Assembly (NCBI RefSeq): GCF_058153355.1
Contig: NZ_CM177019.1
Reading direction: 5' to 3' (one strand)
Length of the DNA stretch: 64,000 nucleotides
The number at the start of each line of letters is the position of its first letter. Positions within the stretch are counted from its first letter, which is position 1. Under the pieces are notes generated by a model. It did not search any database, was not told where the DNA came from, and worked only from the letters and a program-made list of their open reading frames with translations. The position numbers and the translations under genes are program-made. Positions 1-64,000 of the stretch are shown here, piece after piece.

Positions 1-13916: not shown

Positions 13917-15119
13917 TCAGGACGACTTCGCTGCAATCAAATCCTGCGCACAAGCCCACGCACTCGACCACGCCCACTGGAAGTTATAGCCTCCCAGCCA
14001 ACCAGTGACGTCCATCACTTCACCGATGAAGTACAGCCCAGGCACTTTACGCGCTTCCATCGTCCGTGAAGAGAGTTCGTTGGTATCCACGCCGCCGAGC
14101 GTCACTTCGGCAGTGCGATAGCCTTCAGTGCCGTTCGGCTGCACACGCCAGTCGGTCAATGTGCTAATCAGTGCCTGTTGGTCACGTACGTTGAGCTGTT
14201 TTAGCGAGACATCCGGGATTTGCCCGAGTTGTTGTAAGCGTTCAACCAACCGCTTCGGTAGATGAACCGCCAGTGTGTTTTTCAGGCTCTGATTCGGATG
14301 TGCGTTACGCTGTTCATTCAGGAAGGTTTCGAGGTCCACATCCGGTAGCAGATTAATGCTGACAAATTCACCCGGTTGCCAGTAGCTGGAAATCTGCAAC
14401 ACTGCCGGTCCAGACAAGCCGCGATGGGTGAAGAGTAAGTTCTCACGGAAAACGGTGCCGTTTTCAGCCGTAATCACGGAAGGTACCGCCACACCCGCCA
14501 GCACCTGTAACTCCTCGAGCAACGGTTTATGCAAAGTGAATGGCACCAGACCCGCGCGGGTCGGCAGCACGTTGAGGCCAAATTGTTCGGCAATCTTATA
14601 ACCAAACGGCGATGCCCCCAGCCCCGGCATTGACAGCCCACCGGTCGCGATGACCAGTTTTTCGCTACCGACGGTCATGCCATTCAGTTCAAGCGTGAAG
14701 CCTGTTTCATCCTTCGCCACACTCAGCACTTCACTTCGCAATCTGAAGGTCACATTGCCCTTCTCGCACTCAGCCACCAGCATGTCGACAATCTGCTGCG
14801 CGGAGTCATCACAGAAGAGTTGCCCTAACGTTTTCTCGTGCCAGGCAATGCCGTGTTTATTGACCAGATCAATGAAATCCCACTGAGTAAAACGTGCGAG
14901 TGCAGACTTACAAAAATGCGGATTCTGGCTCAGATAAGCGCCTGGTTCGACAAAAAGGTTGGTAAAGTTGCAGCGCCCACCGCCAGACATGAGGATTTTG
15001 CGCCCTGGTTTTTTACCATTATCGATCAGCAGAACCCGGCGTCCTGCCTGACCTGCCAGCGCAGAACAGAACATACCCGCCGCACCAGCGCCTATAATAA
15101 TGGCATCAAACCTTTCCAC
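13917..15119 (-). CDS. yhiN: FAD-dependent oxidoreductase YhiN (HI0933-like flavoprotein)
   Basis: 400-aa ORF with an N-terminal dinucleotide-binding fold (IIGAGAAGM). Confidence 0.9.
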   Translation of the reverse strand: MERFDAIIIGAGAAGMFCSALAGQAGRRVLLIDNGKKPGRKILMSGGGRCNFTNLFVEPGAYLSQNPHFCKSALARFTQWDFIDLVNKHGIAWHEKTLGQLFCDDSAQQIVDMLVAECEKGNVTFRLRSEVLSVAKDETGFTLELNGMTVGSEKLVIATGGLSMPGLGASPFGYKIAEQFGLNVLPTRAGLVPFTLHKPLLEELQVLAGVAVPSVITAENGTVFRENLLFTHRGLSGPAVLQISSYWQPGEFVSINLLPDVDLETFLNEQRNAHPNQSLKNTLAVHLPKRLVERLQQLGQIPDVSLKQLNVRDQQALISTLTDWRVQPNGTEGYRTAEVTLGGVDTNELSSRTMEARKVPGLYFIGEVMDVTGWLGGYNFQWAWSSAWACAQDLIAAKSS

Positions 15120-15350
15120 GTTGCGCTCCTCTAAGAAAAAACGGGCGTGAATTGTAAAGATTCCTCAGTGGTCGCACCAGCATCAATATTACTAAAAGGA
15201 AGTATTTGCCTGAATTATATAAGATAATTATTTTTTGAGTGCAATCTATACAGGAGGCAAATCAAAAAAAGTCTATATTTCACTTTGCCCGCGCCGCGAA
15301 AGTCACTGATAATGCGCCGCGTTCATGTCCTCAAAATGGCGTAACGTCCT

Positions 15351-16850
15351 ATGCTACATTTGTTTGCTGGCCTGGATTTGCATACCGGGCTGTTATTATT
15401 GCTTGCACTGGCTTTTGTGCTGTTCTACGAAGCCATCAATGGTTTCCATGACACAGCCAACGCCGTGGCAACCGTTATCTATACCCGCGCGATGCGTTCT
15501 CAGCTCGCCGTGGTTATGGCGGCGGTGTTCAACTTTTTGGGTGTTTTGCTGGGTGGTCTGAGTGTTGCCTATGCCATTGTGCATATGCTGCCGACGGATC
15601 TGCTGCTTAATATGGGATCGTCTCATGGCCTTGCCATGGTGTTCTCTATGTTGCTGGCGGCGATTATCTGGAACCTGGGTACCTGGTACTTTGGTTTACC
15701 TGCATCCAGCTCTCATACGCTGATTGGCGCGATCATCGGGATTGGTTTAACCAATGCGTTGATGACCGGGACGTCAGTGGTGGATGCACTCAATATCCCG
15801 AAAGTATTAAGTATTTTCGGTTCTCTGATCGTTTCCCCTATTGTCGGCCTGGTGTTTGCTGGCGGTCTGATTTTCTTGCTGCGTCGCTACTGGAGCGGCA
15901 CCAAGAAACGCGCCCGTATCCACCTGACCCCAGCGGAGCGTGAAAAGAAAGACGGCAAGAAAAAGCCGCCGTTCTGGACGCGTATCGCGCTGATCCTTTC
16001 CGCTATCGGTGTGGCGTTTTCTCACGGCGCAAATGATGGTCAGAAAGGCATTGGTCTGGTTATGTTGGTACTGATTGGCGTCGCGCCAGCAGGCTTCGTG
16101 GTGAATATGAATGCCACTGGCTACGAAATCACCCGTACCCGTGATGCCATCAACAACGTGGAAGCTTACTTTGAGCAGCACCCTGCGCTGCTGAAACAGG
16201 CTACCGGTGCTGATCAGTTAGTACCGGCTCCGGAAGCTGGCGCAACGCAACCTGCGGAGTTCCATTGCCATCCGTCGAATACCATTAACGCGCTCAACCG
16301 CCTGAAAGGCATGTTGACTACTGATGTGGAAAGCTACGACAAGCTGTCGCTTGATCAACGTAGCCAGATGCGCCGCATTATGCTGTGCGTTTCTGACACT
16401 ATCGACAAAGTGGTGAAGATGCCTGGCGTGAGTGCAGACGATCAGCGCCTGTTGAAGAAACTGAAGTCCGACATGCTTAGTACCATCGAGTATGCGCCGG
16501 TGTGGATCATCATGGCGGTCGCGCTGGCGTTAGGTATCGGTACGATGATTGGCTGGCGTCGTGTGGCAACGACTATCGGTGAGAAAATCGGTAAGAAAGG
16601 CATGACCTACGCTCAGGGTATGTCTGCCCAGATGACTGCGGCAGTGTCTATCGGCCTGGCGAGTTATACCGGGATGCCGGTTTCCACTACCCACGTACTC
16701 TCCTCTTCTGTCGCGGGGACGATGGTGGTAGATGGCGGCGGCTTACAGCGTAAAACCGTGACCAGTATTCTGATGGCCTGGGTGTTTACCCTTCCGGCTG
16801 CGGTACTGCTTTCCGGCGGGCTTTACTGGCTCTCCTTGCAGTTCCTGTAA
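15351..16850 (+). CDS. pitA: Low-affinity inorganic phosphate transporter PitA
   Basis: 499-aa polytopic membrane protein with the PiT-family GANDGQKG motif. Confidence 0.9.
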
Positions 16851-16918
16851 TCGCACGCACCAAAACGAGCGGGTCAGCTGGCCCGCTTCAGATTGTTGAC
16901 ATAGTGCGCTTTGTTCAT

Positions 16919-16952
16919 GCCGGATGCGGCGTGAACGCCTTATCCGGCCTAC
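16919..16952 (+). repeat. REP (repetitive extragenic palindrome) downstream of pitA
   Basis: gccggatgcggcgtgaacgccttatccggcctac matches the REP consensus. Confidence 0.8.
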
Positions 16953-17095
16953 AAAAACATGCAAATTCAATAGATTGCAGAGATTATGTAGATACTGTTA
17001 CGGCCTGCAAGTTTTTTCCTGGTCCAGTCTCCCGGATTGCAGGCATGCCAGACACAGCGCCGTCAGGCGCTGTTGTTTCATCCCTTCCGCGATTT

Positions 17096-18272
<1,177 letters not shown>

Positions 18273-18372
18273 TGATAAGCGTAGCGCATCAGGCAATTTT
18301 GCGTTTGTAATCAGTCTCTAGCGGGTCAGTTTGCTGGCCCGCTTTTTTTATGCGTTATTTTTGCTGAAGTGC

Positions 18373-18708
18373 TTAATGCCAAATCATCAATGCAATCAGA
18401 CTGACCACCACCAGACCACACAATGCGCTGGTCAGAATAAACTGCCGACGCACCCGCTCACAGCGGCGAATAAACTCATCATCGTGATGATCGCGATAAC
18501 GTTGGGCATAGATATACCAAACGAGACGCACCTGTTTGTTGGGTTGGCCATGTGAGGTAAAAAAGCCCCCTCCATCAACATATTGATAGAGCAATGGATC
18601 GCAGTTACGCAGTACCACTAACAACGCGCGTAGTGATGAGAAATAGCGCGCCATGTTAACAATGCAAACGACACATAAAGCCCAAAATAATGCGACGGTG
18701 CTTATCAT
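18373..18708 (-). CDS. uspB: Universal stress protein B
   Basis: 111-aa small membrane protein ([17 protein letters not shown]…), divergent from uspA. Confidence 0.9.
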
Positions 18709-19098
18709 ACCTCCTCCCCGGCGACCTGCCCGCGGAGTTCCACCCCGGGGCTACCGCTCCCGATACGCTGCCAATCAGTTAACACCAGGTCCTGGAGAAA
18801 CCGCTTTTGTGGTGACCAACATCCGAGCGGCTCTATAGATAGTGTAGGAGATCAGGTTGTTTTTTTTCCAGAAGGTTAACCACTATCAATATATTCATGC
18901 CGAAAATTTGTTTATCTAACGGGTAAGCAAGGCGGATTGACGGATCATCCGGGTCGCTATAAGGTAAGGATGGTCTTAACACTGAATCTTTACGGCTGGG
19001 TTAGCCCCGCGCACGTAGTTCGCAGGACGCGGGTGACGTAACGGCACAAGAAACGCTAGCTGGCCAGTCATCGACAACTTTATGGAAGGAGTAACACT

Positions 19099-19533
19099 AT
19101 GGCTTATAAACACATTCTCATCGCGGTCGATCTCTCCCCGGAAAGCAAAGTTCTGGTAGAGAAAGCAGTCTCTATGGCTCGCCCCTACAATGCGAAAGTT
19201 TCTCTGATCCACGTAGATGTAAACTACTCTGACCTATACACCGGGCTTATTGATGTGAATCTGGGTGATATGCAGAAACGCATCTCTGAAGAGACACATC
19301 ATGCGCTGACCGAGCTTTCTACTAATGCAGGCTACCCAATCACTGAAACCCTGAGCGGCAGCGGCGATCTGGGCCAGGTTCTGGTCGATGCAATCAAGAA
19401 ATACGATATGGATCTGGTGGTTTGTGGTCACCACCAGGACTTCTGGAGCAAACTGATGTCTTCCGCACGTCAGCTGATCAACACCGTTCACGTTGATATG
19501 CTGATTGTTCCGCTGCGCGACGAAGAAGAATAA
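19099..19533 (+). CDS. uspA: Universal stress protein A
   Basis: 144-aa [23 protein letters not shown]… with good RBS (ggaagga). Confidence 0.95.
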
Positions 19534-19559
19534 TCTTCCCTCCACGACGTGTGCCTGAA

Positions 19560-19589
19560 CGCCCGCATATGCGGGCGTTTTGCTTTTTG
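19560..19589 (+). terminator. Rho-independent terminator of uspA
   Basis: GC hairpin cgcccgcatatgcgggcg followed by a T-run. Confidence 0.8.
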
Positions 19590-19637
19590 GCGCGCCTTGT
19601 TACCTGATGCAGCGTATACGCCTTATCTGGCCTACGA
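19590..19637 (+). repeat. REP-like element downstream of uspA
   Basis: …gatgcagcgtatacgccttatctggcctac resembles the REP consensus. Confidence 0.6.
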
Positions 19638-19638
19638 G

Positions 19639-21996
19639 TGCGACAAGAAGTCGTCCAACATATTGTTTTGATAAATTATTTATATAAAACCAACTATTCC
19701 ATTAGTTGTAGCCTACTGAGGCAGGCAAAGCTGGTAACGGCTCTGTCTGAAGCCCTTGGGACAATGTAGCTTAGCAAATATTGCTTCAGTTAATCGTGAG
19801 AAAACCTGATCGCTACAAGCATCATGCGGCGAGAGCGCTAGGCTGGGCGGTATGGTTAACATAGTGAACTGTCGTTAAACGTCGTAACAGAGAACGAGCC
19901 AAAGATGCTGATAGGCTTGCACCAAAAGGTAAGGGGTAAGGCTATTCCTGTTCGTAGTGGGAATACATGGACAATAACTCCCCCGGCGGATAGACAGAAC
20001 CTAACCCGTTCTTTGTATGTTGGTCGGAACTTGGTAAGCCCGAATTCTCGCCCTAGTGGCAGGGGCACCGTAAGGCAAACTGATGAGAATGCGGGTAAAG
20101 GAGGATGGAAAAAGCGAAAGCCGGACTGTAATCGTGCGGATAGAGGTTCAATATTTGCCTTAACGGGAAACCGTGCTGACTTCCATCTGGTCTTTAATTG
20201 CGAAACATCTGCGAAGGTTTCTTTGGATGACATGTATGAAAATTACATCTAACAATGTAACTGCGGTCATCAACGGAAAAGGTTGGCATTCCATTAACTG
20301 GAAGAAATGCCATCAACACGTTAAAACCATACAGACAAGAATCGCAAAGGCGGCATGTAACCAGCAATGGCGTACAGTCGGTAGATTGCAACGATTGCTG
20401 GTTCGCTCATTCAGCGCCAGAGCACTGGCGGTGAAACGAGTTACGGAAAATAGCGGGCGTAAAACCCCCGGAGTTGATGGTCAAATCTGGAGTACTCCAG
20501 AATCAAAATGGGAAGCGATATTCAAACTCAGGCGAAAAGGGTACAAGCCCCTACCGCTAAAAAGAGTTTTTATACCCAAATCTAATGGCAAGAAAAGACC
20601 ATTAGGAATCCCCGTCATGCTTGACAGGGCAATGCAGGCCCTGCATCTGCTGGGATTGGAGCCTGTATCGGAAACTAATGCAGATCACAACAGTTATGGT
20701 TTCAGACCAGCGCGATGTACGGCTGACGCCATTCAACAGGTATGTAATATGTATAGTTCCCGGAACGCCTCGAAATGGGTTCTGGAAGGCGATATTAAAG
20801 GATGCTTTGAACACATTAGCCACGAGTGGCTGCTTGAAAATATTCCTATGGACAAGCAAATACTCCGTAATTGGTTGAAAGCCGGGATCATCGAAAAAAG
20901 CATATTCAGCAAAACTCTCTCGGGTACACCCCAGGGAGGAATCATATCTCCAGTTCTGGCAAACATGGCCCTGGATGGACTGGAAAGACTGCTGCAAAAT
21001 CGCTTTGGTCCGAAACGCTCAAAAACATTCAGGAAACATCAGGTTCACTTCGTCCGGTATGCTGATGATTTCATCATTTCCGGAAAGTCGAAAGAACTTC
21101 TGGAGGAGAATGTTCTTCCGTTGGTGAAATCATTTCTTGCAGAAAGAGGGCTGACGTTATCCGAAGAGAAAACGGTCATCACTCACATTACTGACGGATT
21201 TGATTTCCTTGGGCAGCACGTCCGACGCTTCGGTAGAAAACTCATAATCAGACCAGCCAAGAAAAACGTTAAACAATTTCTTAGCAAGATCAGAGAGACT
21301 ATTGAAGGTAACCGAACGGTTCCTGCATGGGTGCTAATAAATCTGCTTAATCCAATCATCACCGGGTGGGCAAACTATCACCAACATGTAGCATCGGCAG
21401 AGACATTTAACTATGTCGACAACCAAATCTGGCGCAAAATCTGGCAGTGGTGCAGAAGGAGACATCCCGGCAAAGGCCGGAGATGGATCTTCCGAAAGTA
21501 CCACACGACAATAAAAATGTGTCATGGTCGATTTTATGGAGTCGATCCGGAGGGTAGGAAATATGTTCTGTCCCGGGCCAGCGACATCCATATTAATCGC
21601 TATATAAAAATAAAGGGAACGGCAAATCCATATGATCCCGAGTGGGAAACATACTTCGAAAGAAGGCTGGACTACTCATGGAAGAAATCCCAACAGGGGC
21701 AGAAAAGGATTCTCGCTATATGGAAAAGGCAAGGATCGCGCTGCCCTTTATGTGAGCAACCGATTAATCGCGATACAGGATGGAATGTTCATCATTTGCT
21801 CAAGAAATCTCTTGGCGGTAGCGATGATGTGAGCAATTTAGTCCTACTCCATCCCAACTGCCATCGACAACTACATAGTAATGACGCTGGTCTCCCACAA
21901 GGTGGAGGCTTATAAAGGCTTGAGCGGTATGCGGGGAAACTCGCACGTACCGTTCTTAGGGGGCGGCGAGACAGTAATGAATCGCTGCTACCCGAC
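19639..21996 (+). mobile_element. Group II intron (about 2.36 kb) with an intron-encoded protein in domain IV; boundaries inferred
   Basis: Starts GTGCG right after the REP; about 590 nt of non-coding structured RNA (domains I-III); 580-aa RT/maturase/HNH ORF; domain V-like hairpin gagcggtatgcggggaaactcgcacgtaccgttc (21922-21955) 7 nt after the ORF stop; domain VI-like stem with a bulged A at about 21990. Confidence 0.8.
20227..21915 (+). CDS. Group II intron-encoded protein: reverse transcriptase, maturase (X), DNA-binding and HNH endonuclease domains
   Basis: RT motifs (RPLGIP, GFRP, SGTPQGGIISP, YADDFII), maturase motif GWANYHQH, C-terminal HNH (CPLCEQPI…HHLLKK…HPNCH); start could be ATG 20227 or 20236. 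Confidence 0.85.
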   Translation: MTCMKITSNNVTAVINGKGWHSINWKKCHQHVKTIQTRIAKAACNQQWRTVGRLQRLLVRSFSARALAVKRVTENSGRKTPGVDGQIWSTPESKWEAIFKLRRKGYKPLPLKRVFIPKSNGKKRPLGIPVMLDRAMQALHLLGLEPVSETNADHNSYGFRPARCTADAIQQVCNMYSSRNASKWVLEGDIKGCFEHISHEWLLENIPMDKQILRNWLKAGIIEKSIFSKTLSGTPQGGIISPVLANMALDGLERLLQNRFGPKRSKTFRKHQVHFVRYADDFIISGKSKELLEENVLPLVKSFLAERGLTLSEEKTVITHITDGFDFLGQHVRRFGRKLIIRPAKKNVKQFLSKIRETIEGNRTVPAWVLINLLNPIITGWANYHQHVASAETFNYVDNQIWRKIWQWCRRRHPGKGRRWIFRKYHTTIKMCHGRFYGVDPEGRKYVLSRASDIHINRYIKIKGTANPYDPEWETYFERRLDYSWKKSQQGQKRILAIWKRQGSRCPLCEQPINRDTGWNVHHLLKKSLGGSDDVSNLVLLHPNCHRQLHSNDAGLPQGGGL

Positions 21997-22209
21997 TCTG
22001 CGTACGCAATCAAAATCCCCAGCCAATACAACATTTAACACCATCATATTTTCCATCATTAGTGTGATCAGCTGGTTATTTTCTGTTGTAATAGTGTATT
22101 AATCTATTCACCGCATCAATATTAAGAATCTCTGACAGATGTAAACTTTTTCGCGCGTTATCCCTTACGCGTTCATACTTTTCAGGATGGTATTGGAAGG
22201 TTAATAAAT

Positions 22210-23679
22210 ATGAATACAACAACACCCATGGGGATGCTGCAGCAACCTCGCCCATTTTTCATGATCTTTTTTGTCGAGTTATGGGAGCGATTCGGCTACT
22301 ACGGCGTGCAGGGCGTACTGGCGGTTTTCTTCGTTAAACAGCTTGGATTCTCGCAAGAGCAGGCTTTTGTCACTTTTGGTGCGTTTGCTGCGCTGGTCTA
22401 TGGCCTCATTTCCATTGGCGGCTATGTCGGCGACCACCTGCTGGGGACCAAACGCACCATTGTTCTCGGAGCACTTGTGCTGGCGATTGGCTACTTCATG
22501 ACCGGCATGTCGCTACTTAAGCCTGACCTGATTTTCATCGCCCTGGGGACTATCGCTGTCGGTAACGGCCTGTTTAAAGCTAACCCTGCCAGCTTGCTTT
22601 CGAAGTGCTATCCACCGAAAGATCCGCGGCTTGATGGCGCATTCACCCTGTTCTATATGTCGATCAATATCGGCTCGTTGATAGCGTTATCATTGGCCCC
22701 TGTGATCGCTGATAGATTCGGCTATTCAGTCACCTACAACCTGTGCGGTGCGGGGTTAATTATCGCGCTATTGGTTTACATCGCCTGTCGTGGAATGGTG
22801 AAAAACATTGGTTCTGAACCCGACTTCAAGCCGATGAGCTTCAGCAAACTGTTGTACGTATTACTTGGCAGCGTGGTGATGATCTTCGTCTGTGCATGGC
22901 TGATGCACAACGTAGAAGTCGCCAATCTGGTGCTGATTGTTCTCTCCATCATCGTCACCATCATCTTCTTTCGTCAGGCATTCAAGCTGGATAAAACCGG
23001 GCGCAATAAAATGTTTGTTGCCTTTGTCCTGATGCTCGAAGCGGTGGTGTTTTACATTCTCTACGCCCAGATGCCAACGTCGCTGAACTTCTTTGCCATC
23101 AACAACGTGCATCATGAAATTCTCGGCTTTTCCATCAACCCGGTCAGCTTCCAGGCGCTTAACCCGTTCTGGGTGGTACTCGCCAGCCCAATACTGGCAG
23201 GTATCTACACGCATTTGGGTAACAAAGGCAAAGACCTCTCGATGCCGATGAAATTTACTCTCGGTATGTTTATGTGCTCGCTGGGCTTTTTGACGGCTGC
23301 AGCTGCGGGAATGTGGTTTGCTGATGCACAAGGGCTGACATCGCCATGGTTTATCGTGCTGGTTTACTTATTCCAGAGTTTAGGTGAACTGTTTATTAGT
23401 GCCCTTGGCCTGGCGATGATTGCTGCCCTGGTGCCGCAGCATTTGATGGGCTTTATTCTCGGGATGTGGTTCCTGACGCAGGCTGCCGCGTTCTTGCTGG
23501 GCGGCTATGTGGCAACATTTACCGCAGTACCAGACAACATTACCGATCCGCTTGAGACGTTGCCCGTCTATACCAGCGTGTTTGGTAAAATTGGCCTGGT
23601 TACGCTGGGCGTTGCAGTAGTGATGCTGTTGATGGTGCCGTGGCTGAAACGCATGATTGAGACGCCGGAAAGCCATTAA
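22210..23679 (+). CDS. dtpB: Dipeptide/tripeptide permease DtpB (POT family)
   Basis: 489-aa polytopic membrane protein with the POT-family motif ERFGYYGVQ. Confidence 0.9.
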
Positions 23680-23696
23680 TTATTCTTGCAGAACAC

Positions 23697-23720
23697 AGGG
23701 TAGCAATAACACTACCCTGC
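23697..23720. terminator. Shared hairpin terminator between convergent dtpB and rsmJ
   Basis: Inverted repeat cagggtagcaataacactaccctg. Confidence 0.6.
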
Positions 23721-23727
23721 TTTACTT

Positions 23728-24480
23728 TCACACCGGCGTACCTGCATAAATATCAAAGCGATGCCCTTTGGTGACAACCGCGTTTGGCGTGGCGACATTC
23801 GCCAGCGGCGGCGCGTAGTCCGGGCGCTTTACCACCACGCGTTTGGTCGCCAGCAAGCGTGCAGGCTCCAGCAACCCATCAGCGTCGAGATCCGGCCCCA
23901 CCAGCGACTGGAACACGCGCATCTCTTTTTTTACCAGCGCGCTTTTCTGCTTATGCGGGAACATCGGGTCGAGATAGACCACCTGCGGGCGGGGGGTAAT
24001 ATCAGTCAGCGCCGTCAGGCTGGAGGCGTGGATTAACTGTAAACGCTCCTGCAACCAGCCGCCGATTTCCGCATCCGCATAACCACGCGCCAGGCCGTCG
24101 TCAAGCAGCGCGGCAACGACTGGATTACGCTCCAGCATCCGCACACGACAGCCGACCGAAGCCAGCACAAAGGCATCGCGCCCCAGTCCTGCGGTAGCGT
24201 CCACCACGTCCGGGAGATAATCGCCTTTAATGCCCACCGCTTTCGCCACCGCCTCACCGCGTCCACCGCCAAATTTGCGACGGTGCGCCATCGTTCCGCC
24301 AACAAAATCAACAAAGATGCCGCCAAGTTTTGGCTCATCGCGCTTACGCAATTCAAGATGCTCCGGCGTTAACACCAGCGCCATCAGGTTGTCTTCATCA
24401 TGTTCCAGCCCCCAGCGAGCCGCCAGAACAGATAAGGCACCGTCTCCGGTGCCTGTTTCATCAATTAAGCAGATTTTCAC
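23728..24480 (-). CDS. rsmJ: 16S rRNA m2G1516 methyltransferase RsmJ
   Basis: 250-aa product with probable GTG start ([10 protein letters not shown]…); SAM-dependent methyltransferase-like. Confidence 0.8.
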
Positions 24481-24487
24481 TGAATGA

Positions 24488-26530
24488 TCAGCCCTTAATG
24501 CCGTAGTGCTCCAGCATCGCATCCAGTTGCGGTTCACGACCACGGAAGCGTTTGAACAGATCCATCGGCTCTTCTGAACCACCACGGCTCAGAATGTTGT
24601 CGAGGAACGACTGTCCGGTTTCACGGTTGAAAATGCCCTCTTCCTCAAAACGCGAGAAGGCATCTGCCGCCAGCACATCAGCCCACAGGTAGCTGTAGTA
24701 ACCTGCCGCATAACCACCAGCAAAGATGTGGCTAAATGCATGTGGGAAGCGGCCCCAGGACGGAGACGGTACCACGGCAACCAGTTTCTTGATTTCTGCC
24801 AGAGTTTCGAGGATTTTCGCCCCCTGATCCGGACGGAATTCTGCATGTAGACGGAAATCGAACAGGCCGAACTCCAGCTGACGCAGAATAAACAGCGCCG
24901 CCTGGTAGTTCTTCGCCGCCAGCATTTTATCCAACAGTTCTTTCGGCAGCGGTTCGCCAGTCTCATAGTGACCGGAGATAAACGCCAGCGCCTCCGGCTC
25001 CCAGCACCAGTTTTCCATAAACTGGCTCGGCAGTTCGACCGCATCCCACGGTACCCCGCTGATCCCGGATACACCGGCGGTTTCAATGCGGGTCAGCATA
25101 TGATGCAGACCATGACCGAACTCGTGGAACAGCGTGATTACTTCGTCATGCGTAAACAGCGCCGGTTTACCATTCACCGGGCGGTTGAAGTTACAGGTCA
25201 GATACGCGACCGGTTTTTGCAGCGAACCGTCGGCTTTACGCATCTGGCCTACGCAGTCATCCATCCACGCCCCGCCGCGCTTGTTTTCACGGGCATACAG
25301 GTCGAGGTAGAAGCTGCCGCGCAGTTCGTTGTTCTCGTCATACAGTTCGAAGAAACGGACATCCGGATGCCAGACATCAACATCTTTGCGCTCTTTGGCT
25401 GTGATGCCGTAAATACGTTTCACCACTTCAAACAAGCCGTTAACCGCTTTGTTTTCCGGGAAGTACGGACGCAGTTGTTCGTCGCTGATGCTGTAGAGGT
25501 GCTGTTTTTGTTTTTCGCTGTAGTACGCAATATCCCACGGCTGCAACTCATCGACGTCAAATTCGGCTTTGGCGAAGGCGCGCAGTTGCGCCAGCTCTTT
25601 TTCGCCCTGCGGACGTGCGCGTTTTGCCAGATCGGTTAAGAAATCAAGCACCTGCTGCGGGTTCTCCGCCATTTTGGTAGCCAGAGATTTAAAGGCGTAG
25701 TTTTCAAAGCCCAGCAGTTGCGCCAGTTCGTGACGCAGAGCGAGGATCTCTTCCATCACCTTGCTATTGTCCCACTTACCGGCGTTCGGGCCTTGATCGG
25801 AAGCGCGGGTGCTGTAAGCGCGATACATCTCTTCACGCAAGGCCTGGTTGTCGCAGTAGGTCATTACCGGCAAATAGCTTGGGATATCCAGCGTCAGCAA
25901 GTAGCCTTCCAGTTCTTTCGCTTCGGCCTGGGCTTTTGCCGCCGCCAGCGCGCTTTCTGGCATACCCGCCAGTTCCGCTTCGTCGGTAACGAGTTTGGTC
26001 CAGCCCATCGTCGCATCAAGGACGTTGTTGCTGTACTGGTTGCCCAGTTCGGAAAGACGGGTAGCAATTTCGCCGTAGCGTTGCTGTTTCTCTTTCGGCA
26101 GACCGATGCCAGAGAGTTCAAAATCACGCAGGGCGTTATCAACCGCTTTCTTCTGCGCCGTATTCAGCGTGGCGTAATGATCGCCATCGCGCAGATCGCG
26201 GTACGCTTTATACAGCCCTTCATGTTGCCCTACCCAGGTGCTGTATTCCGACAGCAGTGGCAGGGTTTGTTCGTAGGCTTCACGCAGTTCCGGGCTATTT
26301 TTCACCGAGTTCAGGTGGCTGACCGGGGAGAAGATACGCCCCAACACATCGTCCACTTCCGCCAGCGGCTGGCAGAGATTTTCCCAGGTGTACGGTGCCC
26401 CTTGCGCTACTACGCGCTCCACATTTTCACGGCAGTCATTCAATGCCTTCGTCACGGCTGGAACCACATGTTCCGGGAGAATTTTAGAAAACGGAGGCAA
26501 TTCAAAGGGAGTCAGTAACGGATTCGTCAT
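24488..26530 (-). CDS. prlC: Oligopeptidase A (PrlC/OpdA), M3 zinc metallopeptidase
   Basis: 680-aa product from [19 protein letters not shown] zinc-binding motif present. Confidence 0.9.
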
Positions 26531-26732
26531 TAGCGCAGTCCTGGTTAAAGAGGTTAAGGAAGCGCTCAACAGGCGCTTTACATAATGTGTGTAGCATGGG
26601 GTTAAGTGTAGTGAATTTCAATGAGAAACGTTACGCTTTCGCGGCAACGGCCTCTTTTCGGTATACTGTCCTGATAGGCTTTTGTGCGCCCCGAATACGG
26701 GCCGATTTTTACTTACCGGAACACCTTTACCC

Positions 26733-27575
26733 ATGCTCAGTTATCGCCACAGCTTTCACGCTGGCAACCACGCCGACGTTCTTAAACATACCGTTCAGAG
26801 CCTGATCATCGAGTCACTGAAAGAGAAAGATAAACCGTTTCTCTATCTGGATACCCACGCGGGTGCGGGGCGTTATCAGTTAGGCAGTGAACATGCCGAG
26901 CGTACCGGCGAATATCTCGAAGGTATCGCCCGTATCTGGCAGCAGGACGATCTGCCTGCGGAGCTGGAACCGTACATCAGCGTGGTGGAACATTTTAACC
27001 GTAGCGGGCAGTTACGTTACTACCCAGGTTCGCCGTTGATTGCTCGCCAGCTACTGCGCGAGCAGGACAGTCTGCAACTGACCGAGCTGCACCCGAGCGA
27101 TTTCCCGTTGCTGCGTGCTGAATTTCAGAAAGACAGCCGTGCGCGCGTGGAAAAAGCCGACGGTTTCCAGCAGCTTAAAGCCAAGCTGCCGCCGGTTTCT
27201 CGCCGTGGTTTAATCCTTATCGACCCGCCGTATGAAATGAAAACCGACTATCAGGCGGTGGTCAGCGGCATTAACGAGGGGTATAAACGTTTTGCCACAG
27301 GCGTCTACGCGCTGTGGTATCCAGTGGTGCTGCGTCAGCAAATCAAGCGCATGATCCACGATCTGGAAGCGACCGGTATTCGCAAGATTATGCAAATTGA
27401 ACTGGCGGTATTGCCAGACAGCGATCGCCGTGGCATGACCGCTTCCGGCATGATTGTGATTAACCCGCCGTGGAAGCTGGAACAGCAGATGAATAACGTG
27501 TTGCCGTGGTTGCATAGCAAACTGGTTCCGGCTGGCACCGGGCATGCCACCGTAAGCTGGATCGTGCCAGAGTAA
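26733..27575 (+). CDS. rlmJ: 23S rRNA m6A2030 methyltransferase RlmJ
   Basis: 280-aa product starting MLSYRHSFHAGNHADVLKH; contains DPPY motif. Confidence 0.85.
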   Translation: MLSYRHSFHAGNHADVLKHTVQSLIIESLKEKDKPFLYLDTHAGAGRYQLGSEHAERTGEYLEGIARIWQQDDLPAELEPYISVVEHFNRSGQLRYYPGSPLIARQLLREQDSLQLTELHPSDFPLLRAEFQKDSRARVEKADGFQQLKAKLPPVSRRGLILIDPPYEMKTDYQAVVSGINEGYKRFATGVYALWYPVVLRQQIKRMIHDLEATGIRKIMQIELAVLPDSDRRGMTASGMIVINPPWKLEQQMNNVLPWLHSKLVPAGTGHATVSWIVPE

Positions 27576-27646
27576 TTGCAGCCATTGCTGGCACCTATTA
27601 CGTCTCGCGCTACAATCGCGGTAATCAACGATAAGGACAATATGTC

Positions 27647-28999
27647 ATGACTAAACACTATGATTACATCGCCATCGGCGGCGGCAGCGGCGGTATCGCC
27701 TCCATCAACCGCGCGGCTATGTACGGTCAGAAATGCGCGCTGATTGAAGCCAAAGAACTGGGCGGCACCTGCGTGAATGTTGGCTGCGTGCCGAAAAAAG
27801 TGATGTGGCACGCGGCGCAAATCCGTGAAGCGATCCACATGTACGGCCCGGATTATGGTTTCGATACCACCATCAATAAGTTCAACTGGGAAACGTTGAT
27901 CGCCAGCCGTACCGCCTATATCGACCGTATTCATACCTCCTATGAAAACGTGCTCAGTAAAAATAACGTTGATGTAATCAAAGGCTTTGCCCGCTTCGTT
28001 GATGCCAAAACCATTGAAGTAAACGGCGAAACCATCACGGCCGATCATATCCTGATCGCCACCGGCGGTCGCCCGAGCCACCCGGATATTCCGGGCGTGG
28101 AATACGGTATTGATTCCGATGGCTTCTTCGCCCTTCCTGCTTTGCCAGAGCGTGTAGCGGTTGTTGGCGCGGGTTACATCGCCGTTGAACTGGCGGGTGT
28201 GATTAACGGCCTCGGCGCAAAGACGCATCTGTTTGTTCGTAAACATGCGCCGCTGCGCAGCTTCGACCCGATGATCTCTGAAACGCTGGTCGAAGTGATG
28301 AACGCCGAAGGTCCGCAGTTGCACACCAACGCCATCCCGAAAGCGGTCGTGAAAAATGCTGATGGCAGCCTGACGCTGGAGCTGGAAGATGGTCGCAGTG
28401 AAACGGTGGATTGCCTGATTTGGGCGATTGGTCGTGAGCCTGCCAATGACAACATTAACCTCGAAGCCGCTGGCGTAAAAACCAACGAAAAAGGCTATAT
28501 CGTCGTCGATAAATATCAAAATACCAGCGTTGAAGGTATTTACGCGGTGGGCGATAACACGGGCGCAGTGGAACTGACACCGGTGGCAGTTGCAGCAGGC
28601 CGCCGCCTCTCTGAACGCCTGTTTAATAACAAGCCGGATGAGCATCTGGATTACAGCAATATTCCGACCGTGGTCTTCAGCCATCCGCCGATTGGGACTG
28701 TTGGTTTAACGGAACCGCAGGCGCGCGAGCAATACGGCGACGATCAGGTGAAAGTGTATAAATCCTCTTTCACCGCGATGTATACCGCCGTCACCACTCA
28801 CCGCCAGCCGTGCCGCATGAAGCTGGTGTGCGTTGGACCGGAAGAGAAGATTGTCGGTATTCATGGCATTGGCTTTGGTATGGATGAAATGTTGCAGGGC
28901 TTCGCGGTGGCGCTGAAGATGGGCGCAACCAAAAAAGACTTCGACAATACCGTCGCCATTCACCCAACGGCGGCAGAAGAGTTCGTTACCATGCGTTAA
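27647..28999 (+). CDS. gor: Glutathione reductase
   Basis: 450-aa ORF with FAD-binding GGGSGG and redox-active disulfide [13 protein letters not shown]. Confidence 0.95.
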
Positions 29000-29052
29000 A
29001 TGTTAAAGGGCAAAGAGTGGTGTGCTCTTTGCCCTTAGTTACGTTTCCGCTA

Positions 29053-29136
29053 TCAGTTCAGAAGCTGAAGCAAGAAGCGGATCAGTTCCAGCAGCGCAAT
29101 TAACGCCCCAAGAACGATGATTGCTTTATCAATCAC
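29053..29136 (-). CDS. dinQ: Type I toxin DinQ (27-aa membrane peptide), GTG start
   Basis: Reverse strand translates to VIDKAIIVLGALIALLELIRFLLQLLN, a hydrophobic peptide; lies between gor and arsR as I recall for dinQ. Confidence 0.7.
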   Translation of the reverse strand: MIDKAIIVLGALIALLELIRFLLQLLN

Positions 29137-29213
29137 CCGTTTTCTCCATGCGATGGAGTGAGAATGCATCCGCTTACTCATCCACTGCCTGTCACGGCGC
29201 ATGCCTCATTGTT

Positions 29214-29244
29214 AGATGTGGGCAATCTCACTCCGGCCAGAGCA
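29214..29244 (+). repeat. agrA: agrA/agrB-type direct repeat, copy 1 (region encoding sRNAs antisense to dinQ mRNA)
   Basis: tagatgtgggcaatctcactccggccagagc is repeated at 29412; sRNA ends not determined. Confidence 0.5.
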
Positions 29245-29411
29245 TCAGTTAACGGCACCACCCGTACCACTGATCAGGTCTTTGAAAGCGTTTATGCGCA
29301 TTACCAGAGTGAAAATGCCTCAGAGCTAACTGGATAATCATACAGTGTAATTAGGCTAAATAACCAGCATAACCTTGCAATGTCTCTTTTAAGGTAATAG
29401 CATGGAAAAGT

Positions 29412-29491
29412 TAGATGTGGGCATTCTCACTCCAGCCAGAGCCACCAACTCAGGCCTGGAAAGTAAAAGACCGACGTAAGTCGGTTTTTTT
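29412..29491 (+). ncRNA. agrB: agrB-like sRNA region (repeat copy 2 plus intrinsic terminator)
   Basis: Repeat tagatgtgggcattctcactccagccagagcc followed by hairpin aaagaccgacgtaagtcggt and a T-run. Confidence 0.5.
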
Positions 29492-29643
29492 ACATCCGGA
29501 TTCAGACCTCCTTTCAAATGAATACCCAACTCAAAATTCACACCTATTACCTTCCTCTGCACTTACACATTCGTTAAAACATATATGTTTTTGACTTATC
29601 CGCTTCGAAGAGAGACACTACCTGCAACAATCAGGAGCGCAAT

Positions 29644-29997
29644 ATGTCATTTCTGTTACCCATCCAATTGTTCAAAATTCTTGCCGATGAAACCCGTCTG
29701 GGCATCGTTTTACTGCTCAGCGAACTGGGAGAGTTATGCGTCTGCGATCTCTGCACTGCCCTCGATCAGTCGCAGCCCAAGATCTCCCGCCATCTGGCAT
29801 TACTGCGTGAAAGTGGGCTATTGCTGGACCGCAAGCAAGGAAAGTGGGTTCATTACCGTTTATCGCCGCATATTCCAACATGGGCGGCGAAAATTATTGA
29901 GCAGGCCTGGCGATGCGAACAGGTAAAGGTTCAGGTGATTGTCCGTAACCTCGCCAGACAAAATTGTTCCGCAGACAGTAAGAATATTTGTAGTTAA
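29644..29997 (+). CDS. arsR: Arsenical resistance operon repressor ArsR
   Basis: 117-aa ORF with the metal-binding ELCVCDLC motif in the HTH region. Confidence 0.95.
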   Translation: MSFLLPIQLFKILADETRLGIVLLLSELGELCVCDLCTALDQSQPKISRHLALLRESGLLLDRKQGKWVHYRLSPHIPTWAAKIIEQAWRCEQVKVQVIVRNLARQNCSADSKNICS

Positions 29998-30051
29998 AAA
30001 ATTTATCTAAACACATATGAATATTCGAATGTGTTTTATCCAGGAGGCATG

Positions 30052-31341
30052 ATGTTACTGGCGGGCGCTATCTTTGTCCTGACCATCGTATTGGTTATCT
30101 GGCAGCCGAAAGGTTTAGGTATCGGCTGGAGTGCTACGCTCGGTGCGGTACTGGCATTAATGACGGGCGTGGTCCATCCGGGCGATATTCCGGTGGTGTG
30201 GAATATCGTCTGGAACGCGACGGCTGCGTTTATAGCCGTCATTATCATCAGCTTGCTGCTGGATGAGTCCGGCTTTTTTGAATGGGCGGCGCTGCACGTC
30301 TCACGCTGGGGCAATGGGCGCGGTCGCTTGCTGTTTACCTGGATTGTCCTGCTCGGTGCTACCGTTGCGGCCCTGTTTGCCAATGATGGCGCGGCGCTTA
30401 TTTTGACGCCGATTGTCATCGCCATGCTGCTGGCTTTAGGGTTCAGCAAAGGCACTACGCTGGCGTTTGTTATGGCGGCCGGATTCATTGCCGATACCGC
30501 CAGTCTGCCGCTTATTGTCTCTAACCTGGTGAATATCGTTTCCGCAGATTTCTTTGGCCTCGGCTTTCGCGAATACGCATCGGTGATGGTGCCGGTGGAT
30601 ATCGCTGCAATACTGGCTACCCTGGTGATGTTGCATCTCTATTTCCGCAAAGATATTCCGCAGAACTACGATATGGCGCTGCTGAAATCTCCCGCAGAAG
30701 CGATTAAAGATCCTGCCACCTTCAAAACTGGCTGGGTTGTTTTACTGTTTCTGCTGGTGGGATTTTTCGTCCTGGAACCGCTCGGCATTCCGGTAAGCGC
30801 CATTGCGGCAGTGGGCGCGCTGATATTATTTGCCGTCGCTAAACGCGGTCATGCAATTAATACGGGTAAAGTGCTGCGCGGTGCGCCCTGGCAGATTGTC
30901 ATCTTCTCGCTCGGCATGTATCTGGTGGTTTATGGCCTGCGCAATGCCGGGCTAACGGAATATCTTTCTGGCGTACTCAACGTACTGGCGGAAAACGGCC
31001 TGTGGGCCGCGACGCTCGGCACCGGATTCCTCACCGCCTTCCTCTCTTCTATTATGAACAATATGCCGACGGTACTGGTTGGCGCGTTGTCCATTGATGG
31101 CAGCACGGCATCTGGTGTCATCAAAGAAGCGATGGTTTATGCCAACGTGATTGGCTGCGATTTGGGACCGAAAATTACCCCAATTGGTAGCCTGGCAACG
31201 CTGCTCTGGCTGCACGTACTTTCGCAGAAGAATATGACTATCAGCTGGGGATATTACTTCCGTACAGGGATTATCATGACCCTGCCGGTGCTGTTTGTGA
31301 CGCTCGCCGCGCTGGCGCTTCGTCTCTCTTTCACATCGTAA
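30052..31341 (+). CDS. arsB: Arsenite/antimonite efflux pump ArsB
   Basis: 429-aa polytopic membrane protein from [19 protein letters not shown]. Confidence 0.9.
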
Positions 31342-31353
31342 TGAGATACTGAT

Positions 31354-31779
31354 ATGAGCAACATTACTATTTATCACAACCCGGCCTGCGGCACGTCGCG
31401 TAATACGCTGGAGATGATTCGCAACAGCGGTACAGAACCGACCATTATCTATTATCTGGAAACACCGCCCACACGCGATGAGCTGGTCAAACTCATTGCC
31501 GATATGGGGATTTACGTACGCGCGCTGTTGCGTAAAAACGTCGAGCCGTATGAGGAACTGGGCCTTGCAGAAGATAAATTTACTGACGATCGGTTAATCG
31601 ACTTTATGCTTCAGCACCCGATTCTGATTAATCGCCCGATTGTGGTGACGCCGCTGGGAACTCGCCTGTGCCGCCCTTCAGAAGTGGTGCTGGAAATTCT
31701 GCCAGATGCGCAACAAGGCGCGTTCACCAAGGAAGATGGCGAGAAAGTGGTTGATGAAGCGGGTAAACGGTTGAAATAA
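31354..31779 (+). CDS. arsC: Arsenate reductase ArsC (glutaredoxin-coupled)
   Basis: 141-aa ORF MSNITIYHNPACGTSRNTLEMIR with catalytic Cys in the NPACGTSR motif. Confidence 0.95.
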   Translation: MSNITIYHNPACGTSRNTLEMIRNSGTEPTIIYYLETPPTRDELVKLIADMGIYVRALLRKNVEPYEELGLAEDKFTDDRLIDFMLQHPILINRPIVVTPLGTRLCRPSEVVLEILPDAQQGAFTKEDGEKVVDEAGKRLK

Positions 31780-31782
31780 CTA

Positions 31783-31807
31783 AAGGGGGATATGCCCCCT
31801 TATTTGT
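31783..31807. terminator. Hairpin terminator shared by arsC and the convergent ArsR-family gene
   Basis: aaagggggatatgccccctt followed by tatttg. Confidence 0.6.
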
Positions 31808-32120
31808 TCTCCGCGGCTCCTTCGCCATCTGTTTTGCTGTTTACGCAGCACTCCTCACGTAAGAATTCAATTATCGCTTCCAGCATTGCGTATTGCGAAA
31901 CACACATCAGCGTCCGACTCTCACGGTTTTGTTTGACCAACCCTACCGATACCAGTGCTGAAATATGGTGACTGAGTGTAGAGCCGGGTATCCCAAGCTG
32001 CTTTTGCAACTCACCGACCGGCAACCCTTGTTCCCCCGCTTTGACCAGATGCTTAAATATGAACAAACGGGTCGGATGACCTAACTCTTTCAGTGCCTTA
32101 GCGACCTCTTCCAATTGCAT
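31800..32120 (-). CDS. ArsR/SmtB-family metalloregulator (second copy; C-terminal Cys pair)
   Basis: 106-aa ORF with a wHTH region (LPVGELQKQLGIPGSTLSHHISALVSVGLV) and C-terminal …REECCVNS; divergent from a permease gene. Confidence 0.75.
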   Translation of the reverse strand: MQLEEVAKALKELGHPTRLFIFKHLVKAGEQGLPVGELQKQLGIPGSTLSHHISALVSVGLVKQNRESRTLMCVSQYAMLEAIIEFLREECCVNSKTDGEGAAENK

Positions 32121-32215
32121 GTGTCACCCCCTCTGTCTGGTTGATATTTCGATAATACCAGAAATATCTTGATCTGAACTTCATTTCGATTATTCTGGAA
32201 ATATAGTTTTATTCA

Positions 32216-33229
32216 ATGAGGTTACTTATGAGTAGTTGGCTTGCGATGCTGCAAGATGCCGTAGAGATGTTTGTGTTTCTCGCCGTCGAGCTTTCTTTGC
32301 TGTTTATGGTGATTAGTGCCGGTGTCAGCCTGATAAGACAAAAGGTGCCAGACCATAAAATCCAGCAGATGATGGGGGCCAGAAAAGGGAGAGGCTATCT
32401 CCTGGCTGCTCTGTTGGGAGCCGTTACCCCGTTCTGTAGTTGCTCGACAATACCCATGCTACGTGGATTGTTGTCAGCGAAAGCCGGGTTTGGTCCGACT
32501 CTCACTTTTTTATTTGTTTCACCGTTACTTAATCCCATTATCGTCGGGTTAATGTGGGTGACCTTTGGTTGGAAAGTTACCTTGTTGTACGCGATTATCG
32601 CCGCCGGCGTCTCCGTACTTGCCAGTATTATCTTGGATTCTCTGAGATTTGAACGTCATATCATTGCCAGTAAAAGCTCATCAGCAAATTGTTGCTCTCC
32701 AGCCAAAACTTCGCCGGGGACGACATATACGCCAATAAAAGTGAGTTGCTGTAGTCCAGCGGCTAAAGCCATTGAGAAACCTGTAGTAAACTGTTGCAGT
32801 ACCAAAGCTGTGGTAAGTATTAATCCCATAAAACTAGCCACCAAAGATGCGTTGCAACAGTTTAAAGATGTACTGCCATATCTTTTGTTAGGGGTATTAA
32901 TAGGCTCTTTTATTTATGGCTTTATTCCCTCAGAGTGGATTGCCGCTCATGCAGGGGCAGATAATCCCTTCGCCATCCCATTGAGCGCCGTTGTCGGAAT
33001 CCCGCTGTATATCCGGGCAGAGGCGGTTATCCCTCTGGCATCTGTTCTGATGACAAAAGGAATGGGTCTGGGAGCATTAATGGCATTAATCATCGGCAGT
33101 GCCGGCGCAAGTCTGACAGAAGTGATATTACTTAAATCAATGTTCAGAATACCGATGATAGTTGCATTCCTGACGGTTATCTTAGGTATGGCTATCTTGA
33201 TGGGCTATTTGACTCAAATGCTATTTTAA
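32216..33229 (+). CDS. arsP: ArsP-like organoarsenical efflux permease with a Cys-rich loop
   Basis: 337-aa membrane protein containing TPFCSCSTIP, which I recall as the ArsP signature; internal Cys-rich segment with three CC dipeptides (NCCSPAK…SCCSPAAK…NCCSTKA). Confidence 0.7.
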   Translation: MRLLMSSWLAMLQDAVEMFVFLAVELSLLFMVISAGVSLIRQKVPDHKIQQMMGARKGRGYLLAALLGAVTPFCSCSTIPMLRGLLSAKAGFGPTLTFLFVSPLLNPIIVGLMWVTFGWKVTLLYAIIAAGVSVLASIILDSLRFERHIIASKSSSANCCSPAKTSPGTTYTPIKVSCCSPAAKAIEKPVVNCCSTKAVVSINPIKLATKDALQQFKDVLPYLLLGVLIGSFIYGFIPSEWIAAHAGADNPFAIPLSAVVGIPLYIRAEAVIPLASVLMTKGMGLGALMALIIGSAGASLTEVILLKSMFRIPMIVAFLTVILGMAILMGYLTQMLF

Positions 33230-33339
33230 ATAGATGCCAGCAGTAAACTATAAGGGTAAGCGTCTTATCAGGACCGTCTGGCAAATTCCCGATGCTTTGG
33301 ACAAAGTATCCACCACTAAATTAATAGTGGGTGATAAAA

Positions 33340-33374
33340 ATGTCAGATATACAAAAAAATGCCTCTCCGGGAAG
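33340..33374 (+). pseudogene. IS66-family tnpA (orf1), 5' fragment split by the IS4 insertion
   Basis: ATG at 33340 reads MSDIQKNASPGK then IS4 begins; the frame resumes at 34801 (…SPGRPKGCLNYPPEFKQRL…). Confidence 0.7.
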
Positions 33375-34800
33375 TAATGCCGATCAGTTAAGGATCAGTT
33401 GACCGATCCAGTGGCTGTGTAAGAATCCGGAAACGCTCACTTGTTTCCGGATTTTTTTATGCACATTGGACAGGCTCTTGATCTGGTATCCCGTTACGAT
33501 TCTCTGCGTAACCCACTGACTTCTCTGGGGGATTACCTCGACCCCGAACTCATCTCTCGTTGCCTTGCCGAATCAGGTACTGTAACGCTACGCAAGCGCC
33601 GTCTTCCCCTCGAAATGATGGTCTGGTGTATTGTTGGCATGGCGCTTGAGCGTAAAGAACCTCTTCACCAGATTGTGAATCGCCTGGACATCATGCTGCC
33701 GGGCAATCGCCCCTTCGTTGCCCCCAGTGCCGTTATTCAGGCCCGCCAGCGCCTGGGAAGTGAGGCTGTCCGCCGCGTGTTCACGAAAACAGCGCAGCTC
33801 TGGCATAACGCCACGCCGCATCCGCACTGGTGCGGCCTGACCCTGCTGGCCATCGATGGTGTGTTCTGGCGCACACCGGATACACCAGAGAACGATGCAG
33901 CCTTCCCCCGCCAGACACATGCCGGGAACCCGGCGCTCTACCCGCAGGTCAAAATGGTCTGCCAGATGGAACTGACCAGCCATCTGCTGACGGCTGCAGC
34001 CTTCGGCACGATGAAGAACAGCGAAAATGAGCTTGCTGAGCAACTTATAGAACAAACCGGCGATAACACTCTGACGTTAATGGATAAAGGTTATTACTCA
34101 CTGGGACTGTTAAATGCCTGGAGCCTGGCGGGAGAACACCGCCACTGGATGATACCTCTCAGAAAGGGAGCGCAATATGAAGAGATCAGAAAACTGGGTA
34201 AAGGCGATCATCTGGTGAAGCTGAAAACCAGCCCGCAGGCACGAAAAAAGTGGCCGGGACTGGGAAATGAAGTGACAGCCCGCCTGCTGACCGTGACGCG
34301 CAAAGGAAAAGTCTGCCATCTGCTGACGTCGATGACGGACGCCATGCGCTTCCCCGGAGGAGAAATGGCGGATCTGTACAGTCATCGCTGGGAAATCGAA
34401 CTGGGATACAGGGAGATAAAACAGACGATGCAACTGAGCAGGCTGACGCTGAGAAGTAAAAAGCCGGAGCTTGTGGAGCAAGAGCTGTGGGGTGTCTTAC
34501 TGGCTTATAATCTGGTGAGATATCAGATGATTAAAATGGCGGAACATCTGAAAGGTTACTGGCCGAATCAACTGAGTTTCTCAGAATCATGCGGAATGGT
34601 GATGAGAATGCTGATGACATTGCAGGGCGCTTCACCGGGACGTATACCGGAGCTGATGCGCGATCTTGCAAGTATGGGACAACTTGTGAAATTACCGACA
34701 AGAAGGGAAAGGGCCTTCCCGAGAGTGGTAAAGGAGAGGCCCTGGAAATACCCCACAGCCCCGAAAAAGAGCCAGTCAGTTGCTTAACTGACTGGCATTA
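33375..34800 (+). mobile_element. IS4 (1426 bp) nested inside the IS66-family element
   Basis: Terminal sequences TAATGCCGATCAG… and …CTGACTGGCATTA; 12-bp target duplication CTCTCCGGGAAG at 33363-33374 and 34801-34812; length matches the 1426 bp I recall for IS4. Confidence 0.9.
33459..34787 (+). CDS. insG: IS4 transposase InsG
   Basis: 442-aa product from [16 protein letters not shown]…; DDE transposase. Confidence 0.9.
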
Positions 34801-35197
34801 CTCTCCGGGAAGGCCTAAAGGGTGCCTGAATTATCCTCCTGAATTCAAACAACGACTCATAGAAGCATCATTCCAGCCAGGTGTTTCAATTTCCAGACTG
34901 GCCCTGGACAATGGTATTAATGCCAATCTGTTGTTCAAATGGCGTCAGAAATGGCGGCAGGGGAAGATAAAATTGCCATCATCAGAATCAGGCAGAGAAT
35001 CTCAGTTAATTCCTGTCACTATTGATGCCCAACTCCCAACTGCTCCGGCTAATGAGCCACTGACCGCAAGACCGTCAGTAACACCGGAAATACACAGCAT
35101 CTCCTGTGAGATTACGTTCAGAAACGGCACCCTTCGGTTGAACGGGGCAGTGAATGAAAATCTGCTGTCCTTGCTTATACAGGAGCTGAGACGGTGA
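34801..35197 (+). pseudogene. IS66-family tnpA (orf1), 3' portion downstream of the IS4 insertion
   Basis: Same frame as the 5' fragment; joined product is about 143 aa; stop overlaps tnpB start. Confidence 0.7.
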
Positions 35198-35541
35198 TAT
35201 CTCTCCCTGCAGGTTCGCGTATCTGGCTGGTTGCAGGTATCACCGATATGCGAAATGGCTTTAACGGCCTGGCCTCAAAAGTTCAGAACGTCCTGAAGGA
35301 TGACCCGTTCTCCGGGCATCTGTTCATCTTCCGCGGACGCCGGGGTGACCAGATAAAAGTGTTGTGGGCTGACAGTGACGGACTGTGCCTCTTCACCAGA
35401 CGCCTGGAGCGGGGCCGCTTCGTCTGGCCGGTCACCCGTGACGGCAAGGTGCACCTTACTCCGGCCCAGTTATCCATGCTTCTTGAGGGCATCGACTGGA
35501 AACACCCGAAACGAACGGAACGCGCTGGCATCCGCATATAA
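35194..35541 (+). CDS. IS66-family TnpB (orf2)
   Basis: 115-aa ORF (MISLPAGSRIWLVAGITDMRNGFNGLA…), typical of IS66 orf2. Confidence 0.85.
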   Translation: MISLPAGSRIWLVAGITDMRNGFNGLASKVQNVLKDDPFSGHLFIFRGRRGDQIKVLWADSDGLCLFTRRLERGRFVWPVTRDGKVHLTPAQLSMLLEGIDWKHPKRTERAGIRI

Positions 35542-35560
35542 CCCGTTGTAAAGTGAGGAT

Positions 35561-37132
35561 ATGGACACCTCACTTGCTCATGAGAATGCCCGCCTGCGGG
35601 CACTGTTGCAGACGCAACAGGACACCATCCGCCAGATGGCGAAATACAACCGCCTGCTCTCACAGCGGGTGGCGGCTTATGCTTCCGAAATCAACCGGCT
35701 GAAGGCGCTGGTTGCAAAACTGCAGCGCATGCAGTTCGGTAAAAGCTCAGAAAAACTTCGTGCAAAAACCGAACGGCAGATACAGGAAGCACAGGAGCGA
35801 ATCAGCGCTCTTCAGGAAGAAATGGCGGAAACGCTGGGTGAGCAATATGACCCGGTACTGCCATCTCCCCTGCGCCAGTCTTCAGCCCGTAAACCGTTAC
35901 CTGCCTCACTTCCCCGTGAAACCCGGGTCATCCGTCCGGAAGAGGAATGCTGCCCGGCCTGTGGTGGCGAACTCAGTTCTCTGGGATGTGATGTGTCAGA
36001 GCAACTGGAGCTTATCAGCAGCGCCTTTAAGGTTATCGAAACACAACGTCCGAAACTGGCCTGTTGCCGGTGCGACCATATCGTGCAGGCTCCGGTGCCT
36101 TCAAAACCCATTGCACGCAGTTATGCCGGAGCGGGGCTTCTGGCCCATGTTGTCGCTGGAAAATATGCAGACCATCTGCCGTTATACCGCCAGTCAGAAA
36201 TATACCGTCGTCAGGGCGTGGAGCTGAGCCGTGCCACACTGGGGCGCTGGACAGGTGCTGTTGCTGAACTGCTGGAACCGCTGTATGACATCCTGCGCCA
36301 GTATGTGCTGATGCCCGGTAAAGTCCATGCCGATGATATCCCCGTTCCGGTCCAGGAGCCGGGCAGCGGTAAAACAAGGACTGCCCGGCTGTGGGTCTAC
36401 GTTCGTGATGACCGTAACGCCGGTTCGGAAATGCCTCCGGCGGTCTGGTTCGCGTACAGCCCGGACCGGAAAGGTATCCATCCACAGAATCATCTGGCCG
36501 GTTACAGCGGAGTGCTTCAGGCCGATGCTTACGGTGGTTACCGGGCGTTGTACGAATCCGGCAGAATAACGGAAGCCGCATGTATGGCTCATGCCCGGAG
36601 AAAAATCCACGATGTGCATGCAAGAGTGCCCACCGACATCACCACGGAAGCCCTGCAGCGTATCGGTGAACTGTATGCCATCGAGGCAGAGGTCCGGGGC
36701 TGTTCAGCAGAACAGCGTCTGGCGGCAAGAAAAGCCAGAGCCGCGCCACTGATGCAGTCACTGTATGACTGGATACAGCAACAGATGAAAACACTGTCGC
36801 GTCACTCGGACACGGCAAAAGCGTTCGCATACCTGCTGAAACAGTGGGATGCACTGAACGTGTACTGCAGTAATGGCTGGGTGGAAATCGACAACAACAT
36901 CGCAGAGAACGCCTTACGGGGAGTGGCCGTAGGCCGGAAAAACTGGCTCTTCGCGGGTTCTGACAGCGGTGGTGAACATGCTGCGGTGTTGTACTCGCTG
37001 ATCGGCACATGCCGTCTGAACAATGTGGAGCCAGAAAAGTGGCTGCGTTACGTCATTGAACATATCCAGGACTGGCCGGCAAACCGGGTACGCGATCTGT
37101 TGCCCTGGAAAGTTGATCTGAGCTCTCAGTAA
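35561..37132 (+). CDS. IS66-family transposase TnpC (orf3)
   Basis: 523-aa ORF with an N-terminal leucine-zipper-like region, a CxxC…CxxC zinc-finger-like segment (CPACGG…CCRCDH) and a DDE domain. Confidence 0.85.
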
Positions 37133-37724
37133 ATATCAATACGGTTCTGGCGAGCCGCTTACCTATAAGGAGCATTGTGAGTGCCTTATCCTTCTGAGTA
37201 GAAAATCATAGATAGGATAATCCTTAAAAATCACAAATAACTTAACTAATGCTTTGAGAATGATGACGGATCCGTCAGTAAGTCATCAATCGACAATCAC
37301 CACGCAATCATGCTTCTCTGACATTTTATCGGAGAAGCAATGCCTCTTTGTCTCAGTGCTATCCCCCCTTTTAAAGGGCAGATTTCAGTCGCCAATACAA
37401 CACATTTTTAAATACACTTTAACCTGGTTCATTATTACACATCTAAAACATCACAAAAATATCACTTCACACGCTATCGGAGAACATCATAACTTTTTAA
37501 AATCAGCGCTTTTTGATAGTTGTTAATGTTTTCCTTTACGATACTATCACTGCCCTTTTTTTATACACAAATATTACCGGGTGGAAATGAAAGGGAAGTT
37601 AAAGGTAATTATATCAGGAAGATATGACGCATTGTGTTTATTTCCGCGTAGAAGAAAATCCATTCCTGCTCTAATTCTCCGATTTGCAAAAATTTAGCGA
37701 AATAGATGAACAATAAGGAATGTT

Positions 37725-38948
37725 ATGTCAATTGACTTTACCCCAGGTATGATAAATACATATCACGGCGATATTTATAACCGCACAACAGATACCGACA
37801 ATATTAAAACACCAAACACACCGATGTGGCCTTGTGATAATCAGGAAGAACAGCAACCCATTAATTTTTCATTGTCTGAAGAAGGATATAACGCTGAACA
37901 ATTTGATTTAGCGCAACAACAACTCCAACAAATTAATGCGTGCCACACGAACACCACATATACAAATGCAGACTACTCAAAAGTTGTGGCTCAACTTGTA
38001 AAACTTATTAATAACATTGAAACGATAAGTTCGACACCACTTACGCAACAGACACAATCAATACTTAATCAGATTAATAACATTAGATACGAAAAGAATA
38101 AAAACTCTGAATCTGAAATCATTGTTGTCTTTAATCCTAAGCCCAATAAGCCAATCATAACTAAAATTCTCGTAGAAGAGGGAATACCAGTAAGATTCAG
38201 TGTCCAAACCGTTTCTTCCGAAAATAAAAATTTTTCTGGGCAACGAACTGATTTACCAACTGATATAAAAGATATTCAACGCTTGTACCAAAAAATGACA
38301 AGGTTGTATATTGAGCACAGTAAAAATGAAAACAGGATGAAAGTCTTTGCTGGAACCAACTTTATTGATTTCAATATGACAGGACAGGACCTGTCCGGGT
38401 TCGTTCTAACCTTGTCAAGGTTTTATTTCGAAGATCTACTTAATGTAAACTTCACTGACGCAAATTTATTTGATACTATTTTTTCACATAAGGAAAACCC
38501 TATCACAAAATTACATAAAGATGAACAATATGTTGACAAACAAATCAATGGGTTATTTTCAACATTATTAACCATTAATGACAACTCTTTAAGAGCAAAA
38601 GCGGAAATTGCTTCGATAATAATAGAATTATTAGAAACCAAGGTAAATAATCTTTCATACAACGACATAATAAAATATCAGAAAGAATTCCAAAAAGAAT
38701 GTTACAAGCAAGTTAAATATTTTACAACACCCTCTCGATACAATAGAATTAAAAAATGGGCACAAATGTCTGAATATCAATTCGAAATATTTCAACACGA
38801 TACGTTTCATCCTAAAAAAATGTCATACGCACCTTATTTAAAGAGATCGCTACCTGATGAAAAAACTATAAATTATGGGGTGGAAATAGAAATACCAACT
38901 GGCAAAAGAATTCGCTTATCAAATCATTACCAGAATATAATCCCATAA
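37725..38948 (+). CDS. yhiS: Uncharacterised protein YhiS (intact here) with pentapeptide-like repeats
   Basis: 407-aa AT-rich ORF immediately upstream of slp; segment [40 protein letters not shown] resembles pentapeptide repeats. Confidence 0.7.
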
Positions 38949-39193
38949 TATTGAACATTAGCGCTTTATAAGCATTGAATAAAAATAGATTTTATGTACC
39001 TTTAAAAAAAGGCTATCTTATGGGGCGATGGATACTCATGTCACGCCCCAAAATTAACAGAATTAAACTAAACAGAATGGATATAAACATCAGACAGGTT
39101 TACGTTACTATCAGGCATATCGCCTCAGAATCAGATGAAAACTATAAAGAAATATCTATTATGGTTTTAATATTTGTTGATAAGGATAGTAAC

Positions 39194-39760
39194 ATGAACA
39201 TGACAAAAGGTGCACTCATCCTCAGCCTTTCATTTTTGCTTGCCGCATGTAGTTCAATTCCGCAAAATATCAAAGGCAATAACCAACCTGATATTCAAAA
39301 AAGTTTTGTTGCTGTTCATAACCAGCCGGGGTTATATGTTGGTCAACAAGCGCGCTTTGGCGGGAAGGTTATCAACGTTATCAATGGCAAAACGGATACG
39401 TTGTTAGAAATCGCTGTATTACCGTTGGATAGCTATGCGAAGCCTGATATTGAAGCCAACTATCAGGGCCGACTGCTTGCCAGACAAAGCGGCTTCCTTG
39501 ATCCAGTGAACTATCGTAATCACTTTGTTACCATCCTCGGTACCATTCAGGGTGAACAACCTGGCTTTATCAATAAAGTCCCGTATAACTTCCTGGAAGT
39601 GAATATGCAGGGCATCCAGGTGTGGCATTTGAGAGAAGTGGTTAATACCACCTATAACCTGTGGGATTACGGCTATGGTGCATTCTGGCCGGAACCGGGC
39701 TGGGGCGCGCCTTACTACACCAATGCGGTGAGTCAAGTAACACCTGAGCTGGTCAAATAA
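39194..39760 (+). CDS. slp: Starvation-inducible outer-membrane lipoprotein Slp
   Basis: 188-aa product from MNMTKGALILSLSFLLAACSS (lipobox LAAC). Confidence 0.9.
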   Translation: MNMTKGALILSLSFLLAACSSIPQNIKGNNQPDIQKSFVAVHNQPGLYVGQQARFGGKVINVINGKTDTLLEIAVLPLDSYAKPDIEANYQGRLLARQSGFLDPVNYRNHFVTILGTIQGEQPGFINKVPYNFLEVNMQGIQVWHLREVVNTTYNLWDYGYGAFWPEPGWGAPYYTNAVSQVTPELVK

Positions 39761-39915
39761 CACCACCGAGAGATGCAGATGCTTTCTCAGCATCTGCATC
39801 ATGCATTACATTAAATTAATACACAGCCAGCTAACTATTATTATTATAAGCCCTGTCCTGTTAATTACCTTTGGCAAACTGATTATAAAGTTAATGTCCG
39901 CACCAGGAGTCGGTT

Positions 39916-40446
39916 ATGTTTCTTATAATTACCAGGGATACGATGTTCTTCACTGCGATGAAAAACATTCTGAGCAAAGGTAATGTCGTTCATATACAGA
40001 ACGAAGAAGAGATCGACGTAATGTTGCATCAGCATGCCTTCGTCATTATTGATACATTAATGAATAATGTATTTCATTCTAATTTGCTCACTCAGATTGA
40101 ACGATTAAAACCTGTCCATGTGATTATTTTCTCTCCCTTTAATATTAAACGCTGCCTGGGGAAAGTACCGGTGACCTTTGTTCCGCGAACTATCACCATC
40201 ATCGACTTTGTCGCACTCATCAATGGCAGTTACTGCTCTGTGCCTGAAGCGGATGTGTCCCTTTCGCGCAAGCAGCATCAGGTTCTGAGCTGCATTGCGA
40301 ATCAAATGACAACGGAAGATATTCTGGAGAAACTGAAAATATCGCTAAAAACGTTCTACTGCCATAAACACAATATCATGATGATCCTCAATCTTAAGCG
40401 GATCAATGAGTTGGTACGCCATCAGCATATTGATTATCTGGTGTGA
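39916..40446 (+). CDS. dctR: LuxR-family transcriptional regulator DctR (YhiF)
   Basis: 176-aa ORF with a C-terminal LuxR-type HTH. Confidence 0.9.
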   Translation: MFLIITRDTMFFTAMKNILSKGNVVHIQNEEEIDVMLHQHAFVIIDTLMNNVFHSNLLTQIERLKPVHVIIFSPFNIKRCLGKVPVTFVPRTITIIDFVALINGSYCSVPEADVSLSRKQHQVLSCIANQMTTEDILEKLKISLKTFYCHKHNIMMILNLKRINELVRHQHIDYLV

Positions 40447-40506
40447 TCGATTGATTAATATAAAGAGGCCCAGCAATAAATAGCCAGACCTCCCTTTAAT
40501 TATACG

Positions 40507-41535
40507 TTATGCAGTAACGCCTTCCGGTATCAGCGAAGCAATTTGCTTACGCCATTGCGCTTGCTCCTGTTCGCCTTCTGTACGTTGACCATAAAGTTGC
40601 GCTATCTGCGTACCATCATGGGCAAACAATTCCAGACTGGTCACATAACCGTCACTAGCAGGTTTACGGGTTACCCAGGTTTCAGCAATGCTCTCTTCTA
40701 ATAGATGAAGAGTAAACGTCGGGTTAAAAATATTCAGCCAACCTTTCATTGGCACCACTTTTTCTACCACGCCAGTGAAAATCTGTACGCAGCCACGGTT
40801 GCCAACAAACACCATGATTTCATTGCCATCCTGCTGTGCAGATTCAAGAATTTGCGCCAACGCACTGTTGGATACTTTGCAGGCCAAATCATCTGCCACC
40901 AAATTGAACGCCTGTTGGCGCGTCAGGTTGTGGCGCTTGAGCAACGTAAAAAACTGATGAACGTCGGTCATCGCCCGCCACTCTTGCTCGACCACACTGG
41001 CATCGGCTCGCGTTTGAACAACTGGCGCATCAACGGCTTTTAACTCAAGCGGCGTATTCTCATCGGTGATAAACCGTGCCAGAAGCTCACTCCATGCCGC
41101 CATATCGGTATTGTCGGTGGCATAAACTTTTAGTAATGCATCGCCCTGATGATCAAAGAACTGAATACTCTGGCGTTCGCCACGAGTCGTATTTTCTTTG
41201 ATGTGGAAAACACTGGCCCATTGATTGAGAAACAGACGCAAATCCAGCGCGCGCGGATTGAGGATCAATCCGGCATGTCCGTTTAAATGCTGGTTTGTGA
41301 ACGCACCAACTTGCTCATGGACTGCATATTCATTACGACAAATACATTTGGTCTCGCCAACACTTTCGAGCGCCGCCAGAATGTCACGGATATCGCCGCA
41401 CATCCGCCACGCATCGTGCGTGACGCGCGCAAATGCCAGTTCTGCTTCGCTAATATTCATTAAACCTGCGATGTCACGCGCGTACTTTCCGGGATTTTGT
41501 TCTTTTAACTCAAGCCAGCGTGTGTAGTGGTTCAT
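40507..41535 (-). CDS. chuS: Haem oxygenase / haem degradation protein ChuS (HemS family)
   Basis: 342-aa ORF immediately downstream of the TonB-dependent receptor gene; translation matches my recollection of ChuS/ShuS. Confidence 0.85.
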   Translation of the reverse strand: MNHYTRWLELKEQNPGKYARDIAGLMNISEAELAFARVTHDAWRMCGDIRDILAALESVGETKCICRNEYAVHEQVGAFTNQHLNGHAGLILNPRALDLRLFLNQWASVFHIKENTTRGERQSIQFFDHQGDALLKVYATDNTDMAAWSELLARFITDENTPLELKAVDAPVVQTRADASVVEQEWRAMTDVHQFFTLLKRHNLTRQQAFNLVADDLACKVSNSALAQILESAQQDGNEIMVFVGNRGCVQIFTGVVEKVVPMKGWLNIFNPTFTLHLLEESIAETWVTRKPASDGYVTSLELFAHDGTQIAQLYGQRTEGEQEQAQWRKQIASLIPEGVTA

Positions 41536-41583
41536 TGTCTCTCTTCCTTCCAGATAAATGCCCCGAAATATCGGGGCAGATGA

Positions 41584-43566
41584 TTACCATTGATAACTAA
41601 CGAAAATTTTTCCGTTACGACCATCCTGTGGGATGCCTTGCGGCGACCAGTACTCTTTGTCGAAGGCGTTGCCCAATACCAGAGTAGTGGTCATACCTTT
41701 GAGCGCCTGCTGCCCTTGATAACTGACGTAGAAATCATTCACACCATAGCCAGGTTGTTTGCTGTAACTGCTGCTGATATGTGTTGAGCGATCGGCAAAC
41801 GTACCGACCCAACCAACAGAGAAGCCACTGTGAGCGATCGGAATATTCAGGGTGCTGGTAACGGTATCCGGGTTAATACTGGAAATATATTCCCCGGTAT
41901 CGGTGTCTTTGCCGCGGGTACGGTTATAGGCCACATCAAGGCTAAACAGATCAGTGGTATATTTCGTCATCACATCCCAGCCCCAGATTTTGGCGTTCGG
42001 GACGTTATACGACATAGTTGTCGCCGCCGCGAAATCGACAGTCGTGGAGATGTAATCCTTCGCTTTGGTATCAAAGTAGCTGGCTTTAAATTCCAGGGCA
42101 TCATTGGACAACATCAGGTCATCAAAACGCAGCCCAAAACCGTACTCCTGAGTTTCGTTAGTTTCCGGACGTAAGTTCGGGTTTGGCACCCAATAGTTGG
42201 TATAGAAGCGACCAATCGAGAAGTGCTTAGAATCGTTATACATTTCGCCCATCGTCGGGGCGCGGAATGCCTGGGCATATGAGCCAAATAACATCAGCCA
42301 GTTGGTCGGGTTGATAGTCATCCCCGCACGAGATGACCATTTGTCAGCATCAACATCTTTGTAGCCGTCGCTGCTACCGTGATAACTGTCATAGCGGGTT
42401 CCGCCAAGCAGGGTAATCGGCAGATCGCGTAAGGTGATCTCATCCTGTAGCCAGCCAGAGCTAAAATCGATTTTTGCTTGCGGAAAGCCCGTCGTCGCGC
42501 CACCCGGATGTTGTTCCTGACGATAATACTCACCGCCATATGTCAGTAAGTGAGAAGCGAAACTGTCGGCAAATAGAGTGGAACGGTTCTCCAGCCTGGC
42601 TCCTTTTGTTATCTGTTCACGATACTCGCCGGAACTCCCCGTGTTTTGCGCATTAATACGGACTTCCGACCAGTAAATTTTTGCATCTGCATTTAACCAG
42701 TCGTTGCCCTGCGGGGCGAGTTTATAAGAAAGCTGCGCATCGCGTTGAATTGTTGAACGATCAACCATCGGGTTGCTGTTTTCAGAAGCCTCAACGGTCT
42801 GCGGATTTTTTGGTTCACGCGCGTCGTTGTTGTAGTAACGCACTAAACCGCTCAGAGACTGGGCTGAATCAATTTGCCAGGTCCCTTTCGCCAGCATGTT
42901 ATTAATGGACTCGTCATTCGGCGCGGTTTCACCATTGCTCTGGCGTAAATCACCCCGATCGCGACTGGACCAGGCCACAATACCATCCAGATTTTCAGTT
43001 CGCCCAAACGCGCTCGCGCCTAATCCCAGGCTATGGTCCCCCGTGCCACCAGTACCAAAGACACGAAAACCACTACTTTGTCCTTCCTGCAATAAATCTT
43101 TTGCATCGACCGTATCGTAGGAGATCACCCCACCCAGCGCGCCACTGCCATACAGTAATGCTGAAGGTCCGCGAACAATCTCAACACGCTTGATCAGCGC
43201 CGGATCGAGAAAAGTACCATTCAGATGTCCGGTATCCGTTCCCTGGCGAACACCATCGACAAGAACCAGCACGCCGCGATGATCATAGCCACGCATATTT
43301 ACATCCTGACCGTTGGTTCGTCCGGTACCATCAAGAGTAATTCCAGGAACATGACGCAGCAGATCGGTGGCTGAAGTAGCCGTTTGATTTTCAGGAGCGG
43401 AAGTGTCGATGACGCTGACCATCATAGGCGCTTCGAAGGAACTACGGGCATTCCCCGTTGCCGTAACGGTCATGGTTTCAGTAGCAAAAGCAAACGTTGG
43501 CAAGGTGGCAGAAACAGCCAAAGCCAACAAACTCAAACGCAACGAGGTAAATTGCGGACGTGACAT
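41584..43566 (-). CDS. chuA: TonB-dependent outer-membrane haem receptor ChuA
   Basis: 660-aa ORF with signal peptide, plug domain and C-terminal aromatic residue (…FVSYQW); Fur box upstream. Confidence 0.9.
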   Translation of the reverse strand: MSRPQFTSLRLSLLALAVSATLPTFAFATETMTVTATGNARSSFEAPMMVSVIDTSAPENQTATSATDLLRHVPGITLDGTGRTNGQDVNMRGYDHRGVLVLVDGVRQGTDTGHLNGTFLDPALIKRVEIVRGPSALLYGSGALGGVISYDTVDAKDLLQEGQSSGFRVFGTGGTGDHSLGLGASAFGRTENLDGIVAWSSRDRGDLRQSNGETAPNDESINNMLAKGTWQIDSAQSLSGLVRYYNNDAREPKNPQTVEASENSNPMVDRSTIQRDAQLSYKLAPQGNDWLNADAKIYWSEVRINAQNTGSSGEYREQITKGARLENRSTLFADSFASHLLTYGGEYYRQEQHPGGATTGFPQAKIDFSSGWLQDEITLRDLPITLLGGTRYDSYHGSSDGYKDVDADKWSSRAGMTINPTNWLMLFGSYAQAFRAPTMGEMYNDSKHFSIGRFYTNYWVPNPNLRPETNETQEYGFGLRFDDLMLSNDALEFKASYFDTKAKDYISTTVDFAAATTMSYNVPNAKIWGWDVMTKYTTDLFSLDVAYNRTRGKDTDTGEYISSINPDTVTSTLNIPIAHSGFSVGWVGTFADRSTHISSSYSKQPGYGVNDFYVSYQGQQALKGMTTTLVLGNAFDKEYWSPQGIPQDGRNGKIFVSYQW

Positions 43567-43855
43567 AGCGATTCTCCATGAGGAAAATAAAAAATGCTGG
43601 CTGCCTGGGTTAATACCGGGGTGGCTTGCGAGAAATAAATTTATTTAAAATTCAGAGCGATAATATTCGCCGGGTGAGTTTACAGGCGTTTATATCCCAT
43701 GAAATTGCCTGGTATCTCGGCAAATACGCAAAAGCACGCCCTCTTTGTCAGGCAAAACGATATGCCCCATCAGGAGTGAAGAGCGCTGTGCGTTATCCCT
43801 TGCAAATGCTATGGTTTTGTTATCCATATGGTCGTGTTTTGTTAAGCGCGAACGT

Positions 43856-43874
43856 GATAATGAGAATTATTATC
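43856..43874. promoter_or_regulatory. Fur box in the chuA-chuT divergent promoter region
   Basis: gataatgagaattattatc closely matches the 19-bp Fur consensus GATAATGATAATCATTATC. Confidence 0.75.
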
Positions 43875-44248
43875 GATCAATTTTTTATGATCAAGCTTTT
43901 TTTAACCGCCATTAACACAATAAACAGGGGGTTATGAAACCTATCCTGCGCCCTGGAAACCACTTTGTTTTTATGGTTATTCCCCCATGACCTCATCACT
44001 AAACTTTGTCGTTAACAGTGATAATTTTCTCTTCTCTTTGCTCTGCAAGCCGCGATATCTCTGGGTTCTCAGCTTTTTCCCGCGCTGAAATTTAGTCGGT
44101 AACAAGAACGTTAGCTGACGAAGCATCTTGATAAAAATCAAAAATAAATACGCTTGTAACGCCTTGCGTATTGAATCGACGGTTGTATTTCATATATAAC
44201 TCAAATGATAATCATGATCATTCTCAATTTGATAAGAGTTCTCATATT

Positions 44249-45163
44249 ATGCCAAGGATCATCACCAGGCCGTTTCTTTTTTCCCCACTGACGTTATGTA
44301 TTTCAGCCGTGGCCTCTGCCGCGAAGACCGCGGTAAAACGAAAAAAATTGTTTACGGCAGTACTGGCTCTTAGCTGGGCTTTTAGCGTAACGGCTGCCGA
44401 ACGTATCGTGGTCGCAGGAGGATCGCTGACGGAGCTAATCTACGCGATGGGCGCTGGCGAACGCGTGGTTGGTGTCGATGAAACGACATCTTATCCACCA
44501 GAAACCGCCAAACTGCCGCATATTGGCTACTGGAAACAACTCAGCAGCGAAGGCATTTTGTCACTTCGCCCGGATAGCGTAATTACCTGGCAGGATGCCG
44601 GGCCACAAATTGTGCTCGACCAACTACGAGCGCAGAAAGTCAACGTCGTCACCCTGCCGCGTGTGCCTGCCACCCTTGAGCAGATGTACGCCAACATTCG
44701 CCAACTGGCAAAAACGCTACAGGTTCCTGAACAAGGCGAGGCGCTGGTGACACAGATCAACCAACGCCTGGAGCGAGTACAGCAAAACGTGGCGGGCAAA
44801 AAAGCCCCGGTTAAAGCCATGTTTATTCTCTCCGCAGGCGGAAGTGCGCCACAGGTTGCCGGTAAAGGCAGCGTCGCGGACGCCATTCTTTCGCTTGCCG
44901 GAGCAGAAAACGTCGCAACCCACCAGCAGTACAAAAGCTACAGTGCAGAATCACTGATTGCGGCTAATCCAGAAGTGATTGTCGTAACCTCACAAATGGT
45001 CGATGGCGATATTAACCGGCTACGTTCTATTGCCGGAATTACCCACACTGCCGCATGGAAAAACCAGCGCATTATCACCGTTGATCAAAACCTGATTCTG
45101 GGAATGGGTCCGCGTATTGCTGATGTCGTTGAGTCTTTACACCAGCAGCTTTGGCCGCAATAA
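44249..45163 (+). CDS. chuT: Periplasmic haem-binding protein ChuT (start codon uncertain)
   Basis: ABC substrate-binding protein with a signal-peptide-like N-terminus; the ORF-track start at 44171 may over-extend. Confidence 0.75.
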   Translation: MPRIITRPFLFSPLTLCISAVASAAKTAVKRKKLFTAVLALSWAFSVTAAERIVVAGGSLTELIYAMGAGERVVGVDETTSYPPETAKLPHIGYWKQLSSEGILSLRPDSVITWQDAGPQIVLDQLRAQKVNVVTLPRVPATLEQMYANIRQLAKTLQVPEQGEALVTQINQRLERVQQNVAGKKAPVKAMFILSAGGSAPQVAGKGSVADAILSLAGAENVATHQQYKSYSAESLIAANPEVIVVTSQMVDGDINRLRSIAGITHTAAWKNQRIITVDQNLILGMGPRIADVVESLHQQLWPQ

Positions 45164-45182
45164 ATGGATTTAAATCAGACGA

Positions 45183-46520
45183 ATGAACACAAATAACCCC
45201 CTGGATCTCACGCCACATTTTGCTTTAGACGGTGATCAGCCATTTAAAGACAGGCGCGCCATGATGCCGTTTCGTGGGGCCATTCCAGTTGCCAAAGAGC
45301 AACTGGCACAGACCTGGCAAGAGATGCTCAATCAAACGGTATCACCACGTAAGCGACTGGTTTATCTACACATTCCTTTTTGTGCAACACACTGCACGTT
45401 TTGTGGTTTTTATCAGAACCGTTTTAATGAAGATGCGTGTGCTCATTATACCGACGCCCTGATTCGTGAAATAGAAATGGAAGCGGACAGCGTATTGCAT
45501 CAGTCTGCCCCCATCCACGCGGTCTATTTCGGTGGCGGCACGCCTTCCGCGCTTTCGGCACACGATTTGGCCAGAATTATCACCACATTACGAGAAAAGC
45601 TGCCACTGGCCCCTGATTGTGAAATCACTATCGAAGGCCGGGTACTGAATTTTGACGCTGAGCGAATCGATGCTTGCCTTGATGCAGGAGCAAACCGCTT
45701 CTCAATTGGTATTCAGTCGTTTAACAGCAAAATCCGTAAGAAAATGGCCCGCACCTCGGATGGCCCAACCGCCATTGCGTTTATGGAAAGCCTGGTCAAA
45801 CGCGACCGTGCTGCGGTGGTCTGTGACCTTCTGTTTGGCCTGCCGGGTCAGGATGCGCAAACCTGGGGAGAAGATCTGACTATTGCCCGCGATATCGGTC
45901 TCGACGGCGTCGATCTCTATGCGCTCAATGTCCTGCCCAATACACCGCTGGGCAAAGCCGTGGAAAATGGGCGTACTACCGTGCCCTCTCCGGCAGAACG
46001 ACGCGATCTTTATCTGCAAGGGTGTGACTTCATGGACGAAGCTGGTTGGCGCTGTATCAGTAACAGCCACTGGGGCCGTACCACACGCGAACGCAATCTC
46101 TATAACCTGCTGATTAAACAAGGTGCCGATTGTCTGGCCTTTGGTTCCGGAGCCGGCGGTTCGATTAATGGTTACTCCTGGATGAACGAACGCAGTCTTC
46201 AGACCTGGCATGAATCCGTCGCGGCAGGCAAAAAACCGCTGATGATGATCATGCGTAACGCCGAACGTAATGCGCAATGGCGTCATACCTTGCAGTCAGG
46301 TGTTGAAACAGCGCGTGTACCGCTGGATGAACTTACGCCACATGCCGAAAAACTCGCGCCGTTACTGGCTCAATGGCACCAAAAAGGCTTAAGCCGCGAT
46401 GCTTCAACTTGCCTGCGGCTGACTAATGAAGGTCGTTTCTGGGCAAGCAATATTTTGCAGTCTCTTAATGAACTAATTCAGGTACTTAATGCGCCAGCGA
46501 TTGTGCGTGAAAAACCATAA
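45183..46520 (+). CDS. chuW: Radical SAM haem-degrading enzyme ChuW (HemN-like)
   Basis: 445-aa ORF with the radical SAM Cys motif CATHCTFC. Confidence 0.85.
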   Translation: MNTNNPLDLTPHFALDGDQPFKDRRAMMPFRGAIPVAKEQLAQTWQEMLNQTVSPRKRLVYLHIPFCATHCTFCGFYQNRFNEDACAHYTDALIREIEMEADSVLHQSAPIHAVYFGGGTPSALSAHDLARIITTLREKLPLAPDCEITIEGRVLNFDAERIDACLDAGANRFSIGIQSFNSKIRKKMARTSDGPTAIAFMESLVKRDRAAVVCDLLFGLPGQDAQTWGEDLTIARDIGLDGVDLYALNVLPNTPLGKAVENGRTTVPSPAERRDLYLQGCDFMDEAGWRCISNSHWGRTTRERNLYNLLIKQGADCLAFGSGAGGSINGYSWMNERSLQTWHESVAAGKKPLMMIMRNAERNAQWRHTLQSGVETARVPLDELTPHAEKLAPLLAQWHQKGLSRDASTCLRLTNEGRFWASNILQSLNELIQVLNAPAIVREKP

Positions 46521-46532
46521 CAGGAGTGATTT

Positions 46533-47027
46533 ATGAGCCATGTCTCGTTACAAGAATTTTTGAAAACGGAGCCGGACGGTACGCTGGAGGTGGTAGCCGA
46601 ACAATACAACACCACACTGCTGGAAGTAGTGAGAAATCTACCCTCCTCTACCGTAGTGTCAGGCGATAAATTCGATACTGTCTGGGATACCGTCTGCGAA
46701 TGGGGCAACGTCACCACGTTAGTACATACTGCCGATGTAATCCTCGAATTTAGCGGCGAACTGCCTTCGGGTTTCCATCGCCACGGCTATTTCAACCTAC
46801 GCGGAAAGCACGGCATGTCCGGGCATATCAAAGCAGAAAACTGCACACATATTGCCTTGATCGAACGTAAATTTATGGGCATGGACACCGCATCCATTCT
46901 CTTTTTCAACAAAGAAGGCAGCTCAATGCTGAAAATCTTCCTCGGCAGGGATGACCATCGTCAGCTCCTGAGCGAACAAGTCAGCGCCTTCCATGCTCTG
47001 GCAGCATCGTTAAAGGAACACGCCTGA
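46533..47027 (+). CDS. chuX: Haem utilisation protein ChuX
   Basis: 164-aa ORF in chu operon context. Confidence 0.8.
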   Translation: MSHVSLQEFLKTEPDGTLEVVAEQYNTTLLEVVRNLPSSTVVSGDKFDTVWDTVCEWGNVTTLVHTADVILEFSGELPSGFHRHGYFNLRGKHGMSGHIKAENCTHIALIERKFMGMDTASILFFNKEGSSMLKIFLGRDDHRQLLSEQVSAFHALAASLKEHA

Positions 47028-47650
47028 TGACGCCGTGGCTACTCTTTGGCGCAGGCGGAAAAGGTGTGGGTGCCAGAACGCTTGAACTGGCGCTGGCGGA
47101 ACAACGTCCGGTCGTTGCTGTCATTCGTCATGCTGATGCTGCCACGAAACTGGCGCAACAAGGCGTACAGGTTTTTACAGGCGACGCCTGTGATGCCAGC
47201 GTAGTCGCGGCTGCTTGCCGCGCAGCTGGCCCGGATGCGCTTATCATCTCAACAATGGGCGGAGCTCAGGATTATCTGGCACACAGAACAGTGATTGATG
47301 AGGCCGAAAAGGCCGGCATCAGTCGCATGATTCTGGTGACCTCTTTGGGATGTGGCGATAGCTGGCCGTTTTTATCGGAGCGGGCAAAGGCTGCGTTTGG
47401 TCAGGCGGTACGGGAAAAAACGCTGGCGGAAAGCTGGTTGCAAACCAGCCAGCTTGATTACGCCATTCTCCGCCCTGGCGGTCTGCTTGATGGTGCGGCA
47501 ACGGGCAAAGCACAACGGATACAAAATCAGGAGTGTCATGGTTTTGTTAACCGTGTCGATGTCGCCGCACATATCCATGAACTGGCAAATGCGCCAGCAC
47601 TTAACCAGCAGGTCTACAGTCTGATTGAACCGGACCTGAAACCGGCGTGA
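47027..47650 (+). CDS. chuY: NAD(P)-binding reductase ChuY
   Basis: 207-aa ORF with an N-terminal Rossmann-like Gly-rich motif (LFGAGGKG); start overlaps chuX stop. Confidence 0.8.
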   Translation: MTPWLLFGAGGKGVGARTLELALAEQRPVVAVIRHADAATKLAQQGVQVFTGDACDASVVAAACRAAGPDALIISTMGGAQDYLAHRTVIDEAEKAGISRMILVTSLGCGDSWPFLSERAKAAFGQAVREKTLAESWLQTSQLDYAILRPGGLLDGAATGKAQRIQNQECHGFVNRVDVAAHIHELANAPALNQQVYSLIEPDLKPA

Positions 47651-47698
47651 TCCCCCGGCGCGGAATCTCCGCGCCGTAATGTCGTAACGGAGTTTTGC

Positions 47699-48691
47699 GT
47701 GCTCAAGGATTCACTCTCTTCCGCCAGGGTCTTTATGGGGCTATCACTATTATTGCTAGCTCTGGTGCTGTTCGGTGCCAGTCAGGGAGCGTTAAAGATC
47801 AGTTTTGATGCCCTTTTTGATGAGGAATACCGCGATATCTGGCTCAATATTCGTCTACCACGGGTTTTGCTGGCGGTGCTGGTAGGTGCAGCGTTGGCAA
47901 CCGCCGGGGTAATTATGCAGGGGCTTTTTCGCAACCCAATGGCTGACCCTGGATTACTCGGCGTCAGTAGCGGTTCTGCATTAATGGTTGGCGTTGCTAT
48001 TGTGCTGCCCTTTTCCTTCCCAGTGGTGCTGGTGCTCTATGAGCAAATGGTGTTTGCCATTGCCGGAAGTTTAGTGGTCTGCACCATCATTTTTCTCATC
48101 ACGCAGCGCCATCGCGATGGAAGCATGATGCAATTATTACTCGCCGGTATCGCCATCAATGCCCTGTGCGGCGCAGCGATCGGCATCCTGAGCTATATCG
48201 GCGATGAGCAGCAGCTACGACAACTCACATTGTGGATGATGGGCAATCTTGGACAGGCGCAATGGCCGACGTTATTGGTTGCCAGTTCATTCATCCTACC
48301 GGCCATTATTGCAACAACTTGTCTCGCCGGAACGCTGAATTTACTGCAGCTCGGTGATGAAGAAGCCCACTACCTCGGCGTGAACGTTAAGCGTAAACGC
48401 CAGCAATTACTGTTAGTGAGCTCACTGCTCGTTGGTGCCGCCGTATCGGTAAGCGGCATTATCGGCTTTATTGGCCTGGTGATCCCGCATCTGATTCGTA
48501 TGACTACCGGGGCAAATCACCGCTGGCTAATCCCTTGCTCCGCCCTCGCCGGAGCCTGTTTATTGCTGATGGCAGACACGCTTGCCCGCACACTGGTACA
48601 GCCAGCAGAAATGCCCGTGGGATTATTAACCAGCCTGCTTGGTGGCCCTTATTTTATGTGGTTGATTCTGCGCAACCGGAGGATCACATGA
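47699..48691 (+). CDS. chuU: Haem ABC transporter permease ChuU
   Basis: 330-aa FecCD-family polytopic membrane protein. Confidence 0.85.
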
Positions 48692-49458
48692 TCAGCGCCC
48701 AGAATCTGGTTTATAGCCTTCAGGGGCGGCGTCTGACTGATAATGTCTCGCTGACTTTTCCCGGTGGGGAAATTGTTGCCATTCTCGGCCCTAATGGTGC
48801 GGGAAAATCTACGCTGCTTCGCCAGTTAACCGGCTATCTTCAACCTGATAGCGGCGAATGTCGGTTGTTTAATAAGCCATTAAATGAATGGTCGATTACT
48901 GAACTGGCGAAACACCGGGCCGTGATGCGTCAAAATAGCCACATGGCGTTTCCATTCAGCGTACAAGAAGTTATCCAGATGGGGCGGCATCCGCATCGTA
49001 CTGGTAATCAGGATAATGAAACAGCACAAATAATGGCGTTATGTGACTGTCAGGCGTTAGCAAACCGCGACTATCGGCAATTATCCGGTGGTGAACAACA
49101 GCGCGTGCAATTAGCGCGCCTGCTGGTGCAACTCTGGGAACCAACTCCCTCACCGAAATGGTTATTTCTTGATGAACCAACTTCGGCGCTGGATATTCAC
49201 CATCAGCAGCACTTGTTTCGTTTATTACGCCAGCTAGTTCACGAACGGCAGTTCAATGTTTGCTGCGTATTGCACGATCTAAATCTTGCCGCGCGTTATG
49301 CAGACCGTGTTGTATTAATGCAAAAAGGAAAGGTTATCGCAAATGGTAAACCGCAGGACGTATTGACACAGCAGGCGCTGACAATGCTCTACGGCGCGGA
49401 TATTACCGTACTTAAAGATCCTGCCAACCATTCACCACTGATCGTCCTCGATCATTAA
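48688..49458 (+). CDS. chuV: Haem ABC transporter ATPase ChuV
   Basis: 256-aa product from MISAQNLVY with Walker [10 protein letters not shown] and signature LSGGEQQR; 4-bp overlap with chuU. Confidence 0.85.
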
Positions 49459-49509
49459 AACCAACAGGAGTACCGCTCTGGTACTCCTGCGAATAAATAA
49501 CTATATAGA

Positions 49510-50157
49510 TTAGCTAATTGAAACGCCTTTCACCCCTGCCATACCTTTTAATAATCGCAACAGATCTTCTATCGACGTCGTGGCATGAAGCTGGATATCA
49601 ATGGCGACCACTTCATGATCTTCATTTTCCTGCAACGAAACTAAATCCGTTTTTATTTTTTGCTGCTTAAACCAGTCGAGCATTGATACCGTATTACCGT
49701 TCACTAATGTCAGCTGTAAATGGTAATTTTTATTCATCAGGCGGAAGGTTAATTGATGGAAGACTTCCAGCACCAGTAAGGTCATCACTGAACCATAAAT
49801 GCCCAGTTCGTACATACCGCTACCAATAACCATACCAATGGCGGCGGTCACCCAGATATCCGCTGCCGTCGTCAGACCTACAATATTTTGGTTACGAACG
49901 AGAATGTTACCTGCACCGATAAACCCGACGCCCGTCACCACCTGAGCAGCAATACGGCTGGGGTCCAGTCCGACGTGATCTAAAGACAGCACGTCAGCAA
50001 AACCATATTTCGAAACAATCATAAACAGGGCGCTTCCCATGCCAATTAATACATGTGTGCGTAACCCTGCTCCTTTGCCGCGCATTTGCCTTTCCATGCC
50101 AATAGCGCCACAGGCAATTGCTGCGAGTATAAGACGTATAATAAATTCTGTTGTCAT
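49510..50157 (-). CDS. yhiD: MgtC-family inner membrane protein YhiD
   Basis: 215-aa product from MTTEFIIRLILAAIACGAIGMERQ. Confidence 0.85.
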   Translation of the reverse strand: MTTEFIIRLILAAIACGAIGMERQMRGKGAGLRTHVLIGMGSALFMIVSKYGFADVLSLDHVGLDPSRIAAQVVTGVGFIGAGNILVRNQNIVGLTTAADIWVTAAIGMVIGSGMYELGIYGSVMTLLVLEVFHQLTFRLMNKNYHLQLTLVNGNTVSMLDWFKQQKIKTDLVSLQENEDHEVVAIDIQLHATTSIEDLLRLLKGMAGVKGVSIS

Positions 50158-50220
50158 ATAAAAATGCAAAAAGGAGCAGCAAGATGGCTCAACTTGCTAC
50201 TCCTTTTTACTTGTGCCCCA

Positions 50221-50547
50221 TTAATTCGGCAAGTCATTAGATGCTTGATTTTTGAAAGTATACAAATTTTTCTGCGGATTTTTTTTGCAGTATTCGATCA
50301 CTTTAGGAATTTGAGTAAGATCGGTTTCATTTAAAGTAACAGTATCACCACCTTTATAAACTGTTTCTTCATGCAGCATCCACCACGCAACCGGTGTCAT
50401 TGCTTTTGGATTCAGATCAATAAATTCCTGGCAAGTCATATCTTTAGCGGATTCATTGGCTGCCAGCGCAGATTGTGCGTTCACCAGTGACAAAGCCGCT
50501 ACAGCGCCCATAAAAATAAACGCTTTACGGAGAGATGAAATATTCAT
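50221..50547 (-). CDS. hdeB: Periplasmic acid-stress chaperone HdeB
   Basis: 108-aa product from MNISSLRKAFIFMGAVAALSLVNAQSALA. Confidence 0.9.
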   Translation of the reverse strand: MNISSLRKAFIFMGAVAALSLVNAQSALAANESAKDMTCQEFIDLNPKAMTPVAWWMLHEETVYKGGDTVTLNETDLTQIPKVIEYCKKNPQKNLYTFKNQASNDLPN

Positions 50548-50662
50548 TTTGTAACCCATTCAATATAGAGATTAAATATGAACAGAAGGAATAGCTGCTT
50601 TTGAAGAAGGTATTCCTACCTGTTCAATATGCAAGGAAGTACGATGTAACGTATTCCCGGAA

Positions 50663-50995
50663 TTACATATCTTTCTTAACTTTGTCCCATTCGCTTTTAA
50701 CTTTATCTTTAAAGTTGGCTTGTTTATCCTGAGTACAAGCCTGAACGATCGCTGGGGTTACGGTTGCAATACCCTGAACATCTAAAACCGCATCTTCTGG
50801 TTTATCTTTATTGTTCAGTGCTTCAGCAAAACCAACTGCAGTTGGCTGGAAGGATTCGTCCACAGCCAGAAAATCTTCACAGGTCCAGGTGTTGACCGGT
50901 TTTTTGTTATCAGCTGCTTTTTGTGCATCCGCTGCATTGCTCACCACTGGCAGAAGAAGCAGACCACCAAGAATAACGCCTAATACTTTTTTCAT
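50663..50995 (-). CDS. hdeA: Periplasmic acid-stress chaperone HdeA
   Basis: 110-aa ORF MKKVLGVILGGLLLLPVVSNAADAQKA…. Confidence 0.95.
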   Translation of the reverse strand: MKKVLGVILGGLLLLPVVSNAADAQKAADNKKPVNTWTCEDFLAVDESFQPTAVGFAEALNNKDKPEDAVLDVQGIATVTPAIVQACTQDKQANFKDKVKSEWDKVKKDM

Positions 50996-51249
50996 CGTAA
51001 TATCCTCAACTATAAAGTGAAAGAGCCGTCACGAATCAATTTCGACACTGAGGTTATAACCTGGTTTTCTGTATATGTCATGTTGATGGAAAATATCAAA
51101 ATCAGATATTTTTATTTCAATACAATGAGTTACAGATGCATCTGATACTGTAATTAGGAAATTTTTATTAAATCGACTGCATTCTTAGACGCGTTTTTGG
51201 CATAGATTGATAGCAGGGGATTTTCTTCTTAATTTTATAGGGTGGTTCT

Positions 51250-51822
51250 ATGTTATATATAGATAAGGCAACAATTTTGAAGTTTGATCTGGAGATGCTT
51301 AAAAAACATCGCAGAGCAATCCAGTTTATTGCCGTGCTGCTGTTTATCGTCGGGTTGCTGTGTATCAGTTTTCCGTTCGTCTCTGGCGATATTTTAAGCA
51401 CAGTAGTGGGTGCATTATTAATCTGCTCGGGTATTGCGCTTATTGTCGGGTTATTCAGCAACCGTAGTCATAATTTCTGGCCGGTATTATCCGGTTTCCT
51501 CGTCGCAGTCGCCTATTTATTGATCGGCTATTTCTTCATCCGCGCACCAGAGCTGGGCATTTTTGCCATTGCGGCATTTATTGCCGGTTTGTTCTGTGTG
51601 GCAGGGGTTATTCGCCTGATGAGTTGGTATCGTCAGCGTTCAATGAAAGGCAGTTGGCTACAGCTCGTTATTGGTGTGCTGGATATCGTCATTGCCTGGA
51701 TATTCCTTGGTGCAACGCCGATGGTTTCTGTAACGCTGGTTTCCACACTAGTGGGAATTGAACTGATATTTAGCGCCGCTAGCCTGTTCAGCTTCGCCAG
51801 TTTGTTTGTTAAAAAGCAATAA
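51250..51822 (+). CDS. hdeD: Acid-resistance membrane protein HdeD
   Basis: 190-aa multi-pass membrane protein, divergent from hdeAB. Confidence 0.9.
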   Translation: MLYIDKATILKFDLEMLKKHRRAIQFIAVLLFIVGLLCISFPFVSGDILSTVVGALLICSGIALIVGLFSNRSHNFWPVLSGFLVAVAYLLIGYFFIRAPELGIFAIAAFIAGLFCVAGVIRLMSWYRQRSMKGSWLQLVIGVLDIVIAWIFLGATPMVSVTLVSTLVGIELIFSAASLFSFASLFVKKQ

Positions 51823-52620
51823 TTATCCCTATTGCCACCTGGATCATAGTCACTTAATGTGACTATGATCCAATTAATACTCTCTCCGCTACACAGCATT
51901 TTAGATCAATTGCGCGCTATCATTGAAATAATTATCTGCTGATGAGTATTTCAACCTACTGAATTTTATCTGATTTTTTTCATTGCATGGCAAATTAGCC
52001 ATTTCAAACATTATCATGGCTGATATTTTCCGTAGTCAGGTTTAATGTTTTAAAAGTGCTGTGGGAAAGTGAACAAAGAGTTCCGTAAGCGTTGATGCTA
52101 TGGGCGGTTAAATAAGTAATCCGGGTTCATTTTTTTATAACTGGCGTTGATTACATTGCATAAATATCCGTGTCTCCAGACGCTATATAAAAACCTGAAG
52201 ACATGAATGAGTTATTTACTCAGGTAATTTCAATGCGTTAAAAGAAAGCTGGCAATCCAATTGCCAGCTTAAGTCGAAACAAGGAGACTCGATATTTAAA
52301 TCGGATTACATTTTAACTTTAGTAATATTCTTCAGAGATCACAAACTGGTTATTGATAACTTATTCTTGGGCAGTAATCCGCAAACGTTAATTTTTTGTT
52401 TGCAGTTTACAATCTGATAACAACCAGGAATTTTACTTAGGATCAATATATGGAGTGCGTGATGGATAAATCTGAAGTATTGATTAGTGTTAATAGACGT
52501 ATTAGTTCACGAAGGGCAAGGTTCTTATAGGCGTTTACTATATTGAACAACGATTCGAACAGGGATGTAAATAATGAAAAGGATGACATGTTCGAAACGA
52601 TAACGGCTAAGGAGCAAGTT

Positions 52621-53148
52621 ATGATTTTTCTCATGACGAAAGATTCTTTTCTTTTACAGGGCTTTTGGCAGTTGAAAGATAATCACGAAATGATAAAAAT
52701 CAATTCCCTGTCAGAGATCAAAAAAGTAGGTAATAAACCCTTCAAGGTTATCATTGATACCTATCACAACCATATCCTTGATGAAGAAGCGATTAAATTT
52801 CTGGAGAAATTAGACGCCGAGAGAATTATTGTTTTGGCACCTTATCACATCAGTAAACTAAAAGCTAAAGCGCCTATTTATTTTGTCAGCCGCAAAGAAA
52901 GTATCAAAAATCTTCTTGAGATTACTTATGGTAAACACTTGCCCCATAAGAATTCACAATTATGTTTTTCACATAATCAGTTCAAAATTATGCAGCTGAT
53001 TCTGAAAAACAAAAACGAAAGCAATATCACGTCAACGCTCAATATTTCGCAACAAACATTAAAGATTCAGAAATTCAACATTATGTACAAGCTGAAACTA
53101 AGACGTATGAGCGACATCGTCACCCTGGGTATCACATCTTATTTTTAG
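52621..53148 (+). CDS. gadE: Acid-resistance LuxR-family activator GadE
   Basis: 175-aa product from MIFLMTKDSFLLQGFWQL; preceded by about 800 bp of non-coding regulatory region. Confidence 0.9.
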   Translation: MIFLMTKDSFLLQGFWQLKDNHEMIKINSLSEIKKVGNKPFKVIIDTYHNHILDEEAIKFLEKLDAERIIVLAPYHISKLKAKAPIYFVSRKESIKNLLEITYGKHLPHKNSQLCFSHNQFKIMQLILKNKNESNITSTLNISQQTLKIQKFNIMYKLKLRRMSDIVTLGITSYF

Positions 53149-53486
53149 TCAGGACATAATTAACTGAAAATGATGGCAGGCATGAAGAGGGATGCAGATG
53201 CTGATTTCATTATCCCCGGTGATGACTAAAGGAGAGGCGAAAACGACTTTATTCCCCTGGTATGTGTATCCACCAGTAGAACCCTTCGTTGCCCGAATGC
53301 TGGCAGGAACTGTTGGCAGAACGGCAACATTTTTTTTGTCGTTGACCTCACCATGTCGATCACTGTGCTTGCATCCCATCTTACTGGCTGACAACCCCAC
53401 TATGCCGCTGGTCTGTAAATCCCTCATACCTCTCCTCGCGCGCAATTTAAAGAACCGTTATATCTCAAGAATTTTCAGGGACTAAA

Positions 53487-54644
53487 ATGAACAGAAGAAG
53501 AAAACTGTTAATACCGTTGTTATTCTGCGGCGCGATGCTCACCGCCTGCGATGACAAATCGACGGAAAACGCCGCCGCCATGACGCCTGAGGTCGGTGTC
53601 GTCACACTCTCCCCCGGTTCGGTCAATGTGTTGAGCGAATTGCCCGGTAGAACCGTTCCTTATGAAGTTGCCGAGATACGCCCTCAGGTGGGCGGTATTA
53701 TCATTAAACGCAACTTTATCGAAGGCGATAAAGTGAACCAGGGCGATTCGCTGTATCAGATTGATCCTGCGCCTTTACAGGCCGATCTAAACTCCGCCAA
53801 AGGCTCGTTGGCGAAAGCACTCTCAACCGCCAGCAATGCCCGCATCACCTTTAACCGCCAGGCATCATTGCTGAAGACCAACTACGTTAGCCGTCAGGAT
53901 TACGACACCGAGCGCACCCAGCTGAATGAAGCAGAAGCCAATGTCACCGTCGCCAAAGCGGCTGTTGAACAGGCGACGATCAATCTGCAATACGCGAATG
54001 TCACCTCGCCGATTACGGGCGTCAGCGGGAAATCGTCGGTGACCGTCGGCGCACTCGTTACCGCTAATCAAGCCGATTCACTGGTTACCGTGCAACGTCT
54101 GGACCCGATTTATGTCGATCTCACGCAGTCGGTGCAGGATTTTTTGCGCATGAAAGAAGAGGTCGCCAGTGGACAAATCAAACAGGTTCAGGGCAGTACG
54201 CCAGTACAGCTCAATCTGGAAAATGGTAAACGTTACAGCCAGACCGGCACGCTGAAATTCTCCGACCCGACGGTGGATGAAACCACGGGCTCCGTGACGT
54301 TACGGGCGATTTTCCCCAACCCAAATGGTGACTTGCTGCCAGGTATGTATGTCACGGCATTAGTGGATGAAGGTAGCCGCCAGAATGTATTACTGGTGCC
54401 GCAGGAAGGCGTCACCCACAACGCCCAGGGTAAAGCAACGGCGCTCATTCTGGATAAAGACGATGTTGTGCAGCTACGCGAAATTAAAGCCAGCAAAGCC
54501 ATCGGCGACCAGTGGGTTGTCACCTCTGGCTTGCAGGCTGGCGATCGGGTGATCGTTTCCGGTTTGCAACGTATTCATCCGGGTATCAAAGCACGTGCAA
54601 TTTCCTCCAGCCAGGAAAACGCCAGCACCGAATCGAAACAATAA
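53487..54644 (+). CDS. mdtE: RND efflux membrane fusion protein MdtE
   Basis: 385-aa ORF with lipoprotein signal (LTAC). Confidence 0.9.
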   Translation: MNRRRKLLIPLLFCGAMLTACDDKSTENAAAMTPEVGVVTLSPGSVNVLSELPGRTVPYEVAEIRPQVGGIIIKRNFIEGDKVNQGDSLYQIDPAPLQADLNSAKGSLAKALSTASNARITFNRQASLLKTNYVSRQDYDTERTQLNEAEANVTVAKAAVEQATINLQYANVTSPITGVSGKSSVTVGALVTANQADSLVTVQRLDPIYVDLTQSVQDFLRMKEEVASGQIKQVQGSTPVQLNLENGKRYSQTGTLKFSDPTVDETTGSVTLRAIFPNPNGDLLPGMYVTALVDEGSRQNVLLVPQEGVTHNAQGKATALILDKDDVVQLREIKASKAIGDQWVVTSGLQAGDRVIVSGLQRIHPGIKARAISSSQENASTESKQ

Positions 54645-54668
54645 CGTTGCAGGCTTAAGGGGACTTTC

Positions 54669-57600
54669 ATGGCTAACTATTTTATTGATCGCCCGGTTTT
54701 TGCCTGGGTACTTGCCATTATTATGATGCTTGCAGGTGGTCTGGCGATCATGAACTTACCGGTTGCGCAATATCCGCAGATTGCGCCACCAACTATTACC
54801 GTCAGCGCAACCTATCCGGGTGCCGATGCGCAAACGGTAGAAGACTCGGTCACTCAGGTGATTGAGCAAAATATGAATGGGCTTGATGGCCTGATGTACA
54901 TGTCTTCAACCAGCGATGCGGCGGGTAATGCCTCCATCACTCTGACCTTTGAGACGGGGACATCGCCTGATATCGCACAGGTTCAGGTACAAAATAAACT
55001 GCAACTCGCAATGCCTTCATTACCTGAAGCGGTGCAGCAGCAGGGTATTAGCGTCGATAAGTCGAGCAGTAATATCCTGATGGTAGCGGCGTTTATTTCT
55101 GATAACGGCAGTCTCAACCAGTACGATATCGCGGACTATGTAGCGTCTAATATCAAAGACCCGCTAAGCCGTACCGCGGGCGTTGGTAGCGTACAGCTCT
55201 TTGGTTCCGAGTACGCCATGCGTATCTGGCTGGACCCGCAAAAACTCAATAAATATAACCTGGTACCTTCCGATGTTATTTCCCAGATTAAGGTGCAAAA
55301 CAACCAGATTTCCGGTGGTCAACTGGGTGGCATGCCACAGGCGGCAGACCAGCAACTGAACGCCTCGATCATTGTGCAGACGCGTCTGCAAACGCCGGAA
55401 GAATTTGGCAAAATCCTGTTGAAAGTTCAGCAAGATGGTTCGCAAGTACTGCTGCGTGATGTCGCCCGCGTCGAACTTGGGGCGGAAGATTATTCCACCG
55501 TGGCGCGCTATAACGGCAAACCTGCTGCCGGGATCGCCATCAAACTGGCTACCGGAGCAAACGCCCTGGATACCTCGCGAGCGGTGAAAGAGGAGCTGAA
55601 CCGTTTATCGGCTTATTTCCCCGCAAGCCTGAAGACGGTTTATCCTTACGACACCACACCGTTTATCAAAATTTCTATTCAGGAAGTTTTCAAAACGCTG
55701 GTTGAGGCTATCATCCTCGTCTTCCTGGTCATGTATCTGTTTTTGCAGAATTTCCGAGCCACAATCATCCCGACGATTGCCGTACCGGTGGTTATTCTCG
55801 GGACGTTTGCGATCTTGTCGGCGGTCGGTTTCACCATCAACACCCTCACCATGTTCGGGATGGTGCTGGCGATAGGGTTGTTGGTGGATGACGCCATCGT
55901 GGTGGTAGAAAACGTCGAGCGCGTGATAGCGGAGGATAAACTGCCGCCGAAGGAAGCAACGCATAAATCCATGGGGCAAATCCAACGCGCTCTGGTCGGG
56001 ATTGCCGTTGTGCTTTCCGCGGTGTTTATGCCAATGGCCTTTATGAGCGGTGCAACCGGGGAGATCTACCGACAGTTCTCCATCACGCTGATCTCCTCCA
56101 TGCTGCTTTCAGTATTTGTGGCAATGAGCCTGACCCCTGCCCTGTGCGCCACCATTCTGAAAGCCGCGCCGGAAGGCGGTCACAAACCTAACGCCCTGTT
56201 CGCACGCTTCAACACGCTGTTTGAAAAATCGACTCATCACTATACCGATAGCACCCGCTCGCTGTTGCGTTGTACCGGTCGCTACATGGTGGTCTACCTG
56301 CTGATTTGCGCCGGGATGGCAGTGCTGTTCCTGCGTACGCCGACCTCTTTCTTACCAGAAGAGGATCAGGGGGTATTTATGACCACCGCGCAGTTACCTT
56401 CCGGTGCAACCATGGTTAACACCACGAAAGTGCTGCAACAGGTGACTGATTATTATCTGACAAAAGAGAAAGATAATGTTCAGTCGGTGTTTACCGTTGG
56501 CGGCTTTGGCTTCAGTGGCCAGGGGCAAAACAACGGTCTGGCGTTTATCAGCCTCAAACCGTGGTCTGAACGTGTCGGTGAGGAAAACTCGGTTACCGCG
56601 ATCATTCAGCGGGCAATGATTGCGTTAAGCAGTATCAATAAAGCCGTCGTCTTCCCGTTCAACTTACCCGCGGTGGCTGAACTGGGTACCGCGTCAGGTT
56701 TTGATATGGAACTGCTGGACAACGGTAACCTGGGGCACGAAAAACTGACCCAGGCGCGAAACGAGCTATTATCACTGGCAGCGCAATCACCGAATCAGGT
56801 CACCGGGGTACGCCCGAACGGACTGGAAGATACGCCGATGTTCAAAGTGAACGTCAACGCCGCGAAAGCCGAGGCAATGGGTGTGGCGCTGTCTGATATC
56901 AACCAGACAATTTCCACCGCCTTCGGCAGCAGCTACGTGAACGACTTCCTCAACCAGGGGCGGGTGAAAAAAGTGTATGTCCAGGCAGGCACGCCGTTCC
57001 GTATGTTGCCGGATAACATCAACCAGTGGTATGTACGCAACGCCTCTGGCACGATGGCACCGCTTTCGGCCTATTCGTCTACCGAATGGACCTATGGTTC
57101 ACCGCGACTGGAACGCTACAACGGCATCCCGTCAATGGAGATTTTAGGTGAAGCGGCGGCCGGGAAAAGTACCGGTGACGCTATGAAATTTATGGCAGAC
57201 CTGGTCGCTAAACTTCCGGCAGGCGTCGGCTACTCGTGGACCGGACTGTCGTATCAGGAAGCGTTATCCTCAAACCAGGCTCCCGCGCTGTATGCCATTT
57301 CACTGGTCGTGGTGTTCCTCGCCCTTGCCGCACTTTATGAGAGCTGGTCAATTCCGTTCTCGGTGATGTTGGTTGTACCGTTAGGTGTCGTTGGCGCATT
57401 ACTGGCCACCGATCTGCGCGGCTTAAGTAATGACGTCTACTTCCAGGTTGGTTTGCTGACTACCATCGGGCTTTCCGCCAAGAACGCCATCCTGATCGTC
57501 GAATTTGCCGTTGAGATGATGCAGAAAGAAGGGAAAACGCCGATAGAGGCAATCATCGAAGCGGCGCGGATGCGTTTACGCCCAATCCTGATGACCTCTC

Positions 57601-57782
57601 TGGCCTTTATTCTCGGCGTGTTGCCGCTGGTAATCAGCCACGGTGCCGGTTCCGGCGCGCAAAACGCGGTAGGTACCGGCGTGATGGGCGGGATGTTTGC
57701 CGCAACAGTGCTGGCCATTTACTTCGTTCCAGTCTTTTTCGTTGTAGTGGAACATCTCTTTGCCCGCTTTAAAAAAGCGTAA
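54669..57782 (+). CDS. mdtF: RND efflux pump inner-membrane transporter MdtF
   Basis: 1037-aa AcrB-like ORF ([21 protein letters not shown]…). Confidence 0.95.
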
Positions 57783-58144
57783 CGTGTAAATGAGAGTAAG
57801 GTTGAACGTGAGGGTTCAGCCTTACTCTTTCCTGCTAACCATTCACCACTCAACAACCAGCTAACCGTCAGGAATACCAGGCTTAGTACACAGCACTGAA
57901 AGTAAAAACCACTCCAGCCATTCGTCATCAATTTGAACAGCACAATACTGACCCACATTCCCGTAATCGTATGAATTGTCAGCTTAATAATCCCAAACAT
58001 GCCGAGTCTTTTCCTCCTGAAAATACCTATACCGCCTGGCATACTGCGAAAGAGAACTAGCCGGTAGCCCGGCAGAAATCATCAGGGAAGAGTTTCACAT
58101 GAAGCACGTGTGAGATCCTGACCAATATTCAAATGCGAAATATG

Positions 58145-58873
58145 TCAGGAAAAGGTACCTGGCGAATGTTGCGCAAACTGATGTGGCGTTACACCATAAT
58201 ATTGTCGAAATGTGTTTATAAAGTACGACGTACTGCTATACCCACATTTTTCCGCAATAGTATGTAGAGGAATTTGACGTAACTCGAGTAATCGTCTGGC
58301 CATCGACATCCTGGAAGCGAGTAATATTTTACTGAAACAGGTATTTTCGTCCTGCAACTTTTTTTTGATTAGACTCTCGCTGGTATACATTCTTTCCGCG
58401 ATATCGCGTAGATACCAACGTTTAGCGATATCAAAGCTAATAAGGCGTTCAACTTTTCCTGAAACAGTGCTGATACTATTGAAAAGTAAGGGGATTAGTT
58501 CTTTCTTATGAGAAAACATAGATAAACAGGAAAGGTAGAGCATATTGCTCAGTATCGGCGAATTTACTCCGGATTCATTGAAACTATCAAAAATCGCCGT
58601 CACCAGAGGCATGGGCGGGGACTGGTTAATTAACAAACGGTCTTTGCTATGTAACCCTAAATTGCGCGGTAACTGACGAATATTTTGTAAGTAATGGCAA
58701 ACTGTCAGCTCATCGATATCCAGTCGTCGTGTATCCGGTGAACAAAACGCAAAATCGTCTGCCAAATTTTTATCCAGCAGTAGAATACTTTCGTTGTGCA
58801 ACGATATTTTTTGCTGTTCATGATGAATATCCAATGAACGACGAACGAGGATCACCGAGCAGACATGAGTCAT
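58145..58873 (-). CDS. gadW: AraC-family regulator GadW
   Basis: 242-aa ORF with a C-terminal AraC HTH. Confidence 0.9.
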   Translation of the reverse strand: MTHVCSVILVRRSLDIHHEQQKISLHNESILLLDKNLADDFAFCSPDTRRLDIDELTVCHYLQNIRQLPRNLGLHSKDRLLINQSPPMPLVTAIFDSFNESGVNSPILSNMLYLSCLSMFSHKKELIPLLFNSISTVSGKVERLISFDIAKRWYLRDIAERMYTSESLIKKKLQDENTCFSKILLASRMSMARRLLELRQIPLHTIAEKCGYSSTSYFINTFRQYYGVTPHQFAQHSPGTFS

Positions 58874-59111
58874 GACTATCCCTTATATTTCATTACTGCG
58901 ATTATTTCAATTTCAGTATACTAATGAAATGATGCCAGACCGCTTCTTCGTGCATAAACTGCCATATTTGGTAGGACCAAAAGTTATCCAAAAAGTAGTT
59001 TGACATAACAGTTAATTGATAATAAGAAAATGCAAGAAGAATATATTTTCACACAGCGCATAGCTTATGTTTATAAAAAAATGGCTGATCTTATCTCCAG
59101 TAAAAGTTATA

Positions 59112-59216
59112 TTTAACTTACTGAGAGCACAAAGTTTCCCGTGCCAACAGGGAGTGTTATAACGGTTTATTAGTCTGGAGACGGCAGACTATCCTCTTCC
59201 CGGTCCCCTATGCCGG
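59112..59216 (+). ncRNA. gadY: GadY sRNA (approximate; antisense to the gadX 3' region)
   Basis: gadW-gadX intergenic region with a plus-strand intrinsic terminator (cccggtcccctatgccggg plus T-run) ending about 59216; 5' end estimated from my recollection of gadY length. Confidence 0.5.
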
Positions 59217-59240
59217 GTTTTTTTTATGTCTGGGTAAAAA

Positions 59241-60065
59241 CTATAATCTTATTTCTTCCGCAGAACGGTCAGTGCCGTAAAAATTCCCTTGTGCAACAAT
59301 ACTTGCCACCGAGTCACGGTTCGGCAATTCTTGTGCCGATCGCTCCTGATACTCTGTGGGCGTCATCCCATAATAATTTCGAAAAACGTAAATGAAATAC
59401 GACACGCTGTGATAACCACAGGACACTGCGACTCTTTTAATTGAAAACCCATGTATAACAATAAGTTGTAAAGCACGTTGCATTCTACACTCAGTAAGCA
59501 ACTGTGAATATGACGTACCTTCTTCGCGCAATTTTTTCTTTAACAGGCTTGAACTCATCAACAGCTCGCTGGCGATTTGGGCTAATGTCCACTCATGGGC
59601 GATATTATTATTGATGACCGTACAAACTCGTGTTCGCATGTTCGGTTGCAAAACGTTCAGAAGCAGCGGTATAAACTGCTCGTCCTCCAGGAAAACAGAT
59701 AACAACGCAAAGATTAATGCTCTTTTACGGAGCATTTCTGCATAGCGCAGATTCTTATTCTGCGATAGTTGCGCAACCTCCTGAAAAACAGGAATATCTC
59801 TGGTACAGTGATGAACGAGTAACGAAGGAACTTTTTTATGTGCATGAAGATTTAATGCCTCCTCCTTGAGCATCGGGAGAAATAATGAAAGCGTGTCCCT
59901 TGAAACTAATACAAAATTCTCGACACACTTATCCACTTGAATTTGACTTGCATCCGCAAAAACCAGTTCACCGCCATTAAAATAGCGATATTCACCATTA
60001 ACCATGGTGAGAATATATTTATGTCTTGCGTACGCAATTAGACAATTACCATGTAGTGATTGCAT
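59241..60065 (-). CDS. gadX: AraC-family regulator GadX
   Basis: 274-aa ORF MQSLHGNCLIAYARHKYILTMVNGEYRY…. Confidence 0.9.
   Translation of the reverse strand: MQSLHGNCLIAYARHKYILTMVNGEYRYFNGGELVFADASQIQVDKCVENFVLVSRDTLSLFLPMLKEEALNLHAHKKVPSLLVHHCTRDIPVFQEVAQLSQNKNLRYAEMLRKRALIFALLSVFLEDEQFIPLLLNVLQPNMRTRVCTVINNNIAHEWTLAQIASELLMSSSLLKKKLREEGTSYSQLLTECRMQRALQLIVIHGFSIKRVAVSCGYHSVSYFIYVFRNYYGMTPTEYQERSAQELPNRDSVASIVAQGNFYGTDRSAEEIRL

Positions 60066-64000: not shown

Follow-up and report, generated by a model that had tools for sequence, protein, structure and literature searches.

The stretch of DNA analysed in this study (hereafter the window; 64,000 nucleotides of contig NZ_CM177019.1, assembly GCF_058153355.1) carries, in the spacer between uspA and dtpB, a complete group II intron of 2,359 nt, which occupies positions 19638..21996 of the + strand, reads GUGCG...CCCGAC from end to end and shows both conserved group II termini, GUGYG on the 5′ side and AY on the 3′ side. 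Two elements precede it. The uspA intrinsic terminator, placed by a terminator scan at 19557..19590 (+ strand; 10-bp stem and T tract), lies upstream and is untouched by the insertion, and it is followed by a REP element at 19603..19635 (+ strand), formed by a degenerate hairpin (19603-19630) with a CCTAC tail and recognized by DNA folding together with a weak minus-strand match to a naRNA4/REP-type Rfam family. Both are present and intact, as expected from the original prediction, which had put the insertion immediately after them. The only annotated feature touched by the insertion is an opposite-strand hypothetical ORF of 17 aa, the last residue of which is altered.

The empty site served to set the boundaries of the intron. 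In 5,422 of the 5,426 complete E. coli genomes the 539 bases that end at 19638 find a match, which extends only as far as 19637, and therefore the intron begins at G19638, one base before the start at 19639 first proposed for its GTGCG end, and runs to C21996. In E. coli Z0117EC0005 the empty spacer is 317 bp long (the earlier estimate was about 318 bp) and reads ...ttatctggcctacga|tctgcgtacgc...; the flanks of the intron in the window reproduce it exactly, abutting without loss and without target duplication. The intron is, as had been anticipated, a scarless insertion in an otherwise unchanged 317-bp uspA-dtpB spacer, and copies 97-99.6% identical over its full length are found on plasmids.

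The open reading frame sits in domain IV of the intron and codes for a protein of 559 aa (20236..21915, + strand) with an RVT_N domain (residues 17-98), a reverse transcriptase domain (RT; RVT_1, 113-329) bearing the YADD motif, a maturase X domain (GIIM, 345-422) and an HNH endonuclease domain (503-548). These are the domains that had been read from a 580-aa ORF; that length is the mechanical maximum obtained from the in-frame GTG at 20173, while annotated homologues start at ATG 20236 (559 aa) or at the alternative ATG 20227 (562 aa), and an exact-protein look-up found the 580-aa form to be absent from the protein collection. The protein scores 369.5 bits against TIGR04416, the NCBIfam equivalog for group II RT/maturases (cut-off 300), and its best match among solved structures is chain 6ME0_C (E 2.4e-187, residues 15-551). 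An affiliation with retron, DGR, Abi or Drt reverse transcriptases was rejected, the best non-intron models reaching 19-51 bits against cut-offs of 200-600 in the presence of ribozyme domains. The reading frame of the window copy is intact over its full length; the change Q555* deprives the closest plasmid variant of its last five residues, which lie beyond the HNH domain.

The RNA part is equally complete. The proximal part of domain I (19690..19837, + strand) is recognized by the Rfam family group-II-D1D4-7 (RF02012; 112.5 bits, E 9.3e-24), and an RNAalifold consensus for domains I-III, computed from seven sequences (the window intron and six relatives, from 97% down to about 65% identity, EcI5 included), contains 173 pairs, 62 of them with compensatory changes. 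At the other end, positions 21920-21996 match Rfam RF00029 with 65.5 bits (gathering score 40) and fold at -40.2 kcal/mol (z = -5.2). Domain V (21922..21955, + strand) is supported by RF00029, by a plastid D5 model and by the fold, and domain VI (21959..21993, + strand) has, in both Rfam match and fold, a single bulged A, the branch point A21990, located 7 nt from the 3′ splice site. The hairpin after the stop codon and the stem with a bulged A pointed out beforehand are thus borne out by model and fold, and the description of the element as a complete, endonuclease (En)-containing group II intron holds on every count.

In the arrangement of its exon-binding sites (EBS) the intron follows the IIB1 type, with EBS1 facing exon positions -1..-6, a 5-nt EBS2 facing -9..-13 and an EBS2a triplet upstream of EBS2. 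We assign it to subgroup IIB1, with an intact RT-maturase-HNH protein that is probably chloroplast-like (CL1-type), judging from the closest characterized proteins, 6ME0 (E 2e-187) and that of EcI5 (53% identity). EcI5 belongs to IIB1 and has an RT of the CL1 lineage (PMC8643678), and 6ME0 is the RNP of the IIB intron Th.e.I3 (PMC8643678). We located EcI5 on a pO157 plasmid, where its exons show C-18, C-17, A-15, A-14 and T+5, as published. The two introns share EBS1, the 5-nt EBS2, the EBS2a triplet, DV/DVI and the RT-X-HNH layout, and many compensatory pairs are seen when their D1-D3 RNAs are aligned; however, they differ in the exon-binding sites themselves and in their home, which in the case of EcI5 is a pO157 site upstream of a DUF1281 gene. 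Identity with EcI5 was ruled out by the 53% protein identity, the patchy DNA match and the different exons and target site, so that the suggestion of an "EcI5-like" element is right for the class and wrong for the intron itself. The likeness to Th.e.I3, the T.el4h RNP of Thermosynechococcus (PDB 6ME0/6MEC), extends to the IIB type, the En domain and the best structural match of the protein, but that intron is cyanobacterial and thermophilic and has another target, and the homology is at family level only; it also uses an EBS2a-IBS2a (intron-binding site) contact (PMC8643678). Closer at hand, the common enterobacterial plasmid ltrA intron (e.g. pMS10495C, L155) is of the same class, is also plasmid-borne and shares 60% protein and about 66% full-length DNA identity, although its EBS1 is GCGCAC, its target is another one and it does not reside in hok. 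Given protein identities of 53% and 60% and DNA matches that are patchy or at about 66%, the window intron is a distinct member of the class to which EcI5 belongs.

The distribution of its closest relatives points to plasmids. By megablast, full-length copies are present in 2 of the 5,426 complete E. coli genomes, both times on plasmids, and none was found on a chromosome in that set. The plasmid collection holds 20 full-length relatives: the closest, on E. coli pRHB33-C08_2, is 99.6% identical, other copies on E. coli and E. albertii IncF plasmids are 97-98% identical, and relatives on Salmonella, Citrobacter and Enterobacter plasmids are 77-80% identical. On plasmids the intron is routinely annotated as ltrA. 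All plasmid relatives that were examined interrupt the 3′ end of a gene of the hok family (hok/srnB), in the leading or maintenance region of an IncF plasmid. The insertion follows the codons for ...AYE; the joined exons restore ...AAFMAYE|SGK* in hok and ...VQVTLAYE|ARK* in the srnB-like genes. The intron is naturally at home in type I toxin genes of the hok family that IncF plasmids carry, where it occupies their 3′ end. A metagenome scan with the intron 5′ end returned five contigs, with four hok sites, one unidentified site and no REP insertion among them.

Comparison of the home copies also allowed us to place the exon-binding sites. Two subtypes can be distinguished: subtype A, to which the window intron belongs, has EBS1 UCGUAG and EBS2 CAGAG and resides in srnB-like genes after the 5′ exon ...aaCTCTGgcCTACGA, and subtype B has EBS1 UCGUAA and EBS2 CAUGA and resides in hok genes after ...tTCATGgcTTACGA. 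These differences match those between the exons (CTACGA/CTCTG versus TTACGA/TCATG) in four compensatory pairs, which places EBS1 at 19952-19957 and EBS2 at 19888-19892. EBS1, in a hairpin loop, is preceded by delta (U19951; both within 19951..19957, + strand), and the G/A variation at 19957 covaries with C/T at exon position -6. The other three compensatory pairs fall on EBS2, which together with EBS2a (A19886) spans 19886..19892 (+ strand) and whose register was checked against EcI5. According to the IIB1 rule, EBS2a, which pairs with position -14, is the central base of the triplet that precedes EBS2 (PMC8643678); the triplet UAA of the window intron aligns with UUA of EcI5, the middle base being A19886 here and U in EcI5, as published (U-A(-14)). 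EcI5 served for the EBS2/EBS2a register only, its EBS1 forming five pairs, two wobble, with its own exon. In IIB1 introns the +1 base of the 3′ exon is read by an EBS3 located in an internal loop of ID, in place of the delta-delta′ contact of IIA introns. Here U19991 is a candidate EBS3 with moderate support from the +1 comparison; it and delta′ (A19992) are found in the internal loop that follows helix ID(iv) on its 3′ side (19991..19992, + strand). A U faces +1 A in the hok-home intron family and a G faces +1 C in L155 and EcI5, a covariation that hinges on the alignment of the loop and that EcI5 fits when the loop is left-justified.

With these assignments the 5′-exon target in the window (19624..19637, + strand) resolves into IBS2a (T19624, -14), IBS2 (19625-19629, ATCTG, -13..-9) and IBS1 (19632-19637, CTACGA, -6..-1). 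In the pairing with the 5′ flank, EBS1-IBS1 forms six of six pairs, EBS2-IBS2 four of five with a mismatch at -13, and EBS2a-IBS2a is A-T, which amounts to 11/12. At the srnB-type home site the total is the same, 11/12, made up of 6/6 for EBS1-IBS1, 5/5 for EBS2-IBS2 and an A.A opposition at EBS2a-IBS2a. The 12 nt that directly precede the intron (tctggcctacga) form the end of the REP and agree at every position with the srnB-type home exon. The target is supplied by the 3′ arm of the REP, which shares a 16-mer, cttatctggcctacga, with Y-type REPs of other Enterobacteriaceae; in genomes of Escherichia, Citrobacter and Pseudocitrobacter, Y-type REPs terminate in this 16-mer. The 16-mer was counted at least five, three, two and one times, respectively, in four Escherichia genomes, and a scan of genome contigs with it gave, among the matches listed, mostly chance ones outside Enterobacteriaceae.

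The uspA-dtpB spacer is not the only REP locus occupied. In another strain, an intron that differs from that of the window by one synonymous nucleotide sits after gcgtcttatctggcctacga in the tRNA-Leu/rsmC spacer, the empty allele of which, found in strain KE55, reads gcgtcttatctggcctacga|agggct. At a third chromosomal locus, represented by two assemblies, the plasmid variant is inserted after aacgccttatctggcctacga, between neighbours that code for a Na/H exchanger (ybaL-like) and a PfkB kinase (gsk-like). An exact-protein look-up found no other insertion in uspA-dtpB. Three chromosomal REP loci have therefore received two donor variants at one shared motif, and the recurrence of the same REP motif at the two further loci argues that the near-identical introns found at REPs derive from recurrent ectopic retrotransposition, by sequence mimicry, into one REP subfamily.

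It could be argued that the intron is attracted by structure, inserting just after a terminator or REP stem-loop that it reads as single-stranded DNA in the manner of class C (IIC) introns. It is true that a REP palindrome precedes each of the three chromosomal sites by 6-7 nt, and that the uspA terminator precedes the one in the window by 48 nt. Against this stand the covarying EBS2 and the IIB1 architecture, a hok home site that is not a REP, and the location of IBS2 within the 3′ arm of the hairpin, so that pairing requires the stem to melt. Furthermore, the hairpin at the uspA locus is weak (-3.6 kcal/mol, z = -1.0) and no better than shuffled sequence, whereas those at the two other loci are strong (-10 and -11 kcal/mol); as hairpin strength varies among the three sites and the sequence is common to them, what they share is sequence and not structure, and the 12-nt identity with the home exon fully accounts for the sites. 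We therefore consider a structure-directed insertion very improbable, and the target preference reminiscent of class C that was suspected at the outset gives way before the EBS2, the IIB1 features, the 12-nt home match and the weak hairpin. Membership of class IIC was itself rejected. IIC introns have neither EBS2 nor an En domain and recognize a hairpin (PMC3522654), whereas the window intron has both and reads sequence. The ribozyme of IIC introns is short (~400 nt), and here about 600 nt come before the ORF; the agreement is confined to the insertion between genes, immediately downstream of a palindrome or terminator.

Insertion sequences that seek REPs (IS621 and IS1397, and ISPa11 in Pseudomonas) offer another parallel, as they also use REPs as dispersed, harmless landing sites, but they work with DNA transposases or recombinases, unlike the RNA-guided retroelement described here, which matches one REP sequence variant only. 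A copy of IS621 is found in the window, 1.5 kb away from the intron.

A reading closer to our own would make the REP subfamily a genuine second homing niche to which subtype A has adapted, its EBS2a A pairing with T-14 of the REPs and not with A-14 of srnB. The occupation of three REP loci by two intron variants, the equal number of pairs at REP and srnB sites and the several target 16-mers per Escherichia genome are in agreement with such an adaptation. Yet no chromosomal copy is seen among the 5,426 complete E. coli genomes, and these introns do not keep strictly to the EBS2a rule at their own home sites, with A.A in the srnB-type and G.U or G.A in the hok-type; subtype B, too, has a mispair at -14 at its home site, so that EBS2a pairing looks unselected in the family and the -14 pair at REPs may be coincidental. 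In addition, IBS3 would be mismatched at the uspA site, where the 3′ exon opens with T at +1 (21997, + strand); all other insertion sites examined have A at that position. An adapted second niche seems to us very unlikely.

An artefact or a passive arrival was considered as well. The copy could be an assembly mis-join through the repeated intron, or could have been imported by recombination without local retrotransposition, and such plasmid-chromosome chimeras do occur, as seen in draft contig L018 (GCA_042204225.1), in which a plasmid 5′ flank is joined through the intron to a chromosomal 3′ flank. In the window, however, both flanks are the halves of a single chromosomal spacer whose join is base-perfect in intron-less genomes, and a passive import would still need an earlier retrotransposition at the same site. 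We regard this explanation as highly implausible.

Taking together the observed anatomy, the exact boundaries, the home site, the EBS-IBS pairings with their covariation and the recurrence at other REPs, we propose, with a probability of roughly 0.85, that the window holds an intact IIB1 mobile intron whose home is in hok-family genes and whose copy in the uspA-dtpB spacer arose by ectopic retrotransposition into a REP through sequence mimicry. The donor would be a hok-site copy on an IncF plasmid, located outside the window. Its excised lariat-protein particle would meet a chromosomal REP whose 3′ arm and tail imitate the srnB-type exon, and the intron RNA would pair with this target via EBS1, EBS2 and probably EBS2a, and would enter the top strand by reverse splicing, at the junction of 19637 with the base after it. 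Copying into DNA would follow, presumably with cleavage of the bottom strand by the HNH domain and then target-primed reverse transcription. For the order of these steps, the use of the endonuclease and the activity of the window copy, we draw on the established retrohoming of IIB1 introns (EcI5, Th.e.I3). Ectopic retrotransposition to home-like sites has been summarized for Ll.LtrB and RmInt1 (PMC3522654), which also enter non-allelic sites that resemble home mainly through IBS pairing; those introns are of types IIA and IIB3 and were studied by experiment, whereas the present case is comparative and has a repeated element as its ectopic target. GC skew hints, as a weak signal, that the intron (+ strand) lies in the leading-strand template, a position that is compatible with endonuclease-dependent insertion, though no proof of it.

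The intron in the window is apparently intact and mobile, to judge from its sequence. It is sense-oriented downstream of the uspA terminator and interrupts no known gene. Since it lies beyond that terminator and no convincing promoter of its own was found for it, its transcription would occur only by read-through. The copy at the rsmC site is antisense to both neighbours, and thus host transcription does not dictate orientation. As the +1 T faces the proposed EBS3 U19991 in a U.U mismatch, the second splicing step, and with it exon ligation, may be inefficient at the uspA site.

The picture of how such introns work is not changed by these findings, the mechanism being known; what we did not find described in the literature searched is this lineage of introns, its residence in hok and its targets in REPs. 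The group II introns of E. coli are known almost exclusively from within other mobile elements, and a survey of Enterobacteriales places them in IS elements, Rhs elements or plasmids (PMC3522654) and mentions neither hok nor REP as an intron site (PMC3522654); a literature search for group II introns with hok, srnB, ltrA or REP, whose coverage left outside most subscription journals and the Zimmerly intron database, found nothing relevant.

Since the intron is at home in the coding end of a gene for a post-segregational killing toxin, one may ask whether expression of the toxin depends on splicing. The subtypes, with their covarying EBS and IBS, constitute a ready-made natural retargeting series in a relative of the EcI5 targetron, and the insertions offer a natural example of a 12-nt RNA-guided specificity that meets off-target "safe harbours" in repeated DNA: through a REP variant that copies its recognition sequence, the intron is able to reach the core chromosome. 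We put forward only tentatively, at somewhat less than even odds, that this endonuclease-bearing, hok-home IIB1 intron has begun to exploit a single sequence variant of the E. coli REP (…cttatctggcctacga) as a landing pad dispersed over the chromosome. If true, this would provide a route from plasmids to the core genome, with several harmless sites per genome, and the homology between plasmid and chromosome that arises in this way could drive recombination between them, for which the L018 chimera may be compared.

This intron family has its home site in the final codons of type I toxin genes of the hok family (...AYE|SGK* or ...AYE|ARK*), as seen in the plasmid loci L001-L004, L009-L030, L156 and L157. 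Two intron subtypes exist, with EBS1 and EBS2 co-adapted to the hok alleles in one (subtype B) and to the srnB-like alleles in the other (subtype A, to which the window copy belongs). No description of an intron in hok-family toxin genes was found in the literature searched. The plasmid copy that is 99.6% identical to the window intron (L001) carries a premature stop, Q555*, and its srnB-like host gene (2830-3000 of that locus) appears to be frameshifted, with a frame switch near ...VLCF|SLIF....

Subtype-B copies are also found at non-hok sites, in the comparison loci L010 (1457-3815) and L033 (~1998), and these are further ectopic events. One such copy has the 5' flank caatcatggttaacga and is neighboured by a second RT gene fragment and IS66, and another is preceded by ...cgttgatggcttacga. 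In L018 (GCA_042204225.1, contig ABUXTC010000036.1), the intron links a plasmid SMC/srnB 5' flank to a chromosomal gsk-side 3' flank, a junction that arose either because two copies were collapsed in the assembly or because intron copies on plasmid and chromosome recombined with each other. Logan contigs carry the identical intron: L006 ends exactly at the shared 12-mer (positions 1-12), and L007 breaks exactly at the intron ends. Such breakpoints would be expected if the samples held at least two intron copies with differing flanks.

The insertion point itself falls within a hypothetical protein of 17 aa in the RefSeq annotation, MVLNVVLAGDFDCVRRS (minus strand; 3533-3586 in comparison locus L005; from window 22044 leftwards), and in the window the end of this protein is altered by the intron to ...RRVG*. 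The window also holds a near-copy of the 12-nt target, TCTGGCCTACGC (25243-25254, plus strand; one mismatch, at -1), empty of intron and located not in a REP, but within a prlC-like ORF (24488-26569, minus strand).

Window 4001-16000 has a G+C content of 0.42-0.47, compared with about 0.50-0.57 in its surroundings, a contrast suggestive of an island gained by horizontal transfer, lying upstream of the IS621/uspB region. A 326-aa ORF (17096-18076, minus strand) encodes a protein with essentially the sequence of the IS621 transposase (PDB 8WT6, E 5e-219), a bridge-RNA recombinase of the IS110 family. REPs serve as insertion sites for IS621. The ORF adjoins uspB, a place without an IS in the reference strain; together with the REP-inserted intron, there are thus two mobile elements less than 3 kb apart.

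Follow-up and report, generated by a model that had tools for sequence, protein, structure and literature searches.

Our analysis identified, in the intergenic space at positions 29000-29643 of the 64,000-nucleotide stretch of DNA under study (hereafter the window), what is very probably a chromosomal type I toxin-antitoxin locus of the dinQ/agr kind with a single antitoxin gene. Two near-identical repeats on the plus strand of this region are both partners of one RNA-RNA interaction, one being the target within the toxin gene and the other the antisense region of the antitoxin. The evidence comprises the anatomy of the locus, its homology to known loci, the complementarity of the two RNAs, their co-variation among related loci, and in silico folds. 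The dinQ/agrB system is already characterized and is recognized by RefSeq, NCBIfam and Rfam. The features of the locus are listed in Table 1.

Table 1. Features of the dinQ/agr locus, with positions numbered along the window.
Feature	Position	Strand	Description	Basis
Common gor/dinQ hairpin	29006..29036	both	Bidirectional terminator; followed by TTTAACATTT on the minus strand	Inverted repeat
dinQ CDS	29053..29136	-	GTG start, 27 codons, TGA stop; predicted single-pass membrane toxin	Translation, K-12 identity, NF041472
Element 4 (AUGGAG)	29144..29149	-	Contains the SD GGAG (29144-29147)	Mapped from A182-G187 (PMC5066626)
Element 3, anti-SD UUCUCACUCCAU	29153-29164	-	Extends to 29167 as the 14-nt stretch 29154-29167	Inverted repeats
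Agr-binding site of the dinQ mRNA (nt 88-119)	29212..29243	-	Includes element 2	Repeat, K-12 alignment, complementarity
Element 2	29225..29237	-	Within the Agr target	
+44 processing site	about 29286/29287	-	Processing would remove element 1	K-12 mapping
Element 1 (UUUUCACUCUGGU)	29303..29315	-	Predicted to pair with element 2 in the full-length +1 transcript	
dinQ +1 (inferred)	29330	-		K-12 mapping
Putative LexA operator	29328..29347	both	Core at 29330-29345	Pattern search, K-12 alignment
Agr promoter	29375..29403	+	Putative; -35 TTGCAA (29375-29380), 17-nt spacer, -10 TAGCAT (29398-29403)	Sequence reading
Agr antisense sRNA	29411..29492	+	Antisense region 29411-29442, internal stem-loop, terminator hairpin and U-run 29465-29492	Rfam, complementarity and structure

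An earlier note, made by inspection of the sequence, had placed a dinQ locus between gor and arsR, and this placement holds: gor (27647-28999, plus strand) has its stop at 28999 and arsR (29644-29997, plus strand) starts at 29644. The dinQ gene lies between the two and is convergent with gor, and the order gor-dinQ-agr-arsR is that of the E. coli loci with which we compared it. The hairpin shared by gor and dinQ was flagged on the plus strand by the terminator scan; in K-12, the dinQ terminator is located just downstream of the gor stop (PMC3567139). When the whole intergenic region was compared with 5,422 complete E. coli genomes, the best identity was 95.3%, while the flanking prlC-gor segment is 90-95% identical to 5,298 of these genomes and nik-rbbA is 95-99% identical to 4,147 of them. 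The window appears to belong to an E. coli-like lineage in which this segment is locally divergent or mosaic. The allele carried by the window was absent from all seven loci of the species-representative genome scan.

The toxin gene is contained in a minus-strand ORF of 49 amino acids with an ATG start (29053-29202), whose last 27 codons, from the GTG at 29136, read VIDKAIIVLGALIALLELIRFLLQLLN. These correspond to the GTG-initiated ORF of 27 codons (29053-29136) that the earlier note had described, and its assignment to DinQ was confirmed on three grounds: identity of the peptide to K-12 DinQ; a match to the NCBIfam equivalog NF041472 ('toxin_DinQ'), whose cutoff of 30 bits is exceeded by a score of 54 bits (E = 1.4e-14), the score for the DqlB model being below its cutoff; and the presence in syntenic E. 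coli loci of an 84-nt RefSeq CDS annotated as 'damage-inducible type I toxin DinQ'. A Pfam scan of the peptide, performed with a version lacking a DinQ model, gave no match; PF28061:DinQ is recorded on one related contig. The conservation in related genomes on which the earlier note had made its reading depend was found, as all 13 complete genomes and 53 of 54 readable metagenome loci encode an identical DinQ peptide. A Shine-Dalgarno sequence GGAG (29147..29144) is located 7 nt upstream of the GUG. In K-12, initiation of dinQ at the GTG has been demonstrated, and the identical peptide is toxic and localizes to the inner membrane (PMC3567139). No second dinQ or dinQ-like gene was detected by blastn within the 64-kb window.

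It should be noted that the statement that ORF calling misses dinQ entirely stands for ab initio callers, as in the Logan assemblies, where dinQ is missed and a spurious ORF on the opposite strand is called in its place, but not for NCBI's pipeline, which annotates the gene. A plus-strand ORF of 59 amino acids (29158-29337), taken as a gene by some pipelines, was judged to be spurious, as it has no family match and is antisense to the dinQ 5' UTR.

Upstream of dinQ, where the earlier note had proposed to search for a LexA box, we identified the core CTGGATAATCATACAG, which is identical to that of K-12 and is also identical in 53 of the 54 readable metagenome loci and in all 13 complete genomes. 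Judged by its sequence, this element is a putative LexA operator, and it overlaps both the dinQ -10 element TATGAT (29342..29337) and the inferred +1 (29330, minus strand). The dinQ LexA operator of K-12 has an HI of 4.83 (PMC3567139). A second, weak LexA operator of K-12 has an HI of 13.82, and this one was not located with confidence in the window.

Because the interval from the ORF to the dinQ promoter is free of indels, the published K-12 coordinates (PMC5066626) could be transferred directly to the window through a gap-free alignment. All four published elements of the 5'-UTR switch are present at their K-12 positions. The 5' UTR differs from that of K-12 at 12 positions, six of which fall within the target core (nt 106-113). 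The MFE fold of the window +1 transcript shows the 1:2 and 3:4 pairings, with the SD hidden and nt 17-28 paired with nt 94-105, and that of the +44 form shows the 2:3 pairing, with the SD predicted to be paired with nt 89-92 and not open. When nt 88-119 were blocked as a mimic of bound Agr, the 3:4 pairing returned in the window fold. These folds were given little weight, because in the K-12 control the MFE fold misses the SHAPE-supported 2:3 pairing of the +44 form; they offer weak support for the switch and are unreliable for the +44 form.

The antitoxin gene is divergent from dinQ and does not overlap it. Only one full agr copy was found in the 64-kb window by blastn, and the window gave a single match to the Rfam AgrB model (RF02891; 29411-29493), which spans model positions 1-84 of 84 and scores 95.7 bits, the gathering score being 40; the same model gives 106.2 bits for K-12 agrA and 108.4 bits for K-12 agrB. 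The intrinsic terminator that the earlier note had seen after the second repeat was recovered as a G+C-rich hairpin followed by seven T. The putative Agr promoter matches the consensus at 8 of 12 positions and was unflagged by a simple promoter scan; it is homologous to the agrA promoter of K-12, whose TSS has been mapped (PMC3567139). Antitoxin activity, measured as repression of the +44 dinQ transcript, has been shown for AgrB of K-12 only (PMC3567139, PMC5066626).

The two near-identical plus-strand repeats described in the earlier note were found as direct repeats of 33 nt (29211-29243 and 29410-29442), which are identical at 31 of 33 positions (94%) and are located 199 nt apart. With an agr query searched against the 64-kb window (blastn-short), the first copy is matched with E = 1.6e-08, far beyond chance. 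A third copy, missed by the earlier note, is a perfect inverted one of 14 nt (29154-29167); on the dinQ mRNA it reads identically to Agr nt 11-24, and it includes the anti-SD element. The earlier note had taken the two direct repeats for duplicated agrA/agrB genes. A reading in which each is the start of a separate sRNA gene (agrA-like at 29211, agrB-like at 29410) would agree with their 94% identity on the same strand and with the existence of two agr genes in K-12, but we consider it extremely improbable. The repeat at 29211 has no Rfam match even at E<=10; its homology to agr is limited to 33 nt, beyond which neither an agr stem-loop nor an agr body follows; the terminator scan found no plus-strand terminator downstream of it before 29465; and no agr-type TTGCAA-17-TAGCAT promoter is present upstream. 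In addition, this repeat aligns to a K-12 copy located inside the dinQ transcription unit (463-496 of the K-12 locus L001), which K-12 carries besides agrA and agrB and which has been named the 'agrAB repeat of dinQ' (PMC3567139), the published antisense target being dinQ mRNA G88-A119 (PMC5066626). The alignment with K-12 also shows a clean 231-bp absence in the window. The repeat at 29211 is not an agrA-type gene and functions on the minus strand as a part of the toxin mRNA; its resemblance to a plus-strand repeat is due only to the target being transcribed in the opposite direction.

Alignment with the K-12 dinQ-agrAB region, suggested in the earlier note as a check, bore out the homology of dinQ, the target and agr, but not the two-gene arrangement: one agr unit, of 231 bp, is absent from the window relative to both K-12 and GF60, the same state being found in O111:H8 8E. 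Measured from the gor stop, the offsets in K-12 are 137 for dinQ, 412 for agrA, 643 for agrB and 877 for arsR, against 412 for agr and 645 for arsR in the window. The repeated element has three copies in K-12 (target, agrA and agrB) versus two in the window, and the Rfam AgrB model matches twice in K-12 and in GF60 and once in O111:H8 8E, as it does here. Copy-number classes in E. coli were drawn from an evenly spaced sample of 25 rows, which is rough and not a census. The two-copy locus (about 876 bp) accounts for 16 rows, the one-copy locus with arsR (645 bp) for three, the one-copy locus with arsRB deleted for two and a 408-bp form for three, the remaining row (an ETEC strain) having an IS200/IS605 insertion in the dinQ 5' UTR. 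The 408-bp form arose when the target repeat recombined with the agr repeat, with a loss of 199 bp that includes both promoters and the LexA box; in Nissle-type strains, a 199-bp deletion between direct repeats removes both promoters. The agr copy number ranges from 0 to 2 across Escherichia. Searches of E. coli genomes with the agr query gave a median of two places per genome, which is the only usable figure, as the total count of places is inflated by partial and plasmid (dql-associated) matches, with 242 places on E. coli plasmids. AgrA has been described as present only 'in some bacterial strains' (T1TAdb, PMC8594479).

A single agr gene could also arise as an assembly artefact, through the collapse of two tandem units. 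Such a collapse would account for 11 metagenome contigs that carry a single, poorly matched agr, in most of which the target is of the K-12 type and the agr core of the agrA type, the expected product; moreover, none of the five complete genomes with a K-12-type target is single-copy, and one two-copy contig (L027) has the exact target core of the window. Against this, single-copy loci of 645 bp are present in complete genomes (such as O111:H8 8E, 13TMH22 and 23CRST046), and the collapse of an L027-like locus would leave GATGGCTAT as the core at position A and not the GTGGGCATT of the window, as no more than 8 nt upstream of the core are shared. A contig from a public sequencing run, which may derive from the same isolate, is likewise 100% identical to the window over 7,353 bp and carries the same allele pair. 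Taken together, the single copy of the window is unlikely to be the product of tandem collapse. We attach a smaller probability still to the locus being a decaying remnant with no working toxin-antitoxin pair. Degenerate versions do exist, such as the promoter-deleted Nissle-type locus and the IS-disrupted locus of the ETEC strain, and the window is one agr unit short of K-12; but here the promoter sequences, the LexA core, elements 1-4, the SD, the GTG, the ORF and the terminators are all intact, the three nucleotide differences from K-12 in the ORF are all synonymous, and Agr carries changes that match the six target-core substitutions.

In K-12, AgrB is nearly fully complementary to its target; it both closes the SD and prevents translation, and it drives cleavage by RNase III, whereas AgrA, which has more mismatches, is without these effects (PMC3567139, PMC5066626). 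The two types were distinguished by whether the 5' ~31-34 nt are nearly fully complementary to dinQ mRNA nt 88-119. The window Agr pairs with the window dinQ at 30 of 32 positions (-59.1 kcal/mol), as compared with 31 of 32 (-58.2 kcal/mol) for AgrB and 25 of 32 (-42.7 kcal/mol) for AgrA against dinQ in K-12. Pairs formed across strains reach -38 to -46 kcal/mol, with 25 of 32 positions paired both for the window Agr against the K-12 dinQ (-46.2 kcal/mol) and for the K-12 AgrB against the window dinQ (-37.9 kcal/mol). Six of the nine target-core positions differ from K-12, and the changes in Agr match them. Taking into account the 30/32 pairing and these matched core changes, the single Agr is probably AgrB-like in function, despite being located at the promoter-proximal ('agrA') position. 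Since the core differs in a matched way and the agr copy number varies from 0 to 2, the K-12 labels 'AgrA inactive, AgrB active' are not transferable by position to other strains.

The matching of core sequences was followed in seven loci from species-representative genomes (E. albertii, E. whittamii, Escherichia sp. E1V33 and others), 55 metagenome contigs and 13 complete genomes (12 from the evenly spaced sample, plus K-12). The 9-nt target core falls into the classes AAGAACTCT, AATGGCATT, GACGACTAT and GTGGGC(A/T)(A/T)T, plus rare others. Each of the 13 complete genomes has at least one agr copy with the same or a wobble-compatible core, which reaches -51 kcal/mol or better against its own target. 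The matching copy is located at position B in K-12 and GF60 and at position A in E69, E. albertii, EH41 and O157:H7. Across eight distinct systems, and using the better-pairing copy of two-copy loci, 96.5% of cells are paired, and changes on both sides are seen in 7 of the 32 pairs, all of them at Agr nt 7-14; at most one of 500 shuffles reached these co-variation values, and register-slid controls were ~36% paired. An A.C mismatch at Agr nt 24 is conserved. Gene conversion between the direct repeats, and not selection for pairing, could be the source of this co-variation.

Well-matched agr copies were missing from 13 of 48 metagenome contigs, most of which are probably collapsed tandem repeats. 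Contigs in which a K-12-type target accompanies one poorly matched agr were considered as counter-evidence to co-variation and set aside as probable collapse, this combination being absent from the sampled complete genomes. The two-copy contig L027, with the target core of the window, carries GATGGCTAT at position A (-49.1 kcal/mol) and GTGGGCATT at position B (-59.1 kcal/mol), and two contigs encoding the identical Gor protein combine a different target core, GACGACTAT, with a non-cognate B copy, GTGGGCATT. The cores are, therefore, shuffled among the three positions. Tentatively, and with rather low confidence, we propose that the dinQ target, agrA and agrB form a three-copy family that swaps its 9-nt core, probably by gene conversion, so that Escherichia would have at least four or five specificity alleles of toxin mRNA and antitoxin sRNA that cross-react poorly with one another. 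The cognate antitoxin would then be located at either position, the second copy serving as a spare or reservoir, and the window would represent a distinct pair, GTGGGCAAT/GTGGGCATT, in a streamlined one-copy form.

Among the closest known systems is the dinQ-agrAB locus of K-12 (b4613, b4712 and b4713; Weel-Sneve 2013, PMC3567139; Kristiansen 2016, PMC5066626), with which the locus of the window shares the gor-arsR position, the peptide, the GTG start, the SD, the LexA core and the four switch elements, together with a divergent Agr sRNA composed of a 5' antisense region, a stem-loop and a terminator. It differs from K-12 in having one agr gene instead of two and an intergenic region of 644 bp instead of 876 bp, and in carrying its cognate sRNA beside the promoter. 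Single-agr E. coli loci such as those named above share the 645-bp layout, with one cognate agr beside the dinQ promoter, but have the core allele AATGGCATT/AATGGCATT, in contrast to GTGGGCAAT/GTGGGCATT in the window. The tisB/istR-1 and zorO/orzO systems are similar in organization (PMC3567139, PMC5397157, PMC8594479): in both, the sRNA is divergent and non-overlapping, the 5' UTR is processed, and the product is a small membrane toxin that is SOS-inducible or gated by its 5' UTR, with a translationally inert primary transcript, an active processed form and an antisense RNA, encoded in trans, whose binding site in the 5' UTR lies upstream of the RBS. By comparison with the literature, their sequences and peptides are unrelated to those of dinQ/agr and they occupy other chromosomal sites. 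Finally, the dql (dinQ-like) genes of Enterobacteriaceae chromosomes and plasmids have a related 5'-UTR architecture and peptide signature (PMC5066626), but the peptide of the window fits the DinQ equivalog and, at 14.9 bits, falls short of the cutoff of 35 for the DqlB model.

LexA control, processing, RNase III cleavage and toxicity are assigned to this locus by analogy with experiments in K-12. On this model, the dinQ promoter would be repressed by LexA, and DNA damage would lead to a minus-strand transcript of ~333 nt starting at 29330. In its full-length form, elements 1 and 2 would pair and the 3:4 hairpin would hide the SD, leaving the mRNA untranslated. Removal of the first 44 nt would free element 2 to pair with element 3, which would open the SD for translation of the 27-amino-acid DinQ from the GUG and its insertion into the inner membrane. 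The divergent Agr, which would be expressed constitutively, is predicted to pair through its first 32 nt with mRNA nt 88-119, including element 2, so that the 3:4 hairpin would re-form and an RNase III duplex would arise, keeping toxin synthesis low.

A useful outcome of this analysis is that the annotation of the window is corrected to one Agr antitoxin and an mRNA binding site. More generally, repeats that lie on the same strand near a type I toxin can represent both sides of a trans-antisense interaction and not duplicated sRNA genes, which calls for caution when such repeats are annotated. In the literature searched, we found no description of the matched core alleles or of the copy-number series from 0 to 2, which are variations within a known mechanism. 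The matched core differences between lineages may be of interest to specialists in RNA regulation and, if selection and not neutral conversion keeps the two sides matched, the locus would represent a natural case of co-diversifying RNA-RNA recognition within one species complex.

At nt 24 of the antisense sRNA Agr, the pairing with the target in the dinQ mRNA is broken by an A.C mismatch (29434 facing 29220 in the window; columns 24 and 45 of alignment A3), which is kept in seven of the eight distinct dinQ/agr systems compared. Only Escherichia sp. E1V33 departs from this, with A paired to U at the position. Secondary RNase III cuts in agrB have been mapped 5' of A24 and G25 (PMC5066626).

Two kinds of disrupted dinQ locus were found in other E. 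coli. In the Nissle-derived strain SYNB1934 (locus L004, 1631-1960), and also in loci H23 and H24, the target repeat in the dinQ 5' UTR has recombined with the agr repeat. The 199 bp between the repeats are deleted in this class, and with them the LexA box and the promoters of both dinQ and agr, leaving a dinQ ORF that is intact but promoterless and fused to the body of agr; arsR and arsB are likewise absent. In the ETEC isolate L7_E1373 (locus L005, 842-2623), a frameshifted IS200/IS605 tnpA and a TnpB-family gene interrupt the dinQ 5' UTR, and the annotated dinQ product is shorter (22 aa).

An ORF of 59 aa with a GTG start runs antisense to the dinQ 5' UTR. It appears as a gene call in Logan assemblies and as a "hypothetical protein" in some RefSeq genomes (WP_001333228.1, WP_001306359.1). 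Searches against Pfam and NCBIfam returned no family match for this ORF, which is probably a spurious gene call.

This ORF and the remaining features of the window are listed in the table below. The group II intron at 19690-21996 (+) is complete; it is flanked on one side by a terminator-like hairpin (~19559-19585) and on the other by a POT-family transporter gene (22210-23679). The shuA/chuA, ES205 and GadY elements are all Rfam matches at gathering level, and the match to the chuA leader implies that a haem-uptake cluster is present in the window.

Features of the window, with positions, strand and basis or remarks
Feature	Position	Strand	Basis or remarks
IS110-family transposase gene	17096-18076	-	
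Group II intron domains D1-D4	19690-19837	+	Rfam, 112.5 bits
Intron-encoded protein ORF	20173-21915	+	Domains RVT_N, RVT_1, GIIM, HNH
Group II intron 3' catalytic domains	21920-21996	+	Rfam, 65.5 bits
59-aa ORF	29158-29337	+	
arsC	31354-31779		
Second ArsR-family HTH gene	31800-32120	-	Just after arsC
ArsP_1-family permease gene	32216-33229	+	Divergent from second ArsR-family HTH gene
IS4-family transposase gene	33441-34787	+	
IS66-family genes	34589-37132	+	
shuA/chuA 5'-UTR thermoregulator	43564-43595	-	Rfam, 60.1 bits
ES205 sRNA	53266-53337	+	Rfam, 105 bits
GadY	59117-59230	+	Rfam, 150 bits

Finally, an 83-nt agr query matched 242 places on E. coli plasmids (e.g., NZ_OY754458.1, 27950-27984), with a maximum of eight places within one E. 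coli genome. These plasmid-borne sequences presumably correspond to the antisense RNAs of dinQ-like (dql) loci.

Follow-up and report, generated by a model that had tools for sequence, protein, structure and literature searches.

A divergent ArsR-family regulator and ArsP_1-family permease beside arsRBC in Escherichia: a probable counterpart of the Shewanella SpArsR-ArsP module

Genes and features of the locus

The window analysed here is a stretch of 64,000 nucleotides of contig NZ_CM177019.1 (NCBI RefSeq assembly GCF_058153355.1). Near its middle a divergent gene pair, encoding an ArsR/SmtB-family regulator and an ArsP_1-family permease, is situated between an arsRBC operon and an IS66-family element (Table 1). 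The first-pass annotation of this DNA, made from the sequence alone, had called the operon canonical, and its three products indeed score above their NCBIfam cut-offs (ArsR, 227.9 bits; ArsB, 729.5 bits; ArsC, 304.6 bits). The arsR gene of the operon (29644-29997) carries the ELCVCDL motif and encodes an R773-type ArsR. The same annotation had listed a 106-aa regulator with an EECCVNS motif, a 337-aa ORF, the TPFCSCSTIP motif and three CC pairs; the ORFs lie where it placed them, the motifs are present, and both genes are intact. Where the arsC and regulator genes converge, a hairpin has the look of a terminator acting in both directions; it overlaps the stop codon of the regulator gene.

Table 1. 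Positions of the genes, sites and motifs discussed, in window coordinates
Feature	Position	Strand	Remarks
arsR-arsB-arsC operon, canonical	29644-31779	plus	directly upstream of the pair
G+C-rich hairpin between convergent arsC and regulator genes	31783-31801	both	terminator-like
ArsR/SmtB-family repressor gene, 106 aa	31800-32120	minus	ORF; Pfam HTH_20 and HTH_5
Regulator cysteine codons	C73, 31902-31904; C91-C92, 31845-31850	minus	
Divergent control region, 107 bp	32121-32227		between regulator and permease genes
Permease promoter-like hexamers	32141-32170	plus	promoter scan
Operator site 1, GATATTTCGATAATACCAGAAATATC	32143-32168		inverted repeat, 8-bp perfect inverted ends
Operator site 2, ATTTCGATTATTCTGGAAATAT	32183-32204		direct repeat; conserved in locus alignment
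Regulator promoter-like hexamers	32216-32189	minus	promoter scan
ArsP_1-family permease gene, 333 aa	32228-33229	plus	Pfam PF03773, start choice, AlphaFold2 model
TPFCSCSTIP	32426-32455	plus	residues 67-76 of the 333-aa form
Cys-rich central loop, 61 residues	32660-32842	plus	residues 145-205, three vicinal Cys pairs
Loop CC pair codons	32690-32695, 32747-32752, 32792-32797	plus	
IS66-family element	33256-37162		starts 26 bp past the permease stop codon
Nested IS4-family element	about 33361-34814		inside the IS66-family element

Profile searches, which the first-pass annotation had proposed for both proteins, place the regulator in the ArsR/SmtB family (NCBIfam HTH_metalloreg, 61.6 bits against a cut-off of 55) and the permease in ArsP_1 (PF03773, E 4.2e-53, permease residues 13-334 against positions 3-293 of the 294 in the model). 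The first cysteine of the regulator is residue 73. The type 1 site of R773-type repressors (ELCVCDL, C32/C34/C37 in helix alpha3) is absent, the regulator having the cysteine-free stretch LPVGELQ. The type 2 triad of AfArsR (C95/C96/C102) is present only as the CC pair, with no equivalent of C102, and the tail of the protein (VNSKTDGEGAAENK) is free of cysteine. C73 is a third cysteine besides the CC pair and it is invariant in all 61 paired regulators, a result upon which the view of a regulator working with two cysteines only was revised.

The longest permease ORF (32216-33229, plus strand) encodes 337 aa. The start is most likely the ATG at 32228, judging from the sequence comparison, because a GAGG Shine-Dalgarno element is conserved there, homologues open with MSSW or MNSW, and the upstream ATG is missing from the plasmid, Aeromonas and Citrobacter loci. 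TPFCSCS is conserved without exception in the 80 species loci surveyed (80/80), and with it the permease has the C(S/T)C pair of the membrane domain that belongs to the ‘tPF’ cluster 2 signature of Yang et al. 2015 (PMC4435449). The first-pass annotation had treated this motif as a mark of ArsP; it is not diagnostic, since its CSC core is common to the SO_0444 family and SaoE. The AlphaFold2 model (pLDDT 87.6) resembles DASS/INDY carriers and ArsB by fold matches; a putative hairpin topology, with two inverted repeats, is predicted from the model, these matches and charge counts. C70 and C72 lie at the break between two half-helices, a position that we infer to be where re-entrant hairpin 1 has its tip and where the substrate may bind. 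Solved structures searched with the permease sequence gave no match at E <= 1, no NCBIfam model claims the permease clade, and the literature searched contained no experiments on the permease or its clade. Public annotation labels the protein merely ‘permease’.

The thiol-rich loop noticed at first pass is a real feature, the composition of which is kept among relatives: its length varies and its richness in cysteine persists. When the 61-residue loop was shuffled 1,000,000 times, at least three CC pairs arose only 503 times, and 200,000 shuffles of the whole permease gave 16 such cases, so that the arrangement is not due to chance. The loop is predicted to be disordered (pLDDT about 50 in the AlphaFold2 model). 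Its topology, also a proposed check, is predicted from the model to be cytoplasmic: the hairpin model puts 21 K/R residues inside and 3 outside, against 9 and 14 in the alternative. A periplasmic loop was rejected on these counts and on the fold class. The dN/dS values of the regulator (0.01-0.05) and of the permease core (0.04-0.16) indicate purifying selection on both genes; the corresponding value for the loop is 0.29-0.50.

Distribution and the neighbouring IS element

The pair occupies the same site in 2219 of 5426 complete E. coli genomes (about 41%). It is also carried by E. fergusonii and E. whittamii, and IS-free genomes have it at the identical position. Genomes without the pair, including K-12, keep deletion scars of its gene ends. 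The absence from K-12 reported at first pass holds for the pair as such; a 62-bp relic of the regulator gene is nevertheless left there. By these sequence comparisons the pair is old in Escherichia and was lost from K-12. The suggestion that it had been appended to arsRBC, arriving with mobile DNA or being cut by it, fails on the IS-free carriers, the two other Escherichia species and the deletion scars, and an insertion or mobile origin of the pair was rejected. The IS66-family element, bordered by an 8-bp target duplication (CTATAAGG), begins ten bases before the position previously given (33266).

Outside Escherichia the module recurs in ars clusters of independent design: a Citrobacter prophage with arsRDABC, the arsR-arsH-sigma-arsD-arsA cluster of pESI/R64-type plasmids, and Ignatzschineria with arsRCDAB, among others. 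The plasmid relative is present on at least 648 plasmid records from E. coli, Salmonella and Klebsiella, many of them from poultry or pigs. In 8 of the 80 species loci an ars gene was detected no more than 8 kb away, a lower bound inasmuch as our own Ars reference proteins were used and arsM, arsI, arsJ, LMW-ArsC and non-arsenic metal genes would be missed. By the same count about 90% of the homologous pairs, mostly from marine Gammaproteobacteria, lack an ars gene in that range.

Control, proposed function and competing readings

The divergent regulator-transporter logic suggested at first pass is borne out by two conserved operators that overlap promoter-like sites. In the promoter-like sequence of the permease, site 1 separates the -35 from the -10, while site 2, 82% identical to site 1 and 37 bp downstream of it, overlaps the -10 in the promoter-like sequence of the regulator. 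The promoter scan found 3 such sites against 2.5 expected from shuffles, and it is their placement, not their number, that is used here. The E. coli, plasmid and Citrobacter loci have almost the same site 1, that of Aeromonas differs by one base, and Shewanella ANA-3 has the site as well.

Of immediate interest is the arsP locus of S. putrefaciens 200, where SpArsR (Sput200_1227) is MAs(III)-selective and controls arsP (Sput200_1226) (Chen, Nadar and Rosen 2017, as described in PMC13236881, PMC11868830 and PMC12124457). In two of these C101/C102 of SpArsR are described as a two-coordinate MAs(III) site, As(III) gives no response, and this deafness is ascribed to a missing third liganding cysteine (PMC13236881, PMC11868830). 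The native arsP promoter drives a SpArsR-controlled biosensor. Site 1 matches that promoter at 23 of 26 positions and at all 21 of its core, and site 2 matches a second site in it at 18 of 25. From the site 1 match the E. coli regulator is predicted to recognise the arsP operator. C91/C92 align with C101/C102 of SpArsR and with C95/C96 of AfArsR, the arrangement without an equivalent of AfArsR C102 that is typical of SpArsR. The permease is probably under the control of an arsenic-responsive ArsR, as suggested by the arsRBC context, the homology to SpArsR and the operators. The arsenic or organoarsenical role proposed at first pass gains support, at the level of sequence, from the likeness to SpArsR and the arsP promoter and from the recurrence of the module in independent ars clusters.

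Our preferred reading, to which we give a probability of roughly 60%, is that the pair forms a self-contained module for sensing and exporting trivalent organoarsenicals, the Escherichia counterpart of SpArsR-ArsP. In the uninduced state an ArsR-family dimer would occupy the two 22-26 bp operators and repress both its own gene and that of the permease. Methylarsenite would bind C91-C92, two vicinal thiols with which helix alpha5 ends; aromatic As(III) compounds (reduced roxarsone, phenylarsine oxide) probably bind there as well, and the inducer-bound repressor would leave the DNA. The permease, conceived as a two-repeat carrier with two re-entrant hairpins and as fold kin of DASS/INDY and ArsB, would then bind the arsenical via C70-x-C72, where hairpin 1 has its tip, and move it out of the cell. 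The three Cys-Cys pairs of the disordered cytoplasmic loop may capture the thiol-bound arsenical and deliver it to the CSC site in a ligand exchange, in the way that the vicinal pairs of ArsD feed ArsA.

A bolder extension, which we put forward as tentative and rather doubtful, makes the loop a built-in arsenic chaperone or docking arm that passes trivalent arsenicals to the CSC tip; together with arsD-arsA the permease would be a third kind of ArsA membrane partner, and C73 would in parallel have a sensing role. Such a partnership would account for the resistance to As(III) that pESI-type plasmids give with neither ArsB nor Acr3. Taken by itself, C73 (C83 in SpArsR) may have an unrecognised role in sensing; no account of a role for C73 or for the Cys-Cys loop was found in the literature.

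Considerably less probable than organoarsenical export, yet a serious rival to it, is a permease devoted mainly to inorganic As(III)/Sb(III), serving as a back-up for ArsB and as an ArsA partner beside arsD-arsA, with a regulator that senses As(III) via C73 and C91-C92. The cysteine triad, invariant in 61/61 paired regulators, could make a three-coordinate As(III) site, and the two-cysteine MAs(III) model leaves C73 unexplained, both of which count against the preferred reading; yet SpArsR, with the same three cysteines, is described as unresponsive to As(III) (PMC13236881, PMC11868830). In the pESI/R64-type clusters the permease is the sole transporter beside arsD-arsA, and isolates with such plasmids resist NaAsO2 without arsB or acr3, pESI Salmonella of this kind withstanding both inorganic As(III) and phenylarsine oxide (PMC9219668). 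The permease may for this reason handle As(III) as well, although the Salmonella phenotype was never assigned to one gene. Gene orders of the ArsD-ArsA-permease type exist in Craterilacuibacter and Endozoicomonas, whose loci however carry Acr3 too, and a coupling of ArsA to ArsP was proposed by Castillo and Saier from co-occurrence (PMC2963123). Against it, the E. coli pair adjoins a complete arsRBC operon with its own As(III) sensor and would be redundant, and CjArsP, which has been characterised, exports no As(III) (PMC6205960).

It is improbable that the permease is a soft-metal exporter of the SO_0444 type (for Cu, Zn, Cd, Hg or Ag), its ars neighbourhood in Escherichia being incidental. 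The SO_0444 Cu/Zn efflux family (NF033936) is its best NCBIfam match and has the CSC motif in common with it, mutation of SO_0444 brings sensitivity to Zn and Cu (PMC3219624), and CC pairs and Cys-rich loops would also suit Hg, Cd or Cu(I). The scarcity of ars genes beside most homologous pairs and the occurrence of CSC in Cu/Zn exporters likewise speak against the organoarsenical reading. The match amounts, however, to 110.6 bits against a cut-off of 300 (84.6 against 325 for SaoE, NF040736), and all ArsP_1 family members tested, including the Campylobacter ArsP type, score 60-118 bits on the SO_0444 and SaoE models, with 61-103 bits for other ArsP_1 members on that of SO_0444; once these had been scanned, both matches were dismissed as non-discriminating. 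Moreover, the regulator is an ArsR-type homologue of SpArsR and not of the MerR/ZntR type predicted for SO_0444 (PMC3219624), ars linkage recurs in many independent arrangements, and no Cu, Zn or Hg genes were seen in the flanks inspected, where the systematic screen covered Ars reference proteins.

Least plausible is a thiol, persulfide or redox-stress module with BigR/YgaV-like sensing by cysteine oxidation and a permease for a sulfur compound: YgaV and BigR are the second and third best solved relatives of the regulator (E about 2.5e-7), a SigZ-type ECF sigma gene follows the regulator gene in 14 Vibrio loci, the plasmid cluster has a sigma-70 family gene flanked by arsH and arsD, and a GST-like gene is near the pair in one Vibrio. 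However, the sensing cysteines of BigR are elsewhere (the regulator having none before residue 73), AfArsR and SpArsR have their arsenic site where the regulator has its CC pair, and the operator is shared with an MAs(III)-controlled promoter.

Should methylarsenite or aromatic arsenicals prove to be exported by the permease, a sizeable proportion of gut E. coli would possess a defence that K-12 has lost. This would bear on arsenic handling in the gut, on the co-selection of resistance plasmids where arsenicals are added to feed, and on the choice of K-12 as a ‘clean’ strain in which to run arsenic biosensors. The kind of system is already known, and the value lies in a corrected annotation and in a widespread gene that is easily tested.

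Comparison with known systems

[quoted passage not shown] SO_0444 differs from the E. coli pair in type of regulator and in genomic context, and no SAO import genes were seen in the neighbourhood of the pair. Among solved structures the best relative of the regulator (E 3.4e-10) is AfArsR of Acidithiobacillus ferrooxidans (PDB 6J05), which has the type 2 As(III) site. Its vicinal As-binding C95/C96 at the end of helix alpha5 align exactly with the CC pair, whereas its third ligand C102 is absent from the regulator and a tyrosine stands where the regulator has C73.

CjArsP of C. jejuni (TC 2.A.119) is a MAs(III)/Rox(III) efflux permease (Shen 2014; Chen 2015, as cited in PMC6205960); it is represented in our comparison by a proxy, the protein of a Campylobacter arsP-arsR-acr3 locus arranged like that of CjArsP. 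The two permeases are of one Pfam family, both have a TPFCSCS-type motif and both stand in an arsenic context with an ArsR. The E. coli permease and the proxy align over their full length (E 3e-46), which counts for the preferred reading. Their identity is only 32%, and in the Campylobacter type the central loop is short, rich in lysine and free of CC pairs, differences that count against it. Campylobacter arsP is part of a co-transcribed arsP-arsR-(arsC)-acr3 operon, whereas the E. coli pair is divergent.

Far closer is the pair of the pESI/R64-type plasmids, already labelled arsP-arsR in the literature (PMC6449608). Its permease is about 75% and its regulator about 91% identical to those of the chromosomal pair, and the divergent layout and the operators are the same. 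At 345-377 aa the plasmid permease exceeds the chromosomal copy in length, and its CC pairs are more numerous. The plasmid regulator gene heads an arsH-sigma-arsD-arsA operon, while the chromosomal copy adjoins arsRBC and is without those partners.

SpArsR is 54% identical to the regulator (E 1e-27), a value that is approximate near codons 27-35, where a few bases are lost in the sequence taken from the biosensor-paper supplement. It has a 10-residue N-terminal extension that the E. coli regulator lacks. Its C83, C101 and C102 correspond to C73, C91 and C92, both proteins are without the AfArsR-type C102, and the two systems have one and the same operator core (TTCGATAATACCAGAAATATC). By their locus tags the S. 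putrefaciens genes for regulator and permease are adjacent. For the permease the comparison was made with the relative from Shewanella ANA-3 in place of the S. putrefaciens ArsP sequence: this protein is 51% identical, has four CC pairs in a CC-rich central loop, and is encoded within an arr/ars island beside a matching regulator gene, the two genes being divergent as in E. coli. In Escherichia the module is joined to arsRBC. In view of the identity and the cysteines of the regulator, the operator match, and a Shewanella permease that likewise bears CC pairs, the E. coli pair most likely belongs with the SpArsR-ArsP module of Shewanella putrefaciens.

Position and history of the pair at the Escherichia ars locus

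We give a probability of roughly 60% to the reading that the two divergent genes downstream of arsRBC encode a sensor and an exporter of methylarsenite or aromatic As(III). The window carries gor, dinQ, arsR, arsB and arsC, with the pair next to follow; the canonical arsRBC recognized in the first-pass annotation was borne out, as ArsR, ArsB and ArsC each score above their NCBIfam cut-offs. The true permease start is most likely the ATG at 32228, giving 333 aa: a conserved GAGG precedes it, homologues start with MSSW or MNSW, this length is the one annotated in RefSeq, and the plasmid, Aeromonas and Citrobacter loci lack the upstream ATG.

Coordinates of features in the window and in comparison loci (L numbers)
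Feature	Position	Strand	Remark
Regulator ORF	31800-32120	minus	106 aa, ORF call
C73 codon of regulator	31902-31904		
Site 1 (22 bp)	32146-32167		within perfect 8-bp inverted repeat GATATTTC...GAAATATC
Site 2 (22 bp)	32183-32204		related to site 1
Permease, longest ORF	32216-33229	plus	337 aa, ORF call
Permease, most likely start	32228	plus	333 aa
8-bp duplication CTATAAGG	33248-33255; 37163-37170		flanks block
Additional block	33256-37162		
Nested IS4-family element	~33361-34814		
32-nt inverted repeats	33361-33392; 34783-34814		bound IS4-family unit
IS66-family TnpB	35194-35541		
IS66-family TnpC	35561-37132		
yhiS	37725-38948		407-aa ORF
chu heme-uptake locus	40507-49458		between dctR and yhiD
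EC42405 scar	L015 3501-3618		
K-12 MG1655 relic	L016 3815-3876		
Second ArsP_1 paralogue	L048 4922-5920		Shewanella sp. ANA-3
SigZ-type ECF sigma gene	L010 6658-7203; L033 6933-7505; L071 6894-7484		and 11 other Vibrio loci

The suggestion that the pair had arrived with, or been truncated by, mobile DNA did not hold. Compared with a genome 99.3% identical to it, the window contains a single additional block, starting with GTAAGCG and finishing with CGCTTAC, that encodes IS66-family transposition proteins and has an IS4-family unit inserted towards its left end. This block entered the permease-yhiS spacer as a simple insertion, 26 bp past the stop codon of the permease gene, and therefore truncates nothing. 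As to arrival, of 5426 complete E. coli genomes 2219 have the pair at the same position, between arsC and yhiS-slp, and in most of these it is 95-99% identical; E. fergusonii and E. whittamii carry it too. K-12, which does lack the pair, keeps only a 62-bp relic of the 3' part of the regulator gene (81% identical), and in EC42405 the last ~39 bp of that gene (12 codons plus stop) are joined to the terminal ~70 bp of the permease gene. These relics look like at least two different deletions. From the shared site, the other Escherichia carriers and the scars, the pair is ancestral to the Escherichia ars locus and appears to have been deleted more than once. Both genes evolve under purifying selection (dN/dS: regulator, 0.01-0.05; permease core, 0.04-0.16; loop, 0.29-0.50).

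The E. coli regulator has two C-terminal forms, of 106 aa (...NSKTDGEGAAENK; window and E. whittamii) and 98 aa (...NSKIA; most strains), as compared between window 31800-31832 and L002 8993-9020. In most genomes the match to the window begins only at 31832, and no more than 15 genomes are at least 99% identical, which suggests allelic replacement at the arsC junction. Farther on, yhiS is intact (its product matches no NCBIfam family), whereas the K-12 copy is split by IS5; the chu locus, with a chuS-like gene, a TonB-dependent heme receptor, chuT, chuW and others, is missing from L001, otherwise the closest genome.

Regulator cysteines and genomic associations

The regulator matches Pfam HTH_20 and HTH_5 and scores 61.6 bits against NCBIfam HTH_metalloreg (cut-off 55), in agreement with its earlier assignment to the ArsR/SmtB winged-helix proteins. 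Among solved structures the closest is AfArsR (6J05; E 3.4e-10), whose arsenic-binding C95-C96 align with C91-C92 but whose third ligand, C102, has no counterpart; the ELCVCDL site of R773-type ArsR is absent as well, though present in the neighbouring arsR. The one regulator described in the literature with exactly this cysteine arrangement is SpArsR of Shewanella putrefaciens 200, which binds methylarsenite via C101/C102 and gives no response to arsenite, a silence ascribed to a missing third liganding cysteine (PMC13236881, PMC11868830). The SpArsR coding sequence, printed with the native arsP promoter in a biosensor paper (PMC12124457), is 54% identical to the window regulator over residues 15-92 (E 1e-27) and has ten additional N-terminal residues, so that C73, C91 and C92 correspond to C83, C101 and C102. 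This C-x17-CC triad, with its third cysteine 18 residues N-terminal of the CC pair, occurs in all nine permease-linked regulators of alignment A5 and, C73 included, in 61/61 of the species survey. Neither the two-cysteine methylarsenite site nor the published explanation of the As(III) silence accounts for the strict conservation of C73 (SpArsR C83).

The regulator-permease unit is found repeatedly in arsenic clusters, and these differ in design: beside arsRBC in Escherichia and arsRDABC in a Citrobacter prophage; with two ArsRs, the second AfArsR-like with a CC...C pattern, and then arsC-arsD-arsA-arsB in Ignatzschineria; in the arr/acr3 region of a Burkholderiaceae MAG; near arsR-acr3-arsC in a verrucomicrobium; as Acr3-ArsD-ArsA-permease in Endozoicomonas and ArsD-ArsA-permease-Acr3 in Craterilacuibacter; and in the middle of the arr/ars island of Shewanella ANA-3. 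With a limited Ars reference set, ars genes were found at most 8 kb from the pair in 8 of 80 species loci; since a 16-kb window round a random gene is, by our estimate, well under 1% of a genome, this 10% linkage is a clear enrichment. The remaining loci are mostly stand-alone pairs of marine Gammaproteobacteria, and most family members give no contextual clue to function. Directly after the regulator gene, 14 Vibrio loci carry a SigZ-type ECF sigma gene; such a gene also sits between arsH and arsD in the plasmid ars2 cluster. On many resistance plasmids (L003, L009) the pair is left as an isolated fragment between IS1, IS26 and Tn3-family remnants, adjoining integrons, qnrS1 or oqxAB; the plasmid copies comprise 648 records (456 predicted conjugative), many from poultry or pigs.

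Both the invariant third cysteine and the arsDA neighbours of some loci favour the main rival reading, export of inorganic As(III), possibly coupled to ArsA, which we nevertheless consider unlikely. It is also favoured by Salmonella that carry pESI, lack arsB and acr3, and yet resist NaAsO2 and phenylarsine oxide (PMC9219668); this resistance was not assigned to a gene, and the adjacent permease was not considered by the authors.

Permease family, Cys-rich loop and predicted fold

The ArsP assignment is upheld by an end-to-end match to Pfam ArsP_1 (PF03773; E 4.2e-53). TPFCSCSTIP and the three CC pairs agree exactly with the first description, and a TPFCSCS-type motif, whose conservation among homologues had been proposed as a check, is found in 80/80 relatives surveyed; 'tPF-C(S/T)C' proteins are assigned to ArsP cluster 2 (Yang et al., PMC4435449). 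Among NCBIfam models, SO_0444 (Cu/Zn efflux family; cut-off 300) scores highest, at 110.6 bits, followed by SaoE with 84.6 bits (cut-off 325). As the two models score every family member scanned at 56-122 bits, among them a Campylobacter protein from an arsP-arsR-acr3 operon, these matches show superfamily membership only. A soft-metal exporter has little support and is improbable, and a redox or sulfur module, equally short of support, is more improbable still. Over its full length the Campylobacter-type protein shares 32% identity with the window permease; unlike the latter, it has a loop without CC pairs. ArsPs of E. coli, Aeromonas and Yersinia group with one another and occur together with ArsA, and some ArsP homologues have a hydrophilic insert of ~100 residues between TMS 4 and 5 (Castillo and Saier 2010, PMC2963123). 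A second ArsP_1 paralogue is encoded in the arsenic island of Shewanella sp. ANA-3. It shares 28% identity with the window permease, and its operon also includes arsR, two ArsC-like genes, and genes for a GAPDH-like and an ArsJ-like MFS protein.

Three CC pairs arose in 503 of 10^6 shuffles of the loop sequence. Loop length and sequence are highly variable, also among Escherichia alleles, while cysteine richness is kept: a loop cysteine occurs in 80/80 species loci, at least one CC pair in 48 and at least two in 30, and the nearest 50%-identity cluster representatives show the same Cys-rich pattern with up to seven CC pairs. In alignment A1, which covers permeases from E. coli, E. fergusonii, plasmids, Aeromonas and Citrobacter, protein length runs from 298 to 377 aa and the number of CC pairs from two to five. 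The polymorphism fits a history in which short Cys-containing units were gained and lost. An AlphaFold2 model built from 64 sequences (pLDDT 87.6, pTM 0.83) is confident except in the loop; each half comprises a long helix, two half-helix pairs and a long helix, the first pair breaking at TPFC in half 1 and PLYIRAE in half 2. We infer six spanning helices and two hairpins, for which Lys/Arg residues number 21 inside and 3 outside, against 9 and 14 for eight spanning helices. The six-helix model would place the Cys-rich loop in the cytoplasm and the CSC pair at the tip of a hairpin entering from the cytoplasm.

Control region and relation to known systems

Within the 107-bp divergent region, two 22-bp sites of related sequence are offset by 37 bp. 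The -35 and -10 hexamers of a plus-strand promoter-like site flank site 1, and site 2 overlaps the -10 of a minus-strand one; promoter-like matches are no more numerous here than expected by chance, which leaves their position as the one informative feature. Across the E. coli, plasmid, Aeromonas and Citrobacter loci site 1 hardly varies, and Shewanella ANA-3 has it too.

Public annotation calls the E. coli permease just 'permease', and our literature search found no description of the chromosomal E. coli copy or its loss from K-12, nor any account of how much cysteine the loop contains or of the equivalence of the E. coli pair to SpArsR-ArsP. The E. coli pair is easy to test. The kind of system is known, and the label arsP-arsR is already in use for the plasmid copy. 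The arsP promoter controlled by SpArsR matches site 1 at 23/26 positions with an identical core of 21 bases; combined with the protein homology, this match makes the strongest case for an E. coli pair that works like the Shewanella module.

Follow-up and report, generated by a model that had tools for sequence, protein, structure and literature searches.

An IS4 copy nested within tnpA of an IS66-family element between an arsP-like permease gene and yhiS

Locus and feature content

The window analyzed here is the whole stretch of 64,000 nucleotides taken from contig NZ_CM177019.1 (RefSeq assembly GCF_058153355.1). It contains two insertion sequences, one inside the other, in the gap between an arsP-like permease gene and yhiS of an E. 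coli chromosome, next to the arsenic-resistance genes. The outer element, a member of the IS66 family, lies 18 bp downstream of the permease stop codon, with yhiS about 555 bp further on, and its insertion interrupts no chromosomal gene. The inner element is IS4. The features of the composite are as follows.

33248-33255, + strand: left copy of the IS66-family 8-bp duplication, CTATAAGG
33256-37162: IS66-family element, 2469 bp without IS4 and one 12-bp repeat (composite, 3907 bp)
33256-33282, + strand: IS66-family left inverted repeat, GTAAGCGTCTTATCAGGACCGTCTGGC; homology to contigs L004, L005, and L012 sets in precisely at 33256
33340-33374, + strand: 5' stub of tnpA (orf1), with the ATG at 33340; 11 codons plus 2 nt (MSDIQKNASPG...)
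33363-33374, + strand: left copy of the IS4 12-bp target duplication, CTCTCCGGGAAG
33375-34800, + strand: IS4, 1426 bp, with its ORF in the orientation of tnpA
33375-33392 and 34783-34800: terminal 18-bp inverted repeats of IS4, identical at 16 of 18 positions
33441-34787, + strand: IS4 transposase, an intact, single ORF
34801-34812, + strand: right copy of the IS4 12-bp target duplication, CTCTCCGGGAAG
34813-35197, + strand: 3' part of tnpA, from codon 12 to the stop, including the HTH_Tnp_1 region
35194-35541, + strand: tnpB, 115 aa, intact (NF033819, 127.8 bits; cut-off, 50)
35561-37132, + strand: tnpC, 523 aa, intact IS66-family DDE transposase (NF033517, 479.3 bits; cut-off, 180)
37136-37162, − strand: IS66-family right inverted repeat (reverse complement, GTAAGCGGCTCGCCAGAACCGTATTGA)
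37163-37170, + strand: right copy of the IS66-family 8-bp duplication, CTATAAGG

The right edge of the IS66-family element is exactly 37162, as given by L012 and by the L013 junction. At the left edge, an earlier description made from the letters alone (the sequence-only reading) had placed the 8-mer at 33258-33265, which is 10 bp off and is the one incorrect pair among its four pairs of coordinates. Because the 8-mer occupies 33248-33255, the element starts at 33256, and the start noted previously, 33258, overshoots that edge by 2 nt and falls within the left inverted repeat. The remainder of that description agrees with the sequence: a 1426-bp IS4 with TAATGCC ends, the 12-bp repeats at 33363-33374 and 34801-34812, and the right 8-bp repeat at 37163-37170 are all present, and the tnpA frame is split after about 11 codons, with IS4 starting 35 nt past the ATG (11 codons plus 2 nt).

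Identity of the two elements

The inner element differs in nothing of substance from IS4 of Escherichia coli K-12 (insG; IS4 family, IS4 subgroup), with which it has in common a length of 1426 bp, imperfect 18-bp terminal repeats, a single DDE transposase ORF, and a 12-bp duplication. It is 99.8% identical to insG as found in a K-12 derivative and, over 1426 bp, 99.9% identical to many copies bearing the annotation “IS4-like element IS4 family.” The terminal sequences read from the window are TAATGCCGATCAGTTAAG and CTTAACTGACTGGCATTA, with repeats that begin TAATGCC. The transposase scores 304.5 bits against NF033592 (cut-off, 115), which assigns it to the IS4-family DDE transposases (NCBIfam), and this IS4 itself appears to be fully functional. 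Target duplications of IS4 range from 11 to 13 bp, about one helical turn; for the IS4 family, a length of about 10 bp has been stated (PMC2266710).

The outer element has three consecutive ORFs, tnpA, tnpB, and tnpC. Its inverted repeats (GTAAGCGTCTTATCAGGACCGT... and GTAAGCGGCTCGCCAGAACCGT...) are identical at the first 7 positions (GTAAGCG) and at 17 positions out of the first 22, and termini starting with GTAAGCG are typical of the IS66 family. Joining the two halves of tnpA (33340-33374 and 34813-35197) yields a 139-aa TnpA that is exactly the natural protein EON3572379.1 and scores 88.9 bits against NF047595 (cut-off, 74). NCBIfam cut-offs are exceeded by all four proteins (IS4 transposase, TnpA, TnpB, and TnpC). 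The exact TnpB protein is known from 14 contigs, the intact copy of the element in L012 encodes a TnpC identical to that of the window, and the Pfam families matched on the L012 homologues, among them HTH_Tnp_1 (PF01527) on the intact TnpA, agree with the IS66 family.

The stop codon of tnpA and the GTG start of tnpB overlap in the GTGA at 35194-35197, from which translational coupling is predicted. IS679 and IS66, which are reportedly the prototypes of the family (Han et al. 2001; Machida et al. 1984), also have the order tnpA-tnpB-tnpC, overlapping stop and start codons, and an 8-bp duplication, but the window element is of a different lineage. An 8-bp target duplication has been reported for IS66 (PMC6778807), and a passage of PMC3469429 that cites Han et al. 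(2001) describes the ORFs of IS66-family elements as translationally coupled.

An intact copy and relationship to ISCro1

An exact-protein look-up of TnpC led to an intact 2469-bp copy of the element in a draft assembly, on the E. coli contig L012. This copy is 99.8% identical, with 5 mismatches and no gaps, to the restored element (the window element from which IS4 and one 12-bp repeat were removed in silico), and it has its own 8-bp duplication, CACCGGAC, on both sides. No uninterrupted full-length copy was found at >80% coverage in complete genomes.

The closest transposases carry the name ISCro1 (IS66 family) from NCBI PGAP. The right end is the same in ISCro1 and the window element, and both have 8-bp duplications and GTAAGCG termini. 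Copies annotated as ISCro1 match window positions 35195-37162 (tnpB-tnpC; element positions 502 to 2469) at about 97% DNA identity, whereas over the first 501 bp of the element (left end and tnpA) identity to ISCro1 drops to about 68%; high full-length identity to ISCro1, including tnpA and the left end, is thus not found. The TnpA of ISCro1 has 225 aa, compared to 139 aa in the window, where an N-terminal extension of ∼86 aa is missing. Since identity breaks exactly at the tnpA/tnpB overlap, the window element is a mosaic relative to ISCro1.

Target duplications and occupancy of the site

The nested insertion, with IS4 in codon 12 of tnpA of the IS66-family element, is real. The 12-mer CTCTCCGGGAAG has exactly two copies in the 64-kb window, where none is expected (100 shuffles), and occurs once each in the uninterrupted tnpA relatives L004 and L005 and also in L012. 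The 8-mer CTATAAGG occurs three times in the window, where 1.16 occurrences are expected, and by itself is within chance; it is regarded as a target duplication because of the empty site and the intact copy found elsewhere and not because of its count. A natural empty site with one CTATAAGG is present in E. coli 2013C-4282, whose sequence is 99.5% identical. The sequence-only reading had considered that the direct repeats might be parts of the element termini instead of target duplications; they are not, as there is a single CTATAAGG at the empty site and a single CTCTCCGGGAAG in L004 and L005.

A contiguous empty-site flank is found in 2,161 of 5,426 complete E. coli genomes (those in which an empty-site construct aligns at coverage of at least 80%), and the junction is uninterrupted in all 2,161. 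In none of the 5,426 complete genomes is the site occupied. The same right outer junction is present in a Logan contig of SRR31441161 and the same left outer junction in a contig of SRR28786219, each from an independent read set. Three further contigs match through an identical permease. The occupied site is therefore a strain-specific marker, lacking in every complete E. coli genome compared (5,426) and present in a few sequencing runs.

Target preference of IS4 and recurrent insertion into tnpA

A half-site matrix for IS4 was built from 61 distinct, independent metagenome IS4 sites. The target consensus consists of an A-run, ∼4 nt, a GC-rich and partly palindromic 11- to 13-mer (which is duplicated), another ∼4 nt, and a T-run. 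It is a terminator-like hairpin, and the terminators of yejO and ompX are example targets. For the IS4 subgroup, De Palmenaer et al. (2008, PMC2266710) describe target arms of striking specificity.

The site used by IS4 in the window, AAAAAAA-TGC-[CTCTCCGGGAAG]-GCCTAAAGG, has the A-run and GC-rich core seen at other IS4 sites but not the T-run half of the consensus. In a matrix scan of 62,562 positions, its left half ranked 4th, its right half 7267th, and the total 108th; within the IS66-family element, it ranked 5th of 2469 positions. The position of IS4 is probably not random. Because the right half is a poor match (7267th of 62,562), target preference accounts for the site only partly, and with the site total only 108th of 62,562, it is not proposed as the full determinant.

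ISCro1-like elements carry IS4 at the homologous tnpA position several times, in both orientations. In E. coli S1-ESP-02-A, E. coli YL03, and plasmid p2022H047-1, IS4 has the same orientation as in the window and lies at homologous codons (RPRRP there, SPGRP in the window), downstream of the same A7 run, but it duplicates CCCCGGCGGCC(C/T), of 11 or 12 bp, and resides in a different host-element lineage. The top matches (H1 to H9) were rejected as the same insertion, as their tnpA is of the ISCro1 type and does not align to the window tnpA (local BLAST). The ISCro1::IS4 copies and the window insertion are independent events. An IS4 by an IS66 tnpC pseudogene in the K-12 derivative Origami2 was also set aside, having no duplication and unrelated flanks. 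A search of the literature on IS4 inserting into IS66 elements returned nothing specific.

It is conceivable, though doubtful, that IS4 specifically targets a conserved tnpA site of IS66-family elements and acts as a selected, recurrent disruptor, beyond its general preference for terminator-like targets. Homologous codons have been struck in ISCro1-like elements whose tnpA shares only about 68% identity with the window tnpA, duplications of 11 or 12 bp and the presence of both orientations point to several independent events, and 7 of 118 metagenome IS4 right junctions lie at the homologous tnpA site. Against this, the ISCro1::IS4 junction was found in only 9 of 5,426 complete genomes, compared to 5,468 IS4 places; the site bears the generic IS4 signature (the A7 run, the GC-rich core, and, in ISCro1, the T-run), for which the ordinary rule suffices; and although it scores well in the matrix scan, other positions score higher, in the window as in L001. 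A related and equally tentative suggestion is that tnpA of the IS66 family may contain a built-in landing pad for IS4 near the start of the HTH-coding region, with IS4 a recurrent natural knock-out. Its basis is the use of different duplicated sequences, of 11 or 12 bp and in both orientations, in two tnpA lineages that are ∼68% identical. The ordinary target rule itself offers an explanation, partial as noted for the window, for both the position of IS4 and the repeated strikes on ISCro1-like tnpA.

Order and recency of the insertions

The structure was very probably formed by two successive simple transpositions, first of the IS66-family element and then of IS4 into its tnpA. In step 1, the 2469-bp element (tnpA-tnpB-tnpC) would have entered the gap between the arsP-like permease gene and yhiS, duplicating CTATAAGG; in step 2, IS4 would have entered codon 12 of tnpA in the same orientation, duplicating CTCTCCGGGAAG. 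That there were two simple events with true target duplications, as first proposed from the letters alone, is in agreement with the empty site, the single-copy repeats, and the intact copy, and we infer their order. The same proposal called both events recent, and this is supported by the 99.9% identity of IS4 to other copies, the 99.8% identity of the IS66-family element to L012, and the presence of the occupied site in 0 of 5,426 complete genomes; recency, too, we infer.

In the reverse order, IS4 would have entered a copy of the IS66-family element elsewhere (e.g., on an L012-like plasmid), and the 3.9-kb composite would then have moved to the ars-yhiS locus, either with another copy providing TnpA in trans or with TnpA being dispensable. 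Both layers would then appear identical to those observed, and plasmid-like contigs do carry intact copies of the element. The comparison across E. coli proposed in the sequence-only reading returned the empty site (2013C-4282) but no singly occupied site (the IS66-family element without IS4 at CTATAAGG); in related strains, contigs assembled from short reads break off 29 nt into the IS66-family element at either end, which suggests more than one copy of those ends in these genomes and would suit the reverse order. However, neither the nested structure nor the inner junction (left part of the IS66-family element joined to IS4) was found elsewhere, either in the 5,426 complete genomes of E. coli or in 72,556 plasmids, the junction is absent from the 120 metagenome IS4 junctions retrieved, and the helper copy that would be required is not present within the window. 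We consider the reverse order improbable.

There is next to no probability that the repeats are termini or arose by chance, with the structure being the scar of a rearrangement or a chimeric assembly. In favor of this reading, the three copies of CTATAAGG (1.16 expected) are not significant alone, but it is refuted by the one CTATAAGG at the empty site, the one 12-mer (chance expectation, zero) in uninterrupted tnpA, the 8-mers other than CTATAAGG that flank the intact L012 element, and outer junctions that are both common to independent assemblies.

Autonomy of the IS66-family copy

IS4 splits tnpA, and tnpB, whose GTG start lies on the tnpA stop, probably loses its translational coupling. 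For these two reasons, the IS66-family copy is most likely non-autonomous. Genetic work on IS679 (Han et al. 2001) is reported to have found tnpA to be required for transposition, and this forms the basis for predicting inactivation; to our knowledge, the functional requirement for each ORF of the IS66 family has been tested only for IS679. With its ends, tnpB, and tnpC intact, the copy could be mobilized in trans.

The sequence-only reading had described the copy as probably inactivated in cis with tnpB and tnpC intact. The intact state of both genes was borne out, and inactivation is the probable but conditional part. A 202-codon ORF (34589-35197) runs in frame from inside IS4 into the remainder of tnpA, and an IS4-tnpA fusion protein that retains the HTH region and the coupling to tnpB may be made; inactivation is therefore only probable.

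The nested IS4/IS66 arrangement is of an ordinary kind. The value of its analysis lies mostly in clean annotation, i.e., the exact boundaries of two insertion sequences with no chromosomal gene disrupted, and in the identification of the IS66-family copy as probably non-autonomous.

Comparison with K-12 and the question of a hotspot

In K-12, yhiS is split by IS5, as stated in the sequence-only reading. Like the window element, yhiS::IS5 is an insertion in the arsC-slp interval, but of a different insertion sequence, and its position inside yhiS corresponds to window positions 38468-38471, about 1.3 kb downstream of the window element. K-12 also lacks the genes for the ArsR-like regulator and the arsP-like permease that adjoin the window element. 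Four independent insertions at four different sites are found in the arsC-slp interval (those of the window, L001, L003, and the IS5 of K-12), and an IS66-type insertion is present there in only two of the listed E. coli matches with the best scores. The suggestion that the locus is an insertion hotspot is thus only anecdotal.

Structure of the nested insertion

The window structure is ordinary biology: an IS4 lies within tnpA of an IS66-family element, and both insertion sequences are already known. The sequence-only reading recognized this nesting correctly and it was cleanly verified; added here are a small observation on IS4 target choice and one corrected coordinate. The relevant features are as follows.

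32216-33229, arsP-like permease gene (Pfam ArsP_1 on the identical protein)
33256-37162, IS66-family element, 3907 bp (2469 bp minus IS4 and one repeat copy)
33375-34800, IS4, 1426 bp, between both copies of CTCTCCGGGAAG
35194-35541, tnpB, open
35561-37132, tnpC, open
37725-38948, yhiS orthologue, intact, 407 aa

Pattern search of the 64-kb window located exactly two copies of CTCTCCGGGAAG (33363-33374 and 34801-34812; shuffles lead to an expectation of zero), at the positions originally read for the 12-bp duplication. The IS4 ends, TAATGCCGATCAGTTAAG and CTTAACTGACTGGCATTA, are 18-bp inverted repeats with two mismatched positions (16 of 18 match). Many annotated IS4 copies share 99.9% identity with this one, and insG of a K-12 derivative shares 99.8%. 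The same search placed CTATAAGG at 33248-33255 and 37163-37170. The 8-bp duplication and its right coordinate had been read correctly, while the left one (33258-33265) contained a 10-bp slip; because the left copy is at 33248-33255, the element spans 33256-37162. Its ends read GTAAGCGTCTTATCAGGACCGT... (left) and GTAAGCGGCTCGCCAGAACCGT... (right, reverse complement). tnpA starts with ATG at 33340, and reading of window 33000-37500 placed the interruption, estimated earlier at about 11 codons, after 11 codons plus 2 nt; tnpB and tnpC are intact, as proposed. The 64-kb window contains no further copy of IS4 or the IS66-family element.

All four proteins exceed the curated NCBIfam cutoffs: IS4 transposase (NF033592, 304.5 bits versus 115), TnpA (NF047595, 88.9 versus 74), TnpB (NF033819, 127.8 versus 50), and TnpC (NF033517, 479.3 versus 180). 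Compared with ISCro1, the PGAP name of the closest annotated transposases, the IS66-family element has a mosaic sequence: tnpB-tnpC (35195-37162) is ∼97% identical to ISCro1-annotated copies, whereas identity is only ∼68% in the left end and tnpA, and TnpA has 139 aa, compared to 225 aa in ISCro1. This change in identity is located exactly at the tnpA/tnpB overlap (35194-35197).

Target duplications

The direct repeats at both layers are target duplications. Of 5426 complete Escherichia coli genomes, 2161 aligned in one piece and with at least 80% coverage to an empty-site construct (left flank, one CTATAAGG, and right flank). The empty sites sought by the earlier reading therefore exist; the best match, strain 2013C-4282 (99.5% identity), reads ...CAGCAGTAAA-CTATAAGG-AGCATTGTG..., with a single 8-mer. 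Similarly, the left end and tnpA, restored by removing IS4 and one 12-mer, aligned in one piece (94 to 96%) to uninterrupted copies in the chromosome of E. coli 2013C-3033 and on several plasmids, each having one CTCTCCGGGAAG and homology beginning exactly at GTAAGCG. Exact-protein lookup of TnpC retrieved a draft E. coli contig (GCA_047897835.1) that is plasmid-like (serine-protease autotransporter gene and traM/traJ) and carries an intact element differing from the restored 2469 bp by five mismatches and no gaps; at this copy the flanking 8-bp duplication is a separate one, CACCGGAC. A natural protein identical to the restored 139-aa TnpA is known.

Both outer junctions recur in independent read sets. 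An SRR31441161 Logan contig opens with the terminal 29 nt of the right end, followed by CTATAAGG-AGCATTG; after ...AAACTATAAGG, an SRR28786219 contig stops 29 nt into the left end. The identical permease is present on three further contigs, the left junction being read from the SRR28786219 contig alone. Short-read contigs of related strains thus end 29 nt inside both IS66 ends (L013:1-29 and L137:7029-7057), which suggests that these ends are multicopy in those genomes and that helper copies are possible.

Chromosomal setting

The setting next to the ars cluster and upstream of yhiS was confirmed. The IS66-family element starts 18 bp past the stop codon of the permease gene, upstream of which are arsB, arsC, and an ArsR/SmtB-like regulator, and lies ∼555 bp upstream of the yhiS orthologue; its insertion interrupts no chromosomal gene. 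Window 31800-33229, downstream of arsC, comprises the regulator (minus strand) and the permease. K-12 lacks window 31800-37415 altogether, including the permease part of the empty-site construct, which covers the 3' part of that gene and the downstream intergenic region. The IS5 noted earlier for K-12 yhiS is indeed present, splitting the gene at the point equivalent to window 38468-38471 (K-12 locus, L014:6063-7265).

ISCro1 is inserted in the same interval at approximately window 37303-37310 in MFDS1016424 and within the permease gene (∼32723-32731) in 20AR0354; coordinates in other strains' arsC-slp intervals are L001:3696/6396 and L003:2270/4969. The arsC-slp interval has therefore received four independent insertions at four different sites, the window included. 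This is suggestive of the hotspot proposed earlier but does not demonstrate one; the junction is uninterrupted in all 2161 genomes aligning to the construct.

Downstream of dctR, a heme uptake cluster of the chuS/chuA/chuT/chuW type (window 40507-∼50200) was recognized from HemS, TonB-dependent receptor, periplasmic binding protein, and radical-SAM Pfam matches on identical genes of the contig carrying the right outer junction; K-12 lacks it at this position.

Consequences and order of events

IS4 disrupts tnpA and leaves tnpB, tnpC, and both IS66 ends intact. The ORFs of IS66-family elements are described as translationally coupled in a passage of PMC3469429 citing Han et al. (2001). In the window, the GTG start of tnpB overlaps the tnpA stop (GTGA, 35194-35197). 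In IS679, each of the three ORFs is reportedly needed for transposition. From this overlap, coupling, and requirement, we infer that the copy is no longer autonomous; of the earlier claim of inactivation in cis, the split of tnpA is directly observed. A caveat to this loss of autonomy is a predicted chimeric ORF (34589-35197, plus strand, 202 codons). Its start lies within IS4, out of frame with the transposase, and it continues into the rest of tnpA in the tnpA frame, keeping the helix-turn-helix region. It is probably coincidental; no obvious ribosome-binding site for it was seen in window sequence 33000-37500.

In the simpler reading, the IS66-family element would have entered the chromosome and IS4 would then have inserted into its tnpA. 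Transposition of a preformed IS66::IS4 composite with a helper copy is improbable, as the inner junction (IS66 left part/IS4) was found nowhere else among 5,426 complete E. coli genomes, 72,556 plasmids, and the metagenome IS4 junctions retrieved.

IS4 target preference

Metagenome contigs scanned for the right end of IS4 yielded 120 junctions with 70 distinct flanks, of which 61 (from L015-L134) remained after removal of near-duplicates and IS66 sites. Their consensus half-site is C-N-S-C-N4-G-N2-G (the duplicated 12-mer), followed by ∼4 nt and TTTTT. The full target is therefore an A-run, N4, a GC-rich, partly palindromic 12-mer, N4, and a T-run, with a duplicated core of 11 to 13 nt. This target is shaped like a bidirectional intrinsic terminator, and IS4 prefers such hairpins. 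Examples are the yejO terminator (L135:3035-4460; AAAAAAAACCA[ACCGTAAAGGT]TGGTTTTTTTT) and the ompX terminator (L136:3027-4452; AAAAAATCCG[CCTCTCGGGGC]GGATTTTT). The older IS4 consensus is AAA-N20-TTT, with which the derived target agrees. When the window with IS4 excised was scored by matrix (62,562 positions), the real site ranked 4th by its left half, 7267th by its right half, and 108th in total (5th of 2469 within the IS66-family element); the site is therefore a strong half-site.

IS4 also occurs in ISCro1-like elements at homologous tnpA codons (RPRRP, compared to SPGRP in the window); both sites are directly 3' of an A7 run and 5' of an NFPYEFK/NYPPEFK motif. Duplications around these IS4 copies, summarized as CCCCGGCGGCC(C/T), are CCCCGGCGGCCC in YL03 (12 bp), CCCCGGCGGCC in S1-ESP-02-A (11 bp), and CCCCGGCGGCCT in metagenome contig L033 (12 bp), and the opposite orientation is found in metagenome junctions L053, L080, and L113. 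Coordinates are L002:3001-4426, L008:2501-3926, and L033:913-2338. This tnpA lineage is only ∼68% identical to that of the window, and these are several independent events, each independent of the window insertion. Their frequency is modest: the junction occurs in 9 of 5,426 complete E. coli genomes, against 5,468 IS4 places, and in 7 of 118 metagenome IS4 junctions. The site, A7-CGT-[CCCCGGCGGCCT]-AA-TTTT, has the generic IS4 signature, and the ordinary target rule is therefore sufficient for recurrence.

In L080 and L053, IS4 lies between the ISCro1 tnpA site on one side and a different common IS4 site on the other, without matching duplication; this looks like recombination between IS4 copies. 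In E. coli Origami2-DE3 (L007:2501-5339), an IS4 (insG) without target duplication is located between ybfC and Rhs fragments, directly beside a degraded IS66-family tnpC pseudogene.

Follow-up and report, generated by a model that had tools for sequence, protein, structure and literature searches.

The window analysed here, a 64,000-nucleotide stretch of contig NZ_CM177019.1 (assembly GCF_058153355.1), carries an orthologue of Escherichia coli yhiS at positions 37725..38948 of the (+) strand. The coding sequence begins with ATG, encodes 407 amino acids and is intact, with a single terminal stop and no insertion sequence (IS), in agreement with the first-pass annotation of this DNA, which had called the 407-residue open reading frame (ORF) uninterrupted. 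A Shine–Dalgarno sequence, AAGGA (37715..37719, +), lies 5 nt 5' of the start codon, and the AT-rich upstream region (37171..37724, +; 35% GC) presumably bears the promoter. The first-pass annotation also placed yhiS upstream of slp, an outer-membrane lipoprotein gene (39194..39760, +), and slp does begin 245 bp beyond the end of yhiS. The neighbours of yhiS are ars, slp–dctR and chu, and sequence fetched for 25 genomic loci and for L027, the strain with the most divergent yhiS allele, confirmed the order ars operon–yhiS–slp–dctR.

Upstream of yhiS lies a composite IS of 3,907 bp (33256..37162, +), an IS66-family element carrying an IS4-family transposase ORF (33441-34787). Its IS66-family parts comprise a tnpA-like gene (34589-35197), tnpB (35194-35541) and tnpC (35561-37132), and the element is flanked by an 8-bp duplication, CTATAAGG (33248-33255 and 37163-37170). 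It ends at 37162, 562 bp 5' of the yhiS ATG, and is missing from the nearest strain. The locus has been struck elsewhere as well: in K-12, IS5 lies after codon 248 and the second half of the gene is additionally frameshifted, and in ETEC4090 IS1 stands in place of yhiS. Comparison with the K-12 copy confirmed the initial statement that the K-12 gene is split by IS5, and the composite IS, IS5 and IS1 together fit the initial description of yhiS as sitting beside an IS insertion hotspot.

The five other frames of the yhiS stretch contain 17-49 stops per ~406 codons, the chance probability of a 407-codon open frame at this position is ~3e-8 to 4e-14, and nonsynonymous differences between alleles are rarer than synonymous ones (pN<pS, below); we therefore regard yhiS as a gene. 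The ORF has 32.5% GC, compared with 48.8% for the whole window, and the encoded protein (47.5 kDa, pI 6.3) contains 40 Ile, 39 Asn, 34 Thr and 31 Lys among its 407 residues, bearing out its initial description as Asn/Ile/Lys-rich and AT-rich. The low GC composition suggests a foreign origin for yhiS, and no donor was visible, with no plasmid or phage copy found by profile search, scans of species representatives or tblastn. H-NS is a nucleoid protein that binds AT-rich DNA, and the 33% GC of the AT-rich block extending from 37171 to 39193 makes yhiS a putative target of H-NS silencing. Promoter-like sites upstream of yhiS were no commoner than in shuffled sequence, a search of the yhiS–slp interval for terminator-like sites was negative, and an Rfam scan of 31000-41000 returned no RNA family.

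The one recognisable part of the protein is a run of ten contiguous pentapeptide repeats at residues 206-255 (38340..38489, +), equivalent to ~2.5 coils of a beta-helix and carrying a net charge of -4. The centre of the pentad is Leu, Phe or Met in all ten repeats, and Asp or Asn precedes it in six. The five-residue periodicity recognized in the first-pass annotation, which had quoted residues 211-250, proved real, and its register runs one pentad further on each side: none of 20,000 composition-preserving shuffles of YhiS matched the ten-pentad run (longest 8, mean 2.75). By the definition given in a review, a pentapeptide-repeat protein has at least 8 contiguous repeats of the form A(D/N)(L/F)XX and frequently helical caps (PMC8145042), and YhiS, with its ten pentads, satisfies the repeat count. 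Pfam gave a divided answer. PF00805 was the top weak match in 16 of 17 yhiS alleles, and in all 17 it stayed below the cut-off (best E=0.037); for the window protein the score was 12.2 bits (E=0.14), under the gathering threshold of 20.2 bits. Scans with Pfam, NCBIfam, PHROGs and PADLOC found nothing above threshold and, below the cut-off, only PF00805; no PADLOC defence-protein family matched at E<=10 and the phage families of PHROGs gave no informative match. Because PF00805 scores under its cut-off, public records of YhiS carry no domain and describe it as a 'hypothetical protein'.

A profile built from the 17 alleles was more sensitive than the single protein and settled the profile search proposed at the outset in favour of pentapeptide repeats. 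Against PDB sequences its best matches, over residues 202-255, were Rfr32 (2f3l, E=0.006), thylakoid TL15 and QnrB1. Against 1.84 billion representative proteins it retrieved one full-length cluster, from E. coli, together with many yhiS fragments, and a set of long proteins that match only positions ~205-280, in several stretches, with E down to 6e-9. All ten of the long distant matches that were scanned with Pfam are PF00805 proteins (123-297 bits). Judged by sequence, residues 206-255 of YhiS are a true pentapeptide-repeat array, and the first-pass reading proves largely right.

The array is embedded in a protein of several dissimilar regions. Residues 1-55 (37725..37889, +) form an acidic tail, predicted to be disordered, with a high content of Thr, Asn and Pro. 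Residues 181-205 (38265..38339, +) are predicted to form a capping helix and align with the '..EQLYSTxSY..' linker that precedes the repeats in distant pentapeptide proteins; residues 262-277 (38508..38555, +) align with 'QLYSTKSYKDKDLSG', the linker that separates one module from the next in modular pentapeptide proteins. An all-alpha C-terminal domain of six predicted helices (pLDDT ~60-80) is placed at residues 267-361 (38523..38807, +), for which no specific structural relative was found, and the protein ends in a nearly invariant tail (residues 382-407; 38868..38945, +) with a beta hairpin predicted at low confidence. No signal peptide or transmembrane segment was detected (maximum KD19 0.92). 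The N-terminal 30 amino acids have a hydrophilic character and contain much Thr, Asn and Ile, no Leu and no Sec signal; of the signal or secretion motif that the first-pass annotation proposed to look for, YhiS thus offers no signal peptide and, in these residues, a compositional hint only.

Structure prediction answered the question of a beta-helix in part, and favourably. Given the 17 alleles alone, AlphaFold returned a mean pLDDT of 40.9 (26-32 over the repeat) and no beta-helix. When distant repeat segments were added for residues 170-407, which biases the model towards this fold, a coil-like arrangement appeared at moderate confidence (mean pLDDT 63.5, pTM 0.57; 77-84 at residues 210-258). 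The isolated beta bridges of this model, at 212, 222, 227, 232-234, 242, 247 and 252-254, follow a 5-residue register with a 20-residue coil spacing, as in a quadrilateral beta-helix, and the array lies between helices at 181-198 and 267-283. A Foldseek search of the PDB yielded nothing significant, NleL ranking first (E=0.08, TM 0.14), followed by pentapeptide proteins at E 0.4-2.

The yhiS family is confined to E. coli and Shigella, to which all named YhiS homologues belong. A degenerate DNA pattern, for which 23 loci and the window served as validation, found no yhiS copy in 100,044 species-representative genomes; a peptide-pattern scan of the same genomes likewise returned no relative, a result of uncertain sensitivity as it also missed the E. 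coli representative. tblastn of YhiS against phages found nothing. Three apparent 'plasmid' matches were chromosomes of 4.8-4.9 Mb filed as plasmids. Within the species the locus is nearly universal, with matches in 5,415 of 5,426 complete genomes, and highly variable: only 10 complete genomes carry yhiS at >=99% identity to the window, and 4,642 lie at 80-90%. The intact 407-residue form dominates the protein database, in clusters of 8,964 and 2,855 members.

The flanks vary far less. Compared with six strains, yhiS was 87-94% identical, whereas slp was 98.6-99.3% and dctR 97-99.8% identical, and of the 24 fetched genomes that have slp annotated, 23 share one Slp protein accession. The upstream region (37171..37724) shared the divergence of the gene, at 78-93% identity between strains compared with 99% in the flanks. 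Neighbouring genes had dN of 0-0.019 at dS comparable to that of yhiS. High synonymous divergence alone was rejected as the cause: yhiS dS (0.18-0.30) is up to ~2x that of arsC and dctR, and its dN is 10-50x higher, so most YhiS divergence reflects weak constraint. The constraint that exists is uneven. Between alleles dN/dS was 0.33-0.72 for the gene (0.37-0.72 when the most distant pair is set aside) and 0.20-0.32 in the repeat, and residues 206-255 are the most constrained segment of the protein. For the window and L027, the most distant pair, pN was 0.17 and pS 0.41 (Fisher p=3e-14; dN 0.197, dS 0.60, dN/dS 0.33); pN was also below pS in three other allele pairs (p=4e-8 to 2e-3), and in the closest informative pair dN/dS was not significantly below 1 (p=0.23). 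These substitution patterns indicate that yhiS is under weak purifying selection, strongest on the repeat.

Divergent alleles also sit in nearly identical surroundings. The L027 copies of gor, slp, dctR, chuS and chuA match the window at 99.6-99.8% identity, whereas yhiS with its upstream region reaches 77-78%; the L027 gene is intact (410 residues) and its product has 64% amino-acid identity to the window YhiS. Another strain, L006, has a block mosaic, with the first ~700 nt of yhiS 96-100% identical to the window, the next 400 nt 83-89% and the end 99%. The alignments thus resolve at least four deep yhiS allele classes that, by their mosaic structure, recombine.

Many strains have lost the gene. 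We classified yhiS in 30 systematically sampled complete genomes, of which 25 were fetched and five classed by coverage pattern. The 407-residue ORF was intact in 12 genomes (~40%) and broken in 18 (~60%) by at least seven kinds of lesion. Most frequent was a T6-to-T5 frameshift, found in seven genomes, one of which also has a nonsense codon. It affects a tract spanning codons 252-254 (38479..38484, +, in the window), truncates the product to 281 residues and occurs on at least two allele backgrounds. A 1-bp deletion in an A7 tract (codons 364-366; 38814..38820, +) that yields a 371-residue product was found in O157:H7 and HS as independent events. The remaining cases were an A5 insertion (one genome), the IS5 split of the K-12 lineage (two), a large deletion leaving ~380 nt that is typical of phylogroup-B2-type strains (five) and replacement by IS1 (one). 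The comparison of alleles for IS disruption suggested in the first-pass annotation therefore has an answer in this sample: IS5 splits two of the 30 genomes' copies and IS1 replaces one. The T-tract and A-tract lesions were each seen on two allele backgrounds, each with an intact counterpart at ~100% identity; because disrupted alleles have such counterparts, the losses appear to be recent and recurrent. A disruption rate of 60% would also fit a gene without present use, an observation that weighs against a scaffold role of the kind considered below.

Published work treats yhiS either as an uncharacterised pseudogene or as one of eleven K-12 IS5 sites (PMC6928379, PMC8170033, PMC11677980, PMC7260982, PMC9729726 and two bioRxiv preprints); elsewhere in these sources it appears as an endpoint of IS5-mediated deletions or duplications, or as an 'unknown gene' edging the acid fitness island. 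In K-12, deletion or overexpression of the already disrupted gene left the chlorhexidine MIC unchanged (PMC8170033), and laboratory-evolution reports describe deletions and duplications via the IS5 copy at yhiS that were tolerated. yhiS is among the E. coli genes still without an assigned function, and it has escaped functional study because the copy in the laboratory strain is broken.

Taken together, these data mark yhiS as a real chromosomal gene of E. coli and Shigella and make it probable that its short predicted beta-helix is a surface for protein contacts, serving a function that is dispensable and niche-specific. The product would be a soluble cytoplasmic protein of 47.5 kDa with a single pentapeptide module, running from a disordered acidic N terminus through a helical region, the repeats and an all-alpha domain to an invariant tail of 26 residues. 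So short a beta-helix would present a rigid surface for protein–protein contact and would not act as a DNA mimic; a role as a protein-binding scaffold is inferred because multidomain pentapeptide proteins act in this way. The gene itself circulates as deeply divergent, recombining allele classes and has been inactivated repeatedly and recently.

Known pentapeptide proteins offer several partial precedents. As in the PF00805 proteins Rfr32 (2F3L) and TL15 (3N90), the ten contiguous A(D/N)(L/F)XX-type pentads of YhiS are centred on hydrophobic residues; profile matches are reciprocal, a helical cap is predicted at either end of the array, and the bridges in the model keep the 5/20-residue register. 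Unlike them, YhiS has only ~2.5 coils, set in a multi-region protein of 407 residues, and Phe, Gln or Glu frequently replaces the small inward-facing residue two places ahead of the centre. YhiS also aligns, cleanly over residues 181-280, with a recurrent module of proteins with 'xxEQLYSTxSYxDKDLSG' linkers (P0159, P0169, P0152 and P0176, all environmental): residues 181-277 of YhiS correspond to one of their modules, consisting of a linker helix, ~10 pentads including 'F(S/T)GQ(D/N)L' and the next linker-like segment. Those proteins chain 4-12 modules and often carry signal or anchor sequences, with a weak PEP-CTERM match in one or two, whereas YhiS holds a single module in unrelated sequence and the identity is 25-40% over ~70 residues.

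We considered whether YhiS might be a type III secretion substrate, cryptic or orphan: an effector encoded in the chromosome backbone and built on a pentapeptide-repeat scaffold, delivered by LEE or by ETT2, the second and largely degraded type III system of E. coli, and decaying where the secretion system has decayed. In favour are its layout of a variable N terminus, a short repeat array and a helical domain, and a gene that is lineage-restricted, fast-evolving and often pseudogenised, with mosaic alleles; the Leu-free N terminus may be read as a lead, on composition only, and NleL was the first, non-significant, Foldseek hit. Short arrays also have precedent among translocated proteins of the PipB2/EspY3 type, the arrays of EspY3 counting just 8 and 9 repeats (PMC6313403), and SopA and NleL are multidomain pentapeptide effectors (PMC8145042). 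The SopA/NleL/EspX family has a K-12 member, YjbI, whose gene is likewise a pseudogene in that strain, is AT-rich (32.6% GC, close to the 32.5% of yhiS) and encodes a central pentapeptide array with an Asn/Ile/Lys-rich helical region. Yet YjbI, which carries the SopA central domain PF13981, scored 188 bits as a control, and neither this domain nor the SopA C-terminal domain was found at E<=10 in any of the 17 YhiS alleles; with an hhalign probability of 0.4% for the YhiS profile against YjbI, over 21 repeat columns, and nothing by tblastn, membership of YhiS in the SopA/EspX family was rejected. Unlike PipB2 and EspY3, YhiS showed no sequence relation to these effectors in the 1.84-billion-protein profile search, and no WEx5F-type motif or N-terminal domain was seen on reading it. 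The neighbourhood, with ars, slp–dctR and chu, holds no secretion-system, chaperone or effector genes, and no link between yhiS and secretion was found in the literature searched. On balance we consider delivery as an effector unlikely. The other suggestion of the first-pass annotation, a Qnr/MfpA/McbG/AlbG-like DNA mimic shielding gyrase or another DNA-binding enzyme, fared worse. YhiS belongs to the same class of fold as these proteins and, like them, has acidic repeats (net charge -4), and QnrB1, AlbG and MfpA were among its weak sequence and fold matches; these matches are generic to pentapeptide arrays and not significant (QnrB1, E 2.8-3.5; AlbG and MfpA, E 0.9-1.6), and ~350 of the 407 YhiS residues lie outside the repeat. 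Known mimics are DNA-sized rods of 8-9 full coils that dimerise through C-terminal helices (PMC8145042), so ten pentads, or ~2.5 coils, make such a mechanism very unlikely and effectively exclude it by size.

The frequency of disruption raises the question of whether yhiS has any current function or is an old acquired gene drifting to loss, of which the window holds a copy that has not yet been hit. Lesions of at least seven kinds in 18 of 30 genomes, dN/dS of up to 0.72 with a closest informative pair not significantly below 1 (p=0.23), the lack of any known K-12 phenotype in the literature and the tolerance of IS5-mediated rearrangements all point in this direction. Deeper comparisons, however, gave dN/dS significantly below 1 (p=3e-14 to 2e-3), and the frame has stayed open across dS=0.60 in 32%-GC DNA in which the other frames gather 17-52 stops. 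Constraint is uneven and peaks in the repeat and in the C-terminal tail, the near-identical intact relatives of disrupted alleles mark the losses as recent and not ancient, and the 407-residue form prevails in the protein database; we leave drift a minor chance. A place for yhiS as the first gene of an acid-fitness-island unit, acting with slp–dctR in acid or envelope stress, strikes us as quite improbable: slp and dctR are nearly invariant and yhiS is hypervariable, slp–dctR is kept in strains that have lost yhiS by deletion or IS, and yhiS is disrupted in K-12, which serves as the reference in work on acid resistance. Diversifying or frequency-dependent selection on an orphan factor directed at the host or at competitors, such as an ETT2 substrate, could account for ancient alleles that are both kept and recombined. 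The capped pentapeptide module would then be the binding surface, and alleles as distant as 77% nucleotide identity would have been moved between near-identical backgrounds, with many lineages meanwhile discarding the gene. We consider this reading unlikely. Restriction to one species, over-divergent alleles, recombination and recent losses are typical of genes that interact with a host, phage or competitor, and the same population pattern equally fits a gene on its way out.

The helix-capped pentapeptide module is a first structural handle on YhiS that was absent from earlier annotation, and strains other than K-12, including the strain of the window, carry the intact gene needed for its study. 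The combination of deep, recombining alleles with recurrent loss is the most interesting feature of yhiS, an evolutionary pattern that is suggestive and not exceptional. The window copy is undamaged and, as such, a modest curiosity that introduces no new kind of system. Annotation pipelines should take the 407-residue form as the reference, and not the frameshifted 371-residue form, a correction of small practical consequence.

The junction between arsC and yhiS, the intact 407-aa pentapeptide-repeat ORF at 37725–38948, differs among E. coli strains in more than one respect. The interval separating the two genes includes, at 31800–33229, a minus-strand gene for an ArsR/SmtB-type regulator and one for an ArsP-type permease. 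This pair was found in the E. coli comparison loci L001, L006–L009 and L012–L018 and is missing from K-12, O157:H7 and other strains, and is a second presence/absence polymorphism of the junction. Comparison with the nearest strain showed that the adjoining segment (33248–37170) consists of a 3,907-bp insertion plus its target duplication, which is 8 bp long (CTATAAGG). The ends of the insertion are of IS66 type (GTAAGCG.../...CGCTTAC), and it carries IS66 tnpA-like, tnpB and tnpC genes together with an additional IS4-family transposase ORF (33441–34787); it therefore appears to be one IS within another. arsC itself (31354–31779) was only 92.7–96.5% identical to its counterparts in the six strains also used for the yhiS, slp and dctR comparisons, with dS values of 0.14–0.30. 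Such divergence is unusual for a core-like gene, indicating that the zone of elevated divergence begins ahead of yhiS.

On the other side of yhiS, no terminator-like structure was found in the interval separating it from slp (38949–39193), making transcriptional read-through from yhiS into slp possible. Across 37000–39300, promoter-like matches did not exceed the frequency obtained after shuffling the sequence. Directly after dctR, the chu haem-uptake genes chuS and chuA (40507–43566 and beyond) occupy the position held by yhiD-hdeBA in K-12, which assigns the window to a chu-positive E. coli lineage.

yhiS resembles K-12 yjbI (L026, 4754–6334), a frameshifted SopA-family pentapeptide-repeat pseudogene, in having a repeat followed by a helical region rich in Asn, Ile and Lys, and the two are almost equal in GC content (32.5% for yhiS and 32.6% for yjbI). 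No homology between them was detectable.

Annotation of yhiS in RefSeq is inconsistent, as seen at L019 and also at L005 and L022. In L019 (NZ_CP015241.1, 618–1841) the gene is labelled 'frameshifted' despite an intact 407-codon frame, and the 371-aa product of the A-tract frameshift, present in O157:H7 and HS, is carried as a normal protein, which together suggest that the truncated form serves as a reference. yhiS also occurs in three PLSDB records (NZ_CP134663.1, NZ_CP141089.1 and NZ_OL790696.1), each of 4.8–4.9 Mb, which are evidently E. coli chromosomes misfiled among plasmids.

Follow-up and report, generated by a model that had tools for sequence, protein, structure and literature searches.

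A complete chu haem utilisation locus between dctR and yhiD in the acid-fitness island of a non-K-12 Escherichia coli

The chu locus of E. coli, known as shu in Shigella, has been under study since 1997-98. The loci of O157:H7 (EDL933 and Sakai), UPEC (CFT073 and UTI89) and Shigella dysenteriae type 1 share the same eight genes, in the same order, on the same strands and of the same lengths as those described here, and their dctR and yhiD junctions, Fur operators and FourU RNA thermometer are also as in the DNA that we analysed, a stretch of 64 kb (the window). The co-location of chu with the acid-fitness island is already in print (bioRxiv 10.1101/188599; PMC9144400). Judged by its sequence, the segment at 40507-49458 of the window is almost certainly a complete and apparently functional haem uptake and utilisation locus of this canonical E. 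coli/Shigella type, and as such it is an ordinary, previously published feature.

The locus consists of eight full-length open reading frames without internal stops: two on the minus strand (chuS and chuA) and six on the plus strand (chuT-W-X-Y-U-V), with the stop codons of chuS and chuV as its exact outer limits. The length of each frame equals that of its counterpart in O157:H7 and in ABU 83972, and the PGAP/RefSeq annotation of a 99.8%-identical genome gives the same gene identities. The initial annotation had named these eight genes and assigned them to these strands, and the list of open reading frames, NCBIfam models, solved structures and RefSeq annotation all agree with it; nothing was found that contradicts the identification as chu.

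On the minus strand, chuA (41584-43566, 660 residues, intact) encodes a TonB-dependent haem/haemoglobin receptor of the outer membrane, which matches NCBIfam model TIGR01785 over residues 30-660 (586 bits, cut-off 317) and the ChuA/ShuA structures 9DIR, 9DHE and 3FHH at about 1430-1443 bits. The haem oxygenase, or haem-degrading protein, ChuS (40507-41535, 342 residues, intact) is encoded 48 bp 3' of chuA on the same strand, is composed of tandem HemS/ChuX-like domains, and matches PDB entries 1U9T and 4CDP over its full length (E 1e-227), in keeping with RefSeq. The spacer between the two genes folds into a G+C-rich hairpin of 8 pairs followed by a T-run (41559-41578, minus strand).

The plus-strand series begins with chuT (shuT; 44249-45163, 304 residues), the gene for a periplasmic haem-binding protein, whose true start is the ATG at 44249; the mechanical list of open reading frames had placed it at a TTG at 44171. 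It is followed by chuW (45183-46520, 445 residues), which encodes a radical-SAM methyltransferase of anaerobic haem degradation (TIGR04107, 571 bits, cut-off 400), chuX (46533-47027, 164 residues), which encodes a cytosolic haem carrier (TIGR04108, 208 bits, cut-off 110; PDB 2OVI), and chuY (47027-47650, 207 residues), whose anaerobilin reductase product has no NCBIfam match and is identified by PDB entries 5GUY and 5FFQ (E 1e-134) and by RefSeq. The haem ABC transporter is completed by the permease gene chuU (shuU; 47699-48691, 330 residues, GTG start; RefSeq) and the ATPase gene chuV (hmuV; 48688-49458, 256 residues; NF010068, 397 bits, cut-off 261; RefSeq).

ChuA, ChuW, ChuX and ChuV pass NCBIfam cut-offs at the equivalog level. 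ChuU and ChuT fall below every such cut-off, with the BtuC and BtuF families as their respective top matches; the identity of ChuU rests on FecCD-family similarity and RefSeq naming, and that of ChuT on the ShuT structure 2R7A (E 6e-162) and RefSeq annotation. The sub-threshold BtuF and BtuC matches could be taken as a sign that the substrate of the transporter is not haem but another molecule, for instance vitamin B12 or a siderophore. There is hardly any likelihood of this: ChuT has a near-identical counterpart in the structure of ShuT with haem bound, ChuV scores above the cut-off of the equivalog for haem ABC ATPases, and the transporter genes share an operon with chuW, chuX and chuY.

The biochemical functions of the Chu proteins in the source strain are suggested by their characterised orthologues. 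ChuA would import haem through the outer membrane using TonB energy, and ChuT would ferry it through the periplasm to the ABC importer formed by ChuU and ChuV. Once in the cytoplasm, haem would be degraded by ChuS if oxygen is present; without oxygen, the radical-SAM protein ChuW would act with ChuX and ChuY in ring opening and anaerobilin reduction.

The intergenic region from which the two units diverge has been described as containing a near-consensus Fur box. Such a box exists, but it is not a single shared one: each promoter has its own operator, and the two operators are about 350 bp from each other. Fur box 1, GATAATGAGAATTATTATC (43856-43874), agrees with the consensus at 17 of 19 positions (2 mismatches) and overlaps the -10 hexamer and transcription start of chuA, whose promoter-like site (43866-43894, minus strand) has a -35 element TTGATC, a 17-nt spacer and a -10 element AATAAT. 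Fur box 2, GATAATCATGATCATTCTC (44207-44225, plus strand), agrees at 16 of 19 positions (3 mismatches) and covers +1 to +19 of the chuT transcript. These are the only Fur sites with at most 3 mismatches in the 64 kb, where 0.02 would be expected by chance. The chuT promoter (44171-44200, plus strand), read by eye, has a -35 element TTGAAT (44171-44176), an 18-nt spacer and a -10 element TATAAC (44195-44200), a position that fits the 42-nt 5' untranslated region mapped in S. dysenteriae; Fur box 2 coincides exactly with the Fur site experimentally defined there at +1 to +19 of this leader (PMC5458455). Fur ChIP has been reported on chuAS and chuTWXYU (PMC7157518). The two separate operators, one at the chuA -10 element and start site and the other at +1 to +19 of chuT, are thus predicted to gate chu expression by iron in the source strain.

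The 5' untranslated region of chuA is long, about 291 nt by alignment (43567-43857, minus strand; PMC9002310, PMC3660397), which is the length found by dRNA-seq in Sakai (PMC9002310). It includes a FourU RNA thermometer (43564-43595, minus strand) in which UUUUCCUC pairs with GGAGAAU and occludes the chuA Shine-Dalgarno sequence (Rfam RF02597; PMC3660397). The element matches the full RF02597 (shuA_thermo) model with 60.1 bits, where the gathering score is 58, and folds with a minimum free energy of -8.2 kcal/mol (z -2.15), UUUU being paired with the Shine-Dalgarno sequence. This thermometer in the leader probably gates chuA expression by temperature in the source strain. [quoted passage not shown]

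Partial chu loci do occur: Escherichia sp. MOD1-EC7003 retains only chuA-chuS, and one E. coli genome has just 24% of the segment. It is nevertheless very improbable that the locus of the source strain is a decaying, non-functional remnant of this kind, as all eight open reading frames are full length and free of internal stops, and the promoters, Fur boxes and thermometer are all undamaged, with the same sequences as their characterised counterparts.

Upstream of chuT lies a perfect match to the FNR consensus, TTGATAAAAATCAA (44128-44141), whose centre lies at -72.5 from the chuT transcription start and which is invariant in all five of the lineages aligned. We propose tentatively, from sequence and position, that this candidate could be a functional class-I activator site for chuT. 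If so, the anaerobic haem-degradation operon chuT-W-X-Y would be induced directly by lack of oxygen. The small RNA FnrS reportedly represses the oxygen-dependent ChuS, and the two arms together would form an oxygen switch layered over Fur, and would account for whether cells in the gut degrade haem by the oxygen-dependent or the oxygen-independent route. A search of the accessible literature returned no paper tying the FNR protein to the chuT or shuT promoter; FNR ChIP-seq is said to have been done in K-12, a strain without chu. This conserved FNR-type site is the sole element of the locus that could add to what is known.

The locus is situated within the slp-gadA acid-fitness island, flanked by dctR (yhiF; 39916-40446, plus strand) and yhiD (49510-50157, minus strand), a location and flanks which the initial annotation had given correctly. 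Homology to K-12 stops at the TGA of dctR (40446) and restarts at about 49507, 3' of yhiD. Between these points lies a chu-specific segment of 9.06 kb (40447 to about 49506), which includes a terminator-like 11-bp hairpin with a T-tail 3' of yhiD (49464-49490, minus strand). K-12 MG1655 has 36-38 bp in place of this segment. Its dctR-yhiD gap is 41 bp and chu is absent, as had been claimed. The junctions are alike in O157:H7, ABU 83972 and the genome nearest to the window.

We considered the chu segment as a mobile genomic island, or integrative element, and saw no sign of one: it contains no integrase, transposase or IS, all of its open reading frames being chu genes, a tRNA search from 30 to 55 kb gave none, and no direct or other flanking repeats of at least 9 bp were found across its junctions. 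The nearest IS elements in the window, at 33.3-37.2 kb, are 3.3 kb off, past yhiS, slp and dctR, and are missing from the nearest genome. The GC content of chu is 50.3%; that of the island flanks is lower, at 42.7% and 39.2%, but the chu value is close to the window mean of 48.8%, and it may be the island flanks rather than chu that are atypical.

Searches of 5426 complete E. coli genomes found chu in 2238, always chromosomal and in single copy. The chu DNA of the window is 99.8% identical to that of just 12 of the 5426 genomes, 98.2-98.5% identical to that of a large group, 97.7% identical to that of O157:H7 and 96.8% identical to that of B2 strains such as ABU 83972, so the window allele is from a sparsely sampled lineage, and the earlier claim of a non-K-12 source holds. 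The in-silico Clermont chuA amplicon is present (43044-43331, 288 bp). In-silico typing scores the nearest genome as arpA+ chuA+ yjaA+; this genome also matches the E-specific arpA primers and looks like phylogroup E. The practical use of the locus is as a strain marker, which shows the source to be an E. coli that carries chuA and is not K-12; otherwise the observation re-describes a known locus and is of little weight.

The locus had also been described as inserted between dctR and yhiD. Relative to K-12 this is so (9.06 kb versus 36-38 bp), and it may hold in deep time, but the absence from K-12 is probably a loss. Two Escherichia genomes of about 90% identity, deposited as "E. coli", carry the full chu locus between dctR and yhiD with the same junctions, and compared with the window their chu genes (89-94.5% identical) have diverged about as much as the flanks (84-95%). 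The K-12-type empty site is found in 3178 other genomes as one allele (at least 99% identity). Taken together, these observations suggest that chu is ancestral and was lost once afterwards: the most probable history is that it already stood at the dctR/yhiD site in the ancestor shared by E. coli and its sister Escherichia lineages, and was then removed from the K-12 lineage by one clean deletion. Counting against such a loss, the 36-38 bp of filler in K-12 resemble significantly neither of the chu junctions nor the spacer of E. fergusonii, and the empty site thus bears no recognisable deletion scar. We infer this polarity rather than prove it.

The literal reading of insertion, in which the K-12 site is the ancestral empty one, would fit the higher GC content of chu (50.3% versus 39-43% in the flanks), the 59% of complete E. 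coli genomes without chu, the island of E. fergusonii, in which dctR adjoins yhiD without chu, and the mosaic relationship to hemRSTUV in Citrobacter and Enterobacter, where ChuA and ChuS are 80-88% and ChuT about 32% identical and chuWXY are missing. We nevertheless find it unlikely, given the lack of integrase, tRNA, IS and flanking repeats noted above, the absence of chu from plasmids, junctions that are identical in all chu-positive genomes and in the lineages of about 90% identity with chu diverging as the flanks do, and the uniformity of the empty site. An ancient insertion into a pre-existing island, which the GC difference and the E. fergusonii island may reflect, is possible and compatible with ancestral presence of chu in E. 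coli.

Of the hmu-type loci (hemR-hemS-hemT-hemU-hemV), which occur in Citrobacter, Enterobacter, Kluyvera and Yersinia, those of Citrobacter and Enterobacter encode a receptor 80-88% identical and a HemS/ChuS protein 75-85% identical to those of the window; for the ABC transporter of the hmu loci, identity is about 60% in the permease and about 50% in the ATPase, and ChuT shares only 31-36% identity with HemT. These loci form one colinear operon, whereas E. coli chu has two divergent units, and they lie in another genomic context without the acid-fitness island. The chuW, chuX and chuY genes are missing from enterobacterial hmu loci, while in Yersinia they are found upstream in the same orientation. 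As for the hutWXZ genes of Vibrio and Edwardsiella, ChuW and ChuX score above the cut-offs of the equivalogs for HutW and HutX, but the third gene differs: ChuY, an anaerobilin reductase that depends on NAD(P)H (PDB 5GUY/5FFQ), is not of the HutZ type. From the chu and shu loci of O157:H7, UPEC and S. dysenteriae, the locus in the window is distinguished by allelic differences only.

In the mechanical ORF list, the chu region shows up as two long ORFs on the minus strand (40507-41535, 41584-43566) and, after them, a run of plus-strand ORFs at 44171-49458. Among the products, family models recognize a haem/haemoglobin receptor of the TonB-dependent type (TIGR01785, 586 bits; cut-off 317), the radical-SAM enzyme ChuW/HutW (TIGR04107, 571 bits; cut-off 400), HutX/ChuX (TIGR04108, 208 bits; cut-off 110) and a haem ABC ATPase (NF010068, 397 bits; cut-off 261). 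ChuS (1U9T/4CDP, E 1e-227), ChuA/ShuA (9DIR/9DHE/3FHH), ChuX (2OVI) and ChuY (5GUY/5FFQ) are near-identical to proteins of solved structure, as is ChuT to ShuT (2R7A). For ChuW, the only structural relative is a distant one, HemN (1OLT). An 11-kb query from the window matched a RefSeq genome at 99.8% identity, in which the annotated order is dctR, chuS chuA, shuT hutW hutX chuY shuU plus the haem ABC ATPase, and yhiD. This annotation fixes the chuT start at the ATG at 44249 and the chuV start at 48688, and the starts offered by the ORF list (TTG 44171 for chuT and the long ORF from 48535 for chuV) were dropped. All eight products are full length with no internal stops and have lengths equal to those in O157:H7 and in the B2 strain ABU 83972. 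The initial annotation had described eight chu genes at 40507-49458; this is confirmed, the coordinates running exactly from the chuS stop to the chuV stop, and every defining chu/shu feature that can be checked by sequence was found. The finding is right but ordinary and not new: publications already cover the locus, how it is regulated, its role as a phylogroup marker and where it sits in the acid-fitness island.

The chu segment is common in the species: it was detected in 2238 of 5426 complete E. coli genomes (2234 of them at at least 80% coverage), was chromosomal in every carrier and was single copy in all carriers but one. A further 3178 of these genomes have a contiguous K-12-type junction at at least 99% identity, in effect one empty-site allele. 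The allele of the window is 99.8% identical to that of 12 genomes, 98.2-98.5% to that of a large group, 97.7% to those of O157:H7 and O145, and 96.8% to those of B2 strains, among them ABU 83972 and O127:H6. For in-silico typing we used Clermont quadruplex primers; the predicted product sizes (288, 211, 400 and 301 bp) agree with the published sizes, which supports the primer sequences used. The chuA typing amplicon lies at 43044-43331 of the window, and the nearest genome, E200086, yields amplicons for arpA, yjaA and the E-specific arpA. Typing of this relative, not of the source genome, suggests a non-O157 phylogroup E-like lineage.

In K-12 MG1655, dctR and yhiD are convergent and separated by 41 bp. 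Alignment by eye and by BLAST shows that homology to K-12 stops at the dctR TGA (window 40446) and restarts at about 49507, just ahead of the yhiD stop, so that 9.06 kb here stands for 36-38 unrelated bases in K-12. Inside the chu-specific segment, an 11-bp hairpin with a T-tail (49464-49490, minus strand) looks like the yhiD terminator. The chu segment lacks the hallmarks of an integrative mobile island: there is no tRNA in the 30-55 kb interval of the window, no direct or inverted repeat of at least 9 bp across both chu junctions, and no mobility gene within the chu segment. Two insertion sequences lie side by side at 33256-37162 without adjoining chu: an IS4-family element, bounded by 32-nt inverted repeats (33361-33392, 34783-34814) and encoding a transposase at 33441-34787, and an IS66-family element with tnpA, tnpB and a transposase (34589-37132). 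They were set aside, as they are situated at 33.3-37.2 kb, away from the chu junction, and are missing from E200086, which is otherwise 99.4-99.8% identical. The stretches 31800-33229 and 37725-38948 cover an ArsR/SmtB-family regulator and a divergent SO_0444-like permease, both of which lie between arsC and yhiS and are lacking in K-12, as well as yhiS itself, which is intact here (407 aa, 32.5% GC) and split by IS5 in K-12.

The regulatory sequences are concentrated in the 682-bp chuA-chuT spacer. It contains the only two Fur-consensus sites with three or fewer mismatches in the whole window (0.02 expected). Site 1 (43856-43874, 17/19 to consensus) overlaps promoter-like hexamers on the minus strand (-35 TTGATC, -10 AATAAT), which places the chuA start near 43857-43859 and implies a leader of 291-293 nt. 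This agrees with the 291 nt determined by dRNA-seq in Sakai (PMC9002310) and with the 293-nt leader fragment used for UTI89 (PMC3660397). Site 2 (44207-44225, 16/19), 42 nt ahead of the chuT ATG, is exactly the S. dysenteriae site defined at +1 to +19 by EMSA and deletion analysis (PMC5458455). The Fur box reported in the divergent region by the initial annotation is therefore present, but not as a single shared box: with one site at the chuA promoter and the other at the chuT start, each promoter has an operator of its own, and the two are about 350 bp apart. As the consensus sites are restricted to this spacer, no Fur box is recognizable ahead of chuU at up to three mismatches; chuUV is handled as a separate unit in the literature (PMC9002310).

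The Rfam shuA/chuA thermoregulator model matches 43564-43595 (minus strand) above its gathering score, with a fold in which a U-run pairs with the GGAG Shine-Dalgarno sequence; the remaining Rfam matches in 39-51 kb, all far under their gathering scores, were dismissed. An alignment of the spacers from the window, O157:H7, ABU 83972 and two Escherichia genomes about 90% identical to the window shows three invariant blocks: the thermometer and about 60 nt further, the chuA promoter with its Fur site, and about 150 bp that take in the chuT promoter, Fur site and leader together with the sequence upstream of them. Conservation is lowest at 43940-44100. We rejected an 18-codon ORF (43935-43991), which has a good Shine-Dalgarno sequence, because its surroundings are poorly conserved and its ATG and frame are lost in the two distant lineages. 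In the 48-bp chuA-chuS spacer, a G+C-rich hairpin of 8 bp with a T-run after it (41559-41578, minus strand) could attenuate or stabilize the bicistronic chuA-chuS transcript.

The invariant block upstream of chuT also contains a perfect FNR consensus, TTGATAAAAATCAA (44128-44141), conserved without change in the five Escherichia lineages. Its centre is 72.5 bp upstream of the mapped chuT start (-72.5), close to -71.5, the class-I FNR position. The 64 kb contains just two perfect TTGAT-N4-ATCAA sites, where 0.20 would be expected. The second, TTGATAGGAATCAA (63549-63562), lies upstream of ccp (yhjA), about 110 bp from the start codon of this FNR-activated gene (63442, minus strand), and it thus gave the motif search an internal positive control. 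A degenerate FNR-like site occurs ahead of the Yersinia chuW homologue, beside a Fur-like box. No paper linking the FNR protein with chuT or shuT was found in the searchable literature; as its coverage is incomplete, we offer the candidate regulatory site upstream of chuT as a lead and not as a claim of priority.

Given homology to characterized proteins (functions summarized in PMC9002310), haem would be imported by ChuA with TonB, handed from ChuT to ChuUV, and degraded aerobically by ChuS and anaerobically by ChuW, ChuX and ChuY. Both promoters would be repressed by Fur in iron-replete cells, and Fur ChIP-seq in CFT073 places chuAS and chuTWXYU among the direct targets (PMC7157518). Below 37 °C, the FourU hairpin keeps chuA from being translated (PMC3660397). 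For the source strain, we infer the Fur and thermometer activities and the protein functions from sequence identity.

A ChuS scan with one genome per species returned three Escherichia loci and many from other Enterobacteriaceae. L005 and L006, the two genomes about 90% identical to the window and deposited as E. coli, have chu in full, flanked by dctR and yhiD. Identity to the window is 89-94.5% for their chu genes and 84-95% for the flanking slp, dctR, yhiD and hdeAB genes; such similar divergence inside and outside chu speaks for joint inheritance dating from before the lineages diverged. The lack of chu in K-12 is thus best read as a later clean deletion, which the one uniform empty-site allele fits. 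The description of the locus as inserted therefore holds relative to K-12 (9.06 kb against 36-38 bases) but probably not in the sense of an ancestral K-12 site, since L005 and L006 carry chu at the same place. A search for a deletion scar, comparing the K-12 filler with both chu junctions and the whole segment on both strands, gave nothing significant (the best local score was reached by 29 of 500 shuffles), and the filler had no match in the window, either exact or with 3 mismatches.

The third locus, in Escherichia sp. MOD1-EC7003, retains only chuA-chuS. The part corresponding to window 43996-49501 (chuT promoter through chuV) is replaced by what we take to be an ERIC/IRU repeat, and a presumed second copy is inserted in the chuA 5' UTR near window 43690 (13184-13307 and 13615-13698 of that locus, reverse-complement coordinates). 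Its right-hand break point is within about 5 bp of that of K-12.

An older event joining chu to the acid-fitness island is consistent with the GC content (50.3% in chu against 39-43% in the island flanks) and with the E. fergusonii island (L088/L089), where dctR adjoins yhiD without chu. The latter island (slp-dctR-yhiD-hdeBA-hdeD-gadE-mdtEF) occupies a different chromosomal site, beside uxuA/uxuB/uxuR and not the ars operon, and its YhiD shares only 73% identity with that of the window. The 73 bp between its dctR and yhiD are unlike both the K-12 filler and the window junctions and are too diverged, as an outgroup, to polarize the filler. A published xenoGI analysis presents the same picture with the same uncertainty (bioRxiv 10.1101/188599), and Carter et al. 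describe a chu-containing island of ~22 kb and a K-12 form of ~13 kb (PMC9144400).

In Citrobacter, Enterobacter, Kluyvera, Buttiauxella and others (L007-L083), the homologues form a colinear hemR-S-T-U-V operon. Identity to the counterparts in these operons is 75-88% for ChuA and ChuS, about 60% for ChuU, about 50% for ChuV and only 31-36% for ChuT. The chuWXY genes are missing from these loci except in Yersinia, where they lie upstream in the same orientation. The colinear operon, the uneven identities and the missing chuWXY mark the Escherichia locus as a mosaic, a make-up consistent with an earlier joining of chu and the island.
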